Below are positions 1-64,000 of a DNA stretch of 64,000 nucleotides, one piece after another (the first letter of the stretch is position 1; each line of letters opens with the position of its first letter). The notes under the pieces are model-generated. The model saw only the letters and a list, made by a program, of their open reading frames with translations, did no database searches and was not told the DNA's origin. The translations under genes were made by a program, and so were the position numbers. This DNA is from a virus (Duplodnaviria; Caudoviricetes): positions 50,946 to 114,945 of IMG/VR virus record IMGVR_UViG_2940244548_000002. One strand, written 5' to 3'.

Positions 1-2
1 CT

Positions 3-245
3 CCTATCCCATACGATGCTGGAGATCATATAAGCTACAAGTATCATAAAAAAGCGGATATGCAAGAGGTAAGGCGTGAAATCTCCCTACTGAAAGAGCA
101 ACTATCAAATGGTGATTATAAGATAGTGAAATGCTATGAGGCTAACCTACTTGGTGAGCAACTGCCTTATGATATGGCTAAACTTCATGCTGAGAGAGAT
201 GAGATAAGAAACCGAATAAATGAATTAGAAAAATTATTGCAATGA
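3..245 (+). CDS. Phage protein, 5'-truncated by window edge (possible tail-fibre chaperone)
   Basis: Frame of ORF 60..245 is open back to base 3; DYKIVKCYEA...LHAERDEIRNRINELE motif seen in tail-associated small proteins. Confidence 0.5.
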   Translation, partial: PIPYDAGDHISYKYHKKADMQEVRREISLLKEQLSNGDYKIVKCYEANLLGEQLPYDMAKLHAERDEIRNRINELEKLLQ

Positions 246-475
246 AATGGATGAAAGAAAGTAACCGAATGAAGCATTTTTTATATGCTATTCCCTGTAG
301 TTTGTTATTTACATTTTTCTTTTCGGCTGGGCTTGCTGCTGGAATGGAATTTAAAGACAAAACCTGGGGAGGTAAATGGGATTGGTTGGATCTGACTGCT
401 ACCTTAATGGGAGGCTTGGTAGGTCAAATCATACAGATATTGCTTATCTTAATGATTAAGCATCTATGTTTTTAA
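242..475 (+). CDS. Small membrane protein
   Basis: Hydrophobic; EFKDK..GGKWDWLDL motif resembles 31818..32078 (EIRDK..GRFDWLDL). Confidence 0.6.
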   Translation: MKWMKESNRMKHFLYAIPCSLLFTFFFSAGLAAGMEFKDKTWGGKWDWLDLTATLMGGLVGQIIQILLILMIKHLCF

Positions 476-509
476 ATAAAAGTGTGTTTGTCAGACACAT
501 TAAATAGTT

Positions 510-517
510 ATCTTTGC
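510..517 (+). promoter_or_regulatory. Bacteroidota sigma-70 -7 box (TATCTTTG) upstream of the DGR1 target gene
   Basis: Matches TAnnTTTG; preceded by GTGTG-N9-CACAT at 482-500. Confidence 0.55.
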
Positions 518-571
518 AGTATTAACTTAGTGAATATAATATGATTTCGTTAAATATAAACAGTTACAGTT

Positions 572-1924
572 ATGGGATTACTTTTAGGAAGTGGCTCAAC
601 TAAGCCACAATACCCCTATGATATGTGGTATGGCGTACAAGGGGATTTTACCAGCAGGGATTATAAACTTACTCGTGTTGGTAATTTGGATTTACATAAG
701 ACTTTGCCCATTCAAAAGAAAATCAAGCGGTTTGTAGAAAACCCTGATGGTTCGGTAAAGTATTATTTGCATCAAAACGATAGCCGTAAAAAGGAGAGTG
801 GAGCTGCTGCTATCCTTGATAGTACGGATGGAAATGTAATGCTTGAAAAGCCTGAGTATTATTTCCGCTTGGAGATTGATGGAACAAAATGGCTACGTGC
901 GTGGTCTGAGTATCCGCTGCCTGGCTTTACTAAGATGGAAAGAAAATCTATTTCTCCATGGTATGCAACTATTGATATAACAAACAGCGTTGCTGTTTCT
1001 GGTTGCTGGCTTACATGGGCTGGGGATAATATCGCTCGTGATGCAAATGGCATTGTGATATTGACAGCTAACGCTGCTCAATTCAGAGGTGGATCTGGAG
1101 CTGGTGATGCTGCCAAAGATGGCACATATAATTCTCAGCTTGGTATGGCACGAACATCTATCTCTAAGGCTGGAGTTCGTCCGTTGTGCAAAAATGGTAC
1201 TCATCATGGAGCTTACAGAGCTTACAATGAGTTAGCCTGGTTACAGCGGTGTGAATATGCCTCTCTCCATTGCCAGGACACATATAATGAAACTCTCACT
1301 TCTGAGGGCTACAAACAGGGTGGTTTAGGATCTGGCAGTGTTGTGGCTGGAGGAGAATGGAATACATGGGGAGCTTATAAGCCTTTTGTTCCTTGTGGTA
1401 CAACTGCTACACTCGGAAACAACACAGGTAAGGTAGCCTACACTATCAAAGGATGGACTGGTGGAGATAAAACCGTTCAGGTAACATCATACAGAGGCTT
1501 GGAGGTTCCATTTGAGTATTTGTATATGTTGGCTGATGATGTACTTATTTATCATGGAGCGGATAGATCAACGGCTTATGTGTGTGAGGATCCATCCAAA
1601 TTTACATCACACTCTGATAGTTCTACAGCAGTTCCTGTAGGATATGATCCTATCTCCGATCTGCCACGAACAAATGGTTATATCCTCCAGCTTACACATT
1701 CAGCTAAAACATACTCATTCCCTGAGACTGTTGGAGGTGCTGCTAATGCTGGAGGATGTGATTACTATTATCAACCTGTTACTGATGGTGGTTCAGGCTG
1801 GTATGGTGCCCTGTTGTCTGCTAATGCGTCTTCTGGGGCGAGTGCTGGGTTCGGTTTCCTGAACACGCTTAATCGCTCCTCGTACTCGTATGCGTACGTC
1901 GGGTTCCGCTTGTGCCGTTTTTAA
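572..1924 (+). CDS. DGR1 target: tail adhesin / receptor-binding protein with C-terminal CLec-type variable region
   Basis: C-terminus ...YVGFRLCRF encoded by VR1; homologous along its length to 59177..60580. Confidence 0.85.
   Translation: MGLLLGSGSTKPQYPYDMWYGVQGDFTSRDYKLTRVGNLDLHKTLPIQKKIKRFVENPDGSVKYYLHQNDSRKKESGAAAILDSTDGNVMLEKPEYYFRLEIDGTKWLRAWSEYPLPGFTKMERKSISPWYATIDITNSVAVSGCWLTWAGDNIARDANGIVILTANAAQFRGGSGAGDAAKDGTYNSQLGMARTSISKAGVRPLCKNGTHHGAYRAYNELAWLQRCEYASLHCQDTYNETLTSEGYKQGGLGSGSVVAGGEWNTWGAYKPFVPCGTTATLGNNTGKVAYTIKGWTGGDKTVQVTSYRGLEVPFEYLYMLADDVLIYHGADRSTAYVCEDPSKFTSHSDSSTAVPVGYDPISDLPRTNGYILQLTHSAKTYSFPETVGGAANAGGCDYYYQPVTDGGSGWYGALLSANASSGASAGFGFLNTLNRSSYSYAYVGFRLCRF
1803..1919 (+). 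repeat. DGR1 variable repeat (VR1)
   Basis: 117-nt ungapped match to 1990-2106; 13 of 15 mismatches are at TR adenines, the 2 others lie at the 3' (IMH) end. Confidence 0.95.
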
Positions 1925-1989
1925 CGGGGGCACGGACGGCACTGCAAAAACGATAATTGAAATAATGAAAATAAAAGGTTGCAACGGTC

Positions 1990-2106
1990 ATGGTGCCCTG
2001 TTGTCTGCTAATGCGAATAATGGGGCGAATGCTGGGTTCGGTATCCTGAACACGAATAATCGCTCCTCGAACTCGAATGCGAACATTGGGTTCCGCTTTT
2101 ACCGTT
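1990..2106 (+). ncRNA. DGR1 template repeat (TR1)
   Basis: 10 in-frame AAY codons; lies between VR1 and the RT gene. Confidence 0.95.
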
Positions 2107-2250
2107 ACAGGTTTTCCTTGAAAAAGAAAAGAAAATCAGACCGTTGTAACCATGCCTCACAGAGACTACTTGTAGTCGGCAAAATAATATGAATTAGATC
2201 GGTGTGAGTAAGGAATTGAAAGCTCTGATATAAACCAACGGCACATTTAT

Positions 2251-3315
2251 ATGGATGAGTTGTATTTTAAAGATAGTAAACGATTAAAGAATATTTATCC
2301 ATTAGTTTATGAAACATCTAATTTGGTAAGATCACAGTATAATGCACAAAAAGGAAAGGGCGTAAGAAAGGAAATAACCCGATTCAATAGCAATATCTGT
2401 GAAAACTTAGCCCACATATATGATATATTGGAAACTGAGAGCTACATACCTGGTGATTATCGTGTTAAAATCATCCAGGATCCCAAAGAGAGAACAATAA
2501 TGATAGCTCCGTTTTTCCCTGATCGGATCATTCACCATTGTATCATAAATGTTTTAGGCAATGTTTGGACTAAAGTTTTTATCCCTCAAACATACGCTTG
2601 TATCAAGGGGCGTGGAACCCATAAGTGTATGGAGGATATTCACAAAGCTCTGATAAGAGATAAGAAAGGTACTAAATACTGCCTAAAGATTGACATAAAG
2701 AAATTTTACGATAATGTAGATCACTCAGTTCTTAAAAAGATCATCCGCTATAGAATAGCTGATGAACAAATGCTGAGGCTGTTGGACAAAGTTATAGATA
2801 GTAACGGTAGCGATAAGGGATTGCCTATAGGCAATTTTACAAGCCAGTACCTGGCTAATTTGTATTTAGCATACTTCGATCACTGGATCAAAGAGAATCT
2901 AAGGGTAAAGTATTATTTCAGGTACATGGATGATATTGTTATTCTGCACCAAAGCAAAGAGTTCCTACATGAACTACTTGATAAGATGGGGCTTTACCTT
3001 GGTGCTGAGTTAAAACTGGAGATAAAACAAAACTGGCAGATTTTCCCAGTTGATTCTCGTGGAATTGATTATGTAGGATTCAAACAAAACCATTACGGAA
3101 TCCTACTAAGAAAAGGGATTTTAACAAGATTCTACAAGAAATACAACCGTGTGAGGAAACAGTATAACATCTCCGATGAGACAGTAATTAAACACCTCTT
3201 TCCGTCTGAATATGGCTGGATAATCAGATGCTCTGAGGAACATAGTAAATTCATAATTAAAAATTGTATCGACAATGGAAAAGCAAAATGTATTAACTAT
3301 CGGGCTGCTGGCTGA
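2251..3315 (+). CDS. DGR reverse transcriptase (RT1)
   Basis: GLPIGNFTSQYLAN (DGR-type SQ motif), YFRYMDD catalytic motif, 354 aa, next to TR/VR. Confidence 0.95.
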   Translation: MDELYFKDSKRLKNIYPLVYETSNLVRSQYNAQKGKGVRKEITRFNSNICENLAHIYDILETESYIPGDYRVKIIQDPKERTIMIAPFFPDRIIHHCIINVLGNVWTKVFIPQTYACIKGRGTHKCMEDIHKALIRDKKGTKYCLKIDIKKFYDNVDHSVLKKIIRYRIADEQMLRLLDKVIDSNGSDKGLPIGNFTSQYLANLYLAYFDHWIKENLRVKYYFRYMDDIVILHQSKEFLHELLDKMGLYLGAELKLEIKQNWQIFPVDSRGIDYVGFKQNHYGILLRKGILTRFYKKYNRVRKQYNISDETVIKHLFPSEYGWIIRCSEEHSKFIIKNCIDNGKAKCINYRAAG

Positions 3316-3709
3316 TGAAAAGCCTGAGGTGTTCTTTGACTTATATAATGGGCAGGGAACTATTCTATATAACCATAACATTAAAGAGGTTCTGGTTATC
3401 AAGGATGAGGATGGAGGAACAGTAATAACAACTGACAGCAAGAAATCAAACGGTAAGATGTTTCAGTATGATAGTGTTCGGGTGGACTATCCGAAAACTG
3501 GAGATAACATCTTTAGCACGTTGATCACTGCAAAATATCCACCAGCAACAGAAAGCAAATTGCTCAATGAGTATCAATCTGCTGTAATGGGATTGCTGGA
3601 CAAAAGCCGTAAAAAGCCGTATGAAAATTTCCTCAAAGATCGTTTAGCAATTCGTGAGCAGATTGAGGCTGATTGTGAAACCTCTAACATCCCTATGGAG
3701 CATGAATAA
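3275..3709 (+). CDS. Conserved RT-adjacent protein A
   Basis: Homolog of 61918..62307 (LYN.N, Y.S.RVDYP, E.KLLN.Y, ADC...NIP). Confidence 0.75.
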   Translation: MEKQNVLTIGLLADEKPEVFFDLYNGQGTILYNHNIKEVLVIKDEDGGTVITTDSKKSNGKMFQYDSVRVDYPKTGDNIFSTLITAKYPPATESKLLNEYQSAVMGLLDKSRKKPYENFLKDRLAIREQIEADCETSNIPMEHE

Positions 3710-4097
3710 TATAGTCGATTTTGAAGATGATCCTATTATTGGATCTGCTGATGGAGATGATTTGTTTGATTGTGAATATTCAAGTGTTGATGCACTGATA
3801 AATGAGGTTATTGTTTTTACAGGAGTAAAGACAGATGTTCAAACTGAAAATGGTTTGCGAACACTTGTAGCCTTTGGAGAGGGATCTGCACGCTCAGCAT
3901 TTTTCACAGAAAGCAAAAGATTAAAGGATGTTGTTTGTAATCCTGATCGGGTGTTTCCGTTTCGTGCTATAATTAAAGTGGTTCGATTCGGCAATAACAC
4001 AGGATTCAAATTCTTTTCTCCCAGCAGTCCTATCACTCAACAGGACAAAGAAAATTTCGATTATTATAAACGTAACAAATATAAAAGAAATAGATAA
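3702..4097 (+). CDS. Conserved RT-adjacent protein B
   Basis: Homolog of 62312..62725 (V.T.NG.R, AFFT.SK.L, FPF..IIKVV); ATG at 3702 chosen as start. Confidence 0.75.
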   Translation: MNNIVDFEDDPIIGSADGDDLFDCEYSSVDALINEVIVFTGVKTDVQTENGLRTLVAFGEGSARSAFFTESKRLKDVVCNPDRVFPFRAIIKVVRFGNNTGFKFFSPSSPITQQDKENFDYYKRNKYKRNR

Positions 4098-4576
4098 TGG
4101 GAGAGGTTTTTCAAGGTGCAGAAAATATGCTAATGATCGTTGTGTTAGCCTGTATTATTGTTTTTATAGCAATGTGTGTAGATCTTGTTAGTGGTTTGCA
4201 TAAGGCTAAGCAACGCAAAGAGATCCGTAGCAGTTACGGATTAAAGCGATCTCTAAGTAAGTTTATCATGTATGAGGGCGGTATGCTAATAGCTTGTGGA
4301 GTAGATATATTGATCCACGTTTGCAAGCTGTTAAAGGTATTCCATTTGGATATTATCTATGGGATCCCGATTATCACCTGTTTACTTGGTATCTTTTTAC
4401 TGGTGGTAGAGTTTGTGAGTGTGCGAGAAAAAGCAGACGATAAAACAAAAACAGAAATTTCCAGGGTGGAGCAATTAGCAGCTAAAATGGTTAATAAGGA
4501 TGAGCTGGTAGGTGCTCTTACTCAGGCGATAATCAACGCTGGCAAAGGAGGTAATAGTGATGAAAGTTCTGATTGA
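4097..4576 (+). CDS. Phage holin family protein
   Basis: Three hydrophobic segments, D..SG..KA...S.GL.R and E..SVREK motifs, directly before amidase. Confidence 0.8.
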   Translation: MGEVFQGAENMLMIVVLACIIVFIAMCVDLVSGLHKAKQRKEIRSSYGLKRSLSKFIMYEGGMLIACGVDILIHVCKLLKVFHLDIIYGIPIITCLLGIFLLVVEFVSVREKADDKTKTEISRVEQLAAKMVNKDELVGALTQAIINAGKGGNSDESSD

Positions 4577-5144
4577 CAACGGACACGGTGTAAATACACC
4601 TGGTAAACGCTCTCCAGATGGTTCTCTGAGAGAGTACCTGTATGCAAGAGAAATAGCTGATAGAGTGGTATCCGAGTTGAAAAACAGTGGTATTGATGCT
4701 GAGCGTATTGTTAAGGAGGATGTTGATATATCTATCTCTGAGCGGTGTAAACGTGCGAATGCCATTTACAAAGCAACAGGAAAGAAAGCTATACTGATCT
4801 CTGTTCACTGCAATGCTGCTGGAAATGGATCCAGCTGGATGAATGCACGAGGCTGGAGTGTTCATGTTTCAACCAACGCCTCCAAAAAGAGTAAGGAGCT
4901 GGCTACTTGCTTTGCTAATATCGCTATGAGTATGGGGTTAAAGGTTCGTAAACCATTACCGAATCAACCCTACTGGGTGCAAAACCTTGGTATTTGTCGT
5001 GATACGAATTGTCCAGCTATTTTAGTTGAGAATTTTTTTATGGATAACAAACAGGATTGTGAGTTTCTTCTTTCTCCAGAGGGTAGAGATCAGATCGTGG
5101 ATCTACACGTAAATGCAATCCTCAAATACATCAAAGGAGTATGA
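4560..5144 (+). CDS. N-acetylmuramoyl-L-alanine amidase (endolysin)
   Basis: IDNGHG, SVHCNA, PAILVENFFMDN Amidase_3 motifs. Confidence 0.93.
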   Translation: MKVLIDNGHGVNTPGKRSPDGSLREYLYAREIADRVVSELKNSGIDAERIVKEDVDISISERCKRANAIYKATGKKAILISVHCNAAGNGSSWMNARGWSVHVSTNASKKSKELATCFANIAMSMGLKVRKPLPNQPYWVQNLGICRDTNCPAILVENFFMDNKQDCEFLLSPEGRDQIVDLHVNAILKYIKGV

Positions 5145-5728
5145 ATAAATATCTAATTTCAGCAATAGCTGTATTATTTCTGGCTGTAGGGCTATTGTCC
5201 TGGCAGTTGGATAGAACGAAAACAGAGAAAAAGCGACTATCAAGCAATCAGGAGGCTTTGCTTTCTGATATTGAATTTTATAAAACAGAGGCTGGAGATA
5301 ATGCTGCATCAGTTCAACGGCTGGAGCTTTCAAAATCGGAGCTGGAAAAGCATTGTGAGGATCTTACCCAAACAGTAAAGGATCTCAATCTTAAAGTTAA
5401 GCGGATCCAGGCAGCATCCACTACTGTTACCAAAACAGAGTATAAGATTCAAACGGTTGTAAAGGATAGTATAATTTATCGTGATGTTCCTGTGATTGTT
5501 CAATCCATAGTGTATAAGGATCCTTGGATAGATATAGATGGGGTTATTGATAGCTCTATGTTCTCTGGTAACATTAGTACCAGAGATACCTTAGTTCAAG
5601 TGATTCACCGAGTGCCTAAAAAGTTTTGGTTTATAAAGTACGGAACAAAAGCAATAAAACAGGAGGTGGTGAGTAAGAATCCTCATAGTAATATTGTGTT
5701 CACTGAATACATCGAATTGAAAAAATAA
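5141..5728 (+). CDS. Spanin-like / lysis accessory protein
   Basis: N-terminal TM helix then coiled coil, following the endolysin. Confidence 0.6.
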   Translation: MNKYLISAIAVLFLAVGLLSWQLDRTKTEKKRLSSNQEALLSDIEFYKTEAGDNAASVQRLELSKSELEKHCEDLTQTVKDLNLKVKRIQAASTTVTKTEYKIQTVVKDSIIYRDVPVIVQSIVYKDPWIDIDGVIDSSMFSGNISTRDTLVQVIHRVPKKFWFIKYGTKAIKQEVVSKNPHSNIVFTEYIELKK

Positions 5729-5756
5729 TTTTTCTTCATATATTTTTGTAGATCGG

Positions 5757-5790
5757 AACTGTCTTAGCTGTGAAGCTGGGGCAGTTTTTA
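5757..5790 (+). terminator. Intrinsic terminator after lysis cassette
   Basis: AACTGTCTTAGCT-GTGA-AGCTGGGGCAGTT stem-loop then T run. Confidence 0.75.
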
Positions 5791-5957
5791 TATTTGCTAT
5801 TTTATTTGTAATTTTGCATTACCGATAATCAAAATCGGTGTTGCATTAGAGAGATCCCTTTTTGCTTTCGGGTATTGGGGATCTCCTATTTTTAGTAAAA
5901 GTTCTACAATAGTTCTACGAAAAATAGAAAATCAAATGTAACTTATTGAATATCAGA

Positions 5958-5980
5958 GATAGAATAGAAGTTTCCTAAAC
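5958..5980 (+). other. att-like core of prophage 1 (tRNA-Arg(CCT) D-arm/anticodon fragment)
   Basis: GATAGAATAGAAGTTTCCTAAAC resembles GATAGAATAAGAATTTCCTAAAT in the tRNA at 6069; GTTCTAC direct repeats at 5901-5918 resemble integrase arm sites. Confidence 0.65.
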
Positions 5981-6068
5981 ATGCGCAAAACTAAGAGGCT
6001 GTAAAAGTAGATAGATTTTTTGGAGAGGTAAAATTTAGCATTAAAATAAGATTTAAAAAATGGCGTAA

Positions 6069-6140
6069 GCCCCTGTAGTTCAACGGATAGAATAAGAATT
6101 TCCTAAATTTTAGATAGCAGTTCGATTCTGCTCGGGGGTA
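6069..6140 (+). tRNA. tRNA-Arg (anticodon CCT), probable attL of prophage 2
   Basis: Cloverleaf: GCCCCTG/CGGGGGT acceptor, AGAAT-TTCCTAA-ATTTT anticodon arm, AGCAG-TTCGATT-CTGCT T arm; directly upstream of integrase. Confidence 0.92.
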
Positions 6141-6143
6141 CAC

Positions 6144-6176
6144 AAAGAGAGCTAACTTTCAAAAGTTGGCTCTTTT
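6144..6176 (+). terminator. Terminator after tRNA
   Basis: AGAGCTAACTT-TCAA-AAGTTGGCTCT hairpin plus T run. Confidence 0.75.
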
Positions 6177-6217
6177 CGTTTCAGCACTTTTGTTGCTATA
6201 AACGTATTTTTGCTGGC

Positions 6218-6249
6218 AATTGTGGTTCAATTGTGGTTCGTGGTTCAAT
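6218..6249 (+). repeat. GTGGTTC direct repeats (x3), putative integrase arm-type sites
   Basis: AATTGTGGTTC AATTGTGGTTC GTGGTTCAAT between tRNA and integrase start. Confidence 0.55.
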
Positions 6250-6272
6250 CCGAGCCAAATAAAAGTAAAGGT

Positions 6273-7625
6273 ATGGCAACAACATTTAAGGCGGTGGTAT
6301 TCCAACACCATAAAAAACAAGATGGTACATATAACGTTAAAATCCGTGTTACCCATAATCGGCAAAGGCGGTTACTGGCAACAAACATTTTTGTTACTAA
6401 GGAGGATTTAACCAGAGGCTTAAAAATAAAATCCCAGAATATACTTGATAATACCAAAGCCATTATTGATGGCTATATGCGTATTACAGCTACCATTAGC
6501 ATACAGGTAGCTAAAGATATGAACGTAGATGATGTATTAAAATACATAGATACCTACCAAGCTAATAATAAGGTATTCAAGTTGGATTTTATCAGCTATG
6601 CCGAAAAAATAACTAAGGAGCTGGAGGATACAGGGCGCAAAGGGAATAGCTTAATGTATAAAACTGTAGCCAATAGCTTAAAATGCTTTTTGGGCTATGA
6701 TACAATTGATATTTCAGAGATAAATGTACAATTCTTAAATGACTACTGCCAGTGGTTAAAAACCAAGCCAGCACGCAAAAACAGACCAGATAAGGATACT
6801 GGCAGGCGTATGCCCTCCCTTTATTTATCCACAATCAGAGCTATACATAATAGGGCAAAATCAGAGTTTAACGATGAAGATGCTGGGATAATTAACATAC
6901 CATTATCACCTTTCAAAAAGTTCAAAATACCAGCAGTACCAGTAAGTAGAAAAAGAGCATTAACTAAGGAGCAATTTACAAAGCTAATCAGCCACCCATA
7001 CGAGTTGGTAATGTATAGAGGCTTTAATAGGATGAATTTGGCAAAAGATGTTTTTTTGTTATCATTCGGGCTAATGGGTATGAATGCAGTTGATTTATTT
7101 GAGTGTACAAATTATGAGGGTGGTTATTTAAACTATAACCGAACAAAAACCAAAAACAGGCGTGCGGATGCTGCACGTATGGTAGTAAAAGTGCATCCAG
7201 AGTTAATGCCATTATTTGAGAAATACAGAGATAAAAAAGGGAAAAGGGTATTCTGTTTTTACCAATATTATTCGGATGCAAATACATTTTCAGCTGCAAT
7301 AAATAAAGGGCTAAAAAAGATTGGCGAAAAAATAGGGATAGCTGATTTTGAATTTTATGCAGCACGACATACATGGGCAACTCTGGCAACTAATAAAGTC
7401 GGTATTGCAAAAGATTTGGTGCATGAGGCATTAAACCATGTAGATGATAAAATGCGCATAACCGACATTTATATAGAAAAAGACTGGAGGCGTATTGATG
7501 ATGCCAATAAACAAATGCTGGAATATGTTGGGTTTAGCAAGGTAAATATTAAGGAGGAGATATACCAACGGAAGTTTAATAAACACCTCCCAAAAAGAGA
7601 GCACCCTATTTTTTCAGAGGAGTAA
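6273..7625 (+). CDS. int: Tyrosine integrase (Bacteroidota type with arm-binding and SAM-like domains)
   Basis: N-terminal VKIRVTHNRQRR arm domain; YNRTKT, YAARHTWAT, ALNH and TDIY catalytic residues; ATG 6273. Confidence 0.93.
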   Translation: MATTFKAVVFQHHKKQDGTYNVKIRVTHNRQRRLLATNIFVTKEDLTRGLKIKSQNILDNTKAIIDGYMRITATISIQVAKDMNVDDVLKYIDTYQANNKVFKLDFISYAEKITKELEDTGRKGNSLMYKTVANSLKCFLGYDTIDISEINVQFLNDYCQWLKTKPARKNRPDKDTGRRMPSLYLSTIRAIHNRAKSEFNDEDAGIINIPLSPFKKFKIPAVPVSRKRALTKEQFTKLISHPYELVMYRGFNRMNLAKDVFLLSFGLMGMNAVDLFECTNYEGGYLNYNRTKTKNRRADAARMVVKVHPELMPLFEKYRDKKGKRVFCFYQYYSDANTFSAAINKGLKKIGEKIGIADFEFYAARHTWATLATNKVGIAKDLVHEALNHVDDKMRITDIYIEKDWRRIDDANKQMLEYVGFSKVNIKEEIYQRKFNKHLPKREHPIFSEE

Positions 7626-7881
7626 TATCCTTATTAAACATATTCCCTTTGCCAGTAAGTAGCCAAAGTGCATTTATATTAAATTCTTTAACCAGAGGTA
7701 CAAGCCAATAAAGTTGCAAGAGGTTTGCATCTAAATCTTTTTCTTGTTTGTAGAAATTCCTTTTATCAATATTAGCCAGAGTACAGTATGTTTGCCGACC
7801 TCTAATAACTCTGGATTCCATCAGCATTTTTATTGCTTCATAAAAACGCTTGGTTATCTCTACATTAATTGGATTTTGCAT
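7606..7881 (-). CDS. HTH-like DNA-binding protein
   Basis: NALWLLTGKGNM C-terminal motif typical of XRE-like proteins. Confidence 0.6.
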   Translation of the reverse strand: MQNPINVEITKRFYEAIKMLMESRVIRGRQTYCTLANIDKRNFYKQEKDLDANLLQLYWLVPLVKEFNINALWLLTGKGNMFNKDITPLKK

Positions 7882-8083
7882 AAGCTAAACGTTTAATTTG
7901 CATCAAATCTGATTTAAGTAACTCCAGTGCGCTGTATTCCTCATTATCCACTATTGCCTTATCAATGTGTTTTTCAATAGCCAGTATGGCACTGTTAAGC
8001 TCATCGGCTGACATAGAGCCAGTACTTACCCACTCCTCAATAGCCTTTTTAAGAGCATCTATAACTATTCTATTGCAGTCCAT
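7865..8083 (-). CDS. Hypothetical protein
   Basis: Coupled ORF in the repressor operon. Confidence 0.5.
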   Translation of the reverse strand: MDCNRIVIDALKKAIEEWVSTGSMSADELNSAILAIEKHIDKAIVDNEEYSALELLKSDLMQIKRLAYAKSN

Positions 8084-8084
8084 A

Positions 8085-8528
8085 TTATTTTTCTTGCCCC
8101 TCCAGCTGGGCTATTTTTTGTTTAAGAGTACCAATCTCCCTATTTAACTCCTCTATCATCATATCTTTACGTTGTAGCTCTGCATCTTTCTCTTTCACAA
8201 TGCTTGCAGGGTATAATTCCCCTTTGCTTATCATAGTCATTAATTGCTGGTAAAAAACATCAGCCCCCTCATTTACGACTTTTTTTGCCGTATCCATTTC
8301 TATCTGCTCATCTTTGAGCATCATATTTCCAATGCCAGTCATTAACCATGCAGGGTTAAGCCCAAAGCACTCCGACCACTTAGCAGCCGTTTTTTTACCA
8401 AACGATCTATGGTTAAGTAGTTTCTGTACAGTCTGTTGAGTAGAGCCAGTAAGTTCTGCAATTTGAACCTGTGTGATTTTCCGCTCTTTGAAAAAATCTT
8501 TTAATTTTTTTCTTTCTGTATCATCCAT
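8085..8528 (-). CDS. CI-like XRE repressor
   Basis: ITQVQIAELTGSTQQTVQKLLN HTH, NPAWLMTGIG, C-terminal coiled coil; divergent from cro-like gene. Confidence 0.8.
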   Translation of the reverse strand: MDDTERKKLKDFFKERKITQVQIAELTGSTQQTVQKLLNHRSFGKKTAAKWSECFGLNPAWLMTGIGNMMLKDEQIEMDTAKKVVNEGADVFYQQLMTMISKGELYPASIVKEKDAELQRKDMMIEELNREIGTLKQKIAQLEGQEK

Positions 8529-8559
8529 TGTTTCAGCACGTTATAAATTAGTCATTAAA

Positions 8560-8650
8560 ATAAGCCAAAAAAAGGCGTATAAATATTTGGATATAAGACT
8601 AAAATAGGCTTATATTTGCATCGTTATAACGTTATAACATGACAAAGATA
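8560..8650. promoter_or_regulatory. Lysis/lysogeny switch: two 21-bp operators, opposed -7 boxes and a central palindrome
   Basis: ATAAG(C/A)C-N7-GGC(G/T)TAT at 8560-8580 and 8593-8613; TATATTTG 8611-8618 (+); TATCTTTG 8643-8650 (-); GTTATAACGTTATAAC 8623-8638. Confidence 0.7.
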
Positions 8651-8689
8651 GTTATAAAAAGGAGTATTAACACCTAAAAATGTAGCAAA

Positions 8690-8956
8690 ATGGAAAATAT
8701 GACCGTAAAGGACTATACACAGGAAGAAAAAGAGCCCAAGAGCTTTAGTGAGGTGTATAACGGACTACCCGAGCGGACTAAGGCACCCAAACAGGCATTT
8801 GTTGAGCGCATTGCTGAATTGTGCATGTGCTCACAGCAAACAGTAAGAATGTGGATTCAAGGTAAGCAACGCCCAGATGCACTAAAGCAAAAACTTATAA
8901 GTGAAGAATTGGGCATACCACAAGACGAGTTATTTCCAACACCAGTAACAGAGTAG
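8690..8956 (+). CDS. Cro-like HTH protein
   Basis: IAELCMCSQQTVRMWIQGKQRPD HTH; first gene of the early operon. Confidence 0.75.
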   Translation: MENMTVKDYTQEEKEPKSFSEVYNGLPERTKAPKQAFVERIAELCMCSQQTVRMWIQGKQRPDALKQKLISEELGIPQDELFPTPVTE

Positions 8957-8960
8957 TAAG

Positions 8961-9515
8961 ATGAAACCCACAGAGTTTTACAATACACCAGAGGGGCAAG
9001 TAACATTGCGAGCTATGGGAGAGCCAGAAAGGCAACTCACAGAGAACGACAGGGAGTTTATAGAGCAGTTTCTATATGTATTGCGTGAATATTACCCAGA
9101 GGCATTTGATGCTCTTATGGAGGTTTACAGCGTAAATATAAATAATAAGAGGTATCGTGATTTTCTGGCTGTACGCAGATTTATTAAATGCAACTTCGGC
9201 TTGTATGATAACCAAATAGATGTTGATGAGAACTGGAATTTTAAGTTTGAGTTCTTATGCTGCCCACTACACGGAGAATGTAAATACGATGGGGTTATAT
9301 GTAAACCTAAATTTTGCTCAAAATTGAGTGATAGGCAGCTGGAGGTAATGCGTATGTGTTACGAGGGTAAAAAGGATAATGAGATAGCCGATGCTCTTTT
9401 TATAAGCCTTAATACTGTAGCAAACCACCGTAAAGCCAGTTTCAAAAAAGTAGGAGTACATGATATGGCTGAATTTATGCGATACGCATACAATAATAAT
9501 TTATTCAAGTTTTGA
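8961..9515 (+). CDS. LuxR-family HTH regulator with Cys-rich N-domain
   Basis: LSDRQLEVMR...IADALFISLNTVANHR. Confidence 0.8.
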   Translation: MKPTEFYNTPEGQVTLRAMGEPERQLTENDREFIEQFLYVLREYYPEAFDALMEVYSVNINNKRYRDFLAVRRFIKCNFGLYDNQIDVDENWNFKFEFLCCPLHGECKYDGVICKPKFCSKLSDRQLEVMRMCYEGKKDNEIADALFISLNTVANHRKASFKKVGVHDMAEFMRYAYNNNLFKF

Positions 9516-9910
9516 TTATGGGAACACGTGCAACAATAGCAAAAAACAATGCAGCAGCATTAATGGCACTGGATTATGAAACCCATCATTGCCATGCACA
9601 AAACCAGATGATTTTTGATTTTGGGAAAGGAAACAAAATCGTAGTAGACAGAAAAACACAAAAGGCTTATAAAATCTGGAGAAACGAGCCTAAAGACAGC
9701 TTTAGTATTAAAGATATGCCTATACAAGAGTTTGAGAGTATAATTATAGCATTTGGCAACCAAATACCAGTGTAACTATGTGGGCTATAATTATATCATT
9801 CTCATTTTTAACACTCGCTTTACTCCTTGTTATAATCATTCTACTGTGCTACATAAAAGACGTACACAAAACAGTAGATGGATTGTATAACGAATTACAA
9901 AATGTAAAGT

Positions 9911-10243
9911 ATGGAAAATGAATTGTACAAAATCCGCTCGTTTTTAATCGGGGTTGCAGAGAGCGGTGCAGCACGTGTGTTGAAAGATTACAACCCAAAG
10001 GGTGACAGATTAACCCAGAGGCAAGCATTTGAGTTTTTTAAGCAGAGAGACACACAATTTGGAGGCGAATTTACGCACGGAGAGGCGTGGGTAAGGCGAA
10101 TGGTTGAAGAGGGGCATTTACACCCTGTAAGGCTCGGAAAGGCTAAGAATAGCCCACTATACTACAGCAAAGCAGAATTATTGGCAGTGAGAGCTGCATG
10201 CGATGCATACGAGATGGGAATATTTAACGGTACTAAACTGTAA
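9911..10243 (+). CDS. Possible excisionase-like DNA-binding protein
   Basis: Winged-helix-like WVRRMVEEG..NSPLYYSKAEL; early position. Confidence 0.4.
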   Translation: MENELYKIRSFLIGVAESGAARVLKDYNPKGDRLTQRQAFEFFKQRDTQFGGEFTHGEAWVRRMVEEGHLHPVRLGKAKNSPLYYSKAELLAVRAACDAYEMGIFNGTKL

Positions 10244-10554
10244 AACAATGAGTAAACAACAAAATTCGGTAGAAATGAGCGAAAAGGATTTAGAAAACAT
10301 AGGATTCATTTTCTGCGAGCACAAAGGAAGAGAGGCATACCACTATTTTGGTAAAAATAGGGTATTCATGGCATACATAGAAAGGAATAATGCAAAGCCT
10401 TATTATGCTGCTGTTTACAAAGTTTGTGATGTAATGCAATTTGATAATCCAAACGACCCTAGAAATGGCAAATATGCTCAATCATGGCTTACGGATGAAC
10501 AAAATATTGAAAAATTAAAAAGATGCCTTGCAATAAACGATAAATAATAAAACT

Positions 10555-12534
10555 ATGGTTATTCGATTTTTAAGATTAAAGATGCTCAATTTTAAGGGCG
10601 TGCTGGGAGAAAGGGAGATAATATTTAATCCTCAATTAACCCAGATATTAGGTGCAAATCGCACAGGTAAAACAACTATCCCAGATGCAGCCTTATGGTG
10701 TTTATTTGGTAGAAACAGCGAGGATAAAGCGGATTTTGGTATTAAAACACGTGATAAAAATGGTGCATTCATTCCAGAGTTATCGCATGAGGTTGAGCTA
10801 TTTATAGAAGTGGACGGCAAAGAGGTAAGCCTAAAACGTTGCTGGGTTGAAAAATGGAGTAAGCCAAAACAGCAAGAGGATAAAGTATTAACTGGGCATA
10901 CAACCAATTATTTTGTAGATGGTAATAAATATACCGAAACAGAATATAAAGAATATATTGAGAGCCTTTGCCCAGAGAGCCTGTTTAGAGTAATTACAAA
11001 CCCTGCATTTTTCCCAAGTTTGGAGGCTGGCAAACAACGTGCTTTGCTTACTAAAATGGTTGGAGAGGTAAGCAATGAAATGATTGCAGAGGGTAAGCCA
11101 GAATTTATGGCTATGCTGGAAGAGCTGGATGGGCGTACATTGGAGGCTTTTTTGCAACACCTATCCTATAAGAAAAAAGGGGTAAAGGATGAGTTGGATA
11201 GAATACCTATACGCATTAAGGAGCAAAAAGACGAGATAGTAAAAATTACTCCAGAGGATACCAGCTGGGAAAAGCTGGAGGGTGATATAACGGCTGCTGA
11301 AAATGCCATTGAGCGCATTGATGAAGAGGTTGCAGACCGTAGCAAAACTTTGGATACAGACTATGAGGCAAAAGCTACCGAGCGGAATGCAATTAACAAA
11401 TTGCGAGAAAAAGTACAAAGCATTGAGTTTGAAGCACGCCAAACATACAACAATGCCAGCCGTAACAGAACCAATGCTATCCGAGAAGCCGAAAACTCTC
11501 TACAGGACACAGAAAGAGAGATTAATACCCAGAAAGGCAGAAAAGAGAGTGCAGAACGTGCGCTAAATAGCCTAGAGCAAGAAAAGGCTGATTTTCGTAA
11601 CCGTTGGCAACTAGTGAACGATGAGGAGTTTATTATTAATGATAATGAGCTTATTTGCCCTACCTGCAAACGTAGGCTGGAGGAAACAGATGTGCAAGAG
11701 AAATCTAGCACTATGGAGGAGAATTTTAACCGTACCAAATCGGGTAAAATAGAGGCTCTGGAGATTGAAGCTGAACAGCTTAAAAAACGTGGCAATGGCT
11801 ATAACGATACTATAGCCGAATGCAACAAAAAAATCCAAGAACTAGAGAACCTGCTACCTGCCAAAAAACAAGCTGTAGCTGATGCAAAAGCCATTGAGTT
11901 GCAAAGCGAGGAAAGTATATTGCAAGGTAACACAGAACTGGTAGAACTAAAAAAAGAGATTGAAACACGCACAACTGCACTGGATACCCCAAATGCTGCC
12001 AGTGAGGAGGTGCAAACTGGCATTAACGCTCTAAAGGGAGATAAAAAACAGCTTCAAGATAAGGTTGATAGCCTTAAAAAGCAACTTTATGTACGTGAAA
12101 CTATTGCAAACAAAAACGCACGTATCAAAGAGCTGGAGGGGCAAGAAAAAACTCTTAACCAGCAACTATCCGAGCTTGAAAAGAAAGAATACACTGCACA
12201 GGAGTTTACCAAAGCTCACATTGTAGAGCTGGAGGGTAAAGTTAATGCTCTTTTCCTAAATGTACGTTTTACCATGTTCGACCACAAGTTAAATGGAGCT
12301 CTAAAGCCTATTTGTGAGTGTACGGTGGGCGGTGTACCCTACAGTGATCTAAATAATGCAGACCGCATTAATGCTGGTATAGATATAATCAATGCGATTT
12401 GCCGATTTAACAACGTATATGCTCCATGCTTCATAGATAATGCAGAGAGTATTAACGATGTAATGCCTATGGATAGCCAAGCTATTCACCTTATTGTGAG
12501 CAGAGATAAAGAGCTAGTAATAATCAACAATTAA
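10555..12534 (+). CDS. Rad50/SbcC-like AAA ATPase
   Basis: Walker A GANRTGKTT, coiled coil with CPTC hook, FIDNAES Walker B. Confidence 0.85.
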   Translation: MVIRFLRLKMLNFKGVLGEREIIFNPQLTQILGANRTGKTTIPDAALWCLFGRNSEDKADFGIKTRDKNGAFIPELSHEVELFIEVDGKEVSLKRCWVEKWSKPKQQEDKVLTGHTTNYFVDGNKYTETEYKEYIESLCPESLFRVITNPAFFPSLEAGKQRALLTKMVGEVSNEMIAEGKPEFMAMLEELDGRTLEAFLQHLSYKKKGVKDELDRIPIRIKEQKDEIVKITPEDTSWEKLEGDITAAENAIERIDEEVADRSKTLDTDYEAKATERNAINKLREKVQSIEFEARQTYNNASRNRTNAIREAENSLQDTEREINTQKGRKESAERALNSLEQEKADFRNRWQLVNDEEFIINDNELICPTCKRRLEETDVQEKSSTMEENFNRTKSGKIEALEIEAEQLKKRGNGYNDTIAECNKKIQELENLLPAKKQAVADAKAIELQSEESILQGNTELVELKKEIETRTTALDTPNAASEEVQTGINALKGDKKQLQDKVDSLKKQLYVRETIANKNARIKELEGQEKTLNQQLSELEKKEYTAQEFTKAHIVELEGKVNALFLNVRFTMFDHKLNGALKPICECTVGGVPYSDLNNADRINAGIDIINAICRFNNVYAPCFIDNAESINDVMPMDSQAIHLIVSRDKELVIINN

Positions 12535-12545
12535 TTAGTAATAAC

Positions 12546-13499
12546 ATGGGAAATGATGCCAACAATGCTGGTGGTGCAAATACGCAGGCACAGCAACAAA
12601 CGCTTACTCAAAACGCAGTAGCATTAAAAAAATTTCAAGAGGAAACAACCGAGCAGGTACTAGCTAAGATTACCCTCATGCAAGAGGCTGGAGCTATCAA
12701 ATTACCTGCTAATTATTCGGCTGGCAATGCTGTTAAACTGGGATGGCTTTACCTTATGGATGTAAAGGACAGGAATAATAAGCCAGCTGTAGAGGTTTGT
12801 ACACGTGAAAGTATCTGTAATACCTTTTTTAAGATGGTTATTAAAGGGCTATCTGTAGCGAAAAAACAATGCTATTTCATTGTTTATGGCAACCAGCTAA
12901 CTCTACAGGAGGATTACAGAGGTAATCTAATGATAGCAAAGCGGGATACTCCTATAGCCGATGTAAACCCACAAGTAATTTACGAGGGCGACAATTTTGT
13001 ATATACGGTTGATGAAAATGGTTTGTACCAGCTGGTGAAGCATGAGACCAAACTAGAGAACATTAACATAGACAAAATTACTGGAGCTTATGCAGTAGTT
13101 ATAAATAAAGATGGCTCGAAAAGGCTGGAAATTATGACTATAGCACAAATCCGTAACTCATGGACGCAAGGTGCTGCTGGTGGCAAAAGTGGTGCGCATG
13201 TAAAGTTTACAGACCAAATGTGCAAGAAAACAGTTATCAACCGAGCATGTAAAATTGAGATTGGCAGCAGCGATGATAGCGCAATTATGGGAGATGATGA
13301 TGATGTGGATGCAGTACTAGATATACCAGTAGAAGAAAGAAAGAGCGCACTGGAGCAAGGTACTACAATAGTGGATGCAACGGATATTACCTATGAGGAA
13401 GTAAAAGAAACTCCAGAAGCTACACCTACAGCGGAAGCCCCCCAGCCAGAGCAAACAGCAAAAGGTACAAAAGGCACACAAAAAGATTGCCCAATTTAA
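12546..13499 (+). CDS. recT: RecT-family ssDNA annealing protein
   Basis: GLS..KKQCYFIVYG, ITGAYAV, DQMCKKTVINRACK motifs. Confidence 0.85.
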   Translation: MGNDANNAGGANTQAQQQTLTQNAVALKKFQEETTEQVLAKITLMQEAGAIKLPANYSAGNAVKLGWLYLMDVKDRNNKPAVEVCTRESICNTFFKMVIKGLSVAKKQCYFIVYGNQLTLQEDYRGNLMIAKRDTPIADVNPQVIYEGDNFVYTVDENGLYQLVKHETKLENINIDKITGAYAVVINKDGSKRLEIMTIAQIRNSWTQGAAGGKSGAHVKFTDQMCKKTVINRACKIEIGSSDDSAIMGDDDDVDAVLDIPVEERKSALEQGTTIVDATDITYEEVKETPEATPTAEAPQPEQTAKGTKGTQKDCPI

Positions 13500-13512
13500 T
13501 AAGTAGCAGATA

Positions 13513-14244
13513 ATGGAACTAAAGATACTAGGCAGCTCCTCACATGGGAACGGATATATACTGGAGGCAGATAATGAGGCTCTGATTATAGAGGCTGGTG
13601 TTAAGCTGCTGGAGGCAAAGAAAGCCATAAATTTCAACCTTTCCAAAGTAGTGGGCTGCTTAGTATCTCACCAACACAACGACCATGCTGGCAATGCTCT
13701 GGAGTATGCCAGTGCAGGTGTAATCGTGCTAGCCTTGCCAGAGGTAATAATAGCTAAAAATATAGAGCGGAATTATAAAACGATTGAGTTTGGGAAAGGG
13801 TACAAGATGGGTAATTTCAAGATACTACCTTTTGAGCTTATGCACGATGTACCATGTGCAGGTTTTTTAATTGAGCATCCCCAGAGCGGAAAAGTGCTGT
13901 TTATTACCGACACATACGCATGCAAGTATAGGTTTACAGGCTTATCCCACATACTTATCGAAGCCAATTACGCAGATGATATTTTAACAGATAATATACT
14001 GGAGGGTAGATTACCACAAGTAATGCGCAAAAGACTATTAACAAGCCACATGGAGATAGAGAGTACAAAAGAGTTTTTGCGCTCCAGCGACTTAAAACAG
14101 GTACGCAATATTGTATTACTCCATTTAAGCGATGGAAATAGTAACGAAAAGCGGTTTGTTGATGAGTGCAAGGCTGTTACTGGGAAAAAGGTAGTAGCTG
14201 CTAATGCAGGGATGGTTATACAATTTGGAGCTTTACCATTATGA
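13513..14244 (+). CDS. MBL-fold metallo-hydrolase (probable exonuclease partner of RecT)
   Basis: GSSSHGNGY, SHQHNDHA, HD, TDT, EANY, LHLS motifs. Confidence 0.85.
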   Translation: MELKILGSSSHGNGYILEADNEALIIEAGVKLLEAKKAINFNLSKVVGCLVSHQHNDHAGNALEYASAGVIVLALPEVIIAKNIERNYKTIEFGKGYKMGNFKILPFELMHDVPCAGFLIEHPQSGKVLFITDTYACKYRFTGLSHILIEANYADDILTDNILEGRLPQVMRKRLLTSHMEIESTKEFLRSSDLKQVRNIVLLHLSDGNSNEKRFVDECKAVTGKKVVAANAGMVIQFGALPL

Positions 14245-14403
14245 GATATTTAACAGAGGCAAATGCTAAGACTGTGATTGAAGCTCTGGAGGAAAAGATA
14301 ACCGAGCTACAGCAGCTACCTAAAAAGGGCTTACGATTACAAAATAAGATAAGATTGATGCAGATTGCATTAAGTGATTTACAAAAAAATAAAATTAAGA
14401 AAA

Positions 14404-15006
14404 ATGGAAGTATTAAAAGCAAATAAGCAGGAGGTATTAAACTGCTTTAACAAGGCTGCACAAGGAAGTGATGCCAGAACAATACTAAAGCAACTCTTTG
14501 GAGATGCAGTATTTGAGTTTGATTACAGAAGTATAAAAACGGTTGAAGATGCCTATAAAGCTATGGGTATAGACCAAGTAAACCCATTTTTCTCTAATAC
14601 CCCAAAATTCGGGTTGCCATTGCTTGATATGGCTCTGGCTTCCTCTGGAGCTCTATTTGATTTGTGGGTGGTATGTGCTGCCATAAATAACGGCAAATGG
14701 GTAGACCAAGACGGATGGGGATATTACCCTTACTGGGTGCTATACTCCAAAGAGGAGATTGCGGAAATGGGCGAGGCTGAACGTAAAAAGCAGAATATTT
14801 GCCTCCTTGCTGGTGTCACTGCGCATCATGCGGAGTTTGCGGGTGTGCGTGGAGCGTATGCGGGTCGTCGTGGCTCGTATTCGGCTACGTATGGAGGTTT
14901 TCCCTTGTGCCTGAACGACAGCGAAAGGGCTATTTACTGTGGAAATCAATTCAGAGAGCTCTGGTTTAAGTATTACGGATTTATTTTAAAGGAGGGGCAA
15001 AAATGA
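14404..15006 (+). CDS. Non-structural early protein, second (distal) target of DGR2
   Basis: Contains VR3 internally, about 31 codons before the stop; ATG 14404. Confidence 0.85.
   Translation: MEVLKANKQEVLNCFNKAAQGSDARTILKQLFGDAVFEFDYRSIKTVEDAYKAMGIDQVNPFFSNTPKFGLPLLDMALASSGALFDLWVVCAAINNGKWVDQDGWGYYPYWVLYSKEEIAEMGEAERKKQNICLLAGVTAHHAEFAGVRGAYAGRRGSYSATYGGFPLCLNDSERAIYCGNQFRELWFKYYGFILKEGQK
14798..14912 (+). repeat. Distal variable repeat (VR3) of DGR2
   Basis: 115-nt ungapped match to 60671-60785; all 16 mismatches at TR adenines. Confidence 0.95.
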
Positions 15007-15464
15007 TGTGGTTTCAATGTAAAGTTAGTTACGAGAAGATTGCCGAAAATGGCATGAATGTAAAAGTAACCGAGCCCTATTTAGTTGATGCTCTTAGCTA
15101 TACGGAGGCAGAGGCACGGATTATAGAGGAAATGCAGCCCTACATAAGCGGTGAGTTTACGATAGCCGATATTAAAAGAGCAAACTATGCAGAGATTTTT
15201 AATAGAGATGATGAGCAAGCAGACCGCTGGTGGGAATGTAAGGTAGAGTATATAACTCTGGATGAAAAAAGCGGTTCGGAAAAACGTACAGGGGTAAGGA
15301 TGCTGGTAAAAGCCACTGATTTAAAAAATGCCTATGATGAATTAATCATAGGTATGAAAGATACAATGGCTGATTACTGGGTTAAAAACATAAAGGAAAC
15401 ACCCATTATGGATATTTTCCCATACAGTGCGACAACCGAGCAGACAGAGGAGACTGGTAACTAA
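15003..15464 (+). CDS. DUF4494-like protein
   Basis: WFQCKVSYEK...YLVDALSYTEAEARIIEEM...IKETPIMDIF. Confidence 0.75.
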   Translation: MMWFQCKVSYEKIAENGMNVKVTEPYLVDALSYTEAEARIIEEMQPYISGEFTIADIKRANYAEIFNRDDEQADRWWECKVEYITLDEKSGSEKRTGVRMLVKATDLKNAYDELIIGMKDTMADYWVKNIKETPIMDIFPYSATTEQTEETGN

Positions 15465-15529
15465 TCAATAAAATGTACCACTGTGCTAGAGAAAATAGTA
15501 CAGTGGGCATAAAAAGGAGTGATTTTTTA

Positions 15530-16306
15530 ATGAAAGGTTGGATTTGCTTACATAGACAATTTCTTAAATGGGAATGGGCGGGTGACCCTAACATGGTAGC
15601 TCTGTTTGTTTACCTACTCTTAATGGCAAACTCGGAAGAGGGCTATAAGTGGAAAGGAATTACATTAAATAGAGGCGAATTATTAACCAGCCTACCTAGA
15701 ATAAGCAAGGATACTGGCTTAACAATACAGACCGTGCGCACATGCTTAAATCGGTTAAAATCAACAGGCGAAATAACAGACAAAACAACAAACAAATTTA
15801 GGGTAATAACTATCTGTAAATATGGAGATTATCAAGACTTCAACAAAAAGGATAACAGCCAAACTAACAGGCAAACTAACAGCCAGCCAACAGGCAAGCA
15901 ACATCCAACTAACATCATTCAACAAAATAACAATATAACAAGTGATAACAATAATAATGATAGTATGAATGATTTAGAATTGATGTTTGAGGATTTTAGG
16001 AAAGCCTATAAGGGTACAAAAAGAGGCTTTAAGCTGGAGTTTGAGAACCTAAAAAAGAAACGCCCGAAAGATTGGCGGGAAGTTGTGCCAAAGTTAATGC
16101 CTGCATTGGAGCGATTGATAGAGTGGAGAGAGCAGGCGCAGAGTGCTGGAAAATTTGTGCCAGAGTGGGCAATGCTGCAAACGTGGATTAACCAGAGTAG
16201 ATGGGAAAGTGAATTAGAAACAATTAACGAAAATGGAAGCAATAAAACTGGATACAATAATAAGGAGAATGGAGCGGGAGCACCAAACTATGACGAAGAG
16301 TTTTGA
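15530..16306 (+). CDS. Phage replication initiator (lambda O-like) with internal origin
   Basis: GWICLHRQ..W, LLLMAN, RGELLTS HTH; 12-bp iterons in the middle of the gene. Confidence 0.8.
   Translation: MKGWICLHRQFLKWEWAGDPNMVALFVYLLLMANSEEGYKWKGITLNRGELLTSLPRISKDTGLTIQTVRTCLNRLKSTGEITDKTTNKFRVITICKYGDYQDFNKKDNSQTNRQTNSQPTGKQHPTNIIQQNNNITSDNNNNDSMNDLELMFEDFRKAYKGTKRGFKLEFENLKKKRPKDWREVVPKLMPALERLIEWREQAQSAGKFVPEWAMLQTWINQSRWESELETINENGSNKTGYNNKENGAGAPNYDEEF
15761..15960 (+). repeat. Origin iterons (approx. CTAACAGGCAAA, 12-bp period) plus A-rich tract
   Basis: TCAACAGGCGAA ATAACAGACAAA at 15761; ATAACAGCCAAA CTAACAGGCAAA CTAACAGCCAGC at 15852. Confidence 0.7.
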
Positions 16307-16955
16307 GGATTTGAGTAATGAGGATGTATATTCTCAACATGCAAACCTTACAATTCACATAGCAAACCAGCTGCTATTACCACAACGGAGGACATTTGTA
16401 GTGGATGATAGGAACAAACAAATAATGCGCTTTTTACTCTATTACTTTAATGATTGCCCTCTGGCAGAGGAGGTTTTCCCCGATAAGCATTACAAGTTGC
16501 ACAAAAACTTGCTCATTTGTGGGGATGTGGGTACTGGTAAAACGCTCCTGATGCAAATATTTTCCGAATATTTGAAATACACCGATAACCCGAACCACTT
16601 TCACAACCTATCAGTAACGCAAATGGTGAACTATTATACCATACACAATAACCTTGATAGGTACACCTACAATGAGGAGAGTAGCGTAGGGTTTCAGATA
16701 AAACCAGTAAACATTTGCTTGAATGATATAGGAATTGAAAGCAAGGTACATTTTGGGATGGATACGAAAGTATTAACCAATGAGTTCCTGCATGCTCGTA
16801 ATGAGGTTTGGGTACATTACCGCAAACATGGGCACTTAACCACCAATTTATCTGTAGCCCAGTTGAAAGAAGAATTTGCCGATAGCTTTGGTAGGCTGGT
16901 AGATAGGTTCAAAACGTATAACGTAATCGCCATGACTGGCGAAAGTAGGAGGTAA
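16233..16955 (+). CDS. DnaC-like P-loop ATPase (helicase loader)
   Basis: GDVGTGKT, CLNDIG, HLTTNL, RLVDRF..GESRR. Confidence 0.8.
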   Translation: MEAIKLDTIIRRMEREHQTMTKSFEDLSNEDVYSQHANLTIHIANQLLLPQRRTFVVDDRNKQIMRFLLYYFNDCPLAEEVFPDKHYKLHKNLLICGDVGTGKTLLMQIFSEYLKYTDNPNHFHNLSVTQMVNYYTIHNNLDRYTYNEESSVGFQIKPVNICLNDIGIESKVHFGMDTKVLTNEFLHARNEVWVHYRKHGHLTTNLSVAQLKEEFADSFGRLVDRFKTYNVIAMTGESRR

Positions 16956-16986
16956 AAAAATAAAATAATAAAATAATAACAGCTTT

Positions 16987-17706
16987 ATGGAAAACAAGAA
17001 AGAAGCAATTAAAAGGAAAATCAAGGCTCTATTGGTAAGAACTACAGAAAATGGAGCTACAGAGGCAGAAGCTCTGGCAGCAATGGCTAAAGCAAAAGAG
17101 TTAATGATGGAGTATTACATCTCCGAGCATGAGCTAACCGACCCCTACGCATTTGAAAAGTGTGTTTTTAAAGAGGTAGATTTAATTAAATCTGGGTATG
17201 AACTTGGAGGATTTTATAACTCCTTAACCAGATTGTTTGATTGTGAATATTTCTACAACTACAAACGTATCTCATTCTTTGGATTTGAGGAAGATACCGA
17301 GCTATGCGCTTACTTCTACACTTTCATCATTCGGGCATGTATGGCTGAAAAAGACAAGTATATGAACTCCAAAGAGTGTAAGGCTCTCAAAAACATTTAT
17401 CATGGTAGAACTCTGGCAGCTTCTTTTGTTAAAGGTTTTATCTGGGGTATTAGCCAGAAAATGGAGGATATGTACCAAAGCAGGAAAAAAGATTTGCCCG
17501 AAGAGGTTGGGTTGATGGTAATTGATAAAAGGAACAAAGTTAATACCCAGTTTGAAGAGCAAAATTTGAAAATAAAAACCCATAGGAGCAACCTAGAGAT
17601 AAAGCAATATAGTGCTTTTCTTGATGGGGAACATAAGGGGTTAAGTACAGAGTTAAATTATGCTCTAAACGGAGGTCAAAAAGAAGTATTATCATTACCA
17701 GAATAG
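16987..17706 (+). CDS. DUF2786-domain protein
   Basis: KIKALL....GATEAEA.AAMAKAKELM. Confidence 0.7.
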   Translation: MENKKEAIKRKIKALLVRTTENGATEAEALAAMAKAKELMMEYYISEHELTDPYAFEKCVFKEVDLIKSGYELGGFYNSLTRLFDCEYFYNYKRISFFGFEEDTELCAYFYTFIIRACMAEKDKYMNSKECKALKNIYHGRTLAASFVKGFIWGISQKMEDMYQSRKKDLPEEVGLMVIDKRNKVNTQFEEQNLKIKTHRSNLEIKQYSAFLDGEHKGLSTELNYALNGGQKEVLSLPE

Positions 17707-17779
17707 AGAAACGCATAATTTTTACATAGTAACACATTGTAAAAGCGTGTATATACGCCACGTAAATAAAGAAAATGAT

Positions 17780-18256
17780 ATGAAAAATAGAATAGAAAGA
17801 TTAAAGCTGGCAGTGCTCCTATTAACTGTAAATTTTTTAGCTGGGCACTCAAAAGCAGGAAAACCTACAGGATTTGCTGATGCATATAAAAGCAAAATAA
17901 AACTGCATACGATGCGGGAAAACTACGAGTACTGGGCTGCCAAAGTAGAGAAAATAAATGCTGGCAAAATGGAGCTTAGTATTAGGCAATGGGCTGGTAA
18001 ACCATATAATAGTAACCAGAGCGAACTAGACCGTTTGCAGCATGTGCATTTGCAACGCTTTGAAATGTACTGGTATAAAAGCCAGAGAGAAAAAGGAGAA
18101 TTACCCACTGTTTGCATTGATGGGAAGCTCTACACGGATGTAAAAACTCTTGCTGCAAATGATGGGCTAGAGCTGGAGGATTGGTTAGAGTGGTTTTTCA
18201 AGAAAAAAGAGACGGTTAGCGGGTGTATAATACATTTTACTGATTTCAAATACTAA
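17780..18256 (+). CDS. Hypothetical phage protein (possibly ASCH/PUA-like)
   Basis: KLHTMR, SIRQW.GKPY.S, LAANDGL...DW..WF. Confidence 0.5.
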   Translation: MKNRIERLKLAVLLLTVNFLAGHSKAGKPTGFADAYKSKIKLHTMRENYEYWAAKVEKINAGKMELSIRQWAGKPYNSNQSELDRLQHVHLQRFEMYWYKSQREKGELPTVCIDGKLYTDVKTLAANDGLELEDWLEWFFKKKETVSGCIIHFTDFKY

Positions 18257-18270
18257 TTATTGTGGGAGCT

Positions 18271-18678
18271 ATGGACGAACAATGGAGACCCGTAATGGGG
18301 TATGGAGGCTACGAGGTAAGTAATTTAGGTAATGTTCGCAAGCAGGGGCAAACAAAGCATCTGAAAAGGTGTACAGGGTATGGTATGAGGCGTGTTGTTT
18401 TGCGTTCTGGAAACGATTTTCACCTAATATCAGTGGCAAAATTAGTATTGGAGGCTTTTACTGGAAAAATGCCCAAAGGCATGAAGCCAAGTTGTATGGA
18501 TGGTAATTATGAGCACTTAGAGCTAACAAATTTATGCTGGGTGGTACGGAGGCAAAAAAAATACAAGAAAACAAAAAGACAGCCGACAAAGCCCAGCACC
18601 ACTATGGAGGATTTAATAAACAGGCATAGTAAATACATAAAAAAACAAAATGGAGATGGGAGCAACAGCACGCAGTAA
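18271..18678 (+). CDS. NUMOD4-domain protein with degenerate HNH region
   Basis: EQWRPVMGYGGYEVSNLGNVR; LVLEAF...DGN...NL.W. Confidence 0.65.
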   Translation: MDEQWRPVMGYGGYEVSNLGNVRKQGQTKHLKRCTGYGMRRVVLRSGNDFHLISVAKLVLEAFTGKMPKGMKPSCMDGNYEHLELTNLCWVVRRQKKYKKTKRQPTKPSTTMEDLINRHSKYIKKQNGDGSNSTQ

Positions 18679-18875
18679 TTTTTTTGCAGATAAGGCTAAC
18701 ATGGAGAGCCAAGTATTATCTCTGGTAGAAGATTTTGCTAAAAAACATGGGGTATCTGTAGTATTTACAGCAGATATAGCTGTAGAACAGGAGTGTATTT
18801 GTGAAGTAGGCAAACCAGATAGGGTGATTGCCAATATTGTAACAAAAAAGAGTTATAAAGTTAATATCGAATAGT

Positions 18876-19553
18876 ATGGGATTAAATAATTCAAAAGGCA
18901 ATATGTATGATTTTGTAACTCATACATGGAACGCAATAAAAGGAGCATGTTTGCATGATTGCTCATATTGTTATATGAAGCGGTGGGGCAAATTAAATCC
19001 AGTACGGTTGGATGAGAGCGAGTTTAAGACAGATTTGGGAGCTGGCAACTTCATTTTTGTTGGTAGCAGCTGTGATATGTTTGCAGAGGATATACCAGAG
19101 GAATGGATACTAAAAGTATTAAACTTTTGCTATCAGCATGACAACAGGTACTTAATCCAATCAAAGAACCCTGCAAGGATTTTAGAGTTTATCAATCATC
19201 CCATTTTTTCAAAGAAAGCAGTTGTATGTACTACTCTGGAGAGTAATGTTTTTTATCCAGAGGTAATGAAAAACTCTCCTGCACCATTAGATAGAAGTGC
19301 AGCAATGAGCCAGATAAGCCATTGCGGTGTACCTACCTATGTTACCATTGAGCCAATAATGGAGTTTAGCAGCCTAGTGCTATTTTCTGAAATGATTAAA
19401 CAATGCAATCCAGTACAGGTAAATATTGGAGCTGACAGCGGGAATAATCACCTACCAGAGCCCTCTATTGAAAAAATAGAGGAGCTAATAAATGCAATAA
19501 AAGAGTTTACAACAATTAACCGTAAAAGTAACTTAAAGAGAATTTTAAAATAA
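18876..19553 (+). CDS. DUF5131 / Gp37Gp68-like radical-SAM-related protein
   Basis: TWNAIKGACLHDCSYCY (CxxxCxxC), IFVGSSCDMF, SKNP, TIEP. Confidence 0.7.
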   Translation: MGLNNSKGNMYDFVTHTWNAIKGACLHDCSYCYMKRWGKLNPVRLDESEFKTDLGAGNFIFVGSSCDMFAEDIPEEWILKVLNFCYQHDNRYLIQSKNPARILEFINHPIFSKKAVVCTTLESNVFYPEVMKNSPAPLDRSAAMSQISHCGVPTYVTIEPIMEFSSLVLFSEMIKQCNPVQVNIGADSGNNHLPEPSIEKIEELINAIKEFTTINRKSNLKRILK

Positions 19554-20078
19554 AAATTATGAGAATAGAGGAACAAATATGCTCTATTGAGCAAGCCAAA
19601 AAACTAAAAGAGTTGGGGTTAGTACAATCAAGCAGCTTTTATTATGTAAATAACTGGAGAAATCCACGCTGCCAGCCTATTAATGATGGTGAGCATATTG
19701 TACAAGGATGTGAAAAGCATATAACCAAACTGAAAGGTCGGGAAAGAGGTACAGAGGTTGAGTTTGTTTCAGCTTATACAGCAACCGAGTTGGGAGTATT
19801 GTTGCCCAATATATTACCATACAGAACTGTGGGTTATGGTATAGTACTTAGACAGGCTTTTCCAGATGGGAAAGAGCAAGATTATTATATGGCTGAGTAT
19901 GTAGAAGTTTATTCTGACCTTGATTATGGTGCTACGGTATATGAGGGTACTGGGGAAACAGAAGCTCAATCACGTGCATGTCTCCTTATTGAGATGATAA
20001 AAGCTGGACATATTGAGGTAAAAGCTATAAATGAAGCGTGTTGCCCAGAGAAAGAAGAAACTCCTTTTTTTTAATATT

Positions 20079-20684
20079 ATGAACAAAATTAGAAATGCAA
20101 TCTGTGTAGCACTGCTACAGCTGGTGGTAAAGATTAGTAACTACCAGACTAAAAGCTGGGAGGTTAAAACGGATGGCTGTTTTAGAACCTATAAACAAAT
20201 AAAGTTTAGCATACTGCACCCAGAGCCAGATATGATACATATTGAGGATATAGCAAAAGGGCTGGCATACAAACCTCATTTCTCTGGTTTTTCCCCTCAA
20301 TTCTTTTCTATTGCAGAACATAGCCTTTTAGTAGAGCGGATAGTAGCAGCAAGTAACCCAGAAAACTATTATGAACGTTTAGAGGCTCTTTTGCATGATG
20401 GCTCGGAGGCTTATACTGGAGATATGATTAAGCCATTAAAAAACCTCCTGCCAAACTTTGTGGTTATTGAAAAGCGCATACAGGCGGTTATTTACAAACG
20501 TTTTGGCATATTCCCTAAAGGAGTAAAGCAAGCTGATAACGTAGCACAGGATATTGAGGCTGCTGTGTTTTACGGTAAAGCAAAGTACGATGAGATAAGA
20601 TACCTTACTCCAGATAGTGCATACACAGACTTTTTGAATAAGTATAATTACCTAATGTATAAAATAAACGAGAAAAACCAATGA
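20079..20684 (+). CDS. HD-domain 5'-deoxynucleotidase-like protein
   Basis: IEDIA..L, FSIAEHS, ALLHDGSEAYTGD...PLK. Confidence 0.8.
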   Translation: MNKIRNAICVALLQLVVKISNYQTKSWEVKTDGCFRTYKQIKFSILHPEPDMIHIEDIAKGLAYKPHFSGFSPQFFSIAEHSLLVERIVAASNPENYYERLEALLHDGSEAYTGDMIKPLKNLLPNFVVIEKRIQAVIYKRFGIFPKGVKQADNVAQDIEAAVFYGKAKYDEIRYLTPDSAYTDFLNKYNYLMYKINEKNQ

Positions 20685-23600
20685 AAACAGCTTTAGAAGA
20701 GATGGCAGATAACATCCGCAATGCCCAAATAGCAGAGCAAGAACAATTATCAAATGCGGATAAATTGAGAGTACAAAGTGAGGCGAATTATATTCTTGAA
20801 GAGTTTGAAACGGCTTTTGCTCCAGAGCTTGAAATATTAAAAGAATCTGGGGTTACATGGAGTGCCCAGCATCAAGATAAAAGGTACTCTTCGCAAGGCT
20901 TCTATATCCAGTTTGAGAGAGAGGGTAAAATATTAAAGATGGATTTCTCAAACCGACATTCATACAGGTATGAGCATGTGCCATATAGCAGCAACCGAAC
21001 TGGCTCTATGACCTATGGTAGCTGGAGTAAAGAACAGTTTATACTTTTTATCCATGATGGGTTATTTGGAAATAGAGATTATGCTACAGCTCCAGAGGAG
21101 GAAGTAGGAACAAACAAAAATAAAGAAGACAATGGAAAAATTTAATGGCACAAGAGGTAAATGGCAGCTTACAACATCTGCTTTAGAATGCGATCACAAT
21201 ACAGAGATAGCAACAATTTGGGGTGATAGTGAGTATGGAGAGGGAGCAACCTTAATCGCTCACATAGACAAAGGTGCTGGTGATGAGAAAGCACTAGCTA
21301 ATGCGAACCTGATTGCAGCAGCTCCAGAACTGCTAAAGACACTGCAAGGTATGCAGCTCTCAATGATGGCACACCCAGACTATGTTAGCGGTGAAAATCA
21401 AGAGTTTATAGACTATGTAGATATAGCACAGGAGGTAATTAACAAAGCATTGGGTATTGAGCAATGAAAACAATTAAAGATTTTATCTGGTGGCTCTCTG
21501 TAGGTGGTGTTTTCAAACGCTACTGGGATAATATAGAGTATTTCTGTAATGATAAGAATGTTTTGGTAAGCGATTTTATACAAAACATGGATGCCAATAA
21601 GCCCGATACTTTGTTTTGGGTTGCAGAAAATGAACTCTTGTTTTTTAAGGAGGCTAAAGAGAAATATATTAACTGGTTAAAAGATAATTGATTATGAGCA
21701 ACAAAAATATACCAGCAGAAATAGTTAAGCACTATGTAGAACTTAACTGGAAACTCCGAGAAGCAAGCGAGTTACCATACGGAGAGGAGAGTGATAAATA
21801 TGAGTATTTGGAAACACATTACACATATTACACCTTGCCAAAAGGTTTGAGCGATGATGATAAACTAATTTGCATGCTCTTACTATTACATCAAACAGAA
21901 AGAGGGTTAGTTAAAAAGGAGCTCAAAGAAGCATTTGGCTGGAGCAAATACAAATCTGGTAAGATAGCACGGCAAAACCCTTATTGTAATACAGTAACCC
22001 TGCTTTGTGAAAATGGTGGCTATGGAGGCATAGGGTATGCTTTAGATTGGGATATGCACCGTGCCATGTTAGCATACTGTGCAGAGCATTACCCATGCAC
22101 AAAGTGTACTAAACTAAGTAAATGGGAAAGCCAAAGGTTTCCTAGAAAAGATGCTATAGGTTATTGTTCGCTTGATACCCAGTGCCAAAGGTACTGTAAT
22201 AGTGGGTGCGTTAATGGGCGTTATGAATTAATGGAAGAGCATGAGGTTTGCGCTACGGAATAAATCAAAGCTGATTAAAGCCTTTGGAGAGCCTTTCTAT
22301 CTCCAGCTTATAAAATGCCTATCAAATCATTTTGAGAGCAATGTGCAAATTGATAGGCTGGAAATAGAGGGCTTAAACTACCAAGTTATTGAAGTGCCAA
22401 AGAGCTCCAGCGAGATTTACCAGTTCGCAGTAACCAGAGAGATGTACGATGTATTAACTCTGGCATATTATAAAACAGTAGAACGATAGAGAGTATGTAC
22501 AATAAAAGAACATGGATAAACAAAGATAATTCTCCGTCCACAGGCAATGTAGTGGCTTTTGATGGAGAAGTAGACTGGGGGGATGGGAAAACACGGAGTA
22601 TATTTCTCTCTGTTTCAGATTGTAATGTATCGGCAAGGTTGCATAAATCACATGATGATACAGTAGAAGACTTTATTGATAAAATGAAGTTATTACGAGA
22701 TGAGATAAATTTATTTATTAATCACCTAGAGGCAAACAAATAAATGGCAACACATACATTAAAAACAAACCTAAAAGGGCTAAAGCGATGGGCTTGGCGC
22801 AAAAATCTAAGCGGTTTTTTTATTGTAAATGGCAAAGAGCTTACTGATGCACAGGTAAGAACAATGGTAGAATGGGCTATCAACAAAGGCTATGAATACG
22901 ATGCCGACATACCAGAGAAAGAGGTGATAGAATTATTAAACCTACAAAACCAATAATATGGCAGCATTTGAGTATATAAAAACGACCTACAAAGTGCCTG
23001 CTGAAATCGGCAGGGAAATTCTCTATAAGGGAGATAAAAAAGGTGAGCGAAAGGGCATTATAGTTGAAGATAGGGGCAACTATATCGGGGTAAACTTTTA
23101 CGATACGAAACCAGAGGATATAGTACCATTGCACCCTACATGGGAAATAGAATATCTGGGTATTGGGGAGATAAGGAAAGTTTCAAAATCAAGGATGAGA
23201 GCTAAACAACGGTATGAGGAATACCGTAGCGCAGATTGGTACTCTGGTACATTTGCCGAATGGCTGGGAATTAAACCTAAAAAGTAAGCACTATGAAAAG
23301 AGTACAAACAGCAAAAGAGCTTGATGCTTTTATTAAGAACAAAGGGCATAAGAATATAGGGTACATGCACCAACGTATGAAATACGATTGTGAACAATCA
23401 CGCAGAGAGAAAGCACTTGCAAGGGCATGGAGGAAAGATAATTTATGCAATTCATGGAAAAATAGCGGGTTTGGTGTATTGCAAGATTTATTTATAAACA
23501 CCGAGCACAGAGATAGAACCTATCATTTCCCAATAAGTATAATTTCAAAACGAGATAGAGTAATTGCAGCAACGGTTATCCAATGGCTGGGCTCTAATTG

Positions 23601-25443
23601 TGGTTTCTCATGGCTGTGTGATGTAATGAAAAGATGCGGATATAAAATAACAAAGATAAACTAATGGCAAAAATAAGATTATCAAACTTTGGTGCTCCAG
23701 AGAGCGAGTACGAAACAAAATATGATTGGGGCTTTTTCTGCCAATCAGGTGCAAATGGTGTAGTGTTCTCACAAAAAGGTAATTATCAGACAGCATTTTT
23801 TGAGGCATTCCCACGCAATCCAAAATGCTTTATACGTGGAGAGGGTGCAACAGTGGAGGAAGCCGAACAGGATGCATGGGAGCAATGGCAAAAAATACAG
23901 GTGTGTAATCACGAAATGGAGCGTAGGAATAGGAAAGATGGCTATGGGTACTGTAAATATTGCACCTATTCTGATATGGTATTTGAACCACTTACCAAGT
24001 GTTGTAAGTGTGGAGAGCCTACCAGATACACAACTGATAATAAAGAGCATTGGTACTGTAAAAAGCACTCCAGAAACATACCTAAAAGGTTAAAGCAAGA
24101 GTGGATGCTTGATAGGCACAAGCGTTTACCACGTGTAACCAAAAAGGTAATGAAAAAAGGTGCAGCCATAAAACTGACTGGCAGCAAATACGGCAAAGTT
24201 AAGTTTGAGTACAAGGTAACTATTGCTTTTAGAGCTAATGGTTACAGGCTGGATATATTTAACCGCAAACAGCGGAGGTTGTTAATTCAAATGGGTAAAT
24301 GATATGCACTATAAACAGGAATATAATTACGGATGTGGACTATATACCATTGCAAATGTATTGCAAGATGGTGAAATTATTACTCCCAGAAACATTGAAG
24401 CATCTAAAAATGGGAATAATCTGGGGCAACTGAATAAATGGCTATGGGAAAGAGATTATGATATTTGGATTGGTATGTTACGGTATAACAATCAAGAGCC
24501 AATTGAAATATTTGATTTAAAACCAGATTTTGAAGCAGATGAGCGGGTGTTATGGTATCCCTTTATGATTGTGGTTATATCTACATCAAATAGAAATCAC
24601 ATGATAGGTTGCCGTTATATGAGGGATAGGAGCATAATTGTACATGATTCATTACAAGATACCGAAATGGTATTTAAGAGCTTTGATTTATTTGAGGAGC
24701 ATTACAAAGGTAGAGTATTATCTTTTGAGTGTTTCTATACGTTAAAAAATGAAACAGTTGCAATAGTAAAAACATAAAAGCATGAGTAGCATAAAGCCTA
24801 AAGTGCTAAGGAAGCACATAAAAAGAGACAAACGAATGCTCCGACTTTTATATAGAAAAGGATTGCTAGATGCATGGATGGATTCACATATTCATTGGGC
24901 AGCATACAGGAGCTTCAATAATAGGTTTAACAAAAACCATCTGTATCATATAGAACCGTATTACTGGATTGAAGATTATTGGGGAGAGGGAGATGAAAGA
25001 GAGCTAATATCTGATGTTATAGATAACCATATATGGGAAACATTAAACCCAAAAGATGAGCACTTTAACGTAGAAAGAGAGTTTTACAAGTGGCACAAAG
25101 AGCATAGTTCTTTCAAAAAAATGATGAACTACCTGCATTCATTGCCTACAAAGAGGCGTGATAGTGGAATTAATAAATATCTGAAAATCAACTTAACAGA
25201 TTTATAAAGTATATGGAATGTGTATATGAAATAAAAATTACTCGCGAAATAGTAATGGAGGCTGCAAAAAAGGCAGCAGAAAATTTTTGTAAAGAGTTAA
25301 ATGGTGGTATATATACAGACAGGACAGGAGACTTACGAAACACATTCGGCTATGTTATTAAAAATGATACGATTGTTATTTTGAAAGGAATGATTGTTAT
25401 TGGAACGGTAAATATACCAATGCCTGCCGACCCTACTAAGTAG
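20681..25443 (+). other. Cluster of about 14 short, tightly packed hypothetical early ORFs
   Basis: Consecutive + strand ORFs with overlapping or adjacent start and stop codons; mostly no recognisable family. Confidence 0.7.
24304..24777 (+). CDS. Putative papain-fold cysteine peptidase
   Basis: Q....GCGLY..ANVLQ, NHMIG, VHDS: Cys-His-Asp spacing. Confidence 0.45.
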   Translation: MHYKQEYNYGCGLYTIANVLQDGEIITPRNIEASKNGNNLGQLNKWLWERDYDIWIGMLRYNNQEPIEIFDLKPDFEADERVLWYPFMIVVISTSNRNHMIGCRYMRDRSIIVHDSLQDTEMVFKSFDLFEEHYKGRVLSFECFYTLKNETVAIVKT

Positions 25444-25520
25444 TTATTATAGTAGTGTGTGTTTAGTAATATAGTAATAAATATAAATAATTAGAATTAC
25501 AAAGAAAAAAGGGTAAAAAA

Positions 25521-25973
25521 ATGGGAAGTTTAAACAGAGTACAATTAATAGGCAATTTGGGTAAAAATCCAGATGTGCGGACTATGGATAATGGCAATAA
25601 AGTTGCCTCTTTCTCAATAGCAACTACAGAGCCAGCTTATTCTTTAGCCAATGGCATAAACGTACCAGAGCGCACAGAGTGGCATAACGTAATAGCATGG
25701 GGTGCTTTGGCTGGAGTAGCAGAGAGGTTTTTACAAAAAGGACAACAGGTTTTTTTAGAGGGTAAACTAAGAACCCGAAGCTATGAGAAAAACCAAGCTA
25801 AGCACTATGTAACGGAAATAATGTGCGAGAGAATAACGCTTTTGGGTGGTAATTCGGGGCAAAATTCGCAATATCAGCCCCAAAGTGGCACAAATGTACC
25901 AGTGCAGGAAAATAATACAATGTCGAGCACGACATCAAACAATGGAGGCTATACAGATGATTTACCATTCTAA
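25521..25973 (+). CDS. ssb: Single-stranded DNA-binding protein
   Basis: LNRVQLIGNLGKNP, TEWH, EGKLRTRSY, C-terminal DDLPF. Confidence 0.95.
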   Translation: MGSLNRVQLIGNLGKNPDVRTMDNGNKVASFSIATTEPAYSLANGINVPERTEWHNVIAWGALAGVAERFLQKGQQVFLEGKLRTRSYEKNQAKHYVTEIMCERITLLGGNSGQNSQYQPQSGTNVPVQENNTMSSTTSNNGGYTDDLPF

Positions 25974-26469
25974 AAAATACGATAACATTGTGGCTATTGA
26001 CCCTGATGTAGATAAGTCTGGAGTGGCATACCTAAAAAGAGCTACACGGCAATTGGAGGTTTCAAACCTTACTTTTCCCCAGCTGCTTGATTACTTACAG
26101 CATGTTAAACAAGTGCGAGACAATGAGGGTGAGAGTGTTATTATTGTTGTGGAAGCTGGCTGGCTTATAAGTAGTAATTGGCATCTAAAATCAAAAGACA
26201 ATAAAAAAATTGCAAGCGCAAAAGGTAATTCCACTGGGAGAAATCACGAGGTGGGAAGAAAAATTGTAGAGATGTGCAAGCATTACGGATTAGATGTACA
26301 TGAGCAATACCCTCTTAAAAAGAGTTGGAAAGGTAACGAGGGGAAAATAACCCATGAAGAGTTATCAAGTATTACAGGTTTAATGGGTAGAACAAACCAA
26401 GAGGCAAGAGATGCAGCTTTAATAGCATGGCATTATGCAGGTTTACCCATAAGGCTAAAAGCTATGTAA
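25957..26469 (+). CDS. RuvC-like Holliday junction resolvase
   Basis: VAIDPD..KSGVA, VVEAG, RDAALIA. Confidence 0.7.
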   Translation: MIYHSKKYDNIVAIDPDVDKSGVAYLKRATRQLEVSNLTFPQLLDYLQHVKQVRDNEGESVIIVVEAGWLISSNWHLKSKDNKKIASAKGNSTGRNHEVGRKIVEMCKHYGLDVHEQYPLKKSWKGNEGKITHEELSSITGLMGRTNQEARDAALIAWHYAGLPIRLKAM

Positions 26470-26495
26470 ACTTTCTACTTTCATCTTTTGACTAC

Positions 26496-26520
26496 AAGGC
26501 GTGTATATATATCACGCCTT
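26496..26520. promoter_or_regulatory. Consensus copy of the 19-bp palindromic operator at the late-operon start
   Basis: AAGGCGTG-TATATATAT-CACGCCTT; seven more copies elsewhere in prophage 2. Confidence 0.7.
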
Positions 26521-26569
26521 TTTTATTTCCTTTGCAATCAAACGCAAATAAATCAAACGGTTATTAAAT

Positions 26570-27991
26570 ATGAAAGCAGAGAAAGTGTCTTTGGGTAAGA
26601 TTGTCTTAAACGACAGCAACCCACGAACAATAACGGACGAGAAGTTTATAAAGCTGGTAGAGAGCATCCTAGTATTTCCTAAAATGCTGGAGTTACGCCC
26701 AGTGGTGCTGGATGAGAACTACATAGCACTGGGTGGTAACATGCGTACACGTGGGCTGCAATGGATAGTAACAGCTACACAAACGCAGATTGAGGAGCAT
26801 TTACAACGGCAAAGCAAATACAGGCTCTTAACCGAGTATGAGCAACAGCAGCTTATAAACTTCTGGCTGGAGTGGAAGAGAAACCCAATGGTTTACTGTG
26901 TGTTTGCTGATGATTTAACAGAGGATGAGCGTAACGAATTTATCGTAAAAGATAATGTTGGCTTTGGTAGCTGGGATATGGATATACTGGCTAATGAGTT
27001 TGATGAGCAGTTGCTACTTGATTGGGGTATGGATGTTTGGCAAATGGATGGTGGGGATGATAACGGAGCTGGAGGCAAAGAGAAGCATGGCAGCCTACTG
27101 GATAAGTTTGTTGTTCCTCCATTTACGATACTGGATACTAGGCAGGGCTACTGGAGAGAACGTAAAGAGGTTTGGCGGGCACTCATAGATGATAATGGAG
27201 AAAGCAGGGAGGGTACACTTGCAAACGGTGAAACAAACTGTATGGCATCCATAAACAATGGGGTTTCGCTCCTTGACCCAGTAATGGCAGAGATTGTTTG
27301 TAGGTGGTTTGGCATTGAGGGTGGCAAAGCCTTTGATTGTTTTGCGGGTGATACAGTATTTGGATATGTAGCAGCTACTCTGGGGCACTCCTTTACTGGC
27401 ATAGAGTTAAGAGAGGAGCAAGCAGCATTAAACAATGAGCGGGTTGCTGGTATGAGTGCAGAGTACATTTGCGATGATGGGCAAAACGTATTAAAGCACA
27501 TAGGCAAAGGTACACAGGATTTGCTGTTTAGTTGTCCTCCCTACTTTGATTTGGAGGTGTACAGCGATAAACCGAACGATGCCAGCAACCAGAGCACCTA
27601 TAAGGGCTTTTTGGAGATACTGGATAAAGCATTTACCGATGCTCTGGTGTGCCTTAAAGATGATAGGTTTGCTGCCATTGTAGTTGGAGACATCCGAGAT
27701 AAGCAAACTGGCTTTTATCATGATTTTGTTAGCGACATCAAAGATATATTTAAGCGCAATGGTGCTCCTCTCTATAATGAGATGATAATTATTGAGCCCA
27801 TAGGCACATTACCCCAGCGTGTGCAGCGATATATGAAAAACCGAAAGGTCGGCAAATGCCATCAGAATGTACTGGTATTCTACAAAGGCGACCCAGATAA
27901 AATTAAGGATAACTATAAACTTATTGAGTATGCAAGCGAAGATTTGGAATCATTCGGCATGGATAACGGAGACAGCACCAGCGAAGATTAA
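26570..27991 (+). CDS. ParB-like domain fused to amino-DNA methyltransferase
   Basis: NPRTI..LRPVV..GGNMR (ParB-N); FDCFAG motif I and FSCPPY motif IV. Confidence 0.85.
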   Translation: MKAEKVSLGKIVLNDSNPRTITDEKFIKLVESILVFPKMLELRPVVLDENYIALGGNMRTRGLQWIVTATQTQIEEHLQRQSKYRLLTEYEQQQLINFWLEWKRNPMVYCVFADDLTEDERNEFIVKDNVGFGSWDMDILANEFDEQLLLDWGMDVWQMDGGDDNGAGGKEKHGSLLDKFVVPPFTILDTRQGYWRERKEVWRALIDDNGESREGTLANGETNCMASINNGVSLLDPVMAEIVCRWFGIEGGKAFDCFAGDTVFGYVAATLGHSFTGIELREEQAALNNERVAGMSAEYICDDGQNVLKHIGKGTQDLLFSCPPYFDLEVYSDKPNDASNQSTYKGFLEILDKAFTDALVCLKDDRFAAIVVGDIRDKQTGFYHDFVSDIKDIFKRNGAPLYNEMIIIEPIGTLPQRVQRYMKNRKVGKCHQNVLVFYKGDPDKIKDNYKLIEYASEDLESFGMDNGDSTSED

Positions 27992-28208
27992 GGCAGAGTT
28001 TAATGCCATACTAAAGCAAAGCGGATTTAAGGTACTGGAGCTAACAGAGCACCATTTTAACCCACAGGGCTATACAGCACTATGGCTACTGGCAGAAAGC
28101 CATTTTGCTGTACATACTTTCCCAGAGTACGGTAAAACCTACATTGAGCTATCAAGCTGCAATATGGAGTATTACGCAAAATTCATTGAGCTAACAAAGG
28201 ATTTGTAA
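27930..28208 (+). CDS. speD: S-adenosylmethionine decarboxylase (prokaryotic SpeD/SpeH type)
   Basis: HHFNPQGYTALWLLAESHFAVHTFPE..YIELSSC, with the E-S-H self-cleavage site. Confidence 0.85.
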   Translation: MQAKIWNHSAWITETAPAKIKAEFNAILKQSGFKVLELTEHHFNPQGYTALWLLAESHFAVHTFPEYGKTYIELSSCNMEYYAKFIELTKDL

Positions 28209-28209
28209 C

Positions 28210-28875
28210 ATGGATACCCAAGAGTTAAACAATAGACAACAGCGGAAAGGCAGGCAGATAAAGCAGGCTAGACTGGAGATAGTGGCTGAACTCTACAAGA
28301 GGGGTAAGAGCATCAGGCAGATTGCAAAAGAGGTAAAGGTACGGCTGAACTTAGATAAAATGCCCAGCACGCAAACCATATTTGCCGATACACAGCTATT
28401 ACTTAAAGAGTGGAGAGAGTACCGAATAACCAACACAGATGAGCTGGTACAGCTGGAGCTGGAGCGCATAGATGATGCCATTGTTGAGCTCTGGGATGCA
28501 TGGAATAAAAGCAAGCAGGATTACCAAGCATCCAACCGCAAACAAAAAGCCCAGATTGAGAAAGCAGGTAAGGAGAAAGGGGAAGATGGAGAGCCCAAAG
28601 GTAAAGACGGCAAGGTTACTCCATACTATCTGGAAGAGGGCAAAAAGGAGGTACGCAAATATGGTGATGTTAGCTACATATCCGAGATAAGGCAACAGCT
28701 CCAAGAGAGGCGCAAACTACTGGGCTTGTACGCTCCAGATAAGAGAGAATTAACAGGGGCAAATGGCAAGCCGTTAAACCCACCACAAAGCCAAATTAAC
28801 TTAGATGAGCTAACAGAGGAAGAGCAAAATGTATTGTTCCAGATAGCATTAAAACGTGAGCGGAAGCAACAGTAA
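28210..28875 (+). CDS. Terminase small subunit
   Basis: N-terminal HTH, ERRKLLGLYAP..ELTG.NG.PL; directly before TerL. Confidence 0.75.
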   Translation: MDTQELNNRQQRKGRQIKQARLEIVAELYKRGKSIRQIAKEVKVRLNLDKMPSTQTIFADTQLLLKEWREYRITNTDELVQLELERIDDAIVELWDAWNKSKQDYQASNRKQKAQIEKAGKEKGEDGEPKGKDGKVTPYYLEEGKKEVRKYGDVSYISEIRQQLQERRKLLGLYAPDKRELTGANGKPLNPPQSQINLDELTEEEQNVLFQIALKRERKQQ

Positions 28876-30346
28876 CATAGTAATTGATGATGCACTACTA
28901 GATAATATACAAGCTAAAATGTGCAAAAAACGCTTTTACCATTTCGTAGAAGCGTTTTGGAGCATTATTATACCAGAAGAGCCTGTATTTAATTGGCACA
29001 TTGAGTATCTGTGTGATGAGCTGCAAGAATTGGCATACTATATAATAAACAGATTGCCAAAGCCTTACGATTTAATAATAAACATTCCCCCCGGTACAAC
29101 AAAGAGTACCATTGTTACCATAATGTTCCCTGCATGGCTCTGGACTGTGGATGCCAGATTGCGGGTTATTAGTAGCTCTTATTCCTCCGATGTGAGCCTA
29201 GACCATGCACAGAAGAGTAAGGATATTATCACAAGTGATAAGTACCAGAGGCTATTTCCAGAGGTACAAATACGTAGGGATAAATCAGGTAAGGGGTTCT
29301 ATGGTAACATCTCTGGAGGTGAGCGTTATGTAACATCTACTGGCTCTGCTGTTACAGGTAAGCACGCCCATGTAATTATCAATGACGACCCCCAGAACCC
29401 AAAACAGGCAGAGAGTGATGTAATGAGGCTACAAGCCACCGAGTTTACAAAAACGCTATCCACACGTAAAGTAAACAAGAAAAACACTCCTACCATAACC
29501 ATTATGCAGCGATTGCATGAGGATGATGTTACAGGGTATTTGCTCAAAAAGAAAGGCGAAAAGATAAAGCACATTTGTTTGCCAGCAGAGCTAAGCGAGC
29601 ATGTAAAACCAGTGGAGCTAAGAGAAAAGTATGTCGATGGGCTGCTAGACCCTGTACGGCTAGATAAGGAGGTTATAGAGGAAGCACGCACTGATTTGGG
29701 TACAAGGGGATTTGCGGGGCAATATGAGCAAACACCAGCCAGTGATAAGGGTAACATTATTAAAAAAGAATGGTTTGGGCACATATCTCTTGCCCAGTTC
29801 CTTGCTGTGCGTGGTGGTGCTCCCATGCACTTTTTCATTGATACAGCATACGATGAGAAAAAGAAGAAAACAGACAACGACCCCAGTGGTATTCTGGCAG
29901 CATGTAAAATCGGAAACCAGCTATTCATTTACCATGCCCAAAAGGTATGGAAAGAGTTTCCCGACCTCATACGCTTTTTGCCAGAGTATTGCGATGCGTG
30001 GGGATACGATGGGCGTAGCACGTTACGCATTGAGCCCAAAGCCAATGGTAAGAGCGTGGTGCAACAATTAAGAGATAGTACAGACTTGAATGTAACAGAA
30101 ACACCAACCCCAATAGACAGCAAGGCTACAAGGCTAAAAACCGCTAGCCCTAAAGTTGAGTGTGGGCGTGTGATTTTGGTAGATGGTGATTGGAATGAGG
30201 ATTTTGTAGAGGAAATATGCAAGTTCCCAAGTATGACACATGATGAGTATGTGGATATACTTTACTATGCTATTGAGTACTTCCTATTGAATGACTTAAC
30301 ATTACCAGAGGGCATATCTAAATCATCGTTTGGGGGGCTTTTATAA
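28856..30346 (+). CDS. Terminase large subunit
   Basis: NIPPGTTKS Walker A, IINDDP, IMQRLHEDD, IDTA, HDEYVD nuclease motifs. Confidence 0.93.
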   Translation: MSGSNSNIVIDDALLDNIQAKMCKKRFYHFVEAFWSIIIPEEPVFNWHIEYLCDELQELAYYIINRLPKPYDLIINIPPGTTKSTIVTIMFPAWLWTVDARLRVISSSYSSDVSLDHAQKSKDIITSDKYQRLFPEVQIRRDKSGKGFYGNISGGERYVTSTGSAVTGKHAHVIINDDPQNPKQAESDVMRLQATEFTKTLSTRKVNKKNTPTITIMQRLHEDDVTGYLLKKKGEKIKHICLPAELSEHVKPVELREKYVDGLLDPVRLDKEVIEEARTDLGTRGFAGQYEQTPASDKGNIIKKEWFGHISLAQFLAVRGGAPMHFFIDTAYDEKKKKTDNDPSGILAACKIGNQLFIYHAQKVWKEFPDLIRFLPEYCDAWGYDGRSTLRIEPKANGKSVVQQLRDSTDLNVTETPTPIDSKATRLKTASPKVECGRVILVDGDWNEDFVEEICKFPSMTHDEYVDILYYAIEYFLLNDLTLPEGISKSSFGGLL

Positions 30347-30376
30347 TATGAATATTAACATTAAAAAATTTAAACG

Positions 30377-31810
30377 ATGGGATTTTTAGACCTATTTTTT
30401 AGCAGAATGAGGGCAGCTGTAGGCTATAAGCAATCCTTTGAGGAAAAGATACAGGCGGGCGACATTAGTGGTGCGCTGGGGCTTATGTGCCTAGAGGATA
30501 GGAAAGTTACAAAAGCATTAAACGAGTATGATATAGAGAAGCACGAAATCATGCAAAGGCAGGATAAAGCCACGTTTGATGCTAAAGGTAATTTTAAAGG
30601 GTGGGTAAAACGATGGCGGTTGCCATTAAGTTACCCAGTGTACATTAATGAGATTGCTTTGGTGTTCATTTATGGGCGACCTGTGCAATGGCTGGAGAGA
30701 ACAAAGGATACCAAAAATGCCTTTGCAGCTTTCAACCATTTTATTGAGGACACGCATTTTAATAGCAAGATAAGGCAGGCTAAACGGCTGGCAGGCTCGG
30801 AGACACAGAGTGCTTTACTCTTCCATACCTACCAAAACAAAGATGGCAAGGCTCAATGCTTGATAAAGGTGTTAGCCAAATCTCTGGGAGATGATCTATA
30901 CTACATAAAAGACCAGTACGATAGGTTGCTATATTTTGCACGTGGCTACTATTTATCAGAGGGTGGTGGTAAAACTACCTACCATGTGGATATTTTCACC
31001 GATGATATTATTTACAGGTGCAAGCGTGGGGGGCTAGGCTGGGATATTGAGAAAGAGCCTAACTACATTGGAAAAAAACCTATAATACTCTTTGAGCAAG
31101 AAACAGAGTGGAGCGGTGCAAATCCTCTAATCAAAAGACAGGAATACATGAAGAGCCGTACAGCTGATGTAAACGACTACATGGCAGACCCAGCACTAGT
31201 AGCAACAGCAGATGTAGTAAAAGGGTTGCCAGAGAAAGATACCGAAAATAAGCTGTATGTGTTGAGCGAGAAAGGACAATTAAACTACTTAGTGCCAGAG
31301 ACGGCAGATGAGCTCAAAAAACAGGAGCGAGAGGATAACGAAAGGCATATTTTCCGTGAAACCTTTACCCCTAATATTGACTTTGATACAATGTCTAAGC
31401 TCACAAATATATCGGCAAAGGCATTAAAGCAGATGATGATACTTGCTGATATTAAAGCTCAAATGCGCAAAGAGACCCACGATGAGTACCTAAAACGTAT
31501 TGCAAACCTCATAATAACCATTATTGGCAAAGTAACCCATGTAGATGATGTGGCTGTGAGAACGGAATGCGAAAGGATGAAAGTTGGGCATGAGTACCAA
31601 GAACCATTTGGTGAGGATATAACCGAAGCAATAACCAATGCTATTAAAGAGGTTAATGCTGGTGGTATGTCTAAGGAAACCCTCATTGAGCTAAACCCAC
31701 TGGTAAAAGATAAGGCACAAGAGAAACAACGTATTGCAAGTGAGGAAGCCATAAGGAAACAGGAAGAGCTAGAGCAATACAAAAGAAGCATTTTCGAACC
31801 AACAGAATAA
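30377..31810 (+). CDS. Portal protein
   Basis: 477 aa after TerL; SPP1-type size and SAKALKQ motif. Confidence 0.8.
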   Translation: MGFLDLFFSRMRAAVGYKQSFEEKIQAGDISGALGLMCLEDRKVTKALNEYDIEKHEIMQRQDKATFDAKGNFKGWVKRWRLPLSYPVYINEIALVFIYGRPVQWLERTKDTKNAFAAFNHFIEDTHFNSKIRQAKRLAGSETQSALLFHTYQNKDGKAQCLIKVLAKSLGDDLYYIKDQYDRLLYFARGYYLSEGGGKTTYHVDIFTDDIIYRCKRGGLGWDIEKEPNYIGKKPIILFEQETEWSGANPLIKRQEYMKSRTADVNDYMADPALVATADVVKGLPEKDTENKLYVLSEKGQLNYLVPETADELKKQEREDNERHIFRETFTPNIDFDTMSKLTNISAKALKQMMILADIKAQMRKETHDEYLKRIANLIITIIGKVTHVDDVAVRTECERMKVGHEYQEPFGEDITEAITNAIKEVNAGGMSKETLIELNPLVKDKAQEKQRIASEEAIRKQEELEQYKRSIFEPTE

Positions 31811-31817
31811 GTAAGTT

Positions 31818-32078
31818 ATGTATAACAAAATATTAAACGTGCTTACAAAGCACACAGATAAAGTATTGCATTTTGCAGCAGGCATGATGGTGTGCCTGAT
31901 AGTATTTATACCTCTGGGCAATTACTTTGCTCTGCTAGCAGCTGTAATAGCAGGGCTGGGCAAAGAGATAAGGGATAAAATAAGTTATGGGCGTTTTGAC
32001 TGGCTGGACTTATTGGTAACTGTGGCTGGAGGGGCTTTTGTGTTTGCTTGCCTCCAGCTTAGACTGCTTTTTTTGTAA
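31818..32078 (+). CDS. Small membrane protein
   Basis: DKVLHF..GKEIRD..FDWLDL; related to 242..475. Confidence 0.6.
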   Translation: MYNKILNVLTKHTDKVLHFAAGMMVCLIVFIPLGNYFALLAAVIAGLGKEIRDKISYGRFDWLDLLVTVAGGAFVFACLQLRLLFL

Positions 32079-32130
32079 AAAATCAACATTTTCCCAAACT
32101 CCAAGCTATTTATTAATAAATGATTGATAA

Positions 32131-35100
32131 ATGAATACAAAAAAGCTATATGGCAAATTAAACAAACGTACAGAGTTTTATGCAGCACAGGTGCGTAAAA
32201 TCTACAATGAAAAGATTTCGGAGATAATCGCACTCTGTGATGGCATTGAGGTAAGCGATGATACACCGTTTAAGTTTGCCGACTATGAGGATATTGCACC
32301 AGAGGTACAGAAAACCCTGCGCAATATGTACAGCCAGCTCTACCAGAGCGTTAGAGGCAATGTTACTAAAGAGTGGAACTACTCCAACGTTGCCAATGAT
32401 AAGCTGGTGCAGGGGATATTTGGGAAAAAGAGCATTGAGGATAACCACTTTGCAAAATACTTCCAGCGAAACAAGGAAGCCATGAACTCCTTTTTTGCCC
32501 GCAAAGAGGATGGTTTAGATTTAAGCCAGAGGGTATGGAAGTTTGTCGGGGAGGCAAAGGAGGAGTTAGAGCTTGCACTTGATTTAGGACTGGGTGAGGG
32601 GCTTAGTGCTGATGCTCTTAGTCGTGTTGTGCGCAACTACCTGCATGATACAGATAAGCTGTTTAGGCGTGTGCGCAATAAGCATGGTGATTTAGTATTG
32701 AGCAAAGCAGCGAAAGCCTATCATCCTGGCAGGGGTGTTTACCGTTCATCCTATAAGAATGCCCAGAGGCTTACCAGAACCGAGACCAATATGGCATACA
32801 GGACAGCGGATATTACCCGCTGGCAGCAAATGGATTTCATTATTGGGTATGAGGTTAAGTTAAGCAATAACCACCCAGAGTATGATATTTGTGATGAACT
32901 GGCTGGCAAGTACAAAAAGGACTTTGTTTTCAAGGGGTGGCATCCAAATTGTCGCTGCTACATTGTGCCTATACTATGCACGGAGGATGAGCTAGAGCAA
33001 TTAACAGAAATGATATTGCGGGGTGAAGAAAGCAGCTTTGTGCCAGCAGATATAGTGGAAGATGTACCAGAGGGCTTTAATGAGTGGATTGTAAGCCATA
33101 CGGAGCAAATAGAGAAAGCCAAAATTAACAATACATTGCCATACTTCATTAAGGATAACTATAAAAACGGTGATATAAGCAAGGGGTTTGCATGGGCTGA
33201 AAATGACAAAAATATATCTGGGTTGCAAAACTTCAATAAGCTGCTATCTAAGCATGAGATTGATGTGGATAAGTTTACCAATATGCAGAGTTTTACAAAC
33301 GAGCTCTGGAGGGAAAGCAGCAACAATGTGTATAACGATAAAGAGTTTACCCTATCTAATGCAGTACCTAAAAACAAGGTGCAGTTTGAGCAAGCAGCCA
33401 AGCTAAGCGATAAAAAGATATTGCAGGAGCTACTAGATGATGCTTTGTATGGAGATGATAATAGTTGGATGTTCCTTAATGATGATATACTGGAGGAGCT
33501 GCAAAAGGTTGCCACACAGAAAAGGTTTTTAAGTTCCAATGATGCTAAGTTTGTATTTGGGTTGGATAAGGAGGCTTTGGAAAATGCAATTAAGGGCGAC
33601 ACAGCCATTTTCTCTGGTAGTCGTTATATTGGCACGAATTATAGTACGATAAGCCGACAGGCAATAAAAAACGGTGTGATTTCGGGAGATAATGGTGCAA
33701 TCTGTGCAGTAAACATTCCTAAAGGTAGCCGATACCTCCAAACAATGGATGGAGAGGAGCAACTAGCAATGCTATTGCCAAACTCCAGATTTAAGGTAGT
33801 GAGCACTGAAACTAAAACCATTATACAGGGAGGCAAAAGCACAAAGGTGCTACAGTACAATATGGAGCTGGTAGATGATGGCTCGGAGTACGTAAAAGGG
33901 CTTACTACTGTTAAGGCAGAGGTAAAAGCAAACATAGCTGCATATAACCAAGCCGTAAAAGTTGCAAACAATGTACTAAAGGTTGCGGATGAGTGGGATG
34001 GCGTTTATGGTGTGGATATGGATAAGCTGGCAGCTCTGGTTAAAACTGGAGGTGCAAAAGAAATAAAAGCAGAAGCAACGGCTCTGGCTAAAAGTGTGAG
34101 CAAAGCCAAGCAGCAAGCAATAAACCTCTATAAAGAGCAACCTATAGAATGGGGATTAACCAAAGAGTTTGGAGCGGATACAGCAAAGGCATTTCTGGAG
34201 AATTGGCACAAGCATGTAGATAAAGCAGCCTATATGTCTGATAGTGAGTTTTTGGAAAAGGTGATTAAGAAAGAGCTGTATTACGCAAAGCTCAATCCAA
34301 CCAAGTACCCTACAACTCCAAAGTTTATCTATTACTTTGAGAAACTGGAGGTGCAATATGAGACCAAGCTAGTAAAGACACAGCTACTAGATGAAGTGCA
34401 ACATTCTTTTAACTATGCACAAAAAACAAAGAGTGCCAAAGTAAAAAGTATGGTTGCAGAGCTGCAAGATATGTTTGCTGGTACTACAAATGCTGATACT
34501 CTTAAAATTAAGATTGATGCCTTAAACAAAGAGGTTGCCCGACTGGAGAAAGAAAAAGCCAAATTAGCAGCCAAGAATGGGAAACTAATACAGGAAAATG
34601 CTTTTGAGACTACAGCTTACACAAAGGCTCGTAAAGATGCTGCTATGTGGGCTAAGACAGCAGAGGAGGCAGACGAGAAACTACGTGATAAATGTGGTGA
34701 ACTCTGGAGGACAGCGACACAAGCAGAAAGAGATGCAGCGTATTACTATACAAGTGGCAGCTCCTATGTAAACGAGCCATTAAGAGGCTTAACATACTAT
34801 GGCAGCAAAGGGCGTAATTCGGGTGTGGATATAACCAACTTAACCAACCTCATAGATAAATCTACATACAACTTTGATATGTGGTTGCAACGTGGGGAGG
34901 GCGTAAATGGATTTAGTGGTAAGTTTGGTGTTGATTTAAGAGGTTTAACCGAGAAAGAGGCACAATCTCTGGTTGGTAAGATTGGAGAGGAAAAAGCCTT
35001 TATGTCATGTGGGGATGCAAAAGGTAAGGGTTTTACTGGAGATATTATTTATAACATATATTGCCCGAAAGGCACAAAGGGGCTATACTGTGAGCCATTT

Positions 35101-35271
35101 TCTGCTTTTGGGCATGGTAACGGACACTCTTGGGATGGGCTAGCGAAACAATCCAGTGTTGGATATGAAGCGGAGGTATTATTACAACGTAGTACTAAGT
35201 TCAAGATAACCAAGATTGAACAAAAGGGAGGTAGATGGTATGTTGATATGGATGTAGTAGGGCAACTTTAA
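32131..35271 (+). CDS. MuF (SPP1 gp7-like) head protein fused to ADP-ribosyltransferase toxin domain(s)
   Basis: RLTRTETNMAY, CDELAG.Y, WHPNCRC (MuF); C-terminal YTS..Y.VNEPLRG, LQRG, FMSC, YEAEVLL (VIP2-like R-S-E). Confidence 0.85.
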   Translation: MNTKKLYGKLNKRTEFYAAQVRKIYNEKISEIIALCDGIEVSDDTPFKFADYEDIAPEVQKTLRNMYSQLYQSVRGNVTKEWNYSNVANDKLVQGIFGKKSIEDNHFAKYFQRNKEAMNSFFARKEDGLDLSQRVWKFVGEAKEELELALDLGLGEGLSADALSRVVRNYLHDTDKLFRRVRNKHGDLVLSKAAKAYHPGRGVYRSSYKNAQRLTRTETNMAYRTADITRWQQMDFIIGYEVKLSNNHPEYDICDELAGKYKKDFVFKGWHPNCRCYIVPILCTEDELEQLTEMILRGEESSFVPADIVEDVPEGFNEWIVSHTEQIEKAKINNTLPYFIKDNYKNGDISKGFAWAENDKNISGLQNFNKLLSKHEIDVDKFTNMQSFTNELWRESSNNVYNDKEFTLSNAVPKNKVQFEQAAKLSDKKILQELLDDALYGDDNSWMFLNDDILEELQKVATQKRFLSSNDAKFVFGLDKEALENAIKGDTAIFSGSRYIGTNYSTISRQAIKNGVISGDNGAICAVNIPKGSRYLQTMDGEEQLAMLLPNSRFKVVSTETKTIIQGGKSTKVLQYNMELVDDGSEYVKGLTTVKAEVKANIAAYNQAVKVANNVLKVADEWDGVYGVDMDKLAALVKTGGAKEIKAEATALAKSVSKAKQQAINLYKEQPIEWGLTKEFGADTAKAFLENWHKHVDKAAYMSDSEFLEKVIKKELYYAKLNPTKYPTTPKFIYYFEKLEVQYETKLVKTQLLDEVQHSFNYAQKTKSAKVKSMVAELQDMFAGTTNADTLKIKIDALNKEVARLEKEKAKLAAKNGKLIQENAFETTAYTKARKDAAMWAKTAEEADEKLRDKCGELWRTATQAERDAAYYYTSGSSYVNEPLRGLTYYGSKGRNSGVDITNLTNLIDKSTYNFDMWLQRGEGVNGFSGKFGVDLRGLTEKEAQSLVGKIGEEKAFMSCGDAKGKGFTGDIIYNIYCPKGTKGLYCEPFSAFGHGNGHSWDGLAKQSSVGYEAEVLLQRSTKFKITKIEQKGGRWYVDMDVVGQL

Positions 35272-35588
35272 AGGTTGCCCTTATATGTGGTTAAATACCA
35301 TTTCTTAAACTCTGGAGGGTTTGAGTAATCCCCATTTAGATGAGTGTACCTATTAAACAACAATGCTTTGAGTGTTTGAGGAGTGCCGTCTTTTCGTTCA
35401 AAATCATAGAGCCAAGCTGCATTATACTCATCAATGTAGGAGGAAAACAGATCGCTACTATTAAGGCTCATTTCAACCCATTTACTTTCGTAAAACCAAA
35501 ACATATTTTTATTTTGATTCTCGGTAAAAGGGTTTTCCTTTTCTCCTTTATAGTACCTACATTTTTGTATAAGTTGCTGCTTATCCAT
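35268..35588 (-). CDS. Candidate immunity protein, convergent with the toxin
   Basis: 106 aa CRYYKGEKENPF protein overlapping the MuF-ART stop codon. Confidence 0.5.
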   Translation of the reverse strand: MDKQQLIQKCRYYKGEKENPFTENQNKNMFWFYESKWVEMSLNSSDLFSSYIDEYNAAWLYDFERKDGTPQTLKALLFNRYTHLNGDYSNPPEFKKWYLTTYKGNL

Positions 35589-35737
35589 ATCATTTACTAA
35601 TTAACAACCGCAAAGGTAGACAAATTTGCTGGCATGCCAGATTTAATAAAGCCTAACTTTTGGAAGATTAATTTAGAGCTATAATTGTTATTAGTATTAC
35701 AACAGATATTAATATTATTAAGTTATTAGTAATATAA

Positions 35738-35868
35738 TTGTTGAATGATATTAGTTTGCCTGTTAGAATATTGGGTTAATGTATTGTTCCCATTTTACAC
35801 ATGCTGAAAATAAGCCACTTAATAACTCATTTGCCTGTTAGTAGGATGTTGATTTGTCTGTTAGTAGG
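35738..35868 (-). repeat. Displaced copy of origin iterons
   Basis: CTAACAGGCAAA twice and CTAACAGACAAA once on - strand, plus ATCATTCAACAA shared with 15914-15925. Confidence 0.7.
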
Positions 35869-35871
35869 TTA

Positions 35872-36462
35872 CTAATCTTTTACATTAGTAATACTGGTTA
35901 GCTCGCTGTCAATCATAAATGTAGCTTCATTCAGTACTTTTGCTCCCATTGCATTCTTCGCTCGGTACTTGTGTTCTATTGAAAAACCATCCATAATGGG
36001 AGGGGCTTTTTTTATATTCTCTTTCTCCATTTCAAAATGTTTTAATATTTGCCGTATTGAATCTGCTGTTTTATAGTACTCGCTTTTATCCTCTTGGTTT
36101 AGAGTACTAATGCGTTCTTTTTCTTGAATCCCAATATTACTTGTTAAACTCTTATAGGTTTCCATGTCGTTTGCCTCCAGAGCCATTAAGGCATTGCTAA
36201 TAAGTAGTGTGTCTTGGTATTTTTCAATTAGGGTTTTCCCTCCATACTCTAAAGCCTCTATTTTATTTTCTTGATAATCCCAAATTGTATCTATTTTAGA
36301 AAAAACAACAGACTCATAACTTTGAGGGTCATGCAGATTTTCTTTTAAATAGTTTTTTACTAATTCTTCTGCTTTTTGTTGAGGAGACTTTGAACACCCG
36401 ATAAAAGCCAATGTTGCCAATAAGAAAAAGGCTGAAATTTTTACTCTACTAAACCATTTCAT
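35872..36462 (-). CDS. Lipoprotein of unknown function (moron)
   Basis: Lipobox LAFIG-C; L.DP.SYE and YRAKNAMG motifs. Confidence 0.75.
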   Translation of the reverse strand: MKWFSRVKISAFFLLATLAFIGCSKSPQQKAEELVKNYLKENLHDPQSYESVVFSKIDTIWDYQENKIEALEYGGKTLIEKYQDTLLISNALMALEANDMETYKSLTSNIGIQEKERISTLNQEDKSEYYKTADSIRQILKHFEMEKENIKKAPPIMDGFSIEHKYRAKNAMGAKVLNEATFMIDSELTSITNVKD

Positions 36463-36526
36463 AATACTATTGTTTATATGTTACTAAAACCCTAAACAAT
36501 AGCAATAGTGCATACCATAAAACAAG

Positions 36527-36746
36527 GCGTAGAACCATTGCCATACGCCGTCAAGGTTCACCACAAACCTACCTACTTAATGGAATGATTCTACGCTAAT
36601 AGGTACAATACTCCCATAAGTAGGTAATCTGATAGCCTTATTCTGTTATCCGAGGTGGTGATTCTGACGACGATTAGGCTATAAGCGATAGAGAATATAC
36701 CCAAGTAGCGTATATTCTCTTCCTTTTTTTCTATATGGCAAAGATA
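36527..36746 (-). ncRNA. Structured 5' leader / antisense RNA upstream of the lipoprotein
   Basis: -7 box TATCTTTG (36739-36746, -), stem 36527-36544/36580-36596, loop boxes complementary to 36617-36625 and 36655-36669, hairpin 36690-36720. Confidence 0.6.
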
Positions 36747-36780
36747 TTACTTTTTTTATTTACAACCCGAAAAAATGCTA

Positions 36781-37572
36781 TTAATGAGGTAAATGTAGCC
36801 TGTATTTGGAGTAGAAGCTATCAAAAACAGCTTTTAAATCAGATGGTACAGTACTTAATGCAGCACTCATTACCTCCATTGGTATTCCGCAATCAGGTGT
36901 AGCTTCCGCTATGCTCCCTGTAATACATGCAATAGTATCACTATCACCTCCAAGAGATACAGCCAGCCGTATAGCATCCTCAAAGCTATTACTCTCCAGA
37001 TAGCATATTATTGCCTCTGGTACAGTCTGCATACAGTTTTCATAAAACTGATAAGTCGGGCGTATTTGAGCTAATTTCCTGCTTAAATTGTAATCAAAGT
37101 TTTTTTCTATGTAATGCTTTAGGTACTCTTTGGATTCTCCATTACGTGTAAGGAAAATAGCAGATGCTACAGCCATAGCACCCTTTATGCCCTCTGGATG
37201 GTTGTGTGTACACTGGGCACTACGTTGCGCCTCCCTTTGTACTTCCTCCAGAGTATCAAATGCCCAACCAATTGGGCTAACCCTCATAGCAGAACCGTTA
37301 CCCCAGCTGTTATATGGTTGCGGGTTATCGCTCCTTAACCATGAGCCAAAAGAGCCACCATAAGAACCCATTGGGTTTGGGTACTTATTACCCCAGTAAT
37401 GCAAACGCTCTGCGTATGGCTTACCCTGTAGTATAGCATCAGCGATAGCTAGAGTTAAAATACTATCATCTGTTATTTCGCTCTCTGGTGTTATTAAATC
37501 AAAACTGTAATTATTTGTATTGTCGAATTCGTAAGCACTGCCTACATAATCCCCTATTATTGCTCCTAACAT
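36781..37572 (-). CDS. ADP-ribosylglycohydrolase (DraG/ARH family)
   Basis: MLGAIIGD..GS, TDDS, GNGSAMRVSP, THNHPEG, GGDSDT. Confidence 0.93.
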   Translation of the reverse strand: MLGAIIGDYVGSAYEFDNTNNYSFDLITPESEITDDSILTLAIADAILQGKPYAERLHYWGNKYPNPMGSYGGSFGSWLRSDNPQPYNSWGNGSAMRVSPIGWAFDTLEEVQREAQRSAQCTHNHPEGIKGAMAVASAIFLTRNGESKEYLKHYIEKNFDYNLSRKLAQIRPTYQFYENCMQTVPEAIICYLESNSFEDAIRLAVSLGGDSDTIACITGSIAEATPDCGIPMEVMSAALSTVPSDLKAVFDSFYSKYRLHLPH

Positions 37573-37574
37573 AT

Positions 37575-38402
37575 TTACTCCTTTCTTTTACCTCTATTTG
37601 TTTTTGCTCTTAGCAGCGTATGCTGCGATATAACCGCTCCAGTTCTGGTAGTATATGCCTCACTCTGGAGATTTATTTTACTCTGTAATGTATTGAGAGT
37701 TACCCCAACTACTTCCATAGGCAAATAATGGTATATGGCAGCTTTGCCACCAAACACCCACCGAGTAGCACCCTCATACGGTTGCCTTAACTCTACAATT
37801 ATTATTTTACTACCTATTGCCATTTATTACCTCCAGTAATTCGGTTGTTACTTCATACTTAATGCCCTCTGGCAAACTTTCTATAATGCTCCTTACAATC
37901 TTGCCTTGCCTTTTGGCTCTCCATCTCCAATATACTCTTAGCAAATTGCCAGATGATATTTTGCGAGCTTTGTAAAGTTGAAAATTAGCGTACTCCTTTG
38001 CCAGTAATACCCTCAAAAACATTATAATAGTATTCTCAAAATTTGAGGAGGTTTCTAATAAGCGAGCCATTGAGCTGTTTAGCTCGTTAAAAGCTTCCGT
38101 TAGTTTATTTATACTATCTTTACTCATGGCTGCTTTTTTATAGGTACATTTACTAATGTTTTCTGGTCGCATTGTCCTATCAGGTAATCTACAGCCAGCC
38201 ATGCGATAAATCGCCCTTGTGTGCTCTTTACCCTAGTGGGTATATCATCTATAGTGGTTATCTTTTCACACAATATGTGCAAAGCCTCCTTATACCCCTC
38301 CTTAATAGCTGCATTAACATGCCTGTTTATTAGTTTTTCCTGTAACCGAGCATTAACCATACCAATGGTTTCCTGTATCTCTTCGTCTGTTCTAACAATC
38401 AT
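37575..38402 (-). other. Three small hypothetical ORFs (37575-37823, 37810-38127, 38124-38402) in an operon with the ARH gene
   Basis: Overlapping start and stop codons on - strand. Confidence 0.55.
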
Positions 38403-38496
38403 AATTATATTTCCTTTCTGCAAAATTAGGTATTATTTATTAATTAAATAAAGATTTTATTGAAAAATGCGTGATACATGTACACGTTTTTTTTTA

Positions 38497-39480
38497 TTAA
38501 GCAGCTCCACAATTTTCACCATACGCTCCAGCTGGCAATAGCCATACATCATCATCGGGTATAATTATTGGCACATCGTATATGCTTTGGGTTGCCAAAG
38601 TAGCCATAAAACCATTTATTGCCTCGTATGCAGTACCAGAATCTATTAAGGTTTGCAAATCCATATTGCGCTTAATAGTACACTTAAACAACTTTTCTAG
38701 CTCAATGATATACTGTATTTGTTCTGGGCTTATTTTAGCAGCACTGGCAAACTGGTTTTTATTACCGAAAATACAGAACTTGCATGAGCATCGCCCCCAA
38801 CCCATGTAATAACAAGGATGTACACGCACACGATACTTTTCTATTATTTCCCATACTTGCTGCTCTTTCCAGTCTCGTATTGGGCGAAACCTATCTACAT
38901 GCCTTGTAAATGCCTTACCGTTTCGTAAGTCTGCACGATCTGGTTCAAGTATTTTGTATTTGGCTCTTTGCGGGCTCTCTTCGCCTCTTTCTCCAGAGAG
39001 TATTAGGGTTCTCTTATTTCTAAAACGCTCCTGATTTATTAAAGAGGTTGAGCACACATCAATTTTCAAATAAGCACTGCACCAACGTACTTTAAGGTCT
39101 GCGGATGCTTGTGGAAATCTCAACCTAGTAGATAGTTTACCTTTTTCTCCTCCAGCTTTGTTTATACAACCATTAGGGAGCTCGAAATATATTGGTGCAG
39201 TTAAACTGTTTTCTCTGAACATTTCCCGCTTAAAACCGCCCTCTTTCCATTGGAAATAGATTGGCACACCAAAAGCTACTGCAAACTTTCTACAATAGTC
39301 TGGGGTAATCTCCCAGTCAAAGAAAGTTTGTTCCCTGCCATCTATTTCTTGATGCCAGAGCTCAATCTTTTCTTTTGGTACTCCTTGCTCCAGCAGGTAA
39401 AGAAAGCACGCTGTGCTATCCTTACCTCCAGAGAAAGAAACTATATAATGGTCGTAACTATGTAAATCAAAAGCATCCAT
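38497..39480 (-). CDS. PAPS reductase-family (PP-loop) protein
   Basis: VSFSGGKDS, RWCS..LK, GERGEESPQR, HPCY..GWGRCSCKFC. Confidence 0.85.
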   Translation of the reverse strand: MDAFDLHSYDHYIVSFSGGKDSTACFLYLLEQGVPKEKIELWHQEIDGREQTFFDWEITPDYCRKFAVAFGVPIYFQWKEGGFKREMFRENSLTAPIYFELPNGCINKAGGEKGKLSTRLRFPQASADLKVRWCSAYLKIDVCSTSLINQERFRNKRTLILSGERGEESPQRAKYKILEPDRADLRNGKAFTRHVDRFRPIRDWKEQQVWEIIEKYRVRVHPCYYMGWGRCSCKFCIFGNKNQFASAAKISPEQIQYIIELEKLFKCTIKRNMDLQTLIDSGTAYEAINGFMATLATQSIYDVPIIIPDDDVWLLPAGAYGENCGAA

Positions 39481-39488
39481 ATAAAAGT

Positions 39489-40604
39489 TTATTTTGCCTG
39501 CGTTAATTGTTCGTATGTAACTGGTATTACTTTGGCAGCAGCAAAATAGGCATTAGTAGTTAATTGCCTTTGCCATGCCATAAAGCGTGGAGACCAACGG
39601 AAGCCATAGCTTTTAAGGTTAGATATAACATCTGGAGCTGGCTTACTGTCGAAAAGAATTTGTAACCTATCCTCACTGTAATTCTTAACTACAGTACCAC
39701 CCTCAAAAGCTATTTCTGTATTTTCCCTATTTGCTTTATCAATCTGTTTTTCTTTAGCTGTTTCGGCAACATCTAACAGCTTAAAAAATTTATGTCGCTC
39801 TGTGATAACGATGCTCATTGTTTCGTTAAATTGCCGTATGCAATCAATAGCCTTTTGCACCATTTTTGTGTCACCTCTTTTGGCGTATGTTTCTACTTTC
39901 CCATAAATAGAGGATACAAATAGGGCTTTATGGTAGCCTCTTTCTACTCCAGTATTAATCCCATGTATAATAGCTGCGGAATGTAAAATATCTTTTTCAA
40001 GTCGTGCCCACTCTTCATTTTGCTTTTGCTCTTCTGGTTTGTTGTTTTCTATACATTTTGCAATGGCTTTTAGGGCTTTCTCTCTCCACTGTATAAACTC
40101 TCCCATTCTAGCATGTTCCCTATTGTTTGCTTTTTCAGCTTTTCTAACATTGAACCCAGAGCCACCAGTAATGGCAGAGCTGGCACAATTAGAGTGTGCA
40201 GAGAGCCATGCAGAAAAGTATTTTTTGTAGTTGGAAATGTAACGCTCTTGCTCTTCCAGAGGTATGTTTTTCAAATCATCATTAAGCTCCTTTTCATAGC
40301 TTATTATTGTGCGCTCTCCTGCTCGGTCGGGGTTAAATGAAGTCCAGTAAAATGCCCTATACGCCAAATCCCAATACTCATCCAGTGTTACATCATATTT
40401 CCATGAAACTACTTCCCAATCGCTCATATTCTCCGTGTGCAAAACTTTACTATTAGCACCCATGCCCACCACATGAGCATACCGCCCCTGCATTAATTCT
40501 TGTGCCTTATAGTGGAATGCCCATGTACCCCACTCTGGATTTTTAATATTCTGTACGACACTAGCTCTATGGCAATTTCTCTTTGATAAAATAACTTTTT
40601 CCAT
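39489..40604 (-). CDS. Conserved phage/MGE protein of unknown function
   Basis: S..ITGGSGF and C-terminal RLQILFD.KP...LKSYGFRWSP...WQRQLT motifs seen in mobile-element proteins. Confidence 0.6.
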   Translation of the reverse strand: MEKVILSKRNCHRASVVQNIKNPEWGTWAFHYKAQELMQGRYAHVVGMGANSKVLHTENMSDWEVVSWKYDVTLDEYWDLAYRAFYWTSFNPDRAGERTIISYEKELNDDLKNIPLEEQERYISNYKKYFSAWLSAHSNCASSAITGGSGFNVRKAEKANNREHARMGEFIQWREKALKAIAKCIENNKPEEQKQNEEWARLEKDILHSAAIIHGINTGVERGYHKALFVSSIYGKVETYAKRGDTKMVQKAIDCIRQFNETMSIVITERHKFFKLLDVAETAKEKQIDKANRENTEIAFEGGTVVKNYSEDRLQILFDSKPAPDVISNLKSYGFRWSPRFMAWQRQLTTNAYFAAAKVIPVTYEQLTQAK

Positions 40605-40659
40605 TGTTTTTCTTTTATATTGTGTGATGTATATACACGCTTTATGTTCAAAAAAATAA

Positions 40660-42280
40660 TTAATAATCTCCTCTGGTTAAATACTCCAGAGCTTCTGTGT
40701 GCAGCTCCTCTAGGTTTAAGCCCTCCCTGCTGGGCTCAAATCCAGCTTGATAAGCACCCTCTATAGTTGCATTTATTTTGTTTACCTCTGTATTGGCACT
40801 GTGTACCCCACGTGTGTAATTGCGCTCTACTTTGCGGGTATCATTATACTTTGCCTGTGCTGTGCTCTCCAGTACTCGTTTGCTTGTACCTAGTAGCTTT
40901 GCTCCGTTTCCTTGCTCATCAAGGGTTTGCTGTATTACTGCTAAAATTCCCATTGTTTCAAAATTTATAGTTATTAATCAATTACATTAGCTATTTGATA
41001 GCAATAGCCATCTTCTTTATTTATTTCTGTGTTAATTATTTGCAAATTGTATTCAATCGCTTTGCACTTTACACGCTTAGCCTTACCAGCCATAACAGGT
41101 AATTCATAAGGAAATCCATTGTAGAAATATTCCTTTGTTTGCCTAAATCGGAGCTCAATATTATGCCCATCAGTAATATTAACAAAGGCTTTACCCTCAC
41201 ATGGGTTACTTAAAATAGTCAATATGTGCTTCCCACTTTTTAGAGGAGATATGCGAGCCAATTTGTTATTTATTTCCATTTGTATTTGAGCTTGATATTC
41301 TTTGTATTCTTTTGTAGAACATATTGCCTCTTTTTGAGCTGGTTCTATATACATATTATCCAAAGCCCATATTAAATACTGCAAATCAACAGAAGCAATA
41401 TCTTCTACTGTCCTACCTGTATATTTACCAAATGTTAGATAATTGGGTGGCATATTTATCTTTACCGTCTTACCCCATTCTCTTGTAGTTATTCCCCTTA
41501 GCCCATCATCGATAGTTACACTGGGATAAAGCTCTTTAACTTTAACAATATCGGAGCTAATGTTTTTCATATAGCTATATTGATAGTGATTGCCTGTATG
41601 CCAATGTTCCCCATAAGCATCAGTTGTATATTGGGGTGTAATTACAACATTCCATAAAGTATAATACTTGCTTGCAAATCCTATAACCAAAGCCATTATA
41701 TACCTCCTTTTATTTACTAATTTCCAATGTATCCCAGTAGTCTCTTAAATCAGAAAACATTTCTTTAATATCCTCCATGTTGCTCTCAATAGCAACAATG
41801 GGAGTTAGTTTCCTTTCTGCACTCTGGAGTTGAGCGAAATTATCTCCAGTTGGTTGCTCCATGTGTTTTTTGAGGCAAACCAAATAACTCTCTACTGCAT
41901 CTAATAAATTCCTGTTTCTCATTGCTCTTTCATTTTAATTATTAGCATTCTTCTTCGTAAGGTTCTAAACCTTTATCGTAATCCATACTATACTCTACAT
42001 CTGTCATATCTATTTCATGTAGGTATCTACCTGTAACATCAATATACATACAATACTCATCTACTTCTACCACATAATAGCCATCGTTATAATCAACATA
42101 TCCATCTTCGTATATGGTTTGTATAAGCGTTCTGCCATCTTTCAAAACAGAACTTGCTAATTCATGAGGGTTGCGTATTGTTCCATTGTCATATTCTTGA
42201 ATATTTGACATTGCTTTCAAAGCCATGTTGGCAATTTGGCGATTCGTTTTACCTCCTGTATACTTATGTGTTGCTCTCAT
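40660..42280 (-). other. Four hypothetical ORFs (40660-40953, 40974-41696, 41710-41922, 41942-42280)
   Basis: Co-oriented ORFs; 40974..41696 has FGKY.G.....IA..D..YL.W (ExoX C-terminal-like motif). Confidence 0.6.
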
Positions 42281-42513
42281 TGGATTTATTTTTTTGTTCG
42301 TTATACGTGTCTATTTATCACGCTTATTGTATTGCGAAAGTAGTATGATTTATTCAATAAACAATACTTTTGGCGGAAAAATATTGACTTTTAACAAAGA
42401 TTAATAAGATTCATTGGAAACTTAAAATGAATTACTTACAAAAGTTATCCGTGATATATATACACGCTTTAGTGTGGTTAGACTATTTTTGGCACAAATA
42501 ACATTAAAGTCTT

Positions 42514-43125
42514 ATGGTTAAACAGAAATTATTACAAGTATTGGTAGGCAAATGCAAAGACATGGGCTTATCGGAAAAATCTATTGAAGAAATTGCTGGC
42601 ATTGCAAGCAATGGCTTGAAAGATGGTTCAACAGATGAGGAGATTGAAGCACAGGCAAACCTTTTTATGCCTGCATTAAAAACAATGCAAGGCGAAGCTA
42701 CAAGGTGGGCACAACAAGCAAAAGGTACTCCTCCAACCCCTCCAAATCCTCCAGCACCTCCAGCTCCGAAACCGAATGAGGACGGAGATTGGAAACAAGC
42801 TATTGCTGATTTGGAAACAAAGTACGGTGCTATCATCAAAACACAGGGAGAAACCATTACTGGTTTACAATCTAAACTTGATGGTGCAGAGCGTGCAAAC
42901 ACAATTTCTGCCGAGATGAAAAAACTAGGTTTAACTGATGCCGACATGGAATTTATCTCTGTGCCCTCGGATGCTAATATTCCAGAGTTTTTGGGAAAGG
43001 TTAAGCAGAGTTTTATTAATCGTGGGCTTAAACCAGCAGACACTAGTGTTACTGCGGAAGCAAAGGAAAAAGCTAATGATGAGTTAGCTAAAACTATGCT
43101 TGCCGAGTTTGAAGTTAAACAATAA
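42514..43125 (+). CDS. Capsid scaffolding protein
   Basis: Pro-rich linker and coiled coil, two genes upstream of the capsid gene. Confidence 0.6.
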   Translation: MVKQKLLQVLVGKCKDMGLSEKSIEEIAGIASNGLKDGSTDEEIEAQANLFMPALKTMQGEATRWAQQAKGTPPTPPNPPAPPAPKPNEDGDWKQAIADLETKYGAIIKTQGETITGLQSKLDGAERANTISAEMKKLGLTDADMEFISVPSDANIPEFLGKVKQSFINRGLKPADTSVTAEAKEKANDELAKTMLAEFEVKQ

Positions 43126-43133
43126 TTATCAAA

Positions 43134-43763
43134 GTGATGAAACGACAATTTAGAGAATTTGGGGGCGACCGCCCTCTGTTTACACTAACCCCAGTACAGG
43201 TGGTTGGTGGTTTCACGCTTGACCCTGCACAAACCAACCTTACCAAAGGTGCAGTTATCCCAGCTGGTACTTTATCCCATGTGGATGAAAATACAAGGCT
43301 GGCACAGCTGATTAAGAGTGCAAGGGTTGTAGCGATTGCTGCTGGTGATGCAAAGGTTGTTACTTTGGAGTCGGACGAATTTAGCAAGCCAATATTTACA
43401 ATAAACGATTTAATCGGTAAAGACTTGACAGCTACTTTGGCTAACACTCCCAAAATAACTGCCATTGCAGAAACCGCTGATGGCATGCAAATCACCCTAA
43501 GTAAAGCAATAACTGGCTTAGCCGTTGGAGATGCTTTGTTTGAGGTGGTTGCAGATGGTACTAACGTGAAGCTTTTGGCTGAACCAAACTCTATTACCAT
43601 AACAGACATTGAGGTAAAAGAGGCTGGAGATACAGGTATTGATGTAACACGCAATACAGGTAACGGAGAGGCTTATGCAAGGAGATTACCACCTGTGCCT
43701 GCATCATTGCTGGAGGGCAATGTGCTGAAAGGTACAAAGGTGGCTTATACGTATTCACTCTAA
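43134..43763 (+). CDS. Head decoration protein
   Basis: VIPAGT motif; directly before major capsid gene. Confidence 0.6.
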   Translation: MMKRQFREFGGDRPLFTLTPVQVVGGFTLDPAQTNLTKGAVIPAGTLSHVDENTRLAQLIKSARVVAIAAGDAKVVTLESDEFSKPIFTINDLIGKDLTATLANTPKITAIAETADGMQITLSKAITGLAVGDALFEVVADGTNVKLLAEPNSITITDIEVKEAGDTGIDVTRNTGNGEAYARRLPPVPASLLEGNVLKGTKVAYTYSL

Positions 43764-43780
43764 AATAAGGAGGTAATAAC

Positions 43781-44923
43781 ATGGATTCTATTTTTAGTAA
43801 AATTAATTTTCCGACTATCCCAGTGGATTTGCTGGCTACGTTACGCATCTTTTTTGAGATGGGCACAAGAGAAAACAAAGTTCTCTTTGAGCAAACGTAC
43901 ATTGACCGCTGGTTTACATACAATTTGCCACAAATGGATTTGACCTGTGAGGCAATTATGGCAAGCTATAAGGTGCGCTTTATGGCTAGCGTGATTGGCA
44001 ATGAGGCTGCAACCCCATTGCGCCCCTCTGATGGCTTCAAAACATTTACGGAAGAGATACCACGTATGGGGCACAAGTTCCCTATGTCGGCAAAGAAACT
44101 CCGTAAAATGCTAACCATTTTGGAGGCAAGTTCAAAACGGTACACAGACCAGCAAAAGTTTAATGAGGTTTATAAAATGCTCATGGGTGATACAAAAGAG
44201 GCTTATCTAGGTTGCAAGGATACAGCCGACCATATTGTATTACAAGCTCTCTCAAACGGTGGTGTAGCTCAATTTACGCCTACTCTTAATAACCCAGACG
44301 GTAAAATATTCAAAGTAGATTACCTGATGCCCGAACAAAACAAGAAAAAAGCACCTAAAAACTGGATTGATGATAACAAAAACAACATCAACCCATTTGA
44401 GGAGCTGCAAGCTATTAAGCTGGAGTTTGAGCAAGCGGGTATTACGTTTGGTGAGATGTGTGTTAGCCCTGCTCTATATGCGTGGATTATCAGTGCTCCA
44501 GCCGTTAAAAAGGCTATTCTGGGTACAGATAAGAGTGGTGGTGTGGTAACGGATGCCCAGTTAAGGGAAACCCTTTCTCAATATGATTTACCAGCATTTA
44601 CCAAGATTGTAAAACGTAATGCTATCCAAAAAGATGGTAAGCGTGTAGCAAACTTGATTAATCCGTGGAATGATAACAACATTGTTTTCAAGCCAGCTGG
44701 TACTATCGGTGAAGTACAACCTGCTTTTGAGGATAACGAAATTATCCCAGAGCCAAATGTGGAGTACATAGATGCTGGCAATGGTATGCGTGTAGCCAAA
44801 TGGCAGGTTGGAGAAAGCACAGGACAGCAAGCAGGCGAATACACACAAGCATCTTGGCGTGCATTGCCTATCATCACAGATATTGCTGGAGTGGTAAACT
44901 ATCAGGTACGTGGTATTCAGTAA
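43781..44923 (+). CDS. Major capsid protein
   Basis: 380 aa, lambda-E-like layout (MASVI....TPLR, LQALSNG, VDY..P). Confidence 0.8.
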   Translation: MDSIFSKINFPTIPVDLLATLRIFFEMGTRENKVLFEQTYIDRWFTYNLPQMDLTCEAIMASYKVRFMASVIGNEAATPLRPSDGFKTFTEEIPRMGHKFPMSAKKLRKMLTILEASSKRYTDQQKFNEVYKMLMGDTKEAYLGCKDTADHIVLQALSNGGVAQFTPTLNNPDGKIFKVDYLMPEQNKKKAPKNWIDDNKNNINPFEELQAIKLEFEQAGITFGEMCVSPALYAWIISAPAVKKAILGTDKSGGVVTDAQLRETLSQYDLPAFTKIVKRNAIQKDGKRVANLINPWNDNNIVFKPAGTIGEVQPAFEDNEIIPEPNVEYIDAGNGMRVAKWQVGESTGQQAGEYTQASWRALPIITDIAGVVNYQVRGIQ

Positions 44924-44935
44924 TAAGGTTGGAGT

Positions 44936-45280
44936 ATGACAAATTTGGAGGCAATACGAGTAGAAGTTAAGCCTTATGAGGCTGATGCTTTGGATTGTGA
45001 AAAAGCTCTTAGTGGAGCGTGCAAACGTACTGGTGTAAAAATCGGTATTGCAGATGAATTTGATGCTGATGATAACGAAAAGACTATTGCCCTTGCAGCT
45101 GTGTTGGTATTGTATAAATACCTAACACTAAGTAGCGAAAAAGAGGGTGAGTGGGCACAAGGCTATCATAATAATCTGAAAGAACGCATAAAGGCTCTAT
45201 GTAGCATTAATGACTTGGATGTCTCCGAGTTTGTTAGCTCTGACATTATAACCATCTCCGATGGCTCTAACAGGTTTTAA
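44936..45280 (+). CDS. Head-tail adaptor
   Basis: Size, position and S.KEG motif. Confidence 0.55.
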   Translation: MTNLEAIRVEVKPYEADALDCEKALSGACKRTGVKIGIADEFDADDNEKTIALAAVLVLYKYLTLSSEKEGEWAQGYHNNLKERIKALCSINDLDVSEFVSSDIITISDGSNRF

Positions 45281-45282
45281 CA

Positions 45283-45603
45283 ATGGGTAAATACTACGAC
45301 ACATTAAAAGTACACCAAAAGTCTAAATCACCACGTAACGAGGTTGGAGACCTTATACCAGAAAAATTAGACTGGGATAAGGTAAGCCCTTGCAGGGATG
45401 AACCAGCTGGAGCGGGTGCTACAGTTAATGTGGAGGGTGGTAAAACAATTACCTATAGCTCAAACATATTTTGCCCAGTAACATGCCCAGATATTGCGGA
45501 AAACTCAACTGTACAGGTTGAGAACTCCAGCGGACAGGTGCAAGTTACAGGTACGGTATTAAGATTCAAACGCTATAAGCATTATGTCAAAATATGGATT
45601 TAG
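45283..45603 (+). CDS. Head-closure protein
   Basis: Position; beta-rich 106 aa. Confidence 0.5.
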   Translation: MGKYYDTLKVHQKSKSPRNEVGDLIPEKLDWDKVSPCRDEPAGAGATVNVEGGKTITYSSNIFCPVTCPDIAENSTVQVENSSGQVQVTGTVLRFKRYKHYVKIWI

Positions 45604-46069
45604 AGCGATTTACAGCAGGGGTGATGTACACAAACGGTTTGCTGAATTTGCCCAGCGAATACACAAAGCCATTGTTTCTGTATTACAGTACATTGGCGAG
45701 GCGTGTGTAGCACAGGCAAGAGAGAACGGCAACTATACAGACCACACGGGTAATCTCCGTAACTCTATCGGATACGTTTTGGTACACGATGGCACTATTA
45801 TAAGCCACAATTTCGAGAAACGCATACAAAGCAAAATCGAAAACAAAGCTAATGGTGTTGGAGTATTGGAGGGGAAGAAGCTGGCAGAAGAGCTGGCTAA
45901 ACGATTTACCAAAGGCTATGCACTTATTGTGGTTGCGGGTATGAATTACGCCTACTATGTGGAAACTCTAAATAAAGATGTATTGGATAGTGCAGAACGT
46001 TATGCGCAGAGAGTTAAGCCCAAAATGATGAAGATGCTTAAAGAACAGGTTTATAGGGTTGTAGCATGA
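45584..46069 (+). CDS. HK97 gp10-like neck protein
   Basis: D.TGNLRNSI and GMNYA.YVE motifs. Confidence 0.7.
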   Translation: MSKYGFRAIYSRGDVHKRFAEFAQRIHKAIVSVLQYIGEACVAQARENGNYTDHTGNLRNSIGYVLVHDGTIISHNFEKRIQSKIENKANGVGVLEGKKLAEELAKRFTKGYALIVVAGMNYAYYVETLNKDVLDSAERYAQRVKPKMMKMLKEQVYRVVA

Positions 46070-46521
46070 AAACAGAGGATATAGAATTACAGGAAAATAT
46101 GCAGTTCAATACTATACAGGATGATATTCTGTACTTGGTATTGAGCAACTCCGATTTAGCAAAGGAGCTTACTGGCATTGTAAAAAAGGGTAAACGCCCT
46201 AGCCGTAAAGATTTTGCAAAGGAGGAGGATTGTACTATTCAAAGTTTGCCCATCCCTAGTGGTAGTGTGCAAATTGGCACTAGCAATGTAAACATCTATG
46301 TTCCCGATTTACCAGATAGCACTACTGCACCAGATGCAACCAACTACGATGCTAATACTGGGAGGATTAAGCAACTTGCAGGGCTTGCCTACAAGGTATT
46401 GGAGAAACATTACTGCGACAATGGTTGGGTGTTCGAATGCGTAATGCAAGATGTTATTGCTGAACCCGATATAAAGTGCCAGAGGATTTGGTTTAAGATT
46501 AGATTTATTTTTCACAATTAA
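46066..46521 (+). CDS. Tail terminator protein
   Basis: Position; VNIYVPD motif. Confidence 0.55.
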   Translation: MKTEDIELQENMQFNTIQDDILYLVLSNSDLAKELTGIVKKGKRPSRKDFAKEEDCTIQSLPIPSGSVQIGTSNVNIYVPDLPDSTTAPDATNYDANTGRIKQLAGLAYKVLEKHYCDNGWVFECVMQDVIAEPDIKCQRIWFKIRFIFHN

Positions 46522-46533
46522 AAAATTACAGAC

Positions 46534-47052
46534 ATGGGAGTAATTTCTTTAGGATTATCCGAGATACAGGTAGGAGCTATCGCAGCAGATGGAGGCGAAG
46601 CAACCACTTATTCCAAGATTGGTAAAACCTACGAAAAGACTTGCAAATTAGTGCAAGAAAAAGGTGATGTTACCGAACATTACGAGGAGGGGCAAAGTGC
46701 TCCAGAGGTGCGCAAAAAGAAAAAGAAAGTGCCTATTCTCACTTTCTCCATAATGGACCCTGACCCAACGTTTTTGAAAGCCTATTTAGGTGGTACAACT
46801 AGTGGTACTGGGGATGATATGGAATGGAGCTGGGCAGATACGGATGAGGATATTGAGGCATCAATAAGAGCCGTACCAGAGATGGGGCTTGTTTATACCA
46901 TACCACGTGCAGATATTGAGGCTGTTATTAACGCTGAAATGTCCTCACAAGGTATTAACCTTGTAGACTTTACCGTAACACCATTAAAGCCTAAAAAGGC
47001 TGGTGTAGCTACAATGAGAGCACGTAAAAAAACAGCGACTTTCCCTAAATAA
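46534..47052 (+). CDS. Major tail tube protein
   Basis: 172 aa between terminator and chaperone; followed by a terminator hairpin. Confidence 0.7.
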   Translation: MGVISLGLSEIQVGAIAADGGEATTYSKIGKTYEKTCKLVQEKGDVTEHYEEGQSAPEVRKKKKKVPILTFSIMDPDPTFLKAYLGGTTSGTGDDMEWSWADTDEDIEASIRAVPEMGLVYTIPRADIEAVINAEMSSQGINLVDFTVTPLKPKKAGVATMRARKKTATFPK

Positions 47053-47076
47053 TAATTGTTTTTCAATTTCTCCATG

Positions 47077-47108
47077 AAAGCCCATTACACTAACGTGGTG
47101 GGCTTTTC
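47077..47108 (+). terminator. Intrinsic terminator after tail tube gene
   Basis: AAAGCCCATTAC-ACTAAC-GTGGTGGGCTTT then T. Confidence 0.7.
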
Positions 47109-47129
47109 TGGAATAATAGCACCTTTTAT

Positions 47130-47675
47130 ATGGAAAATGTAGATTTTAACGCCATAGAGGCTGAAAAAAAGGAAATACGGTTGCTTATCTCCAATGGCAT
47201 CAGTTTCGTTGTGAACTATATGGAGAAAAGAGAGGTGAAAATACCACGCTGGAGCTGGTGTAAATGGCTAAAAAAGACAGTAATCACCAAAGAGCCGAAA
47301 CAAAAAGAGTTTATTGTAAAAGAACCTACTGCATTTACTCTGGATAGATTGACGGCTGAATACATTGAGCTTGCAATAGATGAAGAGAAAATAAGAGAAG
47401 CACCCAGACAACAGGCACGGCTATATTTCCAAGAGCATGACAAACGCATGGCTCTAATTATTGCAATTGCTATACTTGGTAACGATTGGGAGGATACAGA
47501 ACAACTAACCGAGCTAGCCAATTTTATTTTCAAATGGACTACAAACAGCCAGCAGCATGAGCTTGTGCAGGCAATTGACTTAACTAATAATCTAGCGGAT
47601 TTTATCAACTCTATTCGATTGTTATCAAGCGCAAGAACAACAATACCGAATCGGATAGAGAACCCAGAGGATTAA
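47130..47675 (+). CDS. Tail assembly chaperone (G)
   Basis: Between tail tube and tape measure; GGATTTT slippery site at 47597. Confidence 0.75.
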   Translation: MENVDFNAIEAEKKEIRLLISNGISFVVNYMEKREVKIPRWSWCKWLKKTVITKEPKQKEFIVKEPTAFTLDRLTAEYIELAIDEEKIREAPRQQARLYFQEHDKRMALIIAIAILGNDWEDTEQLTELANFIFKWTTNSQQHELVQAIDLTNNLADFINSIRLLSSARTTIPNRIENPED

Positions 47676-47896
47676 ACAGCCTCTATGGGCAACGTGGGGC
47701 TATTTGCGCATATTTCCATTGGACTTGGGAATATCTCACAAAAGGTATTGCATGGGCGGTTGTACAGCGGATGTTAGCAGACCAAGCACGCTACGATGAT
47801 GAAGAGGGCACGAACGGAGTAGCGAGCATTGACGGAGAGGTAGAACTAACCGAAGAAAATGCAGATGATATTATTAATCTCATTAACAGTTTATAA
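47597..47896 (+). CDS. -1 frameshift extension of the tail chaperone (GT)
   Basis: -1 frame open from the G GAT TTT heptamer to TAA 47894-47896; encodes ...GLNSLYGQRGAICAYFHWTWEYL... Confidence 0.7.
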   Translation, partial: GFYQLYSIVIKRKNNNTESDREPRGLNSLYGQRGAICAYFHWTWEYLTKGIAWAVVQRMLADQARYDDEEGTNGVASIDGEVELTEENADDIINLINSL

Positions 47897-47898
47897 TT

Positions 47899-50800
47899 GT
47901 GGAAAATAAAGATGGAGCTCTGGCATTTGATGTCCTCATTAGGGATAACAACCTAGAACAAATGCTATCCAAAGATGAGCAGCGCATAGCGCAATTCACG
48001 CAAAACGTTGAAAGCAACTCCCAGAGTATTGTCGATAGCTTTGGCTCAATAGGCAAGGCTGTAGGAGGTATTGCGGTTGGGGCAATGCTGAAAAGCTGGA
48101 TTACAGATATAGTTAATGTAACAGGAGAGTTTCAACAATTAGAAATAGCATTTACTACCATGTTAGGGAGCGCAGAGAAATCTGCTGCTTTAATGAGACA
48201 GGTAACAGATACAGCTGCTACTACTCCTTTTGATTTGAAAGGTGTAGCAAATGGAGCAAAACAATTACTGGCTTATGGTGAGAGTGCAGAAACGGTAAAT
48301 GGTACTCTGGTAAGGCTAGGTAACATTGCATCTGGATTGAGCTTGCCATTAAATGATTTGGTTTACCTGTATGGTACAACAATGGTACAGGGGCGATTAT
48401 TCACACAGGATGTTAGGCAGTTTATGGGGCGTGGTATCCCACTGGTGCAAGAGCTGTCTAAGATGCTGGGGAAAACAACCGAAGAGATAAACCAAATGGT
48501 AACTGATGGGAAAATTGGTTTTCCAGAGGTGCAAAAGGTTATTGAGAGCCTAACCAATAGCGGTGGTATGTTCTTTAATCTCATGGAGGAACAAAGTAAA
48601 TCACTCACAGGGCAAATAGCCAATCTGGGTGATGCATGGGATTTCATGCTAAACGATATAGGGCAAAGTAATGAGGGTATGCTTAGTTCTGGTATCAGTT
48701 TAGCTACAACGCTGGTAGAAAACTATGGTACTGTATTAAATGTACTGGAGGGAATTATAATTGCCTATGGCACATACAAAGCAGCTGTAATAGCTCTGTC
48801 TGTAGCCCAAAACAAGAGTACAGGCTTTGCCAGCATTGATAACATAGTTGCAAAGGCTCGTATGGGTGTTTATACGAGCTTGACAGCACAGACCAGAAAT
48901 TATACACTGCAAAATGAGCTAATGACAAAGAGCCAGCAGGCATATACTCTGGAGCTGCAAAAGAGCCTTACACTGGAGCAACAGGAAAATGTATTACGTA
49001 ACCTAAAACTAGGAGCAATACAGGCTTTACTTACAGCAGAGCAGCAAGTATATCTAAGTCGGCTTAATCTTAACGTACAGAGCGTTGAGTACATTGCAGC
49101 AGCCGAAAGCATATTAACCATAGACCAACGGCTAAGCCTGCAAAAGCAGGAACTAGGGCGTACAAGTATGGCATACAGTGTTGCTGTAGAAAATGAGGTC
49201 AGAGCTAACCAAGCAGCCAATGCCAGCGAGATAGCCAAGATGCAAACCGAAGCTAGGGCATTAAAACAAAAACAAGCTCTATTATTGGCTGAATATAGGA
49301 CGAGCCTAAACAAGATAGAGCAAACACGCATCCAAATATCATTAGCCAAACTAAATGGGGATGCAATGGCTGTGGAAAATCTAAGGCTACAGCAGCATAA
49401 CCAGCTTAAAGCACATGCAGCCATTGTTACCGACATGAAGAATACAAAGGCTGCACAAGAGGCTATTACAACCAGAATAGCTACAGCTGCAACCCAACAA
49501 GCTACTATAGCAGGTCGAGCCAAAGTAGCAGGAGATGTAATGCAGACTGCCAGCACCTCCATGTTAAGTACTGCTACAACATTCCTTATGGGTAAGTTAA
49601 AAGCTCTCTGGGCAACTTTGATAGCCAATCCTTTTACTGCTATTCTTAGTGTCGTGGGGCTGGCAATTAGTGCATTTATGATGTTCCGAAGCGAGGAAGA
49701 GGAAAGCATAGATGTAGCTAAAGAATTTGAGAGCCAGACCAAAAAGGAGATTGAGAGTATTAATATGCTCAAAGCTGTATTGCAAAATACGACAGAGGGC
49801 ACAGAAACCCACCAAAAAGCTCTTGAAAAATTAAATGGTGTATTAACCAGCTACAACTTGGATGTAATAAAAGAGGGCGACAATATACAGGTTGTTACAG
49901 AGAAATACAATGAGCTAACCAAAGCCATAAACAAAAATACAGCAGAGAGGCTACTTGCTCAAAAAACCGAAAAGGCTTCAATACAGCAAAGTAAAGAGGA
50001 GGAGAAAGCTCTTGAAAAGTTTAAGGATAAAGTTAAGGGCATAAGGAACGTAGAAACCCATTATGGAGGTATAGCAGGCACGTACTCGTCTTATACAATA
50101 CCAGAATGGGTAAGTAACCTTAAAGATGAGTATTTCCAGTACATCTATGACGAGGTTAAGGCAAGAATGGTAGAGCTTGAAAATCTCCCAGTCGGAAGCG
50201 AGGCGTACAACAAAAAACTACAGGAGATACAAAAAGTTGCTCTTAAAATGATGGCTGATGCTACAGGTGAAACCGAAAAGGAAATAAACCGTAGCAGCAA
50301 ATTTGTAGAGAACTTTATAAACTCCATAGCGCAAAGTACGGCAAAAGCCAATAATGATATTGATAAAACCAGAGAGGGCTTAGAGCGCATGGCTGGAGGT
50401 TTGAGCAACAAAACCGAAACCAAAGAGGAAATAGACCTCATGACCTTATCTCTGGAAGCATTGCATAAAAAAGCATCAGAACTGAATGGGCAAAAGGTAA
50501 ATCTGGAGTTTGGCAGTTTTGGGTACATTGAGCTAATGAGGCAGATTGCGGAGGTAAATGGTGCTATAGGTAAAAAACAGGCTGGATTAAATACCGAAAC
50601 TGGCATAAACGATGAGATTAAACGGCTCAAAGGTTTAAGAGAGGGTGCAGCTATAGGTGGTGATGATTGGAAAAACTACGATAGCCAGATAAAAAAACTC
50701 CAAAGTAAACTACCTGATACGACCAGCGGGGCTAATAAAAAAGCTAATGCAGCCAGAGAGGTTGCGCAAAAGGAGATTGATATACAGCTAGAACTGGAAG

Positions 50801-53064
50801 AAAGCAAAATATCAATTATTAAAGATGGCTATACTCGTAAAGTTGCAGAACTGGAGCTACAACACAAAAGAGAGCTTGCACGGATAGACAAAGAAGAGAA
50901 AGAGCTTGCTGCCAAATACAAAGAAGCTGGAAAGAAAATGCCTAAAGAGACAACAGAGGCATTTACCACTATGCGTACCAATGAAAATGCCAATTATGAG
51001 GTATCTAAGGCAGAGTTGCTAGATGTTCAGATTGAGGAGCAAAAAAAGAAATACCAGCTTTATTACAAATGGGTTTCTGCCTATGGTGAAGATGTAGCCA
51101 ATAAGCAGTTTAATGATTTAATAAGCAATGGCAAGACTTATACAGATTGGTTAAAATCTCAAATAGGAGTACTGGAAGCAAAACGCAATGATGGAACAGA
51201 TTTAACCGAAACAGAAAGCAATCAGCTTATTACACTAAAAACTGAATATAAAGAGGTTACAGGTGTAAAAACCGAGATGGATAAGTTTACAGAAAGTATC
51301 TCTAAAGCAAAAGAGCAAAGTAAATCTCTATCTGAATATATGGCTAAGCTGGCAAGTATGAAACAGGATTTGCAGCAAGGTAAAACAGGGCTTATTGGCG
51401 AAGAAAGAGCAACAGCCACTAAGCAGGTTGATGAAGAGATACAGCGCAATAGCGAGGAGTTACAGCGTAAACTACTGGAAACTTACCGTACCAATGCCCA
51501 GCTAAGGCTAGATGCTGAAAAGCAATATGAAGATGAAATATTCTGGCTTAAACAGAATGGGTTTAACAAACAGGCAGAGCTGGCAGAGAAAGCTAAAATA
51601 AAAACTCTGGCTGAAATTGATGCTACACGGATACAAAGTACGGATAGTTGGAAAGGGCTTTTTGAGAACGCTTCATATTTGAGTAGTAGTGCTTTTGATG
51701 ATATAGTAAAAGGGCTAAGAACACAGGTAGAAGCTATTGAGGATGTTGATATTAAAAAGGCTCTTTTGAAACAGCTGGAGGGCTTAGAGGAGCAAACACA
51801 AGCTAGCAAAAATCCTTTTGGGCAACTAGTTAAACATATAAGGGAATATAAAAAGGCTACCGATGATATTTCTAAGCAAAAAAGCCTTATTAAAGTATTT
51901 GGAGATATTGCATCCAGCGTGGATATGGTAAAAGCCTCTTTTGATGCAGTAGTGGATGGGCTAAACCAAATGGGATTGGCTGGCGATGAGAACACGCAAA
52001 GTGTGCTTAATGATATTAGCGGGCTTATGGGTGGCATCGGTGATCTGGCAGCTGGGTATGCAAGCATGAACCCTGCTCAAATGATACAGGGAGCTGTAGG
52101 GATTGTAACAAGTGCTGTTAGCCTTTTTGATAGTACAAGCAGGAGAATTAAAAAGGAGATGAAAGAACATGAGAGGCAGCTAGGACTACTCCAGAGAGCT
52201 TATAGTCAGATACAATTTAATGTAGAGAACGCTGTCGGAGAAAACTACTATAAAGAGCAAGAAAAAGCTATTGAGAACCTTAAAAAGCAGAAAAAGGAAT
52301 ACCAAGAACTAGCCAGATTGGAGCAAAGTAAAAAATCCAAAGATAGGGATGATGGAAAGGTGCAGGAGTATTTAGCCAATGCAGAGCAAGCCCAGAGGGA
52401 TATTGAAACCATTGAGCGGGAAATTACCGAAACACTTGTACAAACCAATTTTAGGGACTTAGCCAATGATTTAGCGCAGGCATGGGCTGATGCTTTTGGT
52501 AATATGGAGGATAGCGCAGAGAGCTTTGATGAGGTTTGGAATCGCACTATAGCAAATGCTGTGAAAAACTCCTTAAAACTGAAAATCATTGAGCCAGTAG
52601 TTAGCCAGTTTACAGAAGCTTTGGCAAACTACATGGGAGCTAATAACAACAGTGTAGTTGGTTTTAATTTCGATTATTGGAAAAGGATGCTCAAAAATGC
52701 TGGTGACTCATTTACAAAAGGGTTAGAGGGCTTTGAAGAGTATTTCCAAGATGTAGCTGATGTTATTGATGATAGTACTCTGGAGGGGCAAGTAAAAAGC
52801 ATTACGGAGGAAACAGGTTCTAAGCTGGCAGGAGAGATTACAGCAATGCGTATTAGGCAAGTTGAGCACCTGCTAATAAGCAAGGATATTAGAGCAACAG
52901 CAATAAGCGTACAAAACACGCTGAAAGATGCCGTAAAGCATCTAAGTGCCATTGCAACCAATACATCATACAACAAAAATCTGGTTGAAATAAAAGAGTT
53001 TTTGAGAGAGATGAGAGATACATTAAACTCTGATAATTTGAGGGCTAAAGGGTATAATATATAA
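47899..53064 (+). CDS. Tape measure protein
   Basis: 1721 aa, helical; AATTPFDL, QFMGRGIP tape-measure N-domain. Confidence 0.92.
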   Translation: MENKDGALAFDVLIRDNNLEQMLSKDEQRIAQFTQNVESNSQSIVDSFGSIGKAVGGIAVGAMLKSWITDIVNVTGEFQQLEIAFTTMLGSAEKSAALMRQVTDTAATTPFDLKGVANGAKQLLAYGESAETVNGTLVRLGNIASGLSLPLNDLVYLYGTTMVQGRLFTQDVRQFMGRGIPLVQELSKMLGKTTEEINQMVTDGKIGFPEVQKVIESLTNSGGMFFNLMEEQSKSLTGQIANLGDAWDFMLNDIGQSNEGMLSSGISLATTLVENYGTVLNVLEGIIIAYGTYKAAVIALSVAQNKSTGFASIDNIVAKARMGVYTSLTAQTRNYTLQNELMTKSQQAYTLELQKSLTLEQQENVLRNLKLGAIQALLTAEQQVYLSRLNLNVQSVEYIAAAESILTIDQRLSLQKQELGRTSMAYSVAVENEVRANQAANASEIAKMQTEARALKQKQALLLAEYRTSLNKIEQTRIQISLAKLNGDAMAVENLRLQQHNQLKAHAAIVTDMKNTKAAQEAITTRIATAATQQATIAGRAKVAGDVMQTASTSMLSTATTFLMGKLKALWATLIANPFTAILSVVGLAISAFMMFRSEEEESIDVAKEFESQTKKEIESINMLKAVLQNTTEGTETHQKALEKLNGVLTSYNLDVIKEGDNIQVVTEKYNELTKAINKNTAERLLAQKTEKASIQQSKEEEKALEKFKDKVKGIRNVETHYGGIAGTYSSYTIPEWVSNLKDEYFQYIYDEVKARMVELENLPVGSEAYNKKLQEIQKVALKMMADATGETEKEINRSSKFVENFINSIAQSTAKANNDIDKTREGLERMAGGLSNKTETKEEIDLMTLSLEALHKKASELNGQKVNLEFGSFGYIELMRQIAEVNGAIGKKQAGLNTETGINDEIKRLKGLREGAAIGGDDWKNYDSQIKKLQSKLPDTTSGANKKANAAREVAQKEIDIQLELEESKISIIKDGYTRKVAELELQHKRELARIDKEEKELAAKYKEAGKKMPKETTEAFTTMRTNENANYEVSKAELLDVQIEEQKKKYQLYYKWVSAYGEDVANKQFNDLISNGKTYTDWLKSQIGVLEAKRNDGTDLTETESNQLITLKTEYKEVTGVKTEMDKFTESISKAKEQSKSLSEYMAKLASMKQDLQQGKTGLIGEERATATKQVDEEIQRNSEELQRKLLETYRTNAQLRLDAEKQYEDEIFWLKQNGFNKQAELAEKAKIKTLAEIDATRIQSTDSWKGLFENASYLSSSAFDDIVKGLRTQVEAIEDVDIKKALLKQLEGLEEQTQASKNPFGQLVKHIREYKKATDDISKQKSLIKVFGDIASSVDMVKASFDAVVDGLNQMGLAGDENTQSVLNDISGLMGGIGDLAAGYASMNPAQMIQGAVGIVTSAVSLFDSTSRRIKKEMKEHERQLGLLQRAYSQIQFNVENAVGENYYKEQEKAIENLKKQKKEYQELARLEQSKKSKDRDDGKVQEYLANAEQAQRDIETIEREITETLVQTNFRDLANDLAQAWADAFGNMEDSAESFDEVWNRTIANAVKNSLKLKIIEPVVSQFTEALANYMGANNNSVVGFNFDYWKRMLKNAGDSFTKGLEGFEEYFQDVADVIDDSTLEGQVKSITEETGSKLAGEITAMRIRQVEHLLISKDIRATAISVQNTLKDAVKHLSAIATNTSYNKNLVEIKEFLREMRDTLNSDNLRAKGYNI

Positions 53065-53068
53065 AATT

Positions 53069-53581
53069 ATGGATAGAATTAACGAGCTAAAGAACCTGAT
53101 GCAAACAGGGCATTGTGCGGAAAGCATTTCTATGCTGCACAATACAAATGATAATGCAAAAAAGTTGATGGAAACCTATTTCTATTACATCAAAGCATGT
53201 ACTCAAAAGGATTTTCCGAAACTGGAGTTTCTACGTACTCATTTTGGCAAGCAGGTAGCACCATTTGGCGGTTATGTCGATGCTACAGGTGAACAAAAAG
53301 CACACAGAAATAATGCACTGGTAGGTGATAGCAATGTAACAATGCGTACAGAGGGCTATAACATTGTAAAATGCTGGGTAAGGCATAATTCTAAATTGGA
53401 AGTAACAGCTACAGAAAACAGCCATTTACATATTGATTGCTTTGAAAATACAGAGGTTAAGATTTGCATAGAGGGCAATGCAAAGGTTTTTGTAAACCAA
53501 TATGGGCAAAGCAAAGTAGAAATTAGTGGTAATACGGCTAATGCTTCGGTGAAACTATTTGATTGTGAAACATATAAATAA
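53069..53581 (+). CDS. Hypothetical tail-region protein
   Basis: ORF in tail operon with short beta repeats. Confidence 0.55.
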   Translation: MDRINELKNLMQTGHCAESISMLHNTNDNAKKLMETYFYYIKACTQKDFPKLEFLRTHFGKQVAPFGGYVDATGEQKAHRNNALVGDSNVTMRTEGYNIVKCWVRHNSKLEVTATENSHLHIDCFENTEVKICIEGNAKVFVNQYGQSKVEISGNTANASVKLFDCETYK

Positions 53582-53589
53582 TAAAACTC

Positions 53590-54834
53590 ATGGCTTTAGA
53601 TGAATATTTAGTATTGAATATGCCATTTGATGAAACAGATGGCTCTAAAATAGCGTATGATTACAGCCCTAACCGAGCAGATGGAGTGGTAACTAATGCA
53701 CACTATGAGGCGGGTAAAAGTAGTAATTGTATTAGGTTTGATGGAGATGGCAAATGTGAGGTTAATAAATCCGTGCTTGCTTTTAATGGGAGCTTTACAC
53801 TATGCACATTTGTAAAATCGCATAGCATAGCATCCAAAATCATTGTATTGATTAACTATAATGGAGTCAATAAGTTTTTCCAATCGTTTATTGATGTGAG
53901 TCCAGACCAATGGTATTACCTTGCTGTAGTACGTGAAAGCAACTACATTACAATCTATCTGAATGGTACGCAGATTGGTAGAACTACATTACCTACTGAT
54001 TACGGCAACCCAATAGGTTTTAGCATTGCACAGGATTGCTATTTAACCCAGTTGGGGCATGGTTGCTTGGATGAAACAAAATTGTATTCAAAAGCTCTCT
54101 CACAAGAGGAGATTTTAGGGTTATTGGATAATACAAAACAGCTGGCTTATCTACTAGATGGCATCAATTTCAAAGATTATGGTGTTTCTGTAAGCAAAAG
54201 CATGGGTCTTCTGGATGCTCTAAAGATGAAAGAACCTCTTAAATTGGATTGGGATGGCTATCATGGTGAAGCTATAGACTTAACCAGACCGAGGATGCAA
54301 GCTAGGGATATTACATTGCAATGCTTTATCACTACAGATGGTGGGAAAATTGCTTTTGTTAAAGCGGTTAAGGATTTTCTGGAGCTATTTTATACTCCTC
54401 ATGTAAAACCAGCTGGAGCAAAAGCCGAAATAGTTGGAGCTGGCTTGCATCGTTTAACTATTGATATTCACCCTACAAAGGCTTTGGTGTATGAGGTGTA
54501 TATGCCAGATGGTACAGATTTGGATAAGGAGTGGAACGATGATAAAATGACTGGTACATTTTCCTTAAAGCTCCGAGAACCAGAGCCAGTAAAGCGAGTA
54601 TTGAAACATCTTAGGGTAAATGAGAGTAGTAAACGTATAACAATTACACTTACTACAGAAAAACTGGTAAATATCTACTGGGGTGATGGTACTACAAGCC
54701 AAGATGTATATGGTACTACAACCATTACGCATGATTATGATGAGAATGGAGAGTATTACGTAATTCTTACTGGTGTTATTGAGGATATTAAAGACTTTTC
54801 CACTAATGCTATTATTGTATGGAACAAATTATAG
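53590..54834 (+). CDS. LamG-like domain plus distal-tail-like protein
   Basis: WYYLAVV..IYLNG..LDETKLYSKALSQEEI (LamG); DGINFKDYG...REPEP distal part. Confidence 0.7.
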   Translation: MALDEYLVLNMPFDETDGSKIAYDYSPNRADGVVTNAHYEAGKSSNCIRFDGDGKCEVNKSVLAFNGSFTLCTFVKSHSIASKIIVLINYNGVNKFFQSFIDVSPDQWYYLAVVRESNYITIYLNGTQIGRTTLPTDYGNPIGFSIAQDCYLTQLGHGCLDETKLYSKALSQEEILGLLDNTKQLAYLLDGINFKDYGVSVSKSMGLLDALKMKEPLKLDWDGYHGEAIDLTRPRMQARDITLQCFITTDGGKIAFVKAVKDFLELFYTPHVKPAGAKAEIVGAGLHRLTIDIHPTKALVYEVYMPDGTDLDKEWNDDKMTGTFSLKLREPEPVKRVLKHLRVNESSKRITITLTTEKLVNIYWGDGTTSQDVYGTTTITHDYDENGEYYVILTGVIEDIKDFSTNAIIVWNKL

Positions 54835-57800
54835 TATATAAGCGCAATGGTGCGGAAAGATACAAGTTAAATAACTATGCTAAGCTCTGTACTGTAAAAA
54901 GTGCAGAGCAAAAGCGTGAACTACTTGGAGAGGATACCGTAACCATTAAAACAGAAAGTGCAGAGCCTCTGGATTTTGCTATTGGTGATTATGTTATTGT
55001 TTATGGAGATATTTACACGCTGAACAAATTGCCAGAGCCTAAAAAAACAGGTGAAAGGTTATTTGAAACGAGCTTTATATTTGAGGGATTGCAATACAAA
55101 TTACTGGATGCCCAGTATAGGAGTGCTGATGCTTTAGGCAAAAATCCTACTGCAAATTTTCCTCTGGTTGCAAATATGGAGCTGGCAATGCAAGTTCTTA
55201 TTAATAACATTAATAGAGTTGGTAAAGATTTAGGTGATACATGGGTGTTAGGTGATTGTATAGAAACTGAGCATAAGGAGCTTACATTTAATAATGAGAA
55301 TTGTTTAGCTGTACTCCAGAGGCTTTGCGGAGAATTTGAAACAGAGTTTGAGATAGAGGCTCTGGGCAATAAAAAATACAGGCTGCATATACGAAAAGCA
55401 GGCTCTCTGTTTGGAGCAACGTTTACTTTTGGCAAAGGTGGTGGTATATACACTCTAAAGCGGAAAAATGTAAATAGTAGCAATGTAGTTACTAAGTTAT
55501 ATGTAGAGGGTGGTACAAAAAACATAAAGGTTGGCTACAGGGATAATGCTACACGGTTAAGGCTGGCTATAAACGAAGAAAGCTATATACAACAAAGTAC
55601 AGCTGTAGCAGCTATGGGTATTAAGGAGGGTGGTAAAATCTTTGAGGATATTTACCCACACCGTACAGGAGTTATTACTAGTCTCGGTGCAGATAGGTTT
55701 ACGTTTGTTGATAAAGATATGTTCGACCTTAACGAAAAAGAAAGTGATGGTAAAACTACAAAATGGCTTATTGATGGCACATCTGCTAAAATAAAATTCA
55801 CTAAGGGCAACATTGCTGGCTATGAGTTTGAGGTAAAATCTTATGATACAAAAACACATACTTTTGTGATTAAAGAGTATGAAGATTCCAGAGGCTTTAA
55901 GATACCCAGCACGGATGCTGCCTACCAAATAGAGGTTGATGATGAGTATGTTTTGATTGATATTATAATGCCTAACAATCCCTATGTAGTAGATGCCGAA
56001 GCTGCATTGTTGGATGCAGGAACAAAATATTATGAGCAAAACAGCCAGCCTAAAGTTGAGTATGAGCTGGAAATATCCTCTATGTTTTTAAACCGTAAAT
56101 ACAATAATAATGGTGCAGTTATAAATGTATTTAAGCTCGGAGATTATATTCCAGTAAAAGATGCAGATATTAACGTGGATAAAGCTATAAGGGTAAAAGG
56201 TTTTACACGAGATGTGGCAACAGACCCTTACAAATACAAGTTGACTATTAGTGATACGGTTGATATTAGTATTATTGAGAAACTTATAGCGGATAACATT
56301 GAGCAAGAGAAGATAATAAACATTAATAACCTCACAGATGTAGCCAAAGCCCGAAGCAACTGGAGAACAACGCAGGAATTGTTAAATATGGTGTTTGATG
56401 GTGATGGCTATTTTGATGCAGAAAATATACGCCCAAACAGTATAGAAACATTAATGTTAAGTGTCGGCAACAGAGCTGGGCAATTTATTTTGCGCAATAT
56501 TACTTTTGTTGCCAATGCAGTTGTAGGAAGTACGCCGAACCCTAATGTATTCCAAACTATAAGTAATAGCGGTGTGCTTATCCATTATGCTATTGAGGAA
56601 AAAGATAGGACTTGGAATATTGCATCTGCTACACATACATTGTCAAGTAGTAGCTCTGCTTATTACATTTATGCAAAATGCAGTAAAACTGGCAATGCTT
56701 GTACAATAATAAGTAGTACAAATAAGCTATCGGTAGAGCAAGATGCAGGCTATTATTATTTTCTTATAGGTGTTCTATCTTCATCCTATAATGGCTACAG
56801 AGATTTTGTTACTACCTATGGAGCAACCAGAATAACAGGGCGTACCATTAATTGTGGAAGAATTGAGAGTATTGATAAACAAACGTATTTTGACCTTGAT
56901 AACTCGGAAATTGGTGGGCGTATTGTTTTTAAATCAAATGGAGAAACAAAAACTCTGGATGAGCTGGGGGCTGAATCCTTAGAAACTAAAGATTTTATTA
57001 ATAACACATTGCCTAGCATTTTGGATGAGATACAGGCACAATTAGATGGGCAAATTGAGCAATTTTTTGAAACTTACAACCCCACCACTTCAAATGCTCC
57101 AGCTAACACTTGGACTACAGCAGCATTAAAAGAGAACCATTTAGGAGACCTTTTTTATAATACAAGTACTGGAAAGGTTTGGCGTTGGGTTAAAGAGGGC
57201 AATGTTTATAAATGGCAAGAGCTGCAAGATACCGAGCTGGCACAGGCTTTGGCTTTAGCAAATGAGGCTCTGGCACTAGCAAAAGATAAAAATAGGATTT
57301 TTACAACTACACCTTTTACACCGTATGAGAAAGGTGATTTATGGGTGCAAGGTGCAAGTGGTGGCATAATGAGGTGTAAAACTACACGCCTATCAGGTGC
57401 ATACTCCTCTAGTGATTGGGAGAGAGCGTCCAACTACACGGATGATAGTGGGCTTAATAATTTTATAAATGGAGCTTACAACAGCCAAATAAATGATTTA
57501 GTAAACCAGATTGATGGGAAAATAGAAACATGGTTTCAAACAGCCGACCCATCAACAGCTTGGACTACAGCAGCGGTAAGAGCAAAGCATGTCGGTGATA
57601 TGTGGTATAGTTCTACTACCAAACAGTTAAAACGCTACAGCTCCTCATATACTTGGACTACCATAGAAGATGCAAAAGCTATTGCAGCTTATGAGGCTGC
57701 CAGCAAAGCACAGGATACAGCAGATGGCAAAAGGCGTGTATTTGTAGCTACTCCTTACCCTCCTTATGATGTAGGAGATTTATGGGTTAATGGTGTTGAT

Positions 57801-58745
57801 TTAAGGAGATGTGCAACAAAGCGGGCTTCTGGTAGCTATGTTGCAAATGATTGGGTAATTGCAGTACATTACGACAATACAAAAACTACCATTGATGGTG
57901 GTATTGTTACATCTGGTACGGTACAGCTGGCTGGCTCTGGAGGTTCTATATTGGCTGGTATTACAGGAGATGGTACAGCTGCTACTTCAATAAGGATTTG
58001 GGCTGGAGCATCCTTTGAGAATAGAGCTACTGCACCTTTCAGAGTAAGACAAAACGGCTCTGTAGTTATGACTGATGCAGATATTACAGGTGTGATAAAT
58101 GCAACCTCTGGCACATTCTCTGGCACACTCAAAGGCGTTACTGGTTCTTTTCGCTCACTCAATTGTGTAGATTCAAATGGTAAAGTAGTTGGTAGTATTA
58201 CCTTTGGTAGTGATGGTAATATTTGGTTTCAAGGTGGTTTATACCACCAAGCAAGTTCAACACCATTTTACATGAGTAACGTGTTTGTACGTGGAACTTT
58301 TGGAGCATACACACGCAATGCACTGGTTATTTATGGCAATTATGGTTATTATTATCCTCGTGGGCTTTATGATTCATCTAACCGTGTGTATGTTTCTCTT
58401 TCTCAACAGCAAACCTCTAATAATAAAACCTACTATATTATACCGTTATATGGGCAATCTGGAAATGCAGCAGGCATGCCAGTGGATTTGGTAATTATAA
58501 ATGTTTCATCTGGTACGTACAGGTATGCAATGAGTAGAACAGCTGGTAAAAAGGTAACTGTAGTTAATGCAAATGATAAGAACAGCGACATTTACATTTA
58601 TAGTTGTGGAAAGGAGATACGGCACGTAGGAGGAGAAATAGCAGATTGGGTATGTTTAGATGGCTTCCTTTCTCCAGCACCCGCTAGTAATGTAGTAGGT
58701 AATGGATGGCTTGTGTGCGCTTCTAGGGATAACACTTGGTCGTAA
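54819..58745 (+). CDS. Tail tip / hub protein with two internal repeats
   Basis: 1308 aa; Q.DG.IE..F...W...GD..Y...PY..GDLWV unit occurs twice. Confidence 0.75.
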   Translation: MEQIIVYKRNGAERYKLNNYAKLCTVKSAEQKRELLGEDTVTIKTESAEPLDFAIGDYVIVYGDIYTLNKLPEPKKTGERLFETSFIFEGLQYKLLDAQYRSADALGKNPTANFPLVANMELAMQVLINNINRVGKDLGDTWVLGDCIETEHKELTFNNENCLAVLQRLCGEFETEFEIEALGNKKYRLHIRKAGSLFGATFTFGKGGGIYTLKRKNVNSSNVVTKLYVEGGTKNIKVGYRDNATRLRLAINEESYIQQSTAVAAMGIKEGGKIFEDIYPHRTGVITSLGADRFTFVDKDMFDLNEKESDGKTTKWLIDGTSAKIKFTKGNIAGYEFEVKSYDTKTHTFVIKEYEDSRGFKIPSTDAAYQIEVDDEYVLIDIIMPNNPYVVDAEAALLDAGTKYYEQNSQPKVEYELEISSMFLNRKYNNNGAVINVFKLGDYIPVKDADINVDKAIRVKGFTRDVATDPYKYKLTISDTVDISIIEKLIADNIEQEKIININNLTDVAKARSNWRTTQELLNMVFDGDGYFDAENIRPNSIETLMLSVGNRAGQFILRNITFVANAVVGSTPNPNVFQTISNSGVLIHYAIEEKDRTWNIASATHTLSSSSSAYYIYAKCSKTGNACTIISSTNKLSVEQDAGYYYFLIGVLSSSYNGYRDFVTTYGATRITGRTINCGRIESIDKQTYFDLDNSEIGGRIVFKSNGETKTLDELGAESLETKDFINNTLPSILDEIQAQLDGQIEQFFETYNPTTSNAPANTWTTAALKENHLGDLFYNTSTGKVWRWVKEGNVYKWQELQDTELAQALALANEALALAKDKNRIFTTTPFTPYEKGDLWVQGASGGIMRCKTTRLSGAYSSSDWERASNYTDDSGLNNFINGAYNSQINDLVNQIDGKIETWFQTADPSTAWTTAAVRAKHVGDMWYSSTTKQLKRYSSSYTWTTIEDAKAIAAYEAASKAQDTADGKRRVFVATPYPPYDVGDLWVNGVDLRRCATKRASGSYVANDWVIAVHYDNTKTTIDGGIVTSGTVQLAGSGGSILAGITGDGTAATSIRIWAGASFENRATAPFRVRQNGSVVMTDADITGVINATSGTFSGTLKGVTGSFRSLNCVDSNGKVVGSITFGSDGNIWFQGGLYHQASSTPFYMSNVFVRGTFGAYTRNALVIYGNYGYYYPRGLYDSSNRVYVSLSQQQTSNNKTYYIIPLYGQSGNAAGMPVDLVIINVSSGTYRYAMSRTAGKKVTVVNANDKNSDIYIYSCGKEIRHVGGEIADWVCLDGFLSPAPASNVVGNGWLVCASRDNTWS

Positions 58746-58836
58746 AAACGGCTACTTTCATCTTTTGTCGCTCTGGTAGCGTGTATATGTTTCACACTTT
58801 GACTAATTTTCGGACAATTTTAACAATTACAAAAAC

Positions 58837-59166
58837 ATGAGTAAAAACAAGAATTATGTAAGTGAAACAATGTTTGTTTCTCGCATAGTAGCCAAAGGTA
58901 AGGTTACAGACCTTACAAATGGTTTTAAGCTCAAAGATGGTGCTCCCTTTTCTATTTATGTGAGACCTAAAACCCTCACAACATTAGATCGGGATGCAAT
59001 CATTAACTGTAAACTCTACAAAGAGGATGATTTTAGCGAGTGCCCAGTATCATTGTTTACATGGGTTGAGCTGGTACTTATTGAGATAGCACCTAGTGAG
59101 GATTTACTTGGTAAATATGAAATCTACTGGGGTAGTGGTGATGGTGCAGAGTTAATAACAACTTAA
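58837..59166 (+). CDS. Hypothetical protein preceding the adhesin
   Basis: ORF with own upstream operator; IYWGSG C-terminus. Confidence 0.6.
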   Translation: MSKNKNYVSETMFVSRIVAKGKVTDLTNGFKLKDGAPFSIYVRPKTLTTLDRDAIINCKLYKEDDFSECPVSLFTWVELVLIEIAPSEDLLGKYEIYWGSGDGAELITT

Positions 59167-59176
59167 TTTTTTAGAT

Positions 59177-60580
59177 ATGGGTTTATTGATTGGTGTGGGG
59201 AATACAACCCCACAATTTCCATACAATTCACTTTGGTATGGAATAAAAATTAACCTCAAAAACACAGGCAAGAGTACGGATGATGGTAAACTGGAGCGGG
59301 TTGGAAACTTAGACCTGCACAGAAGTTTGCCAGTGCATAGCCGTATTAAACGCTTTGTAGCTAAAGAGGATGGAACAGTAAATTATTGGCTTGGAGCTAA
59401 TGACAGTACATTAAAAGAGGGCGGTGGTGCTGCAAAGCTAAATGCTGTAGATGGCAATGTAATGCTTTACAAACCCGATTACTGGAGGCGAATAGAGTTT
59501 GATGGTGATTACATGCTGGTTGCTGTTAGTGAGGTAGAATTACCGGGATTTACTTATATGAAAGAGAGCGCACGTAGTCCGTGGTTAGCTACTCTTGATA
59601 GGGTAAATAACAAGGCTGTTAGTGCATCCTTTTTGCAATGGAATACTGATGGCTCAATAAAAAGAGATGGTACTACAGGTTTACCTGCTTTGACCGATAA
59701 TGCTGCTGACTTTAGAGGAGGCAATAATACAGCTGGCAATGACAATACAGTAAAGACACAACTGGGTATGCCTGCAACATCCATTACCAAAGCAACTGCA
59801 CGTACAAGATGCAAAGCCATTAACGCAAAATGGCATCTTGGTGGCTATCGGTTCAGAGAGGAAATGTCTTGGCTTATGGCTATTGAGTTTGGTACTCTGG
59901 ATTCACAAGCTGCCTACAATGCAGCAAAAACAGCAGATGGATATGCACAGGGAGGGCTTGGTAATGGTACTTATGTTGTTAGTGGAGAATGGAGTGCTTT
60001 TAATGGCTATTATCCTTTTATCCCATGTGGTGTAACAGCAAAACTGGGTAATAACACAGGTATTGTAGATTATGTTATTAAAGGCTGGACTACAGGAGTA
60101 GACAAAACGGTAAAGGTTGCCAGCTATAGAGGCTGGGAAGCTCCACAACAATACCTTTGGGATTTAAACGATGATGTTATTATCTGGCATGGTAAGCCTA
60201 GCGATGGTAACACATCTCTTTTCTATGTATGCGAGGATAGCAGCAAGTTTGTTACTCCAGCAGATACTTCTACAGATATACCTGATGGATACAAAGAAGT
60301 TGGAGCTTTGCCCAGAGCATCTGGCTATATTGTTTCTATGGCTTCTGGTAATGGTTGGACTTGCCCAGATAGCGTAACTGGAGGGGCTAGTAACAAAAAT
60401 TATTGTGATTATTATTGGTATCCTGCTGTTAGTGATACAGCTAACTGGGGTTGGTTTTGCCTCCTTGCTGGTGTCAGTGCGACTTCTGCGGAGGATGCGG
60501 GTGTGCGTGGAGCGTATGCGGGTACTCGTGGCTCGACTTCGGATACGCATGGAGGTTTTCCCTTGTGCCTTGATTTATAG
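59177..60580 (+). CDS. DGR2 proximal target: tail adhesin / receptor-binding protein
   Basis: Homolog of 572..1924; ends ...HGGFPLCLDL encoded by VR2. Confidence 0.87.
   Translation: MGLLIGVGNTTPQFPYNSLWYGIKINLKNTGKSTDDGKLERVGNLDLHRSLPVHSRIKRFVAKEDGTVNYWLGANDSTLKEGGGAAKLNAVDGNVMLYKPDYWRRIEFDGDYMLVAVSEVELPGFTYMKESARSPWLATLDRVNNKAVSASFLQWNTDGSIKRDGTTGLPALTDNAADFRGGNNTAGNDNTVKTQLGMPATSITKATARTRCKAINAKWHLGGYRFREEMSWLMAIEFGTLDSQAAYNAAKTADGYAQGGLGNGTYVVSGEWSAFNGYYPFIPCGVTAKLGNNTGIVDYVIKGWTTGVDKTVKVASYRGWEAPQQYLWDLNDDVIIWHGKPSDGNTSLFYVCEDSSKFVTPADTSTDIPDGYKEVGALPRASGYIVSMASGNGWTCPDSVTGGASNKNYCDYYWYPAVSDTANWGWFCLLAGVSATSAEDAGVRGAYAGTRGSTSDTHGGFPLCLDL
60453..60571 (+). repeat. DGR2 variable repeat (VR2)
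   Basis: 119-nt ungapped match to 60668-60786; all 14 mismatches at TR adenines. Confidence 0.96.
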
Positions 60581-60667
60581 GGCAATGCGTGGCGTTTTTT
60601 TGAACACATGGGTGTGTTTCAATACAAAGTTTCTTTGAAATAATAATAAAACGGTTTACGGAGATGC

Positions 60668-60786
60668 GGTTTTGCCTCCTTGCTGGTGTCAATGCGAATA
60701 ATGCGGAGAATGCGGGTGTGCGTGGAGCGAATGCGAATAATCGTGGCTCGAATTCGGATACGAATGGAGGTTTTCCCTTGAACCAT
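60668..60786 (+). ncRNA. DGR2 template repeat (TR2)
   Basis: Nine in-frame AAT codons; template for both VR2 and VR3. Confidence 0.96.
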
Positions 60787-60904
60787 TACGGTTTTCCTTT
60801 AATGCGAGAACTATTCTTATCTCCGTAAACCTTGCCACTTGGCAAAATAATACGGTTAAAATAAAGTGCTGGTAGGCTTTATGCTCGAAAGCTCTTATTA
60901 GACA

Positions 60905-61912
60905 ATGGCACAGAGAATATATAATTGTTACTGGAAAGTATGCGACCCACAAAATGTATTACATGCAACATATAATACAGTAAAGGGCAAAAAGCGTAGG
61001 CATGATGTTCAACGCCTATTAAACGGCAATTACATACAATCCGTTACAGATGTATGGGAGATGTTGGAGAAGCAAACCTATGTGCCAAGTAAATATCACA
61101 CGAAAATTATCAACGATGGTAAAGAACGTAGGCTTATTATAGCTCCTCTATACCCAGATAGGATAGTACACCATTGTTTGATTGATGTGATTGAGAATGA
61201 TTTAAGGAAACTATTTATTGCAAACACCTATGCCTGTATAAAAGGGCGTGGAATGCACAGCTGCTTATACTCTTTGAATAAGGCTCTACAAAGAGATAAG
61301 AGAGGTACTAAATATTGCTTAAAACTCGACATACGGCATTATTACGATAGTATTGTGCATGATATACTGAAAGATATTATTGCGCATAAAATCGGAGATA
61401 AACAAATGCTCTGGTTAATAAATACAATAATTGATAGTACGGAGGGTGGTATCGGTTTGCCAATAGGTTTTTTAACTAGCCAGCATTTTGCTAACCTTTA
61501 TTTAACTCCTTTTGACCACTGGGTTAAGGAGGTATTGAGGGTAAGATATTATTATCGGTACATGGATGATATGGTAATATTGAGTGATAGCAAGGATAAA
61601 CTACATACCATACTGGATAGAATAAGAGAGTACTTACAGGAAAGGCTACAGCTAAAAATAAAAGATAATTGGCAGATATTCCCTGTAGATGCACGCTCTA
61701 TAGACTTTGTGGGCTATAAAAGCAACCACTATAATATACTAGTCCGAAAGAGTATTTTATACAGGTATTGGAAAAAGTTACACAAGGTTGCCAAAAAGTA
61801 TGGGTTTATTGATGAGACTATAATAAAGAAAGAGTTAGCTGCCCACTGGGGATGGCTTTTGCATTGCAGTGAGGAGCATAAAAATAAAATATTTGAAATT
61901 TCTAAAATGTAA
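60905..61912 (+). CDS. DGR reverse transcriptase (RT2)
   Basis: GLPIGFLTSQHFAN, YYRYMDD; homologous to RT1. Confidence 0.95.
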   Translation: MAQRIYNCYWKVCDPQNVLHATYNTVKGKKRRHDVQRLLNGNYIQSVTDVWEMLEKQTYVPSKYHTKIINDGKERRLIIAPLYPDRIVHHCLIDVIENDLRKLFIANTYACIKGRGMHSCLYSLNKALQRDKRGTKYCLKLDIRHYYDSIVHDILKDIIAHKIGDKQMLWLINTIIDSTEGGIGLPIGFLTSQHFANLYLTPFDHWVKEVLRVRYYYRYMDDMVILSDSKDKLHTILDRIREYLQERLQLKIKDNWQIFPVDARSIDFVGYKSNHYNILVRKSILYRYWKKLHKVAKKYGFIDETIIKKELAAHWGWLLHCSEEHKNKIFEISKM

Positions 61913-61917
61913 AAATT

Positions 61918-62307
61918 ATGAATGACAGATTAAGTAAAGGGATACGTAGCGATGAGCTACAGCCCACATTCGATGTTATCGACAAACTGAAAGGTACAAC
62001 GCTTTACAACTATAACCAGCACTGGGTAGAAGTAGAGCAAGAAGATGGTAAAAAGGCAAAAAAGAATGAGTATAATAGCCTTAGAGTTGATTATCCAGTA
62101 AATGCCAATACCGTTTTTGGCACTCTTCTTACAGCGGTTTATCCAGAGAATGAAGAGCAAAAGTTACTCAACGATTACAATGCAGCCATTGCTGGTATTG
62201 AGCCAGAGGAGAAAAAGCAGCCGTATTTAGATTTTCTAAATGCCCGCAAATCTTTTCGTGCAATGGTTGATGCAGATTGTACAACAAACAATATCCCATT
62301 GAAATGA
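61918..62307 (+). CDS. Conserved RT-adjacent protein A
   Basis: Homolog of 3275..3709. Confidence 0.75.
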   Translation: MNDRLSKGIRSDELQPTFDVIDKLKGTTLYNYNQHWVEVEQEDGKKAKKNEYNSLRVDYPVNANTVFGTLLTAVYPENEEQKLLNDYNAAIAGIEPEEKKQPYLDFLNARKSFRAMVDADCTTNNIPLK

Positions 62308-62311
62308 TAGT

Positions 62312-62725
62312 ATGGGAGCGGAAACATTTGATTTTGCAGACCTTCCACTGCAAGGGGAGGCTGCAAGCTCTACAATGCCCAGCGGTGATTATCCCTCTAT
62401 TGATGAGGTAATAAATAAACCGATATGGGTTACTGGTTTTACCAATAATGTAGAGACTGCAAATGGCAACAGATGTGTAGTTAATTTTAAGTGGGAACTG
62501 GAGGAGGCAGAAACAGCCTTTTTTACATCCTCTAAAAAGCTAATATCTGTGCTAACCAATGCGGGCATACGTTTTCCTTTTCATACAATAATTAAGGTGG
62601 TGTTCATCCGTGAAATGGCTTCTTTCGTTTTTCGCAGTAGTAAAGAAGCAATTTCACAGGAGGACATGGATAGCCTTAATATGTATTTAATTAAGAAACG
62701 TAGTTATTTGAAACAAAGAAGATAA
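62312..62725 (+). CDS. Conserved RT-adjacent protein B
   Basis: Homolog of 3702..4097. Confidence 0.75.
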   Translation: MGAETFDFADLPLQGEAASSTMPSGDYPSIDEVINKPIWVTGFTNNVETANGNRCVVNFKWELEEAETAFFTSSKKLISVLTNAGIRFPFHTIIKVVFIREMASFVFRSSKEAISQEDMDSLNMYLIKKRSYLKQRR

Positions 62726-62727
62726 AC

Positions 62728-63375
62728 ATGGACTGGCAAGGAATAGCAACGCTCGTAACGGCTTTAGGTGTAATAATACTCGGTATTGCAGTGCCTATCA
62801 TAAACTCTAAACAAAAGAGGAAAGAAAAAGAGTGGGATTTAGAACTAAACAGGAGGTTTGATAAGGCAAAAAAAGAGGATGATATTGAAAAGGCAAAATT
62901 AAGTGAAACATACTCCAAACTTTATGGCTATATGTGGAAGTTGCTTTTTGCTGTAGATGCGGATAGGGTATTTATAATACAACCACATCCGATGATTGAC
63001 AAGCAATATATATCCGTTTCTCTGGAGATAACGCATCCCGATAGGGATGTAGCCACTCATAAAGAGAATTTCCAATTTAAGCGCATGTCTGAATGGGCTG
63101 GGCTGGTTGCCAAAATAGGTAATGATGATTGGATGATCTACCGAAGCGTTGCCGAGATAAAAGATAATAAAATATTTTCGGAAGCACATAGGCGAGGCTT
63201 ACAAACGTTGTTATTCCGTAAACTGGTTGATGAAAATGGTTATTGGGAGGGTAATTTGTGCGTGGAGTACACGCACACCCGCCCAGATAATCTGGATTAT
63301 ATTAAGGAGCAAATGACTACTAAAGCGAGATTAATAGAGGACATTTTACCCGAATATCAACCTTTACATGCTTAA
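62728..63375 (+). CDS. Single-TM protein in holin position
   Basis: N-terminal TM helix, soluble domain with ADRVFI (GAF-like); directly before endolysin. Confidence 0.5.
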   Translation: MDWQGIATLVTALGVIILGIAVPIINSKQKRKEKEWDLELNRRFDKAKKEDDIEKAKLSETYSKLYGYMWKLLFAVDADRVFIIQPHPMIDKQYISVSLEITHPDRDVATHKENFQFKRMSEWAGLVAKIGNDDWMIYRSVAEIKDNKIFSEAHRRGLQTLLFRKLVDENGYWEGNLCVEYTHTRPDNLDYIKEQMTTKARLIEDILPEYQPLHA

Positions 63376-63400
63376 AAAGCGTGTATATATACCACACTTT

Positions 63401-64000
63401 ATGATGAAAATTTTAATTGATAACGGACATGGGGAGAATACAGCTGGCAAGCGGTCTCCCCGCTGGGCTGACGGCTCACAATTGTTTGAATGGAAATACA
63501 CACGTGAAATAGCAAAGCGTGTGGAGGAAGAGCTTAAAAAGCATGGTGTAGATGTGGAGAGAATTGTACCAGAGGATACCGATATATCCATTACTGAAAG
63601 ATGCAGGAGGGCAAACCAAATAGCAGCCAGAGTAGGTAAACAAAACTGCTTGCTGGTATCCATCCACAATAATGCATCACAAAATGGTAAAGCTCGTGGC
63701 TGGGAAGTACATACTTATTTGGGACAGAGCAAGAGCGATGAGTATGCTACAGTATTTTGGGAAACAGCAAAGGAGTTCCTGCCAGTAGGAGCAAACAAGA
63801 TGCGTTCAGATTGGAGCGATGGCGACCCTGATTGGGATAGCAATTTTGGTATTTTGCGGGGCACTACTTGCTGGGCATTATTAACAGAAAACCTTTTTAT
63901 GGATAATGAGGAGGATTGCCGTTTCTTACTATCTCCAGAGGGCAAATCGGTTATTGTAGATATCCATGTTAAAGCCATACTTAAAATTGTTGGAAAATGA
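63401..64000 (+). CDS. N-acetylmuramoyl-L-alanine amidase (endolysin)
   Basis: IDNGHG, SIHNNA, LTENLFMDN; homolog of 4560..5144. Confidence 0.93.
   Translation: MMKILIDNGHGENTAGKRSPRWADGSQLFEWKYTREIAKRVEEELKKHGVDVERIVPEDTDISITERCRRANQIAARVGKQNCLLVSIHNNASQNGKARGWEVHTYLGQSKSDEYATVFWETAKEFLPVGANKMRSDWSDGDPDWDSNFGILRGTTCWALLTENLFMDNEEDCRFLLSPEGKSVIVDIHVKAILKIVGK

Follow-up and report, generated by a model that had tools for sequence, protein, structure and literature searches.

The window analysed here, a stretch of 64,000 nt, carries two DGR cassettes of the same layout, DGR1 at 572-3315 and DGR2 at 59177-61912. In each cassette, the gene for a tail-protein target with a C-terminal VR is followed by the TR, a spacer, the gene for the reverse transcriptase (RT) and two small ORFs. 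The target gene of DGR1 (572-1924) matches PHROG 5302, tail protein. The repeats and the RT genes are located as follows.

1803-1919, plus strand: VR1, at the 3′ end of the tail-protein gene 572-1924; a repeat of TR1 with 87% identity
1911-1919, plus strand: fixed, IMH-like end of VR1 (its last 9 nt), TGTGCCGTT
1990-2106, plus strand: TR1; its tail CCGTT (2102-2106) pairs with AACGG of the candidate primer motif
2251-3315, plus strand: RT of DGR1 (RVT_1, E 1.9e-21)
60453-60565, plus strand: VR2, at the 3′ end of the tail-protein gene 59177-60580; a repeat of TR2 with 90% identity
60564-60569, plus strand: fixed end of VR2, TGTGCC
60668-60780, plus strand: TR2; the tail CCATT (60783-60787) lies just past the repeat
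60905-61912, plus strand: RT of DGR2 (RVT_1, E 1.1e-18)

Thirteen of the 15 mismatches between TR1 and VR1 fall at TR adenines, as do all 11 of those between TR2 and VR2. Both cassettes are recognizable as DGRs by this adenine-biased TR/VR pair and the adjacent RT gene with its RVT_1 domain. The first cassette ends one prophage (window 1-6200, holin at 4097-4576). There is a tRNA at 6069-6140, after which comes a second, related prophage (6200-64000) that ends with the second cassette. The two appear to be tandem prophages, each about 58 kb long and of the phage Versailles type.

The end of VR1 also forms part of a hairpin (1912-1933, GTGCCGTT-TTT-AACGG(GGG)CAC) that extends across the stop codon of the target gene. 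The fixed VR1 end is the 5′ strand of this hairpin, and the 3′ strand resembles a motif of the spacer, AACGGCACA. The hairpin may be the counterpart of the DNA stem-loop that lies beside the IMH in BPP-1.

A covarying stem around the TR

The first-pass annotation of this DNA had reported that a 13-bp inverted repeat, here called the clamp, encloses the TR in both DGRs. Both repeats are indeed present, with the following arms.

1977-1989, plus strand: 5′ arm of the DGR1 clamp, GGTTGCAACGGTC
2139-2151, plus strand: 3′ arm of the DGR1 clamp, candidate counterpart of the cPRT Stop strand discussed below, GACCGTTGTAACC
60653-60665, plus strand: 5′ arm of the DGR2 clamp, GGTTTACGGAGAT
60819-60831, plus strand: 3′ arm of the DGR2 clamp, ATCTCCGTAAACC

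The DGR1 clamp consists of 12 Watson-Crick pairs and one G-U pair, and all 13 positions are paired in the DGR2 clamp. Inverted repeats of this length with a spacing of 80-260 nt arose in two of 300 dinucleotide shuffles of DGR1 and in none of 300 for DGR2, and the stem, with the TR looped out, is present in the MFE and centroid folds of both RNAs. The elements that had been listed as common to the two loci are all there as well, namely TTGAAATAAT..ATAAAA upstream, ACCRTTAC(A)GGTTTTCCTT after the TR, GAAAGCTCT, CAAYGGCACA and a TGCC..GGCAAAA hairpin, which in DGR1 has an extra GACTAC-TT-GTAGTC stem. The first of these, an A/T-rich box (1957-1976 and 60636-60652), abuts the 5′ arm in DGR1, DGR2 and close relatives, and may be a promoter or the 5′ end of the DGR RNA.

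With the two RTs as queries, we collected 90 loci from IMG/VR with RT identities of 31-80%, of which 82 have adenine-biased TR/VR pairs. The search for clamps was anchored on the hairpin-plus-AAA signature downstream of the TR, and compared the 18 nt before the hairpin with the 45 nt before the TR. The clamp was found in at least 75 of 80 related IMG/VR loci and is represented by 52 distinct arm pairs. Its consensus is 5′-GGUU(G)N8-10 upstream of the TR and N8-10(R)ACC before UUGCC-loop-GGCAAAA. The median duplex energy in these loci is −16.4 kcal/mol for cognate arms, compared with −9.7 for non-cognate arms. In an alignment of 41 distinct sequences (termed type A, with one bulged G), the clamp is 98.6% paired and both sides have changed in nine of its 12 pairs; the covariation is 0.494, compared with 0.19 for shuffled sequences and at most 0.14 with slid partners. 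Among the 10 closest relatives, which include both copies in the window, 98.4% of positions are paired and both sides have changed in nine of 14 pairs.

An independent set of species-representative genomes yielded 80 further loci. The canonical clamp is found in 69 of the 75 Bacteroidota loci that could be analysed, with 62 distinct arm pairs, and its carriers span Flavobacterium, Chryseobacterium, Elizabethkingia, Bacteroidales, Chitinophagales, Sphingobacteriales and Ignavibacteria. Across the viral and genome loci, more than 100 different arm sequences are represented. The earlier proposal that pairing is kept by compensatory change, made from the two window copies, is borne out by this covariation across homologues, and the clamp is confirmed as a real, strongly covarying RNA element.

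Two G:C pairs at the hairpin-proximal end of the clamp are invariant (41 of 41 type A sequences and 10 of 10 of the closest relatives). Elsewhere in the stem G-U pairs are frequent; at one pair, for example, 23 of the 41 type A sequences have U-G. Because such pairs would be C-A mismatches on the other strand, we conclude that the clamp acts as plus-strand RNA. In nearly all IMG/VR loci the homology between TR and VR begins between −8 and +10 nt from the 5′ arm. This position agrees with the earlier suggestion that the DGR RNA folds with the TR looped out of a closing stem, and it fits a stem that limits cDNA synthesis and so has a stop function.

A DNA search of the phage collection returned one relative only, the isolated Bacteroides phage Versailles (ON453897.1, host B. 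caecimuris). It carries the same cassette, with the clamp GGGUUGUGGCGGC/GCUGCCACGCCC and the spacer motif AACGGCACAAG.

Correspondence with the BPP-1 cPRT Stop and with Rfam RT-17

The cryo-EM structure of the BPP-1 RT-Avd-RNA complex contains a duplex between avd and spacer (Sp) sequences that flanks the TR and is termed the ‘cPRT Stop’ (Handa et al., bioRxiv 2023, Nature 2025). In this duplex, a stretch of avd that lies just upstream of the TR (369-379) is base-paired to spacer nt 59-70. The duplex is followed by a short hairpin and by adenosines that are unpaired and make A-minor contacts to its G:C pairs, and the composite element contacts the RT in the solved complex. BPP-1 cDNA ends 4-8 nt before the duplex, and deletion of the upstream strand abolishes priming. 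Stop duplexes with an average length of 13 bp were predicted in 207 of 278 DGRs in a survey of DGR RNAs that comprised Avd-containing DGRs only. Restoring the BPP-1 duplex by compensatory change did not restore activity (Handa et al.), and base pairing alone is therefore not the whole function of the element.

The loci examined here have the same parts in the same order. A duplex spans the TR (12-14 bp), and a short stem-loop with unpaired adenosines is located 3′ of the spacer strand. As in BPP-1, a strand just upstream of the TR forms a duplex (11-14 bp) with a downstream spacer strand, G:C pairs of the duplex are located at the end beside the short hairpin (4-5 bp here), and unpaired adenosines follow the hairpin. 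A single-stranded stretch and a stem-loop of the RT-binding type come next, the TR is looped out, and TR homology ends beside the upstream strand. One difference is that the upstream strand is located inside avd in BPP-1 and is intergenic here. By analogy, the invariant hairpin-proximal G:C pairs noted above are consistent with A-minor contacts of the A-run as in BPP-1.

On these grounds the clamp appears to match the published cPRT Stop of the BPP-1 DGR RNA. The first-pass annotation had asked whether such a fold was already described, and the answer is that it was; as first noted, the clamp is a correct rediscovery of published biology. The resemblance to the a1/a2 arms of retrons, which had been raised in the same place, holds as an analogy only. 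In both systems inverted repeats bracket a reverse-transcribed template and lie beside a cis-priming nucleotide. However, retron RTs belong to another clade, the present loci have neither msr/msd nor a branching G at the stem, and the product here would be a mutagenized cDNA for retrohoming.

The spacer downstream of the TR contains the following elements.

2153-2184, plus strand: SL1 hairpin of DGR1, TGCC...GGCA with the inserted GACTAC/GTAGTC stem; the A-run 2182-2184 is conserved
2198-2229, plus strand: SL2 of DGR1, candidate RT-binding element, with a conserved internal loop GAGUAAG/GAAAG and covariation
60828-60915, plus strand: spacer RNA of DGR2, Rfam RT-17 (RF03020), 51 bits, above the gathering score of 40.4
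60833-60844, 60845-60847 and about 60864-60897, plus strand: SL1, A-run and SL2 of DGR2

The UGCC-loop-GGCA hairpin followed by AAA(A) is conserved with covariation in the alignments. Between this A-run and SL2 lies an A-rich single strand, in the position of the BPP-1 ‘Thumb Ring’. SL2 has covarying stems and an internal loop in which (U/A)GGUA(G/A) is opposite GAA(A/G), and it takes the position of the RT-binding stem-loop. This internal loop may be akin to an AGUA/GAA loop-E motif.

Judged by its match to the Rfam model, the ‘structured spacer’ of the earlier annotation is RT-17, which is already catalogued. An 18-nt insertion in SL1 keeps the DGR1 spacer (2148-2248), which aligns with the full RF03020 model at 20.9 bits, below the gathering score of 40.4. 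The RT-1 to RT-19 motifs adjoin RT genes, and roles in retrons or DGRs were only speculated on when they were described (Weinberg et al., 2017; PMC5737381). SL1, SL2 and a 3′ conserved motif of the AAAAGCA type are features of the RF03020 model. It differs from the element described here in that it begins within the 3′ arm, of which it includes the last 4 nt, and thereby leaves the long-range clamp outside the model, and in that it includes no pairing of its 3′ motif to the ends of TR and VR.

A candidate primer strand at the RT start

The last conserved element of the spacer is a motif that lies at the start of the RT gene and combines complementarity to the end of the VR with a shorter complementarity to the tail of the TR.

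2237-2245, plus strand: candidate primer strand of DGR1, AACGGCACA; 9 of 9 nt complementary to the VR1 end (1911-1919), 5 bp with the TR1 tail
60904-60912, plus strand: candidate primer strand of DGR2, AATGGCACA; AATGG pairs with the TR2 tail, GGCACA is complementary to the VR2 end

In most viral loci this motif is the longest complement to the VR end within the spacer, with 8-12 nt matched exactly, compared with 4-6 nt to the TR. In the independent set of genomes, 46 of 67 loci likewise have a VR-complementary motif no more than 15 nt from the RT start. Its sequence is CAAYGGCACA in the cassettes of the window and AAAGCAAAG(GC) in most relatives. Motif and VR end change together, as in the pairs AACGGCACA/TGTGCCGTT, AAAGCAAAG(GC)/(GC)CTTTGCTTT and AAAGCGAA/TTCGCTTT, and there is also a AACAAGGC variant. 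Some of the differences between VR and TR under the motif are located at TR positions that are not adenine, from which we conclude that this stretch of the VR is a fixed, IMH-like end that did not arise by mutagenesis.

The 5′ half of the motif covaries with the TR tail. Among 10 sequences, six have CCGTT:AACGG and four have CCATT:AATGG, and other lineages have TGCTTATA:TATAAGCA as against TGCTTGTA:TACAAGCA. The pairing is short, with 4-5 bp in general and no more than 3+2 bp in the CTGAGCT subgroup; in type A it was assessed by script, as MAFFT places the motif inconsistently in alignment A2.

BPP-1 served as a control for the complement test. The segment recovered there is AGGTGGTCA (Sp48-56), with 9 nt complementary to the VR and 5 nt to the TR. 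This segment is identical with the primer strand of BPP-1 as defined by experiment, whose last nucleotide, A56, is the one that primes (Naorem et al., 2017; PMC5703328). As the test recovers Sp48-56 in BPP-1 and the same signature is found here, it points to 2237-2245 and 60904-60912 as the primer strands of the two cassettes. In both systems a spacer segment matches the 3′ end of the TR imperfectly (IMH*) and the 3′ end of the VR perfectly (IMH) (PMC5703328). The difference is one of place: in BPP-1 the primer strand is located 2 nt 5′ of the stop strand, whereas here the candidate is located about 60-90 nt downstream, at the RT start. We consider it probable, from these complementarities, that the primer strand has been relocated to the 3′ end of the spacer. 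The earlier proposal that the clamp defines both the priming and the stop points would then stand in part, in that the stop function fits, the ends of the TR are probably positioned by the clamp, and the likely primer strand is a separate element, the CAAYGGCACA motif. Moreover, because the motif lies 3′ of the 3′ arm of the clamp and its TR partner lies 5′ of this arm, the two helices would cross and form a pseudoknot; the corresponding helices are nested in BPP-1.

The start codon of the RT (ATG, 60905-60907, in DGR2) falls within the motif in DGR2 and its relatives, and the DGR1 motif stops 5 nt short of the ATG. In DGR2, the T on which this start codon depends covaries with an A in the TR tail (CCATT). 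Given that the motif overlaps the RT2 start, priming and RT translation from one RNA may be mutually exclusive, and part of the conservation of the motif could serve translation.

In general, no primer strand nested 2 nt 5′ of the spacer strand is found in these loci, but the picture is ambiguous in the sub-lineage of the window, where an insert of 25-35 nt with a small hairpin lies between the TR and the 3′ arm.

2110-2137, plus strand: lineage-specific hairpin GGUUUUC/GAAAAUC of DGR1, between TR1 and the 3′ arm

We therefore considered that this sub-lineage combines a cPRT-Stop-like clamp with BPP-1-like priming, from a strand directly 5′ of the 3′ arm (GAAAAUCA, 2131-2138, in DGR1; GAGAACU, 60806-60812, in DGR2) that folds back on GGUUUUC past the TR. 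CAAYGGCACA would then serve only for recognition of the target (IMH) or for RT translation. The strand occupies the position of the BPP-1 primer strand, which is located 2 nt 5′ of its stop strand, and the hairpin recurs with different sequences in W1, W2, L001, L012 and L013. The equivalent hairpin of DGR2 (60790-60812) is present in the MFE fold, and the MFE fold of DGR1 leaves the two strands unpaired together. However, the hairpin is missing in L015, whose RT is 72% identical, and in 41 of 41 type A relatives, and its strand is not complementary to the VR end as the BPP-1 primer strand is. It is the RT-proximal motif that carries the VR-complement signature in all lineages, and BPP-1-like priming from the inserted hairpin consequently seems improbable to us.

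Apparent absence of Avd and a proposed mechanism

The first-pass annotation had suggested that the RNA may work without Avd. PF05635 matched neither the window nor any of eight related phage records, of which seven have a completeness of 95% or more; three PF05635 genes are located elsewhere in this genome, outside the window. A search with PF05635 misses the Avd of BPP-1 itself (L095, 3021-3407), which is detected by PF22296 (bAvd-like) and NF033474; these two are the models by which a lack of Avd is best judged. PF22296, which found the BPP-1 Avd at E 2e-37 as a positive control, had no hit to the window, to phage Versailles or to any of three related complete genomes, and NF033474 had none to the two ORFs after the RT. 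An Avd HMM built from the three host PF05635 genes also gave no match, and this HMM likewise misses the BPP-1 Avd. The suggestion thus holds as far as the PF05635 and PF22296 profiles can show.

Avd occurs in about 74% of DGRs and is not obligatory, and about a quarter have no avd homologue; DGRs without accessory genes constitute architecture A, to which 29% of the surveyed DGRs belong, and ‘Lineage 3’ (PMC5758913). Avd is poorly conserved, and a helper that is divergent or encoded by the host is conceivable. The RNA itself points in the same direction. The Avd-binding stem-loop occupies Sp3-33 in BPP-1, and in type A relatives the TR and the 3′ arm lie only 1-21 nt apart, a gap too short for such a stem-loop. 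Unlike BPP-1, the present loci have no Avd gene that the profiles detect, and in most of the relatives a stem-loop for Avd binding is missing between the TR and the duplex.

The two small ORFs downstream of the RT were examined separately. The first lies directly after each RT (phrog_11557; 3275-3709 and 61918-62307), and its products are 37% identical between the cassettes. Its place beside the RT is conserved in the W lineage and, detectably, in part of the type A loci, with 25-34% identity in distant loci. The AlphaFold model of its product (pLDDT 91) shows a beta sheet and three helices, and gave no PDB fold match at E 0.001 or better. The product was considered as a candidate substitute for Avd; its predicted structure does not resemble a four-helix bundle and is not Avd-like. 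The second ORF is phrog_29953 (3702-4097 and 62312-62725). The sub-lineage that encodes phrog_29953 (L001-L017) is also the only one in which the extra hairpin is found between the TR and the 3′ arm, and type A loci have neither.

From the observed helices and their covariation, the complementarities and the lack of an Avd profile match, we infer stop and priming roles, a priming nucleotide and independence from Avd, and these can be combined in one mechanism. We are fairly confident that the long-range stem is a cPRT-Stop-like helix of the DGR template RNA, apparently in an Avd-free setting. The template RNA would extend from the 5′ arm through the TR and the spacer into the RT mRNA, with the helix closing the TR into a loop of about 150 nt. 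By analogy with BPP-1, the RT would bind the spacer modules and the helix would dock on the RT, such that both ends of the TR are held side by side; the helix would also be needed for the start of cis-primed cDNA synthesis. The motif at the RT start would anneal to the TR tail beside the clamp and prime the cDNA in cis. Synthesis would then proceed round the TR loop until the polymerase is physically blocked at the 5′ arm, and this block would set the 5′ limit of the sequence transferred to the VR. The RNA-primed cDNA could anneal to the VR through the perfect match between RNA and IMH, which would preserve directionality. The presumed stop, priming and A-minor roles are all carried over from one distant system, BPP-1.

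Two other explanations of the stem fare less well than a cPRT-Stop-like helix. The stem might be a general element of RNA stability or processing, such as a nuclease protection or RNase site, with no direct role in reverse transcription. Any closing stem stabilizes an RNA domain, and the arms are located at the likely 5′ end of the transcript. However, a helix of 12-14 bp whose terminal G:C pairs are invariant and which is followed by a fixed hairpin and A-run, all kept throughout the phylum, is more specific than this role would demand, and the same composite element touches the RT in the BPP-1 complex, all of which makes a pure stability element very unlikely. Least credible of all is that the repeat acts in DNA (as a cruciform, recombination site or protein-binding site) or as retron a1/a2 arms that give rise to msDNA: inverted repeats do flank the msr-msd of retrons and a DNA stem-loop beside the VR aids BPP-1 homing, but the common G-U pairs argue against a DNA structure, the arms flank the TR and not the VR, adenine-specific TR/VR mismatches mark DGRs, no msr-like structure with a branching G was seen, and the NCBIfam retron RT models gave weak, sub-threshold matches only.

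The cPRT-Stop-like reading yields an RNA map that comprises, in order, the 5′ arm, the TR, the 3′ arm, the hairpin with its A-run, the RT-binding stem-loop and the primer or IMH-complement. By this map, the RNA modules on the RT side of the BPP-1 complex are retained in the lineage, the module on the Avd side is lost and the primer strand appears to have moved. What seems to extend beyond the literature is an Avd-less lineage, phylum-wide as judged by homologous loci, in which the clamp is kept, the Avd module is lacking and the primer strand, complementary to the IMH, is relocated. The claim to novelty draws on the covariation and on one positive control, the BPP-1 test. More tentatively, and with a little less than even confidence, we propose that the Avd-less DGRs of Bacteroidota and their phages constitute a re-wired RNP, in which the clamp is kept and the primer strand lies on the RT start, pairs through a pseudoknot and is the antisense of the invariant 3′ end of the target. 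If this is true, the RNA-primed cDNA would anneal to the VR like an Okazaki fragment, and use of an RNA as both template and primer would exclude RT translation from the same molecule. Avd-less DGRs include those of abundant gut Bacteroides phages. Phage Versailles offers a cultivable model for the Avd-less cassette, and a compact, Avd-free template design could serve tools for DGR-based directed evolution.

The targets of the type A relatives have two features of their own. GCAAA(A/G) is located downstream of the VR in these loci, and many of them (L018-L090) have a single TR that is preceded by two paralogous VR-bearing segments in tandem, spaced by about 385 nt. The segments (2177-2371 and 2560-2754 in L018, for example) are about 70-80% identical, with mismatches at all bases. 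Such tandem segments may be two targets or a duplicated lectin domain.

What the first reader, a model, noticed from the sequence alone, without database searches (positions are those of the whole stretch)
14404..15006. One DGR, two targets: TR2 also diversifies a non-structural early gene 45.9 kb away
Seen: 14798-14912 aligns without gaps to TR2 60671-60785 (offset 45,873) with 16 mismatches, every one at a TR adenine, in the same frame as VR2; all nine AAT codons are changed (T,H,H,F,Y,G,R,Y,Y), mostly differently from VR2. The gene is about 200 aa, has no signal or TM segment, sits between the RecT/MBL genes and the replication initiator, is unrelated to the adhesin outside the VR, and the VR is internal (about 31 codons follow). 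Nine AAT codons allow 15^9, about 4e10, variants. Inference: the phage hypermutates an intracellular binding surface expressed early, for example an anti-defence or host-takeover binder. From memory, distal non-structural DGR targets have been reported in some gut Bacteroidota phages (Quimbyviridae), so novelty must be checked; the function of this target is unknown to me.
Basis: partly seen in the sequence, partly recalled or inferred. Interest (0 to 1): 0.92.

Follow-up and report, generated by a model that had tools for sequence, protein, structure and literature searches.

The report
Second, early-gene target of phage DGR

Summary
Confirmed. Window 14798-14912 aligns without gaps to TR2 (60671-60785). 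It has 16 mismatches, all at template adenines (P about 4e-13), in frame in a 200-aa ORF (14404-15006).

The gene lies in the early operon of prophage B, in the order SbcC, RecT, MBL hydrolase, target, DUF4494, DnaD-like. It resembles the tail target only inside the VR.

- The tandem sister prophage A has the same layout. Each small gene's VR follows its own TR at non-adenine sites: 65/65 and 64/65 against the cognate TR, 42/65 against the other TR.
- In 76 orthologues, variation is concentrated on ten VR codons.
- Phages Versailles and BI-TP1 (LoVEphage-like) show the same adenine-only distal VR.
- In related genomes, short-VR members of the family are the RT-adjacent targets of DGR cassettes inside prophage early regions.
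- The family has about 4,900 clusters at 50% identity, no Pfam or PADLOC annotation, and no recognisable CLec fold in two AlphaFold models.

Prior art: Benler 2021 (Quimbyvirus) and Dahlman 2025 report distal, non-structural second VRs. This scan has also met the arrangement several times on other DNA.

Verdict: a new member of a known kind. An intracellular counter-defence or host-takeover role is plausible but untested.

The parts
14404..15006 (+). Second DGR target gene: 200-aa protein with no signal peptide, family phrog_11581, no Pfam domain
   Evidence: ORF list. Full-length match to phrog_11581 at 5e-29, and no Pfam hit. 102 homologues. ATG 14404 agrees with the N-termini of homologues.
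14798..14912 (+). VR3: 14798-14907 is the TR-homologous stretch, with 13 substitutions at template adenines. 14908-14912 is the VR-specific 3' boundary shared with VR2.
   Evidence: 65/65 identity to TR2 at non-adenine template sites, against 42/65 to TR1. A content is 0.09 in the VR and 0.33 in the rest of the gene.
60671..60785 (+). TR2, the template repeat (26 A in 115 nt; nine AAT codons)
60653..60831 (+). TR2 with its flanking 13-nt perfect inverted repeat (60653-60665 pairs with 60819-60831). A counterpart flanks TR1 (1977-1989 / 2139-2151, one mismatch).
59177..60580 (+). Primary DGR2 target: a 467-aa tail protein (phrog_5302) with VR2 at 60456-60570 at its extreme C-terminus
   Evidence: 14 mismatches to TR2, all at adenines.
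60905..61912 (+). DGR2 reverse transcriptase (335 aa)
   Evidence: RVT_1 at 1e-18; phrog_1423 at 1e-105.
61918..62725 (+). Two small ORFs directly after the RT. Both are conserved after RT1 as well (3275-4097). They are candidate accessory genes; no Avd was recognised.
   Evidence: tblastn gives 37-38% identity to the ORFs after RT1. No Pfam hit. Lead from note e1-5865277.
12546..14244 (+). Upstream neighbours in the same operon: RecT (12546-13499) and MBL-fold hydrolase (13513-14244)
   Evidence: No terminator-like site between 14244 and 14404 on the + strand.
15003..16306 (+). Downstream neighbours: DUF4494 (15003-15464), whose ATG overlaps the target's TGA as ATGA, and a DnaD-like replication initiator (15473-16306)
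572..3315 (+). DGR1 of the tandem sister prophage A: tail target 572-1924 with VR1 1803-1919, TR1 1990-2106, RT1 2251-3315. Its own distal VR ('VR4') lies outside the window at contig C3:55991-56099, in a 189-aa paralogue of the small target.

Best explanation
VR3 is a genuine second recipient of mutagenic retrohoming by DGR2 of prophage B. TR2 RNA is copied by the RT (60905-61912), which misincorporates opposite template adenines. The cDNA replaces either VR2, at the tip of the tail protein, or VR3, 45.9 kb away in the integrated prophage. In the circular phage form that distance is roughly 13 kb by my estimate. VR3 shares with VR2 both the TR-homologous stretch and the VR-specific 3' boundary. 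The recipient is a small protein without a signal peptide, encoded in the early recombination/replication operon. About ten solvent-exposed codons of it are randomised, mostly AAT to NNT, giving 15 possible residues per codon. Shown here: the adenine-only TR/VR relation, the reading frame, the specificity of each VR for its own TR, the operon position, the family membership, and hypervariation of the same codons in orthologues. Inferred: that the site is still being diversified in this particular prophage (my estimate 0.7). Also inferred: that the protein works inside the infected cell as a variable binder of a host or rival-phage factor, in counter-defence or host takeover (my estimate about 0.4).
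For: The mismatches are adenine-only, P 3.5e-13, and in frame. VR2 and VR3 are the only two VR copies of TR2 in the 4.58-Mb genome. Cognate specificity in two collinear tandem prophages: VR3 is 65/65 against TR2 and 42/65 against TR1; VR4 is 64/65 against TR1 and 42/65 against TR2. The two small proteins are only 32% identical, and TR1 and TR2 match at 61 of 88 positions. In 76 orthologues of 192 aa, ten VR columns carry about 3 bits of entropy each (10-15 residue types) while the rest of the protein is nearly invariant. Eight of those columns coincide with TR2 AAT codons. The closest relative, P0002, differs in the C-terminal half almost only at those codons. Phages Versailles and BI-TP1 have a distal VR at the same place in the homologue, and it differs from their TR only at adenines. 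In relatives the family is the RT-adjacent DGR target: G152:C22 (three targets, core mismatches 12/12, 16/16 and 14/14 at A), G152:C9 and G030. These cassettes sit inside prophage early regions, next to a helicase-primase, a sliding clamp, a RecE-like exonuclease and an EndoVII/Lar-like gene. Operon position in this window. Published precedent.
Against: There are no population or read data for this exact element. Current activity is therefore inferred from the lack of drift and from relatives. No significant hairpin follows VR3 (z = -0.02), and no Avd was recognised; both features are important in the BPP-1 paradigm but are not universal. No CLec fold was recognised in two AlphaFold models (best Z 4.0 and 3.5), so the binding-surface idea rests on analogy with the VR of the tail protein. 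The intracellular role rests only on gene position and the lack of a signal peptide. Residues 76-94 are fairly hydrophobic.
Confidence: 0.8

Rival explanations
1. Frozen relic: VR3 was written by the DGR in the past but is no longer a competent recipient, so only the tail VR is diversified today.
For: There are no population data for this element and no significant downstream hairpin. The sister VR4 has one or two non-adenine differences from TR1. Decayed loci exist in relatives: G144 keeps a TR-like copy but has no RT, and G084 has a homologue without an RT.
Against: VR3 has zero differences from TR2 at 65 of 65 (core) non-adenine sites, as does the primary VR2. VR1, the primary VR of DGR1, also carries one non-adenine difference, so VR4 is no worse than a primary VR. 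VR3 keeps the VR-specific 3' boundary of VR2. The RT is intact. Orthologous VRs are hypervariable across samples.
Confidence: 0.12
2. The small protein is a virion or extracellular component, for example an accessory receptor-binding or decoration protein, that merely happens to be encoded in the early region. The second target would then serve adsorption, like the first.
For: Its VR is the same module as the tail protein's VR (77% identity over 39 aa). The Versailles homologue is annotated 'tail protein'. Other two-target phage DGRs (Bacuni, Toutatisvirus) diversify two adhesin-like proteins.
Against: The 'tail protein' label most likely comes from VR similarity alone: phrog_11581 matches the tail target only at aa 412-448. 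There is no signal peptide. The gene is translationally coupled within the RecT/MBL/DUF4494/DnaD operon. It occupies the same early slot in at least four phage lineages, and in some the whole DGR sits in the replication module with no tail target nearby. Benler 2021 and Dahlman 2025 also read it as non-structural.
Confidence: 0.12
3. The protein is a prophage-encoded sensor or exclusion factor directed against other phages. It would be a variable recognition module that protects the lysogen, not a counter-defence factor used during the phage's own lytic growth.
For: Cellular DGRs have been linked to conflict systems (papers listed). The host carries two related tandem prophages, each with its own allele.
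Against: The gene lies downstream of the divergent repressor/early-regulator region (8085-8528 on the minus strand; 8961 on the plus strand), inside the lytic early operon, and is not a separately expressed moron. No PADLOC family matches any of 41 members.
Confidence: 0.1
4. The resemblance is due to chance, or the repeat is an assembly artefact.
For: None found.
Against: P about 4e-13. The repeat is in frame at the position where all family members carry their variable patch. The same layout is found independently in prophage A, Versailles and BI-TP1.
Confidence: 0.01

Closest known systems
Distal second DGR target of Quimbyvirus / LoVEphage (Benler et al. 2021, PMC8008677; also the four 'double-VR' induced prophage species of Dahlman et al., Nature 2025, PMC12629997)
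   Same: Same protein family: BI-TP1 gp84 and the LoVEphage hits are 32-34% identical over 94% of the query, E as low as 7e-14, and the target matches phrog_11581 over its full length. One TR serves both a tail-module VR and a distal VR in this small protein, which has no signal peptide. Differences from the TR are adenine-only. The published reading is also non-structural.
   Different: The neighbourhood differs. In LoVEphage/BI-TP1 the gene sits among DNA methyltransferases and a tRNA ligase. Here, and in Versailles and prophage A, it sits between the RecT/MBL recombination genes and the replication initiator. The Quimbyvirus RT is described as frameshifted across three ORFs, whereas this RT is a single intact ORF. 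The phages are otherwise unrelated at the DNA level.
Bacteroides phage Versailles (ON453897), gene product WAK79127
   Same: Same synteny: SbcC, RecT-like, MBL hydrolase, (NinB), target, replisome organiser. 30% identity over the full length. Three repeat copies, with the distal VR differing from the TR only at adenines.
   Different: The record annotates the protein as 'tail protein', probably because of VR similarity. I found no paper that describes it as a DGR target; the papers found for Versailles contain no occurrence of 'DGR'.
Canonical phage DGR: Bordetella phage BPP-1 (mtd VR, avd, TR, brt)
   Same: Adenine-specific TR-to-VR information transfer; an AAY-rich TR; a VR-specific 3' boundary that differs from the TR; an RT next to the TR and the primary tail target.
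   Different: No Avd was recognised and there is no significant post-VR hairpin. There are two recipients. The second VR is internal to its protein (30 codons follow), and that protein is not a tail fibre and shows no recognisable CLec fold.
Other two-target phage DGRs: Bacuni phages (PMC8143477) and Toutatisvirus (bioRxiv 10.1101/2024.10.15.618418)
   Same: One TR with an adjacent VR and a remote VR.
   Different: In those phages both targets are adhesin-like or receptor-binding-like proteins (DUF1566 / fimbrial tip; DUF6273 CLec). Here the second scaffold is unrelated to the first and lies in the early operon.

Membership tests
DGR variable repeat (recipient of mutagenic retrohoming) | The VR differs from a cognate TR (almost) only at TR adenines | tested here: met
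   16 of 16 mismatches are at A, P 3.5e-13. 65/65 identity at non-A core sites.
DGR variable repeat (recipient of mutagenic retrohoming) | A DGR-type reverse transcriptase is encoded in the same element, next to the TR | tested here: met
   The RT at 60905-61912 starts 120 nt after TR2. RVT_1 1e-18, phrog_1423 1e-105.
DGR variable repeat (recipient of mutagenic retrohoming) | The VR lies in frame in an ORF, with template adenines at codon positions 1-2 (AAY codons), so that no stop codons arise | tested here: met
   Nine AAT codons, all in phase with ORF 14404-15006.
DGR variable repeat (recipient of mutagenic retrohoming) | A VR-specific 3' boundary (IMH-like) that is shared by the VRs and differs in the TR | tested here: met
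   VR2 and VR3 both read TGTGCCT where TR2 reads GAACCA. VR1, VR4 and the Versailles VRs show the equivalent difference. Its function was not tested.
DGR variable repeat (recipient of mutagenic retrohoming) | A hairpin or cruciform just downstream of the VR (needed in BPP-1, not universal) | tested here: inconclusive
   DNA folds of the 71 nt spanning the VR ends: VR3 z = -0.02, VR2 z = -1.76.
DGR variable repeat (recipient of mutagenic retrohoming) | An Avd-type accessory protein | tested here: inconclusive
   Pfam does not hit the small ORFs around the cassette. Two conserved unknown ORFs follow both RTs.
DGR variable repeat (recipient of mutagenic retrohoming) | Ongoing adenine-specific variation within populations of this element | not testable with these tools
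Orthologous VRs in 76 relatives are hypervariable at the same codons.
phrog_11581 / Quimbyvirus-LoVEphage distal-target family | Full-length sequence homology | tested here: met
   phrog_11581 positions 1-197 of 200, E 5e-29. tblastn to LoVEphage, BI-TP1, PV4-TP1 and Versailles.
phrog_11581 / Quimbyvirus-LoVEphage distal-target family | The VR sits at the same position of the scaffold and is matched by a TR elsewhere in the phage | tested here: met
   alignments.
C-type-lectin-fold DGR variable protein (Mtd / TvpA / TaqVP type) | CLec fold with the VR forming the ligand-binding face | tested here: inconclusive
   Two AlphaFold models (pLDDT 75.8 and 84.0). Foldseek against PDB found nothing at E <= 0.001. 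The wide VIA-align search gave best Z 4.0 and 3.5, with no DGR variable protein in the lists. The PDB profile search and Pfam were empty. The VR itself is modelled with low confidence. Benler 2021 reports a CLec domain for the Quimbyvirus homologue.

The most novel reading that the evidence does not exclude
The small protein belongs to a very large, unannotated family of phage early proteins: about 4,900 clusters at 50% identity, 150-200 aa, no signal peptide. This family would be a dedicated class of DGR targets with a mainly helical scaffold that is neither a recognisable CLec fold nor an Ig fold. It comes in a short-VR form, served by its own DGR cassette inside the replication module, and a long-VR form that has taken over the tail-fibre VR module so that one TR serves both proteins. 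It would act inside the infected cell as a hypervariable, antibody-like binder of host defence or replication factors, occupying the slot where other phages keep Gam-, Abc2- or Lar-type anti-nuclease genes.
Probability: 0.25. Interest if true: 0.75.

Novelty: new member of a known kind. Interest (0 to 1): 0.4.

Why it matters
Phage DGRs are understood as host-range devices that vary tail fibres. A second, apparently cytoplasmic target implies that phages also apply targeted hypermutation to an intracellular interaction, which would be a new layer of the phage-host arms race. This instance does not establish that idea, which was published in 2021 and 2025, but it strengthens it in three ways. 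Two related prophages in one chromosome each keep the small gene's VR matched to their own TR. The family keeps the same early-operon slot across unrelated phage lineages. Some phages devote an entire DGR cassette to the family. Relatives that can be cultured and induced (Versailles in Bacteroides caecimuris, BI-TP1, PV4-TP1, the LoVEphage isolates) make the function testable by experiment.

Tried and rejected
- **VR3 as a copy of VR2:** rejected. The two differ at 13 sites, all at TR adenines, and 3 of 8 co-mutated internal sites agree, which is the chance level.
- **VR3 templated by TR1:** rejected (42/65 at non-A sites).
- **Homology with the tail target beyond the VR:** none.
- **Known domain or fold:** Pfam, PADLOC, the PDB profile search, Foldseek against PDB and the wide VIA-align search gave nothing above background. 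BFVD and the ESM Atlas returned only uncharacterised gut-phage proteins.
- **Population evidence for this exact element:** A 110-nt TR2 pattern with every adenine wildcarded found no match in metagenome contigs or viral contigs. Megablast of 25 kb of the prophage against the phage collection found nothing.
- **Hairpin after the VR:** not significant.
- **Sigma-70 promoter scan:** at shuffle level, and not appropriate for Bacteroidota.
- **attR of prophage B:** no exact repeat of 16 nt or more in the 14 kb beyond the window. The roughly 13 kb circular distance is therefore an estimate made by analogy with prophage A.

Full report
**1. Observation**

Window 14798-14912 and 60671-60785 align without gaps. 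There are 16 mismatches, and in each one the 60.7-kb copy carries an adenine. That copy (TR2) has 26 A in 115 nt, so the chance that 16 random positions are all A is 3.5e-13. A core 18-mer occurs exactly three times in the window and never in 100 shuffles. The repeat finder groups 14798, 60456 and 60671 into one family. In the whole 4.58-Mb genome, TR2 has just these two VR-like copies.

VR3 is in the same codon phase as VR2. All nine AAT codons are changed, to T, H, H, F, Y, G, R, Y, Y, and one GAT becomes GCT.

The last three differences (VR TGTGCCT against TR GAACCA) are identical in VR2 and VR3. The other VR/TR sets examined show an equivalent difference, and in DGR1 it includes a non-adenine change. 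I therefore read them as the fixed VR-specific boundary, not as mutagenesis. That leaves 13 mutagenic substitutions.

VR2 and VR3 carry the same base at 3 of the 8 internal adenine sites that are changed in both, which is the chance level. VR3 was therefore written from the TR independently of VR2.

**2. The gene and its setting**

The window is contig C3:97860-161859 of a bacterial genome. PHROG and Pfam scans and ARAGORN give the following map.

- 1-5.7 kb is the tail, DGR1 and lysis end of prophage A.
- A tRNA-Arg(CCT) lies at 6069-6141.
- Prophage B then runs: integrase (6210), divergent repressor (8085-8528, minus strand), LuxR/sigma-like regulator (8961), SbcC-like (10555), RecT (12546), MBL hydrolase (13513), the target (14404-15006), DUF4494 (15003, ATGA stop/start overlap), DnaD-like (15473) and DnaC-like (16233).
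- Later come ParB-methyltransferase, terminase, portal, head and tail genes, the DGR2 target (59177-60580), TR2, the RT (60905-61912), two unknown ORFs and an amidase.

The 200-aa protein has no signal peptide. Its most hydrophobic stretch (aa 76-94, Kyte-Doolittle 1.79) is amphipathic in relatives and is modelled as a buried helix. BLASTP similarity to the tail target is confined to aa 133-171.

**3. Independent replicate in the same chromosome**

TR1 of prophage A also has a distal copy, 43.8 kb upstream at C3:55991-56099. It lies inside a 189-aa paralogue (32% identity) of the small target.

Prophage A is collinear with prophage B at 30-70% protein identity, and its small gene sits in the same slot after the MBL hydrolase.

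At non-adenine template sites:

| VR | vs TR1 | vs TR2 |
|---|---|---|
| VR3 | 42/65 | 65/65 |
| VR4 | 64/65 | 42/65 |

TR1 and TR2 themselves match at 61 of 88 positions.

Each small gene's variable patch has therefore stayed matched to its own phage's template while the rest of the protein diverged. This is the signature of repeated homing. VR1, a primary VR, also carries one non-adenine difference, so VR4 is no more decayed than a primary VR.

**4. Relatives**

The protein matches phrog_11581 (unknown function) over its full length. It has homologues in LoVEphage records, BI-TP1, PV4-TP1 and Versailles.

In BI-TP1 and in Versailles the homologue carries a repeat that occurs twice more in the genome. 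The distal copy differs from the A-rich copy only at adenines.

BI-TP1 gp84 lies among methyltransferases and a tRNA ligase. That is the neighbourhood Benler et al. describe for the Quimbyvirus distal target. Versailles has this window's synteny.

A search of 5.8 billion proteins gave 102 homologues. Most are 192-aa proteins, each in its own 90% cluster, on contigs of about 59 kb. In 76 of them, ten VR columns carry about 3 bits of entropy each while the rest of the protein is almost invariant. The closest relative (77% identity) differs in the C-terminal half almost only at the AAT-templated codons.

**5. The family is itself a DGR target class**

In 170 species-level genomes of the host's family, 13 carry the small-protein family and 19 carry a related RT. 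Nine carry both. In seven of those nine the RT lies within roughly 0.3-1.5 kb of the small gene or genes.

I dissected three loci.

- G152:C22 has three tandem small genes, a duplicated TR and an RT. Core mismatches are 12/12, 16/16 and 14/14 at adenines. A helicase-primase lies next to the cassette and a head protease further on.
- G152:C9 and G030 each have two tandem small genes, then a TR, then an RT, again with adenine-only core differences.
- G030's cassette lies in a prophage early region, in the order integrase, repressor, anti-repressor, RecE-like exonuclease, EndoVII/Lar-like, targets, TR, RT, sliding clamp, primase-helicase.

G144 keeps a TR-like copy but no RT. G084, a complete genome, has a homologue and no RT.

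These members have a short VR of about 25 aa. The window's form has a 39-aa VR with the layout of the tail-fibre VR. A profile search of 1.84 billion representatives gives 4,882 hits (3,304 at E <= 1e-10), mostly 150-200 aa, with some tandem fusions. None of 41 members matches Pfam convincingly or PADLOC at all.

**6. Structure**

AlphaFold2 with the family alignment gives a mainly helical model for the window protein (pLDDT 75.8, pTM 0.69). The VR (138-165) is below pLDDT 50.

A short-form member folds better (pLDDT 84, pTM 0.78). It has an N-terminal helical bundle, a small beta region carrying the VR, and two C-terminal helices.

Foldseek against PDB finds nothing. The wide aligner's best matches are Z 4.0 and 3.5, with no DGR variable protein listed. 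BFVD and the ESM Atlas return only uncharacterised gut-phage proteins, including crAss-like and podovirus contigs. A CLec fold is therefore neither shown nor excluded.

**7. Mechanism**

Shown: the TR/VR relation, the reading frame, the shared VR boundary, an intact RT, a 13-nt perfect inverted repeat flanking TR2, specificity of each VR for its own TR, and hypervariation in orthologues.

Inferred: TR2 RNA is reverse-transcribed with adenine misincorporation, and the cDNA replaces VR2 or VR3. In the circular phage genome the two sites are roughly 13 kb apart; this is an estimate, because attR was not found.

The product is a small early protein with about ten randomised surface codons. The family's recurrent slot beside recombination nucleases, restriction-alleviation-like genes and replication genes, together with the methyltransferase and tRNA-ligase neighbourhood in LoVEphage, makes a counter-defence or host-factor binder the most likely role (about 0.4). 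This is guilt by association.

**8. Comparison with the literature, and novelty**

- Benler et al. 2021 described a Quimbyvirus DGR with a structural target and a distal non-structural target.
- Dahlman et al. 2025 reported four induced gut prophage species with a distal second VR near counter-defence genes.
- Bacuni phages and Toutatisvirus have two adhesin-like targets.
- Roux et al. 2021 note that remote targets are systematically missed in metagenomes.

This scan has also reached the same verdict on several other genomes. The finding is therefore a new member of a known kind.

I did not find three things described in the papers I read:
- the cognate-specific pair of tandem prophages;
- the RT-adjacent cassettes dedicated to this family inside replication modules;
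- the size of the family.

I cannot exclude that they are reported elsewhere.

**9. Verdict**

The DGR-target reading is well supported (0.8). Current activity is likely (about 0.7). The function is unknown, with an intracellular binder as the leading hypothesis. Interest 0.4.

Noticed in passing
window 1-6200, and contig C3:46.9-103.6 kb outside the window: Two collinear but divergent prophages (30-70% protein identity) are integrated in tandem at tRNA-Arg(CCT) (full tRNA at 6069-6141). Segments of 18-27 nt from the junction region are repeated at the left end of prophage A. Each prophage has its own two-target DGR.
   Followed up: partly
window 32131-35271 (+) and 36781-37572 (-): A 1046-aa minor-head/morphogenesis protein carries a C-terminal ADP-ribosyltransferase domain (PF03496; phrog_16625 'Bxa ADP-ribosyl transferase'). 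An ADP-ribosylglycohydrolase is encoded on the opposite strand in a minus-strand island that also holds a PAPS-reductase-like gene and a primase-like gene.
   Followed up: no
window 60653-60665 / 60819-60831 and 1977-1989 / 2139-2151: A 13-nt inverted repeat brackets each TR. It is perfect in DGR2 and has one mismatch in DGR1, and the sequences differ between the two DGRs. It may close the TR RNA into a loop.
   Followed up: partly
window 3275-4097 and 61918-62725: The same two unknown ORFs (37-38% identity) follow the RT in both DGRs, and no Avd was recognised. They are candidate accessory factors.
   Followed up: partly
L056 (G152:C22) 3625-6368: A DGR cassette with three tandem small-family targets, a duplicated TR (a 617-nt tandem duplication; TR copies at 4564 and 5181) and an RT, lying next to a helicase-primase. 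It is a DGR apparently dedicated to the small early protein.
   Followed up: partly
L027 (G144:C10), about 2000-2080 of the locus: An A-rich TR-like copy follows a tandem pair of small-family genes, but no RT is present downstream or elsewhere in that genome at E <= 1e-30. This looks like a decayed cassette.
   Followed up: partly
L002 (phage Versailles ON453897) 6001-6582: The homologue of the small target is annotated 'tail protein'. That label probably derives from VR similarity to the real tail target and is likely a mis-annotation.
   Followed up: partly
window 26570-27991: A ParB-like N-terminal domain is fused to a DNA methyltransferase (phrog_498) just upstream of the terminase genes.
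   Followed up: no
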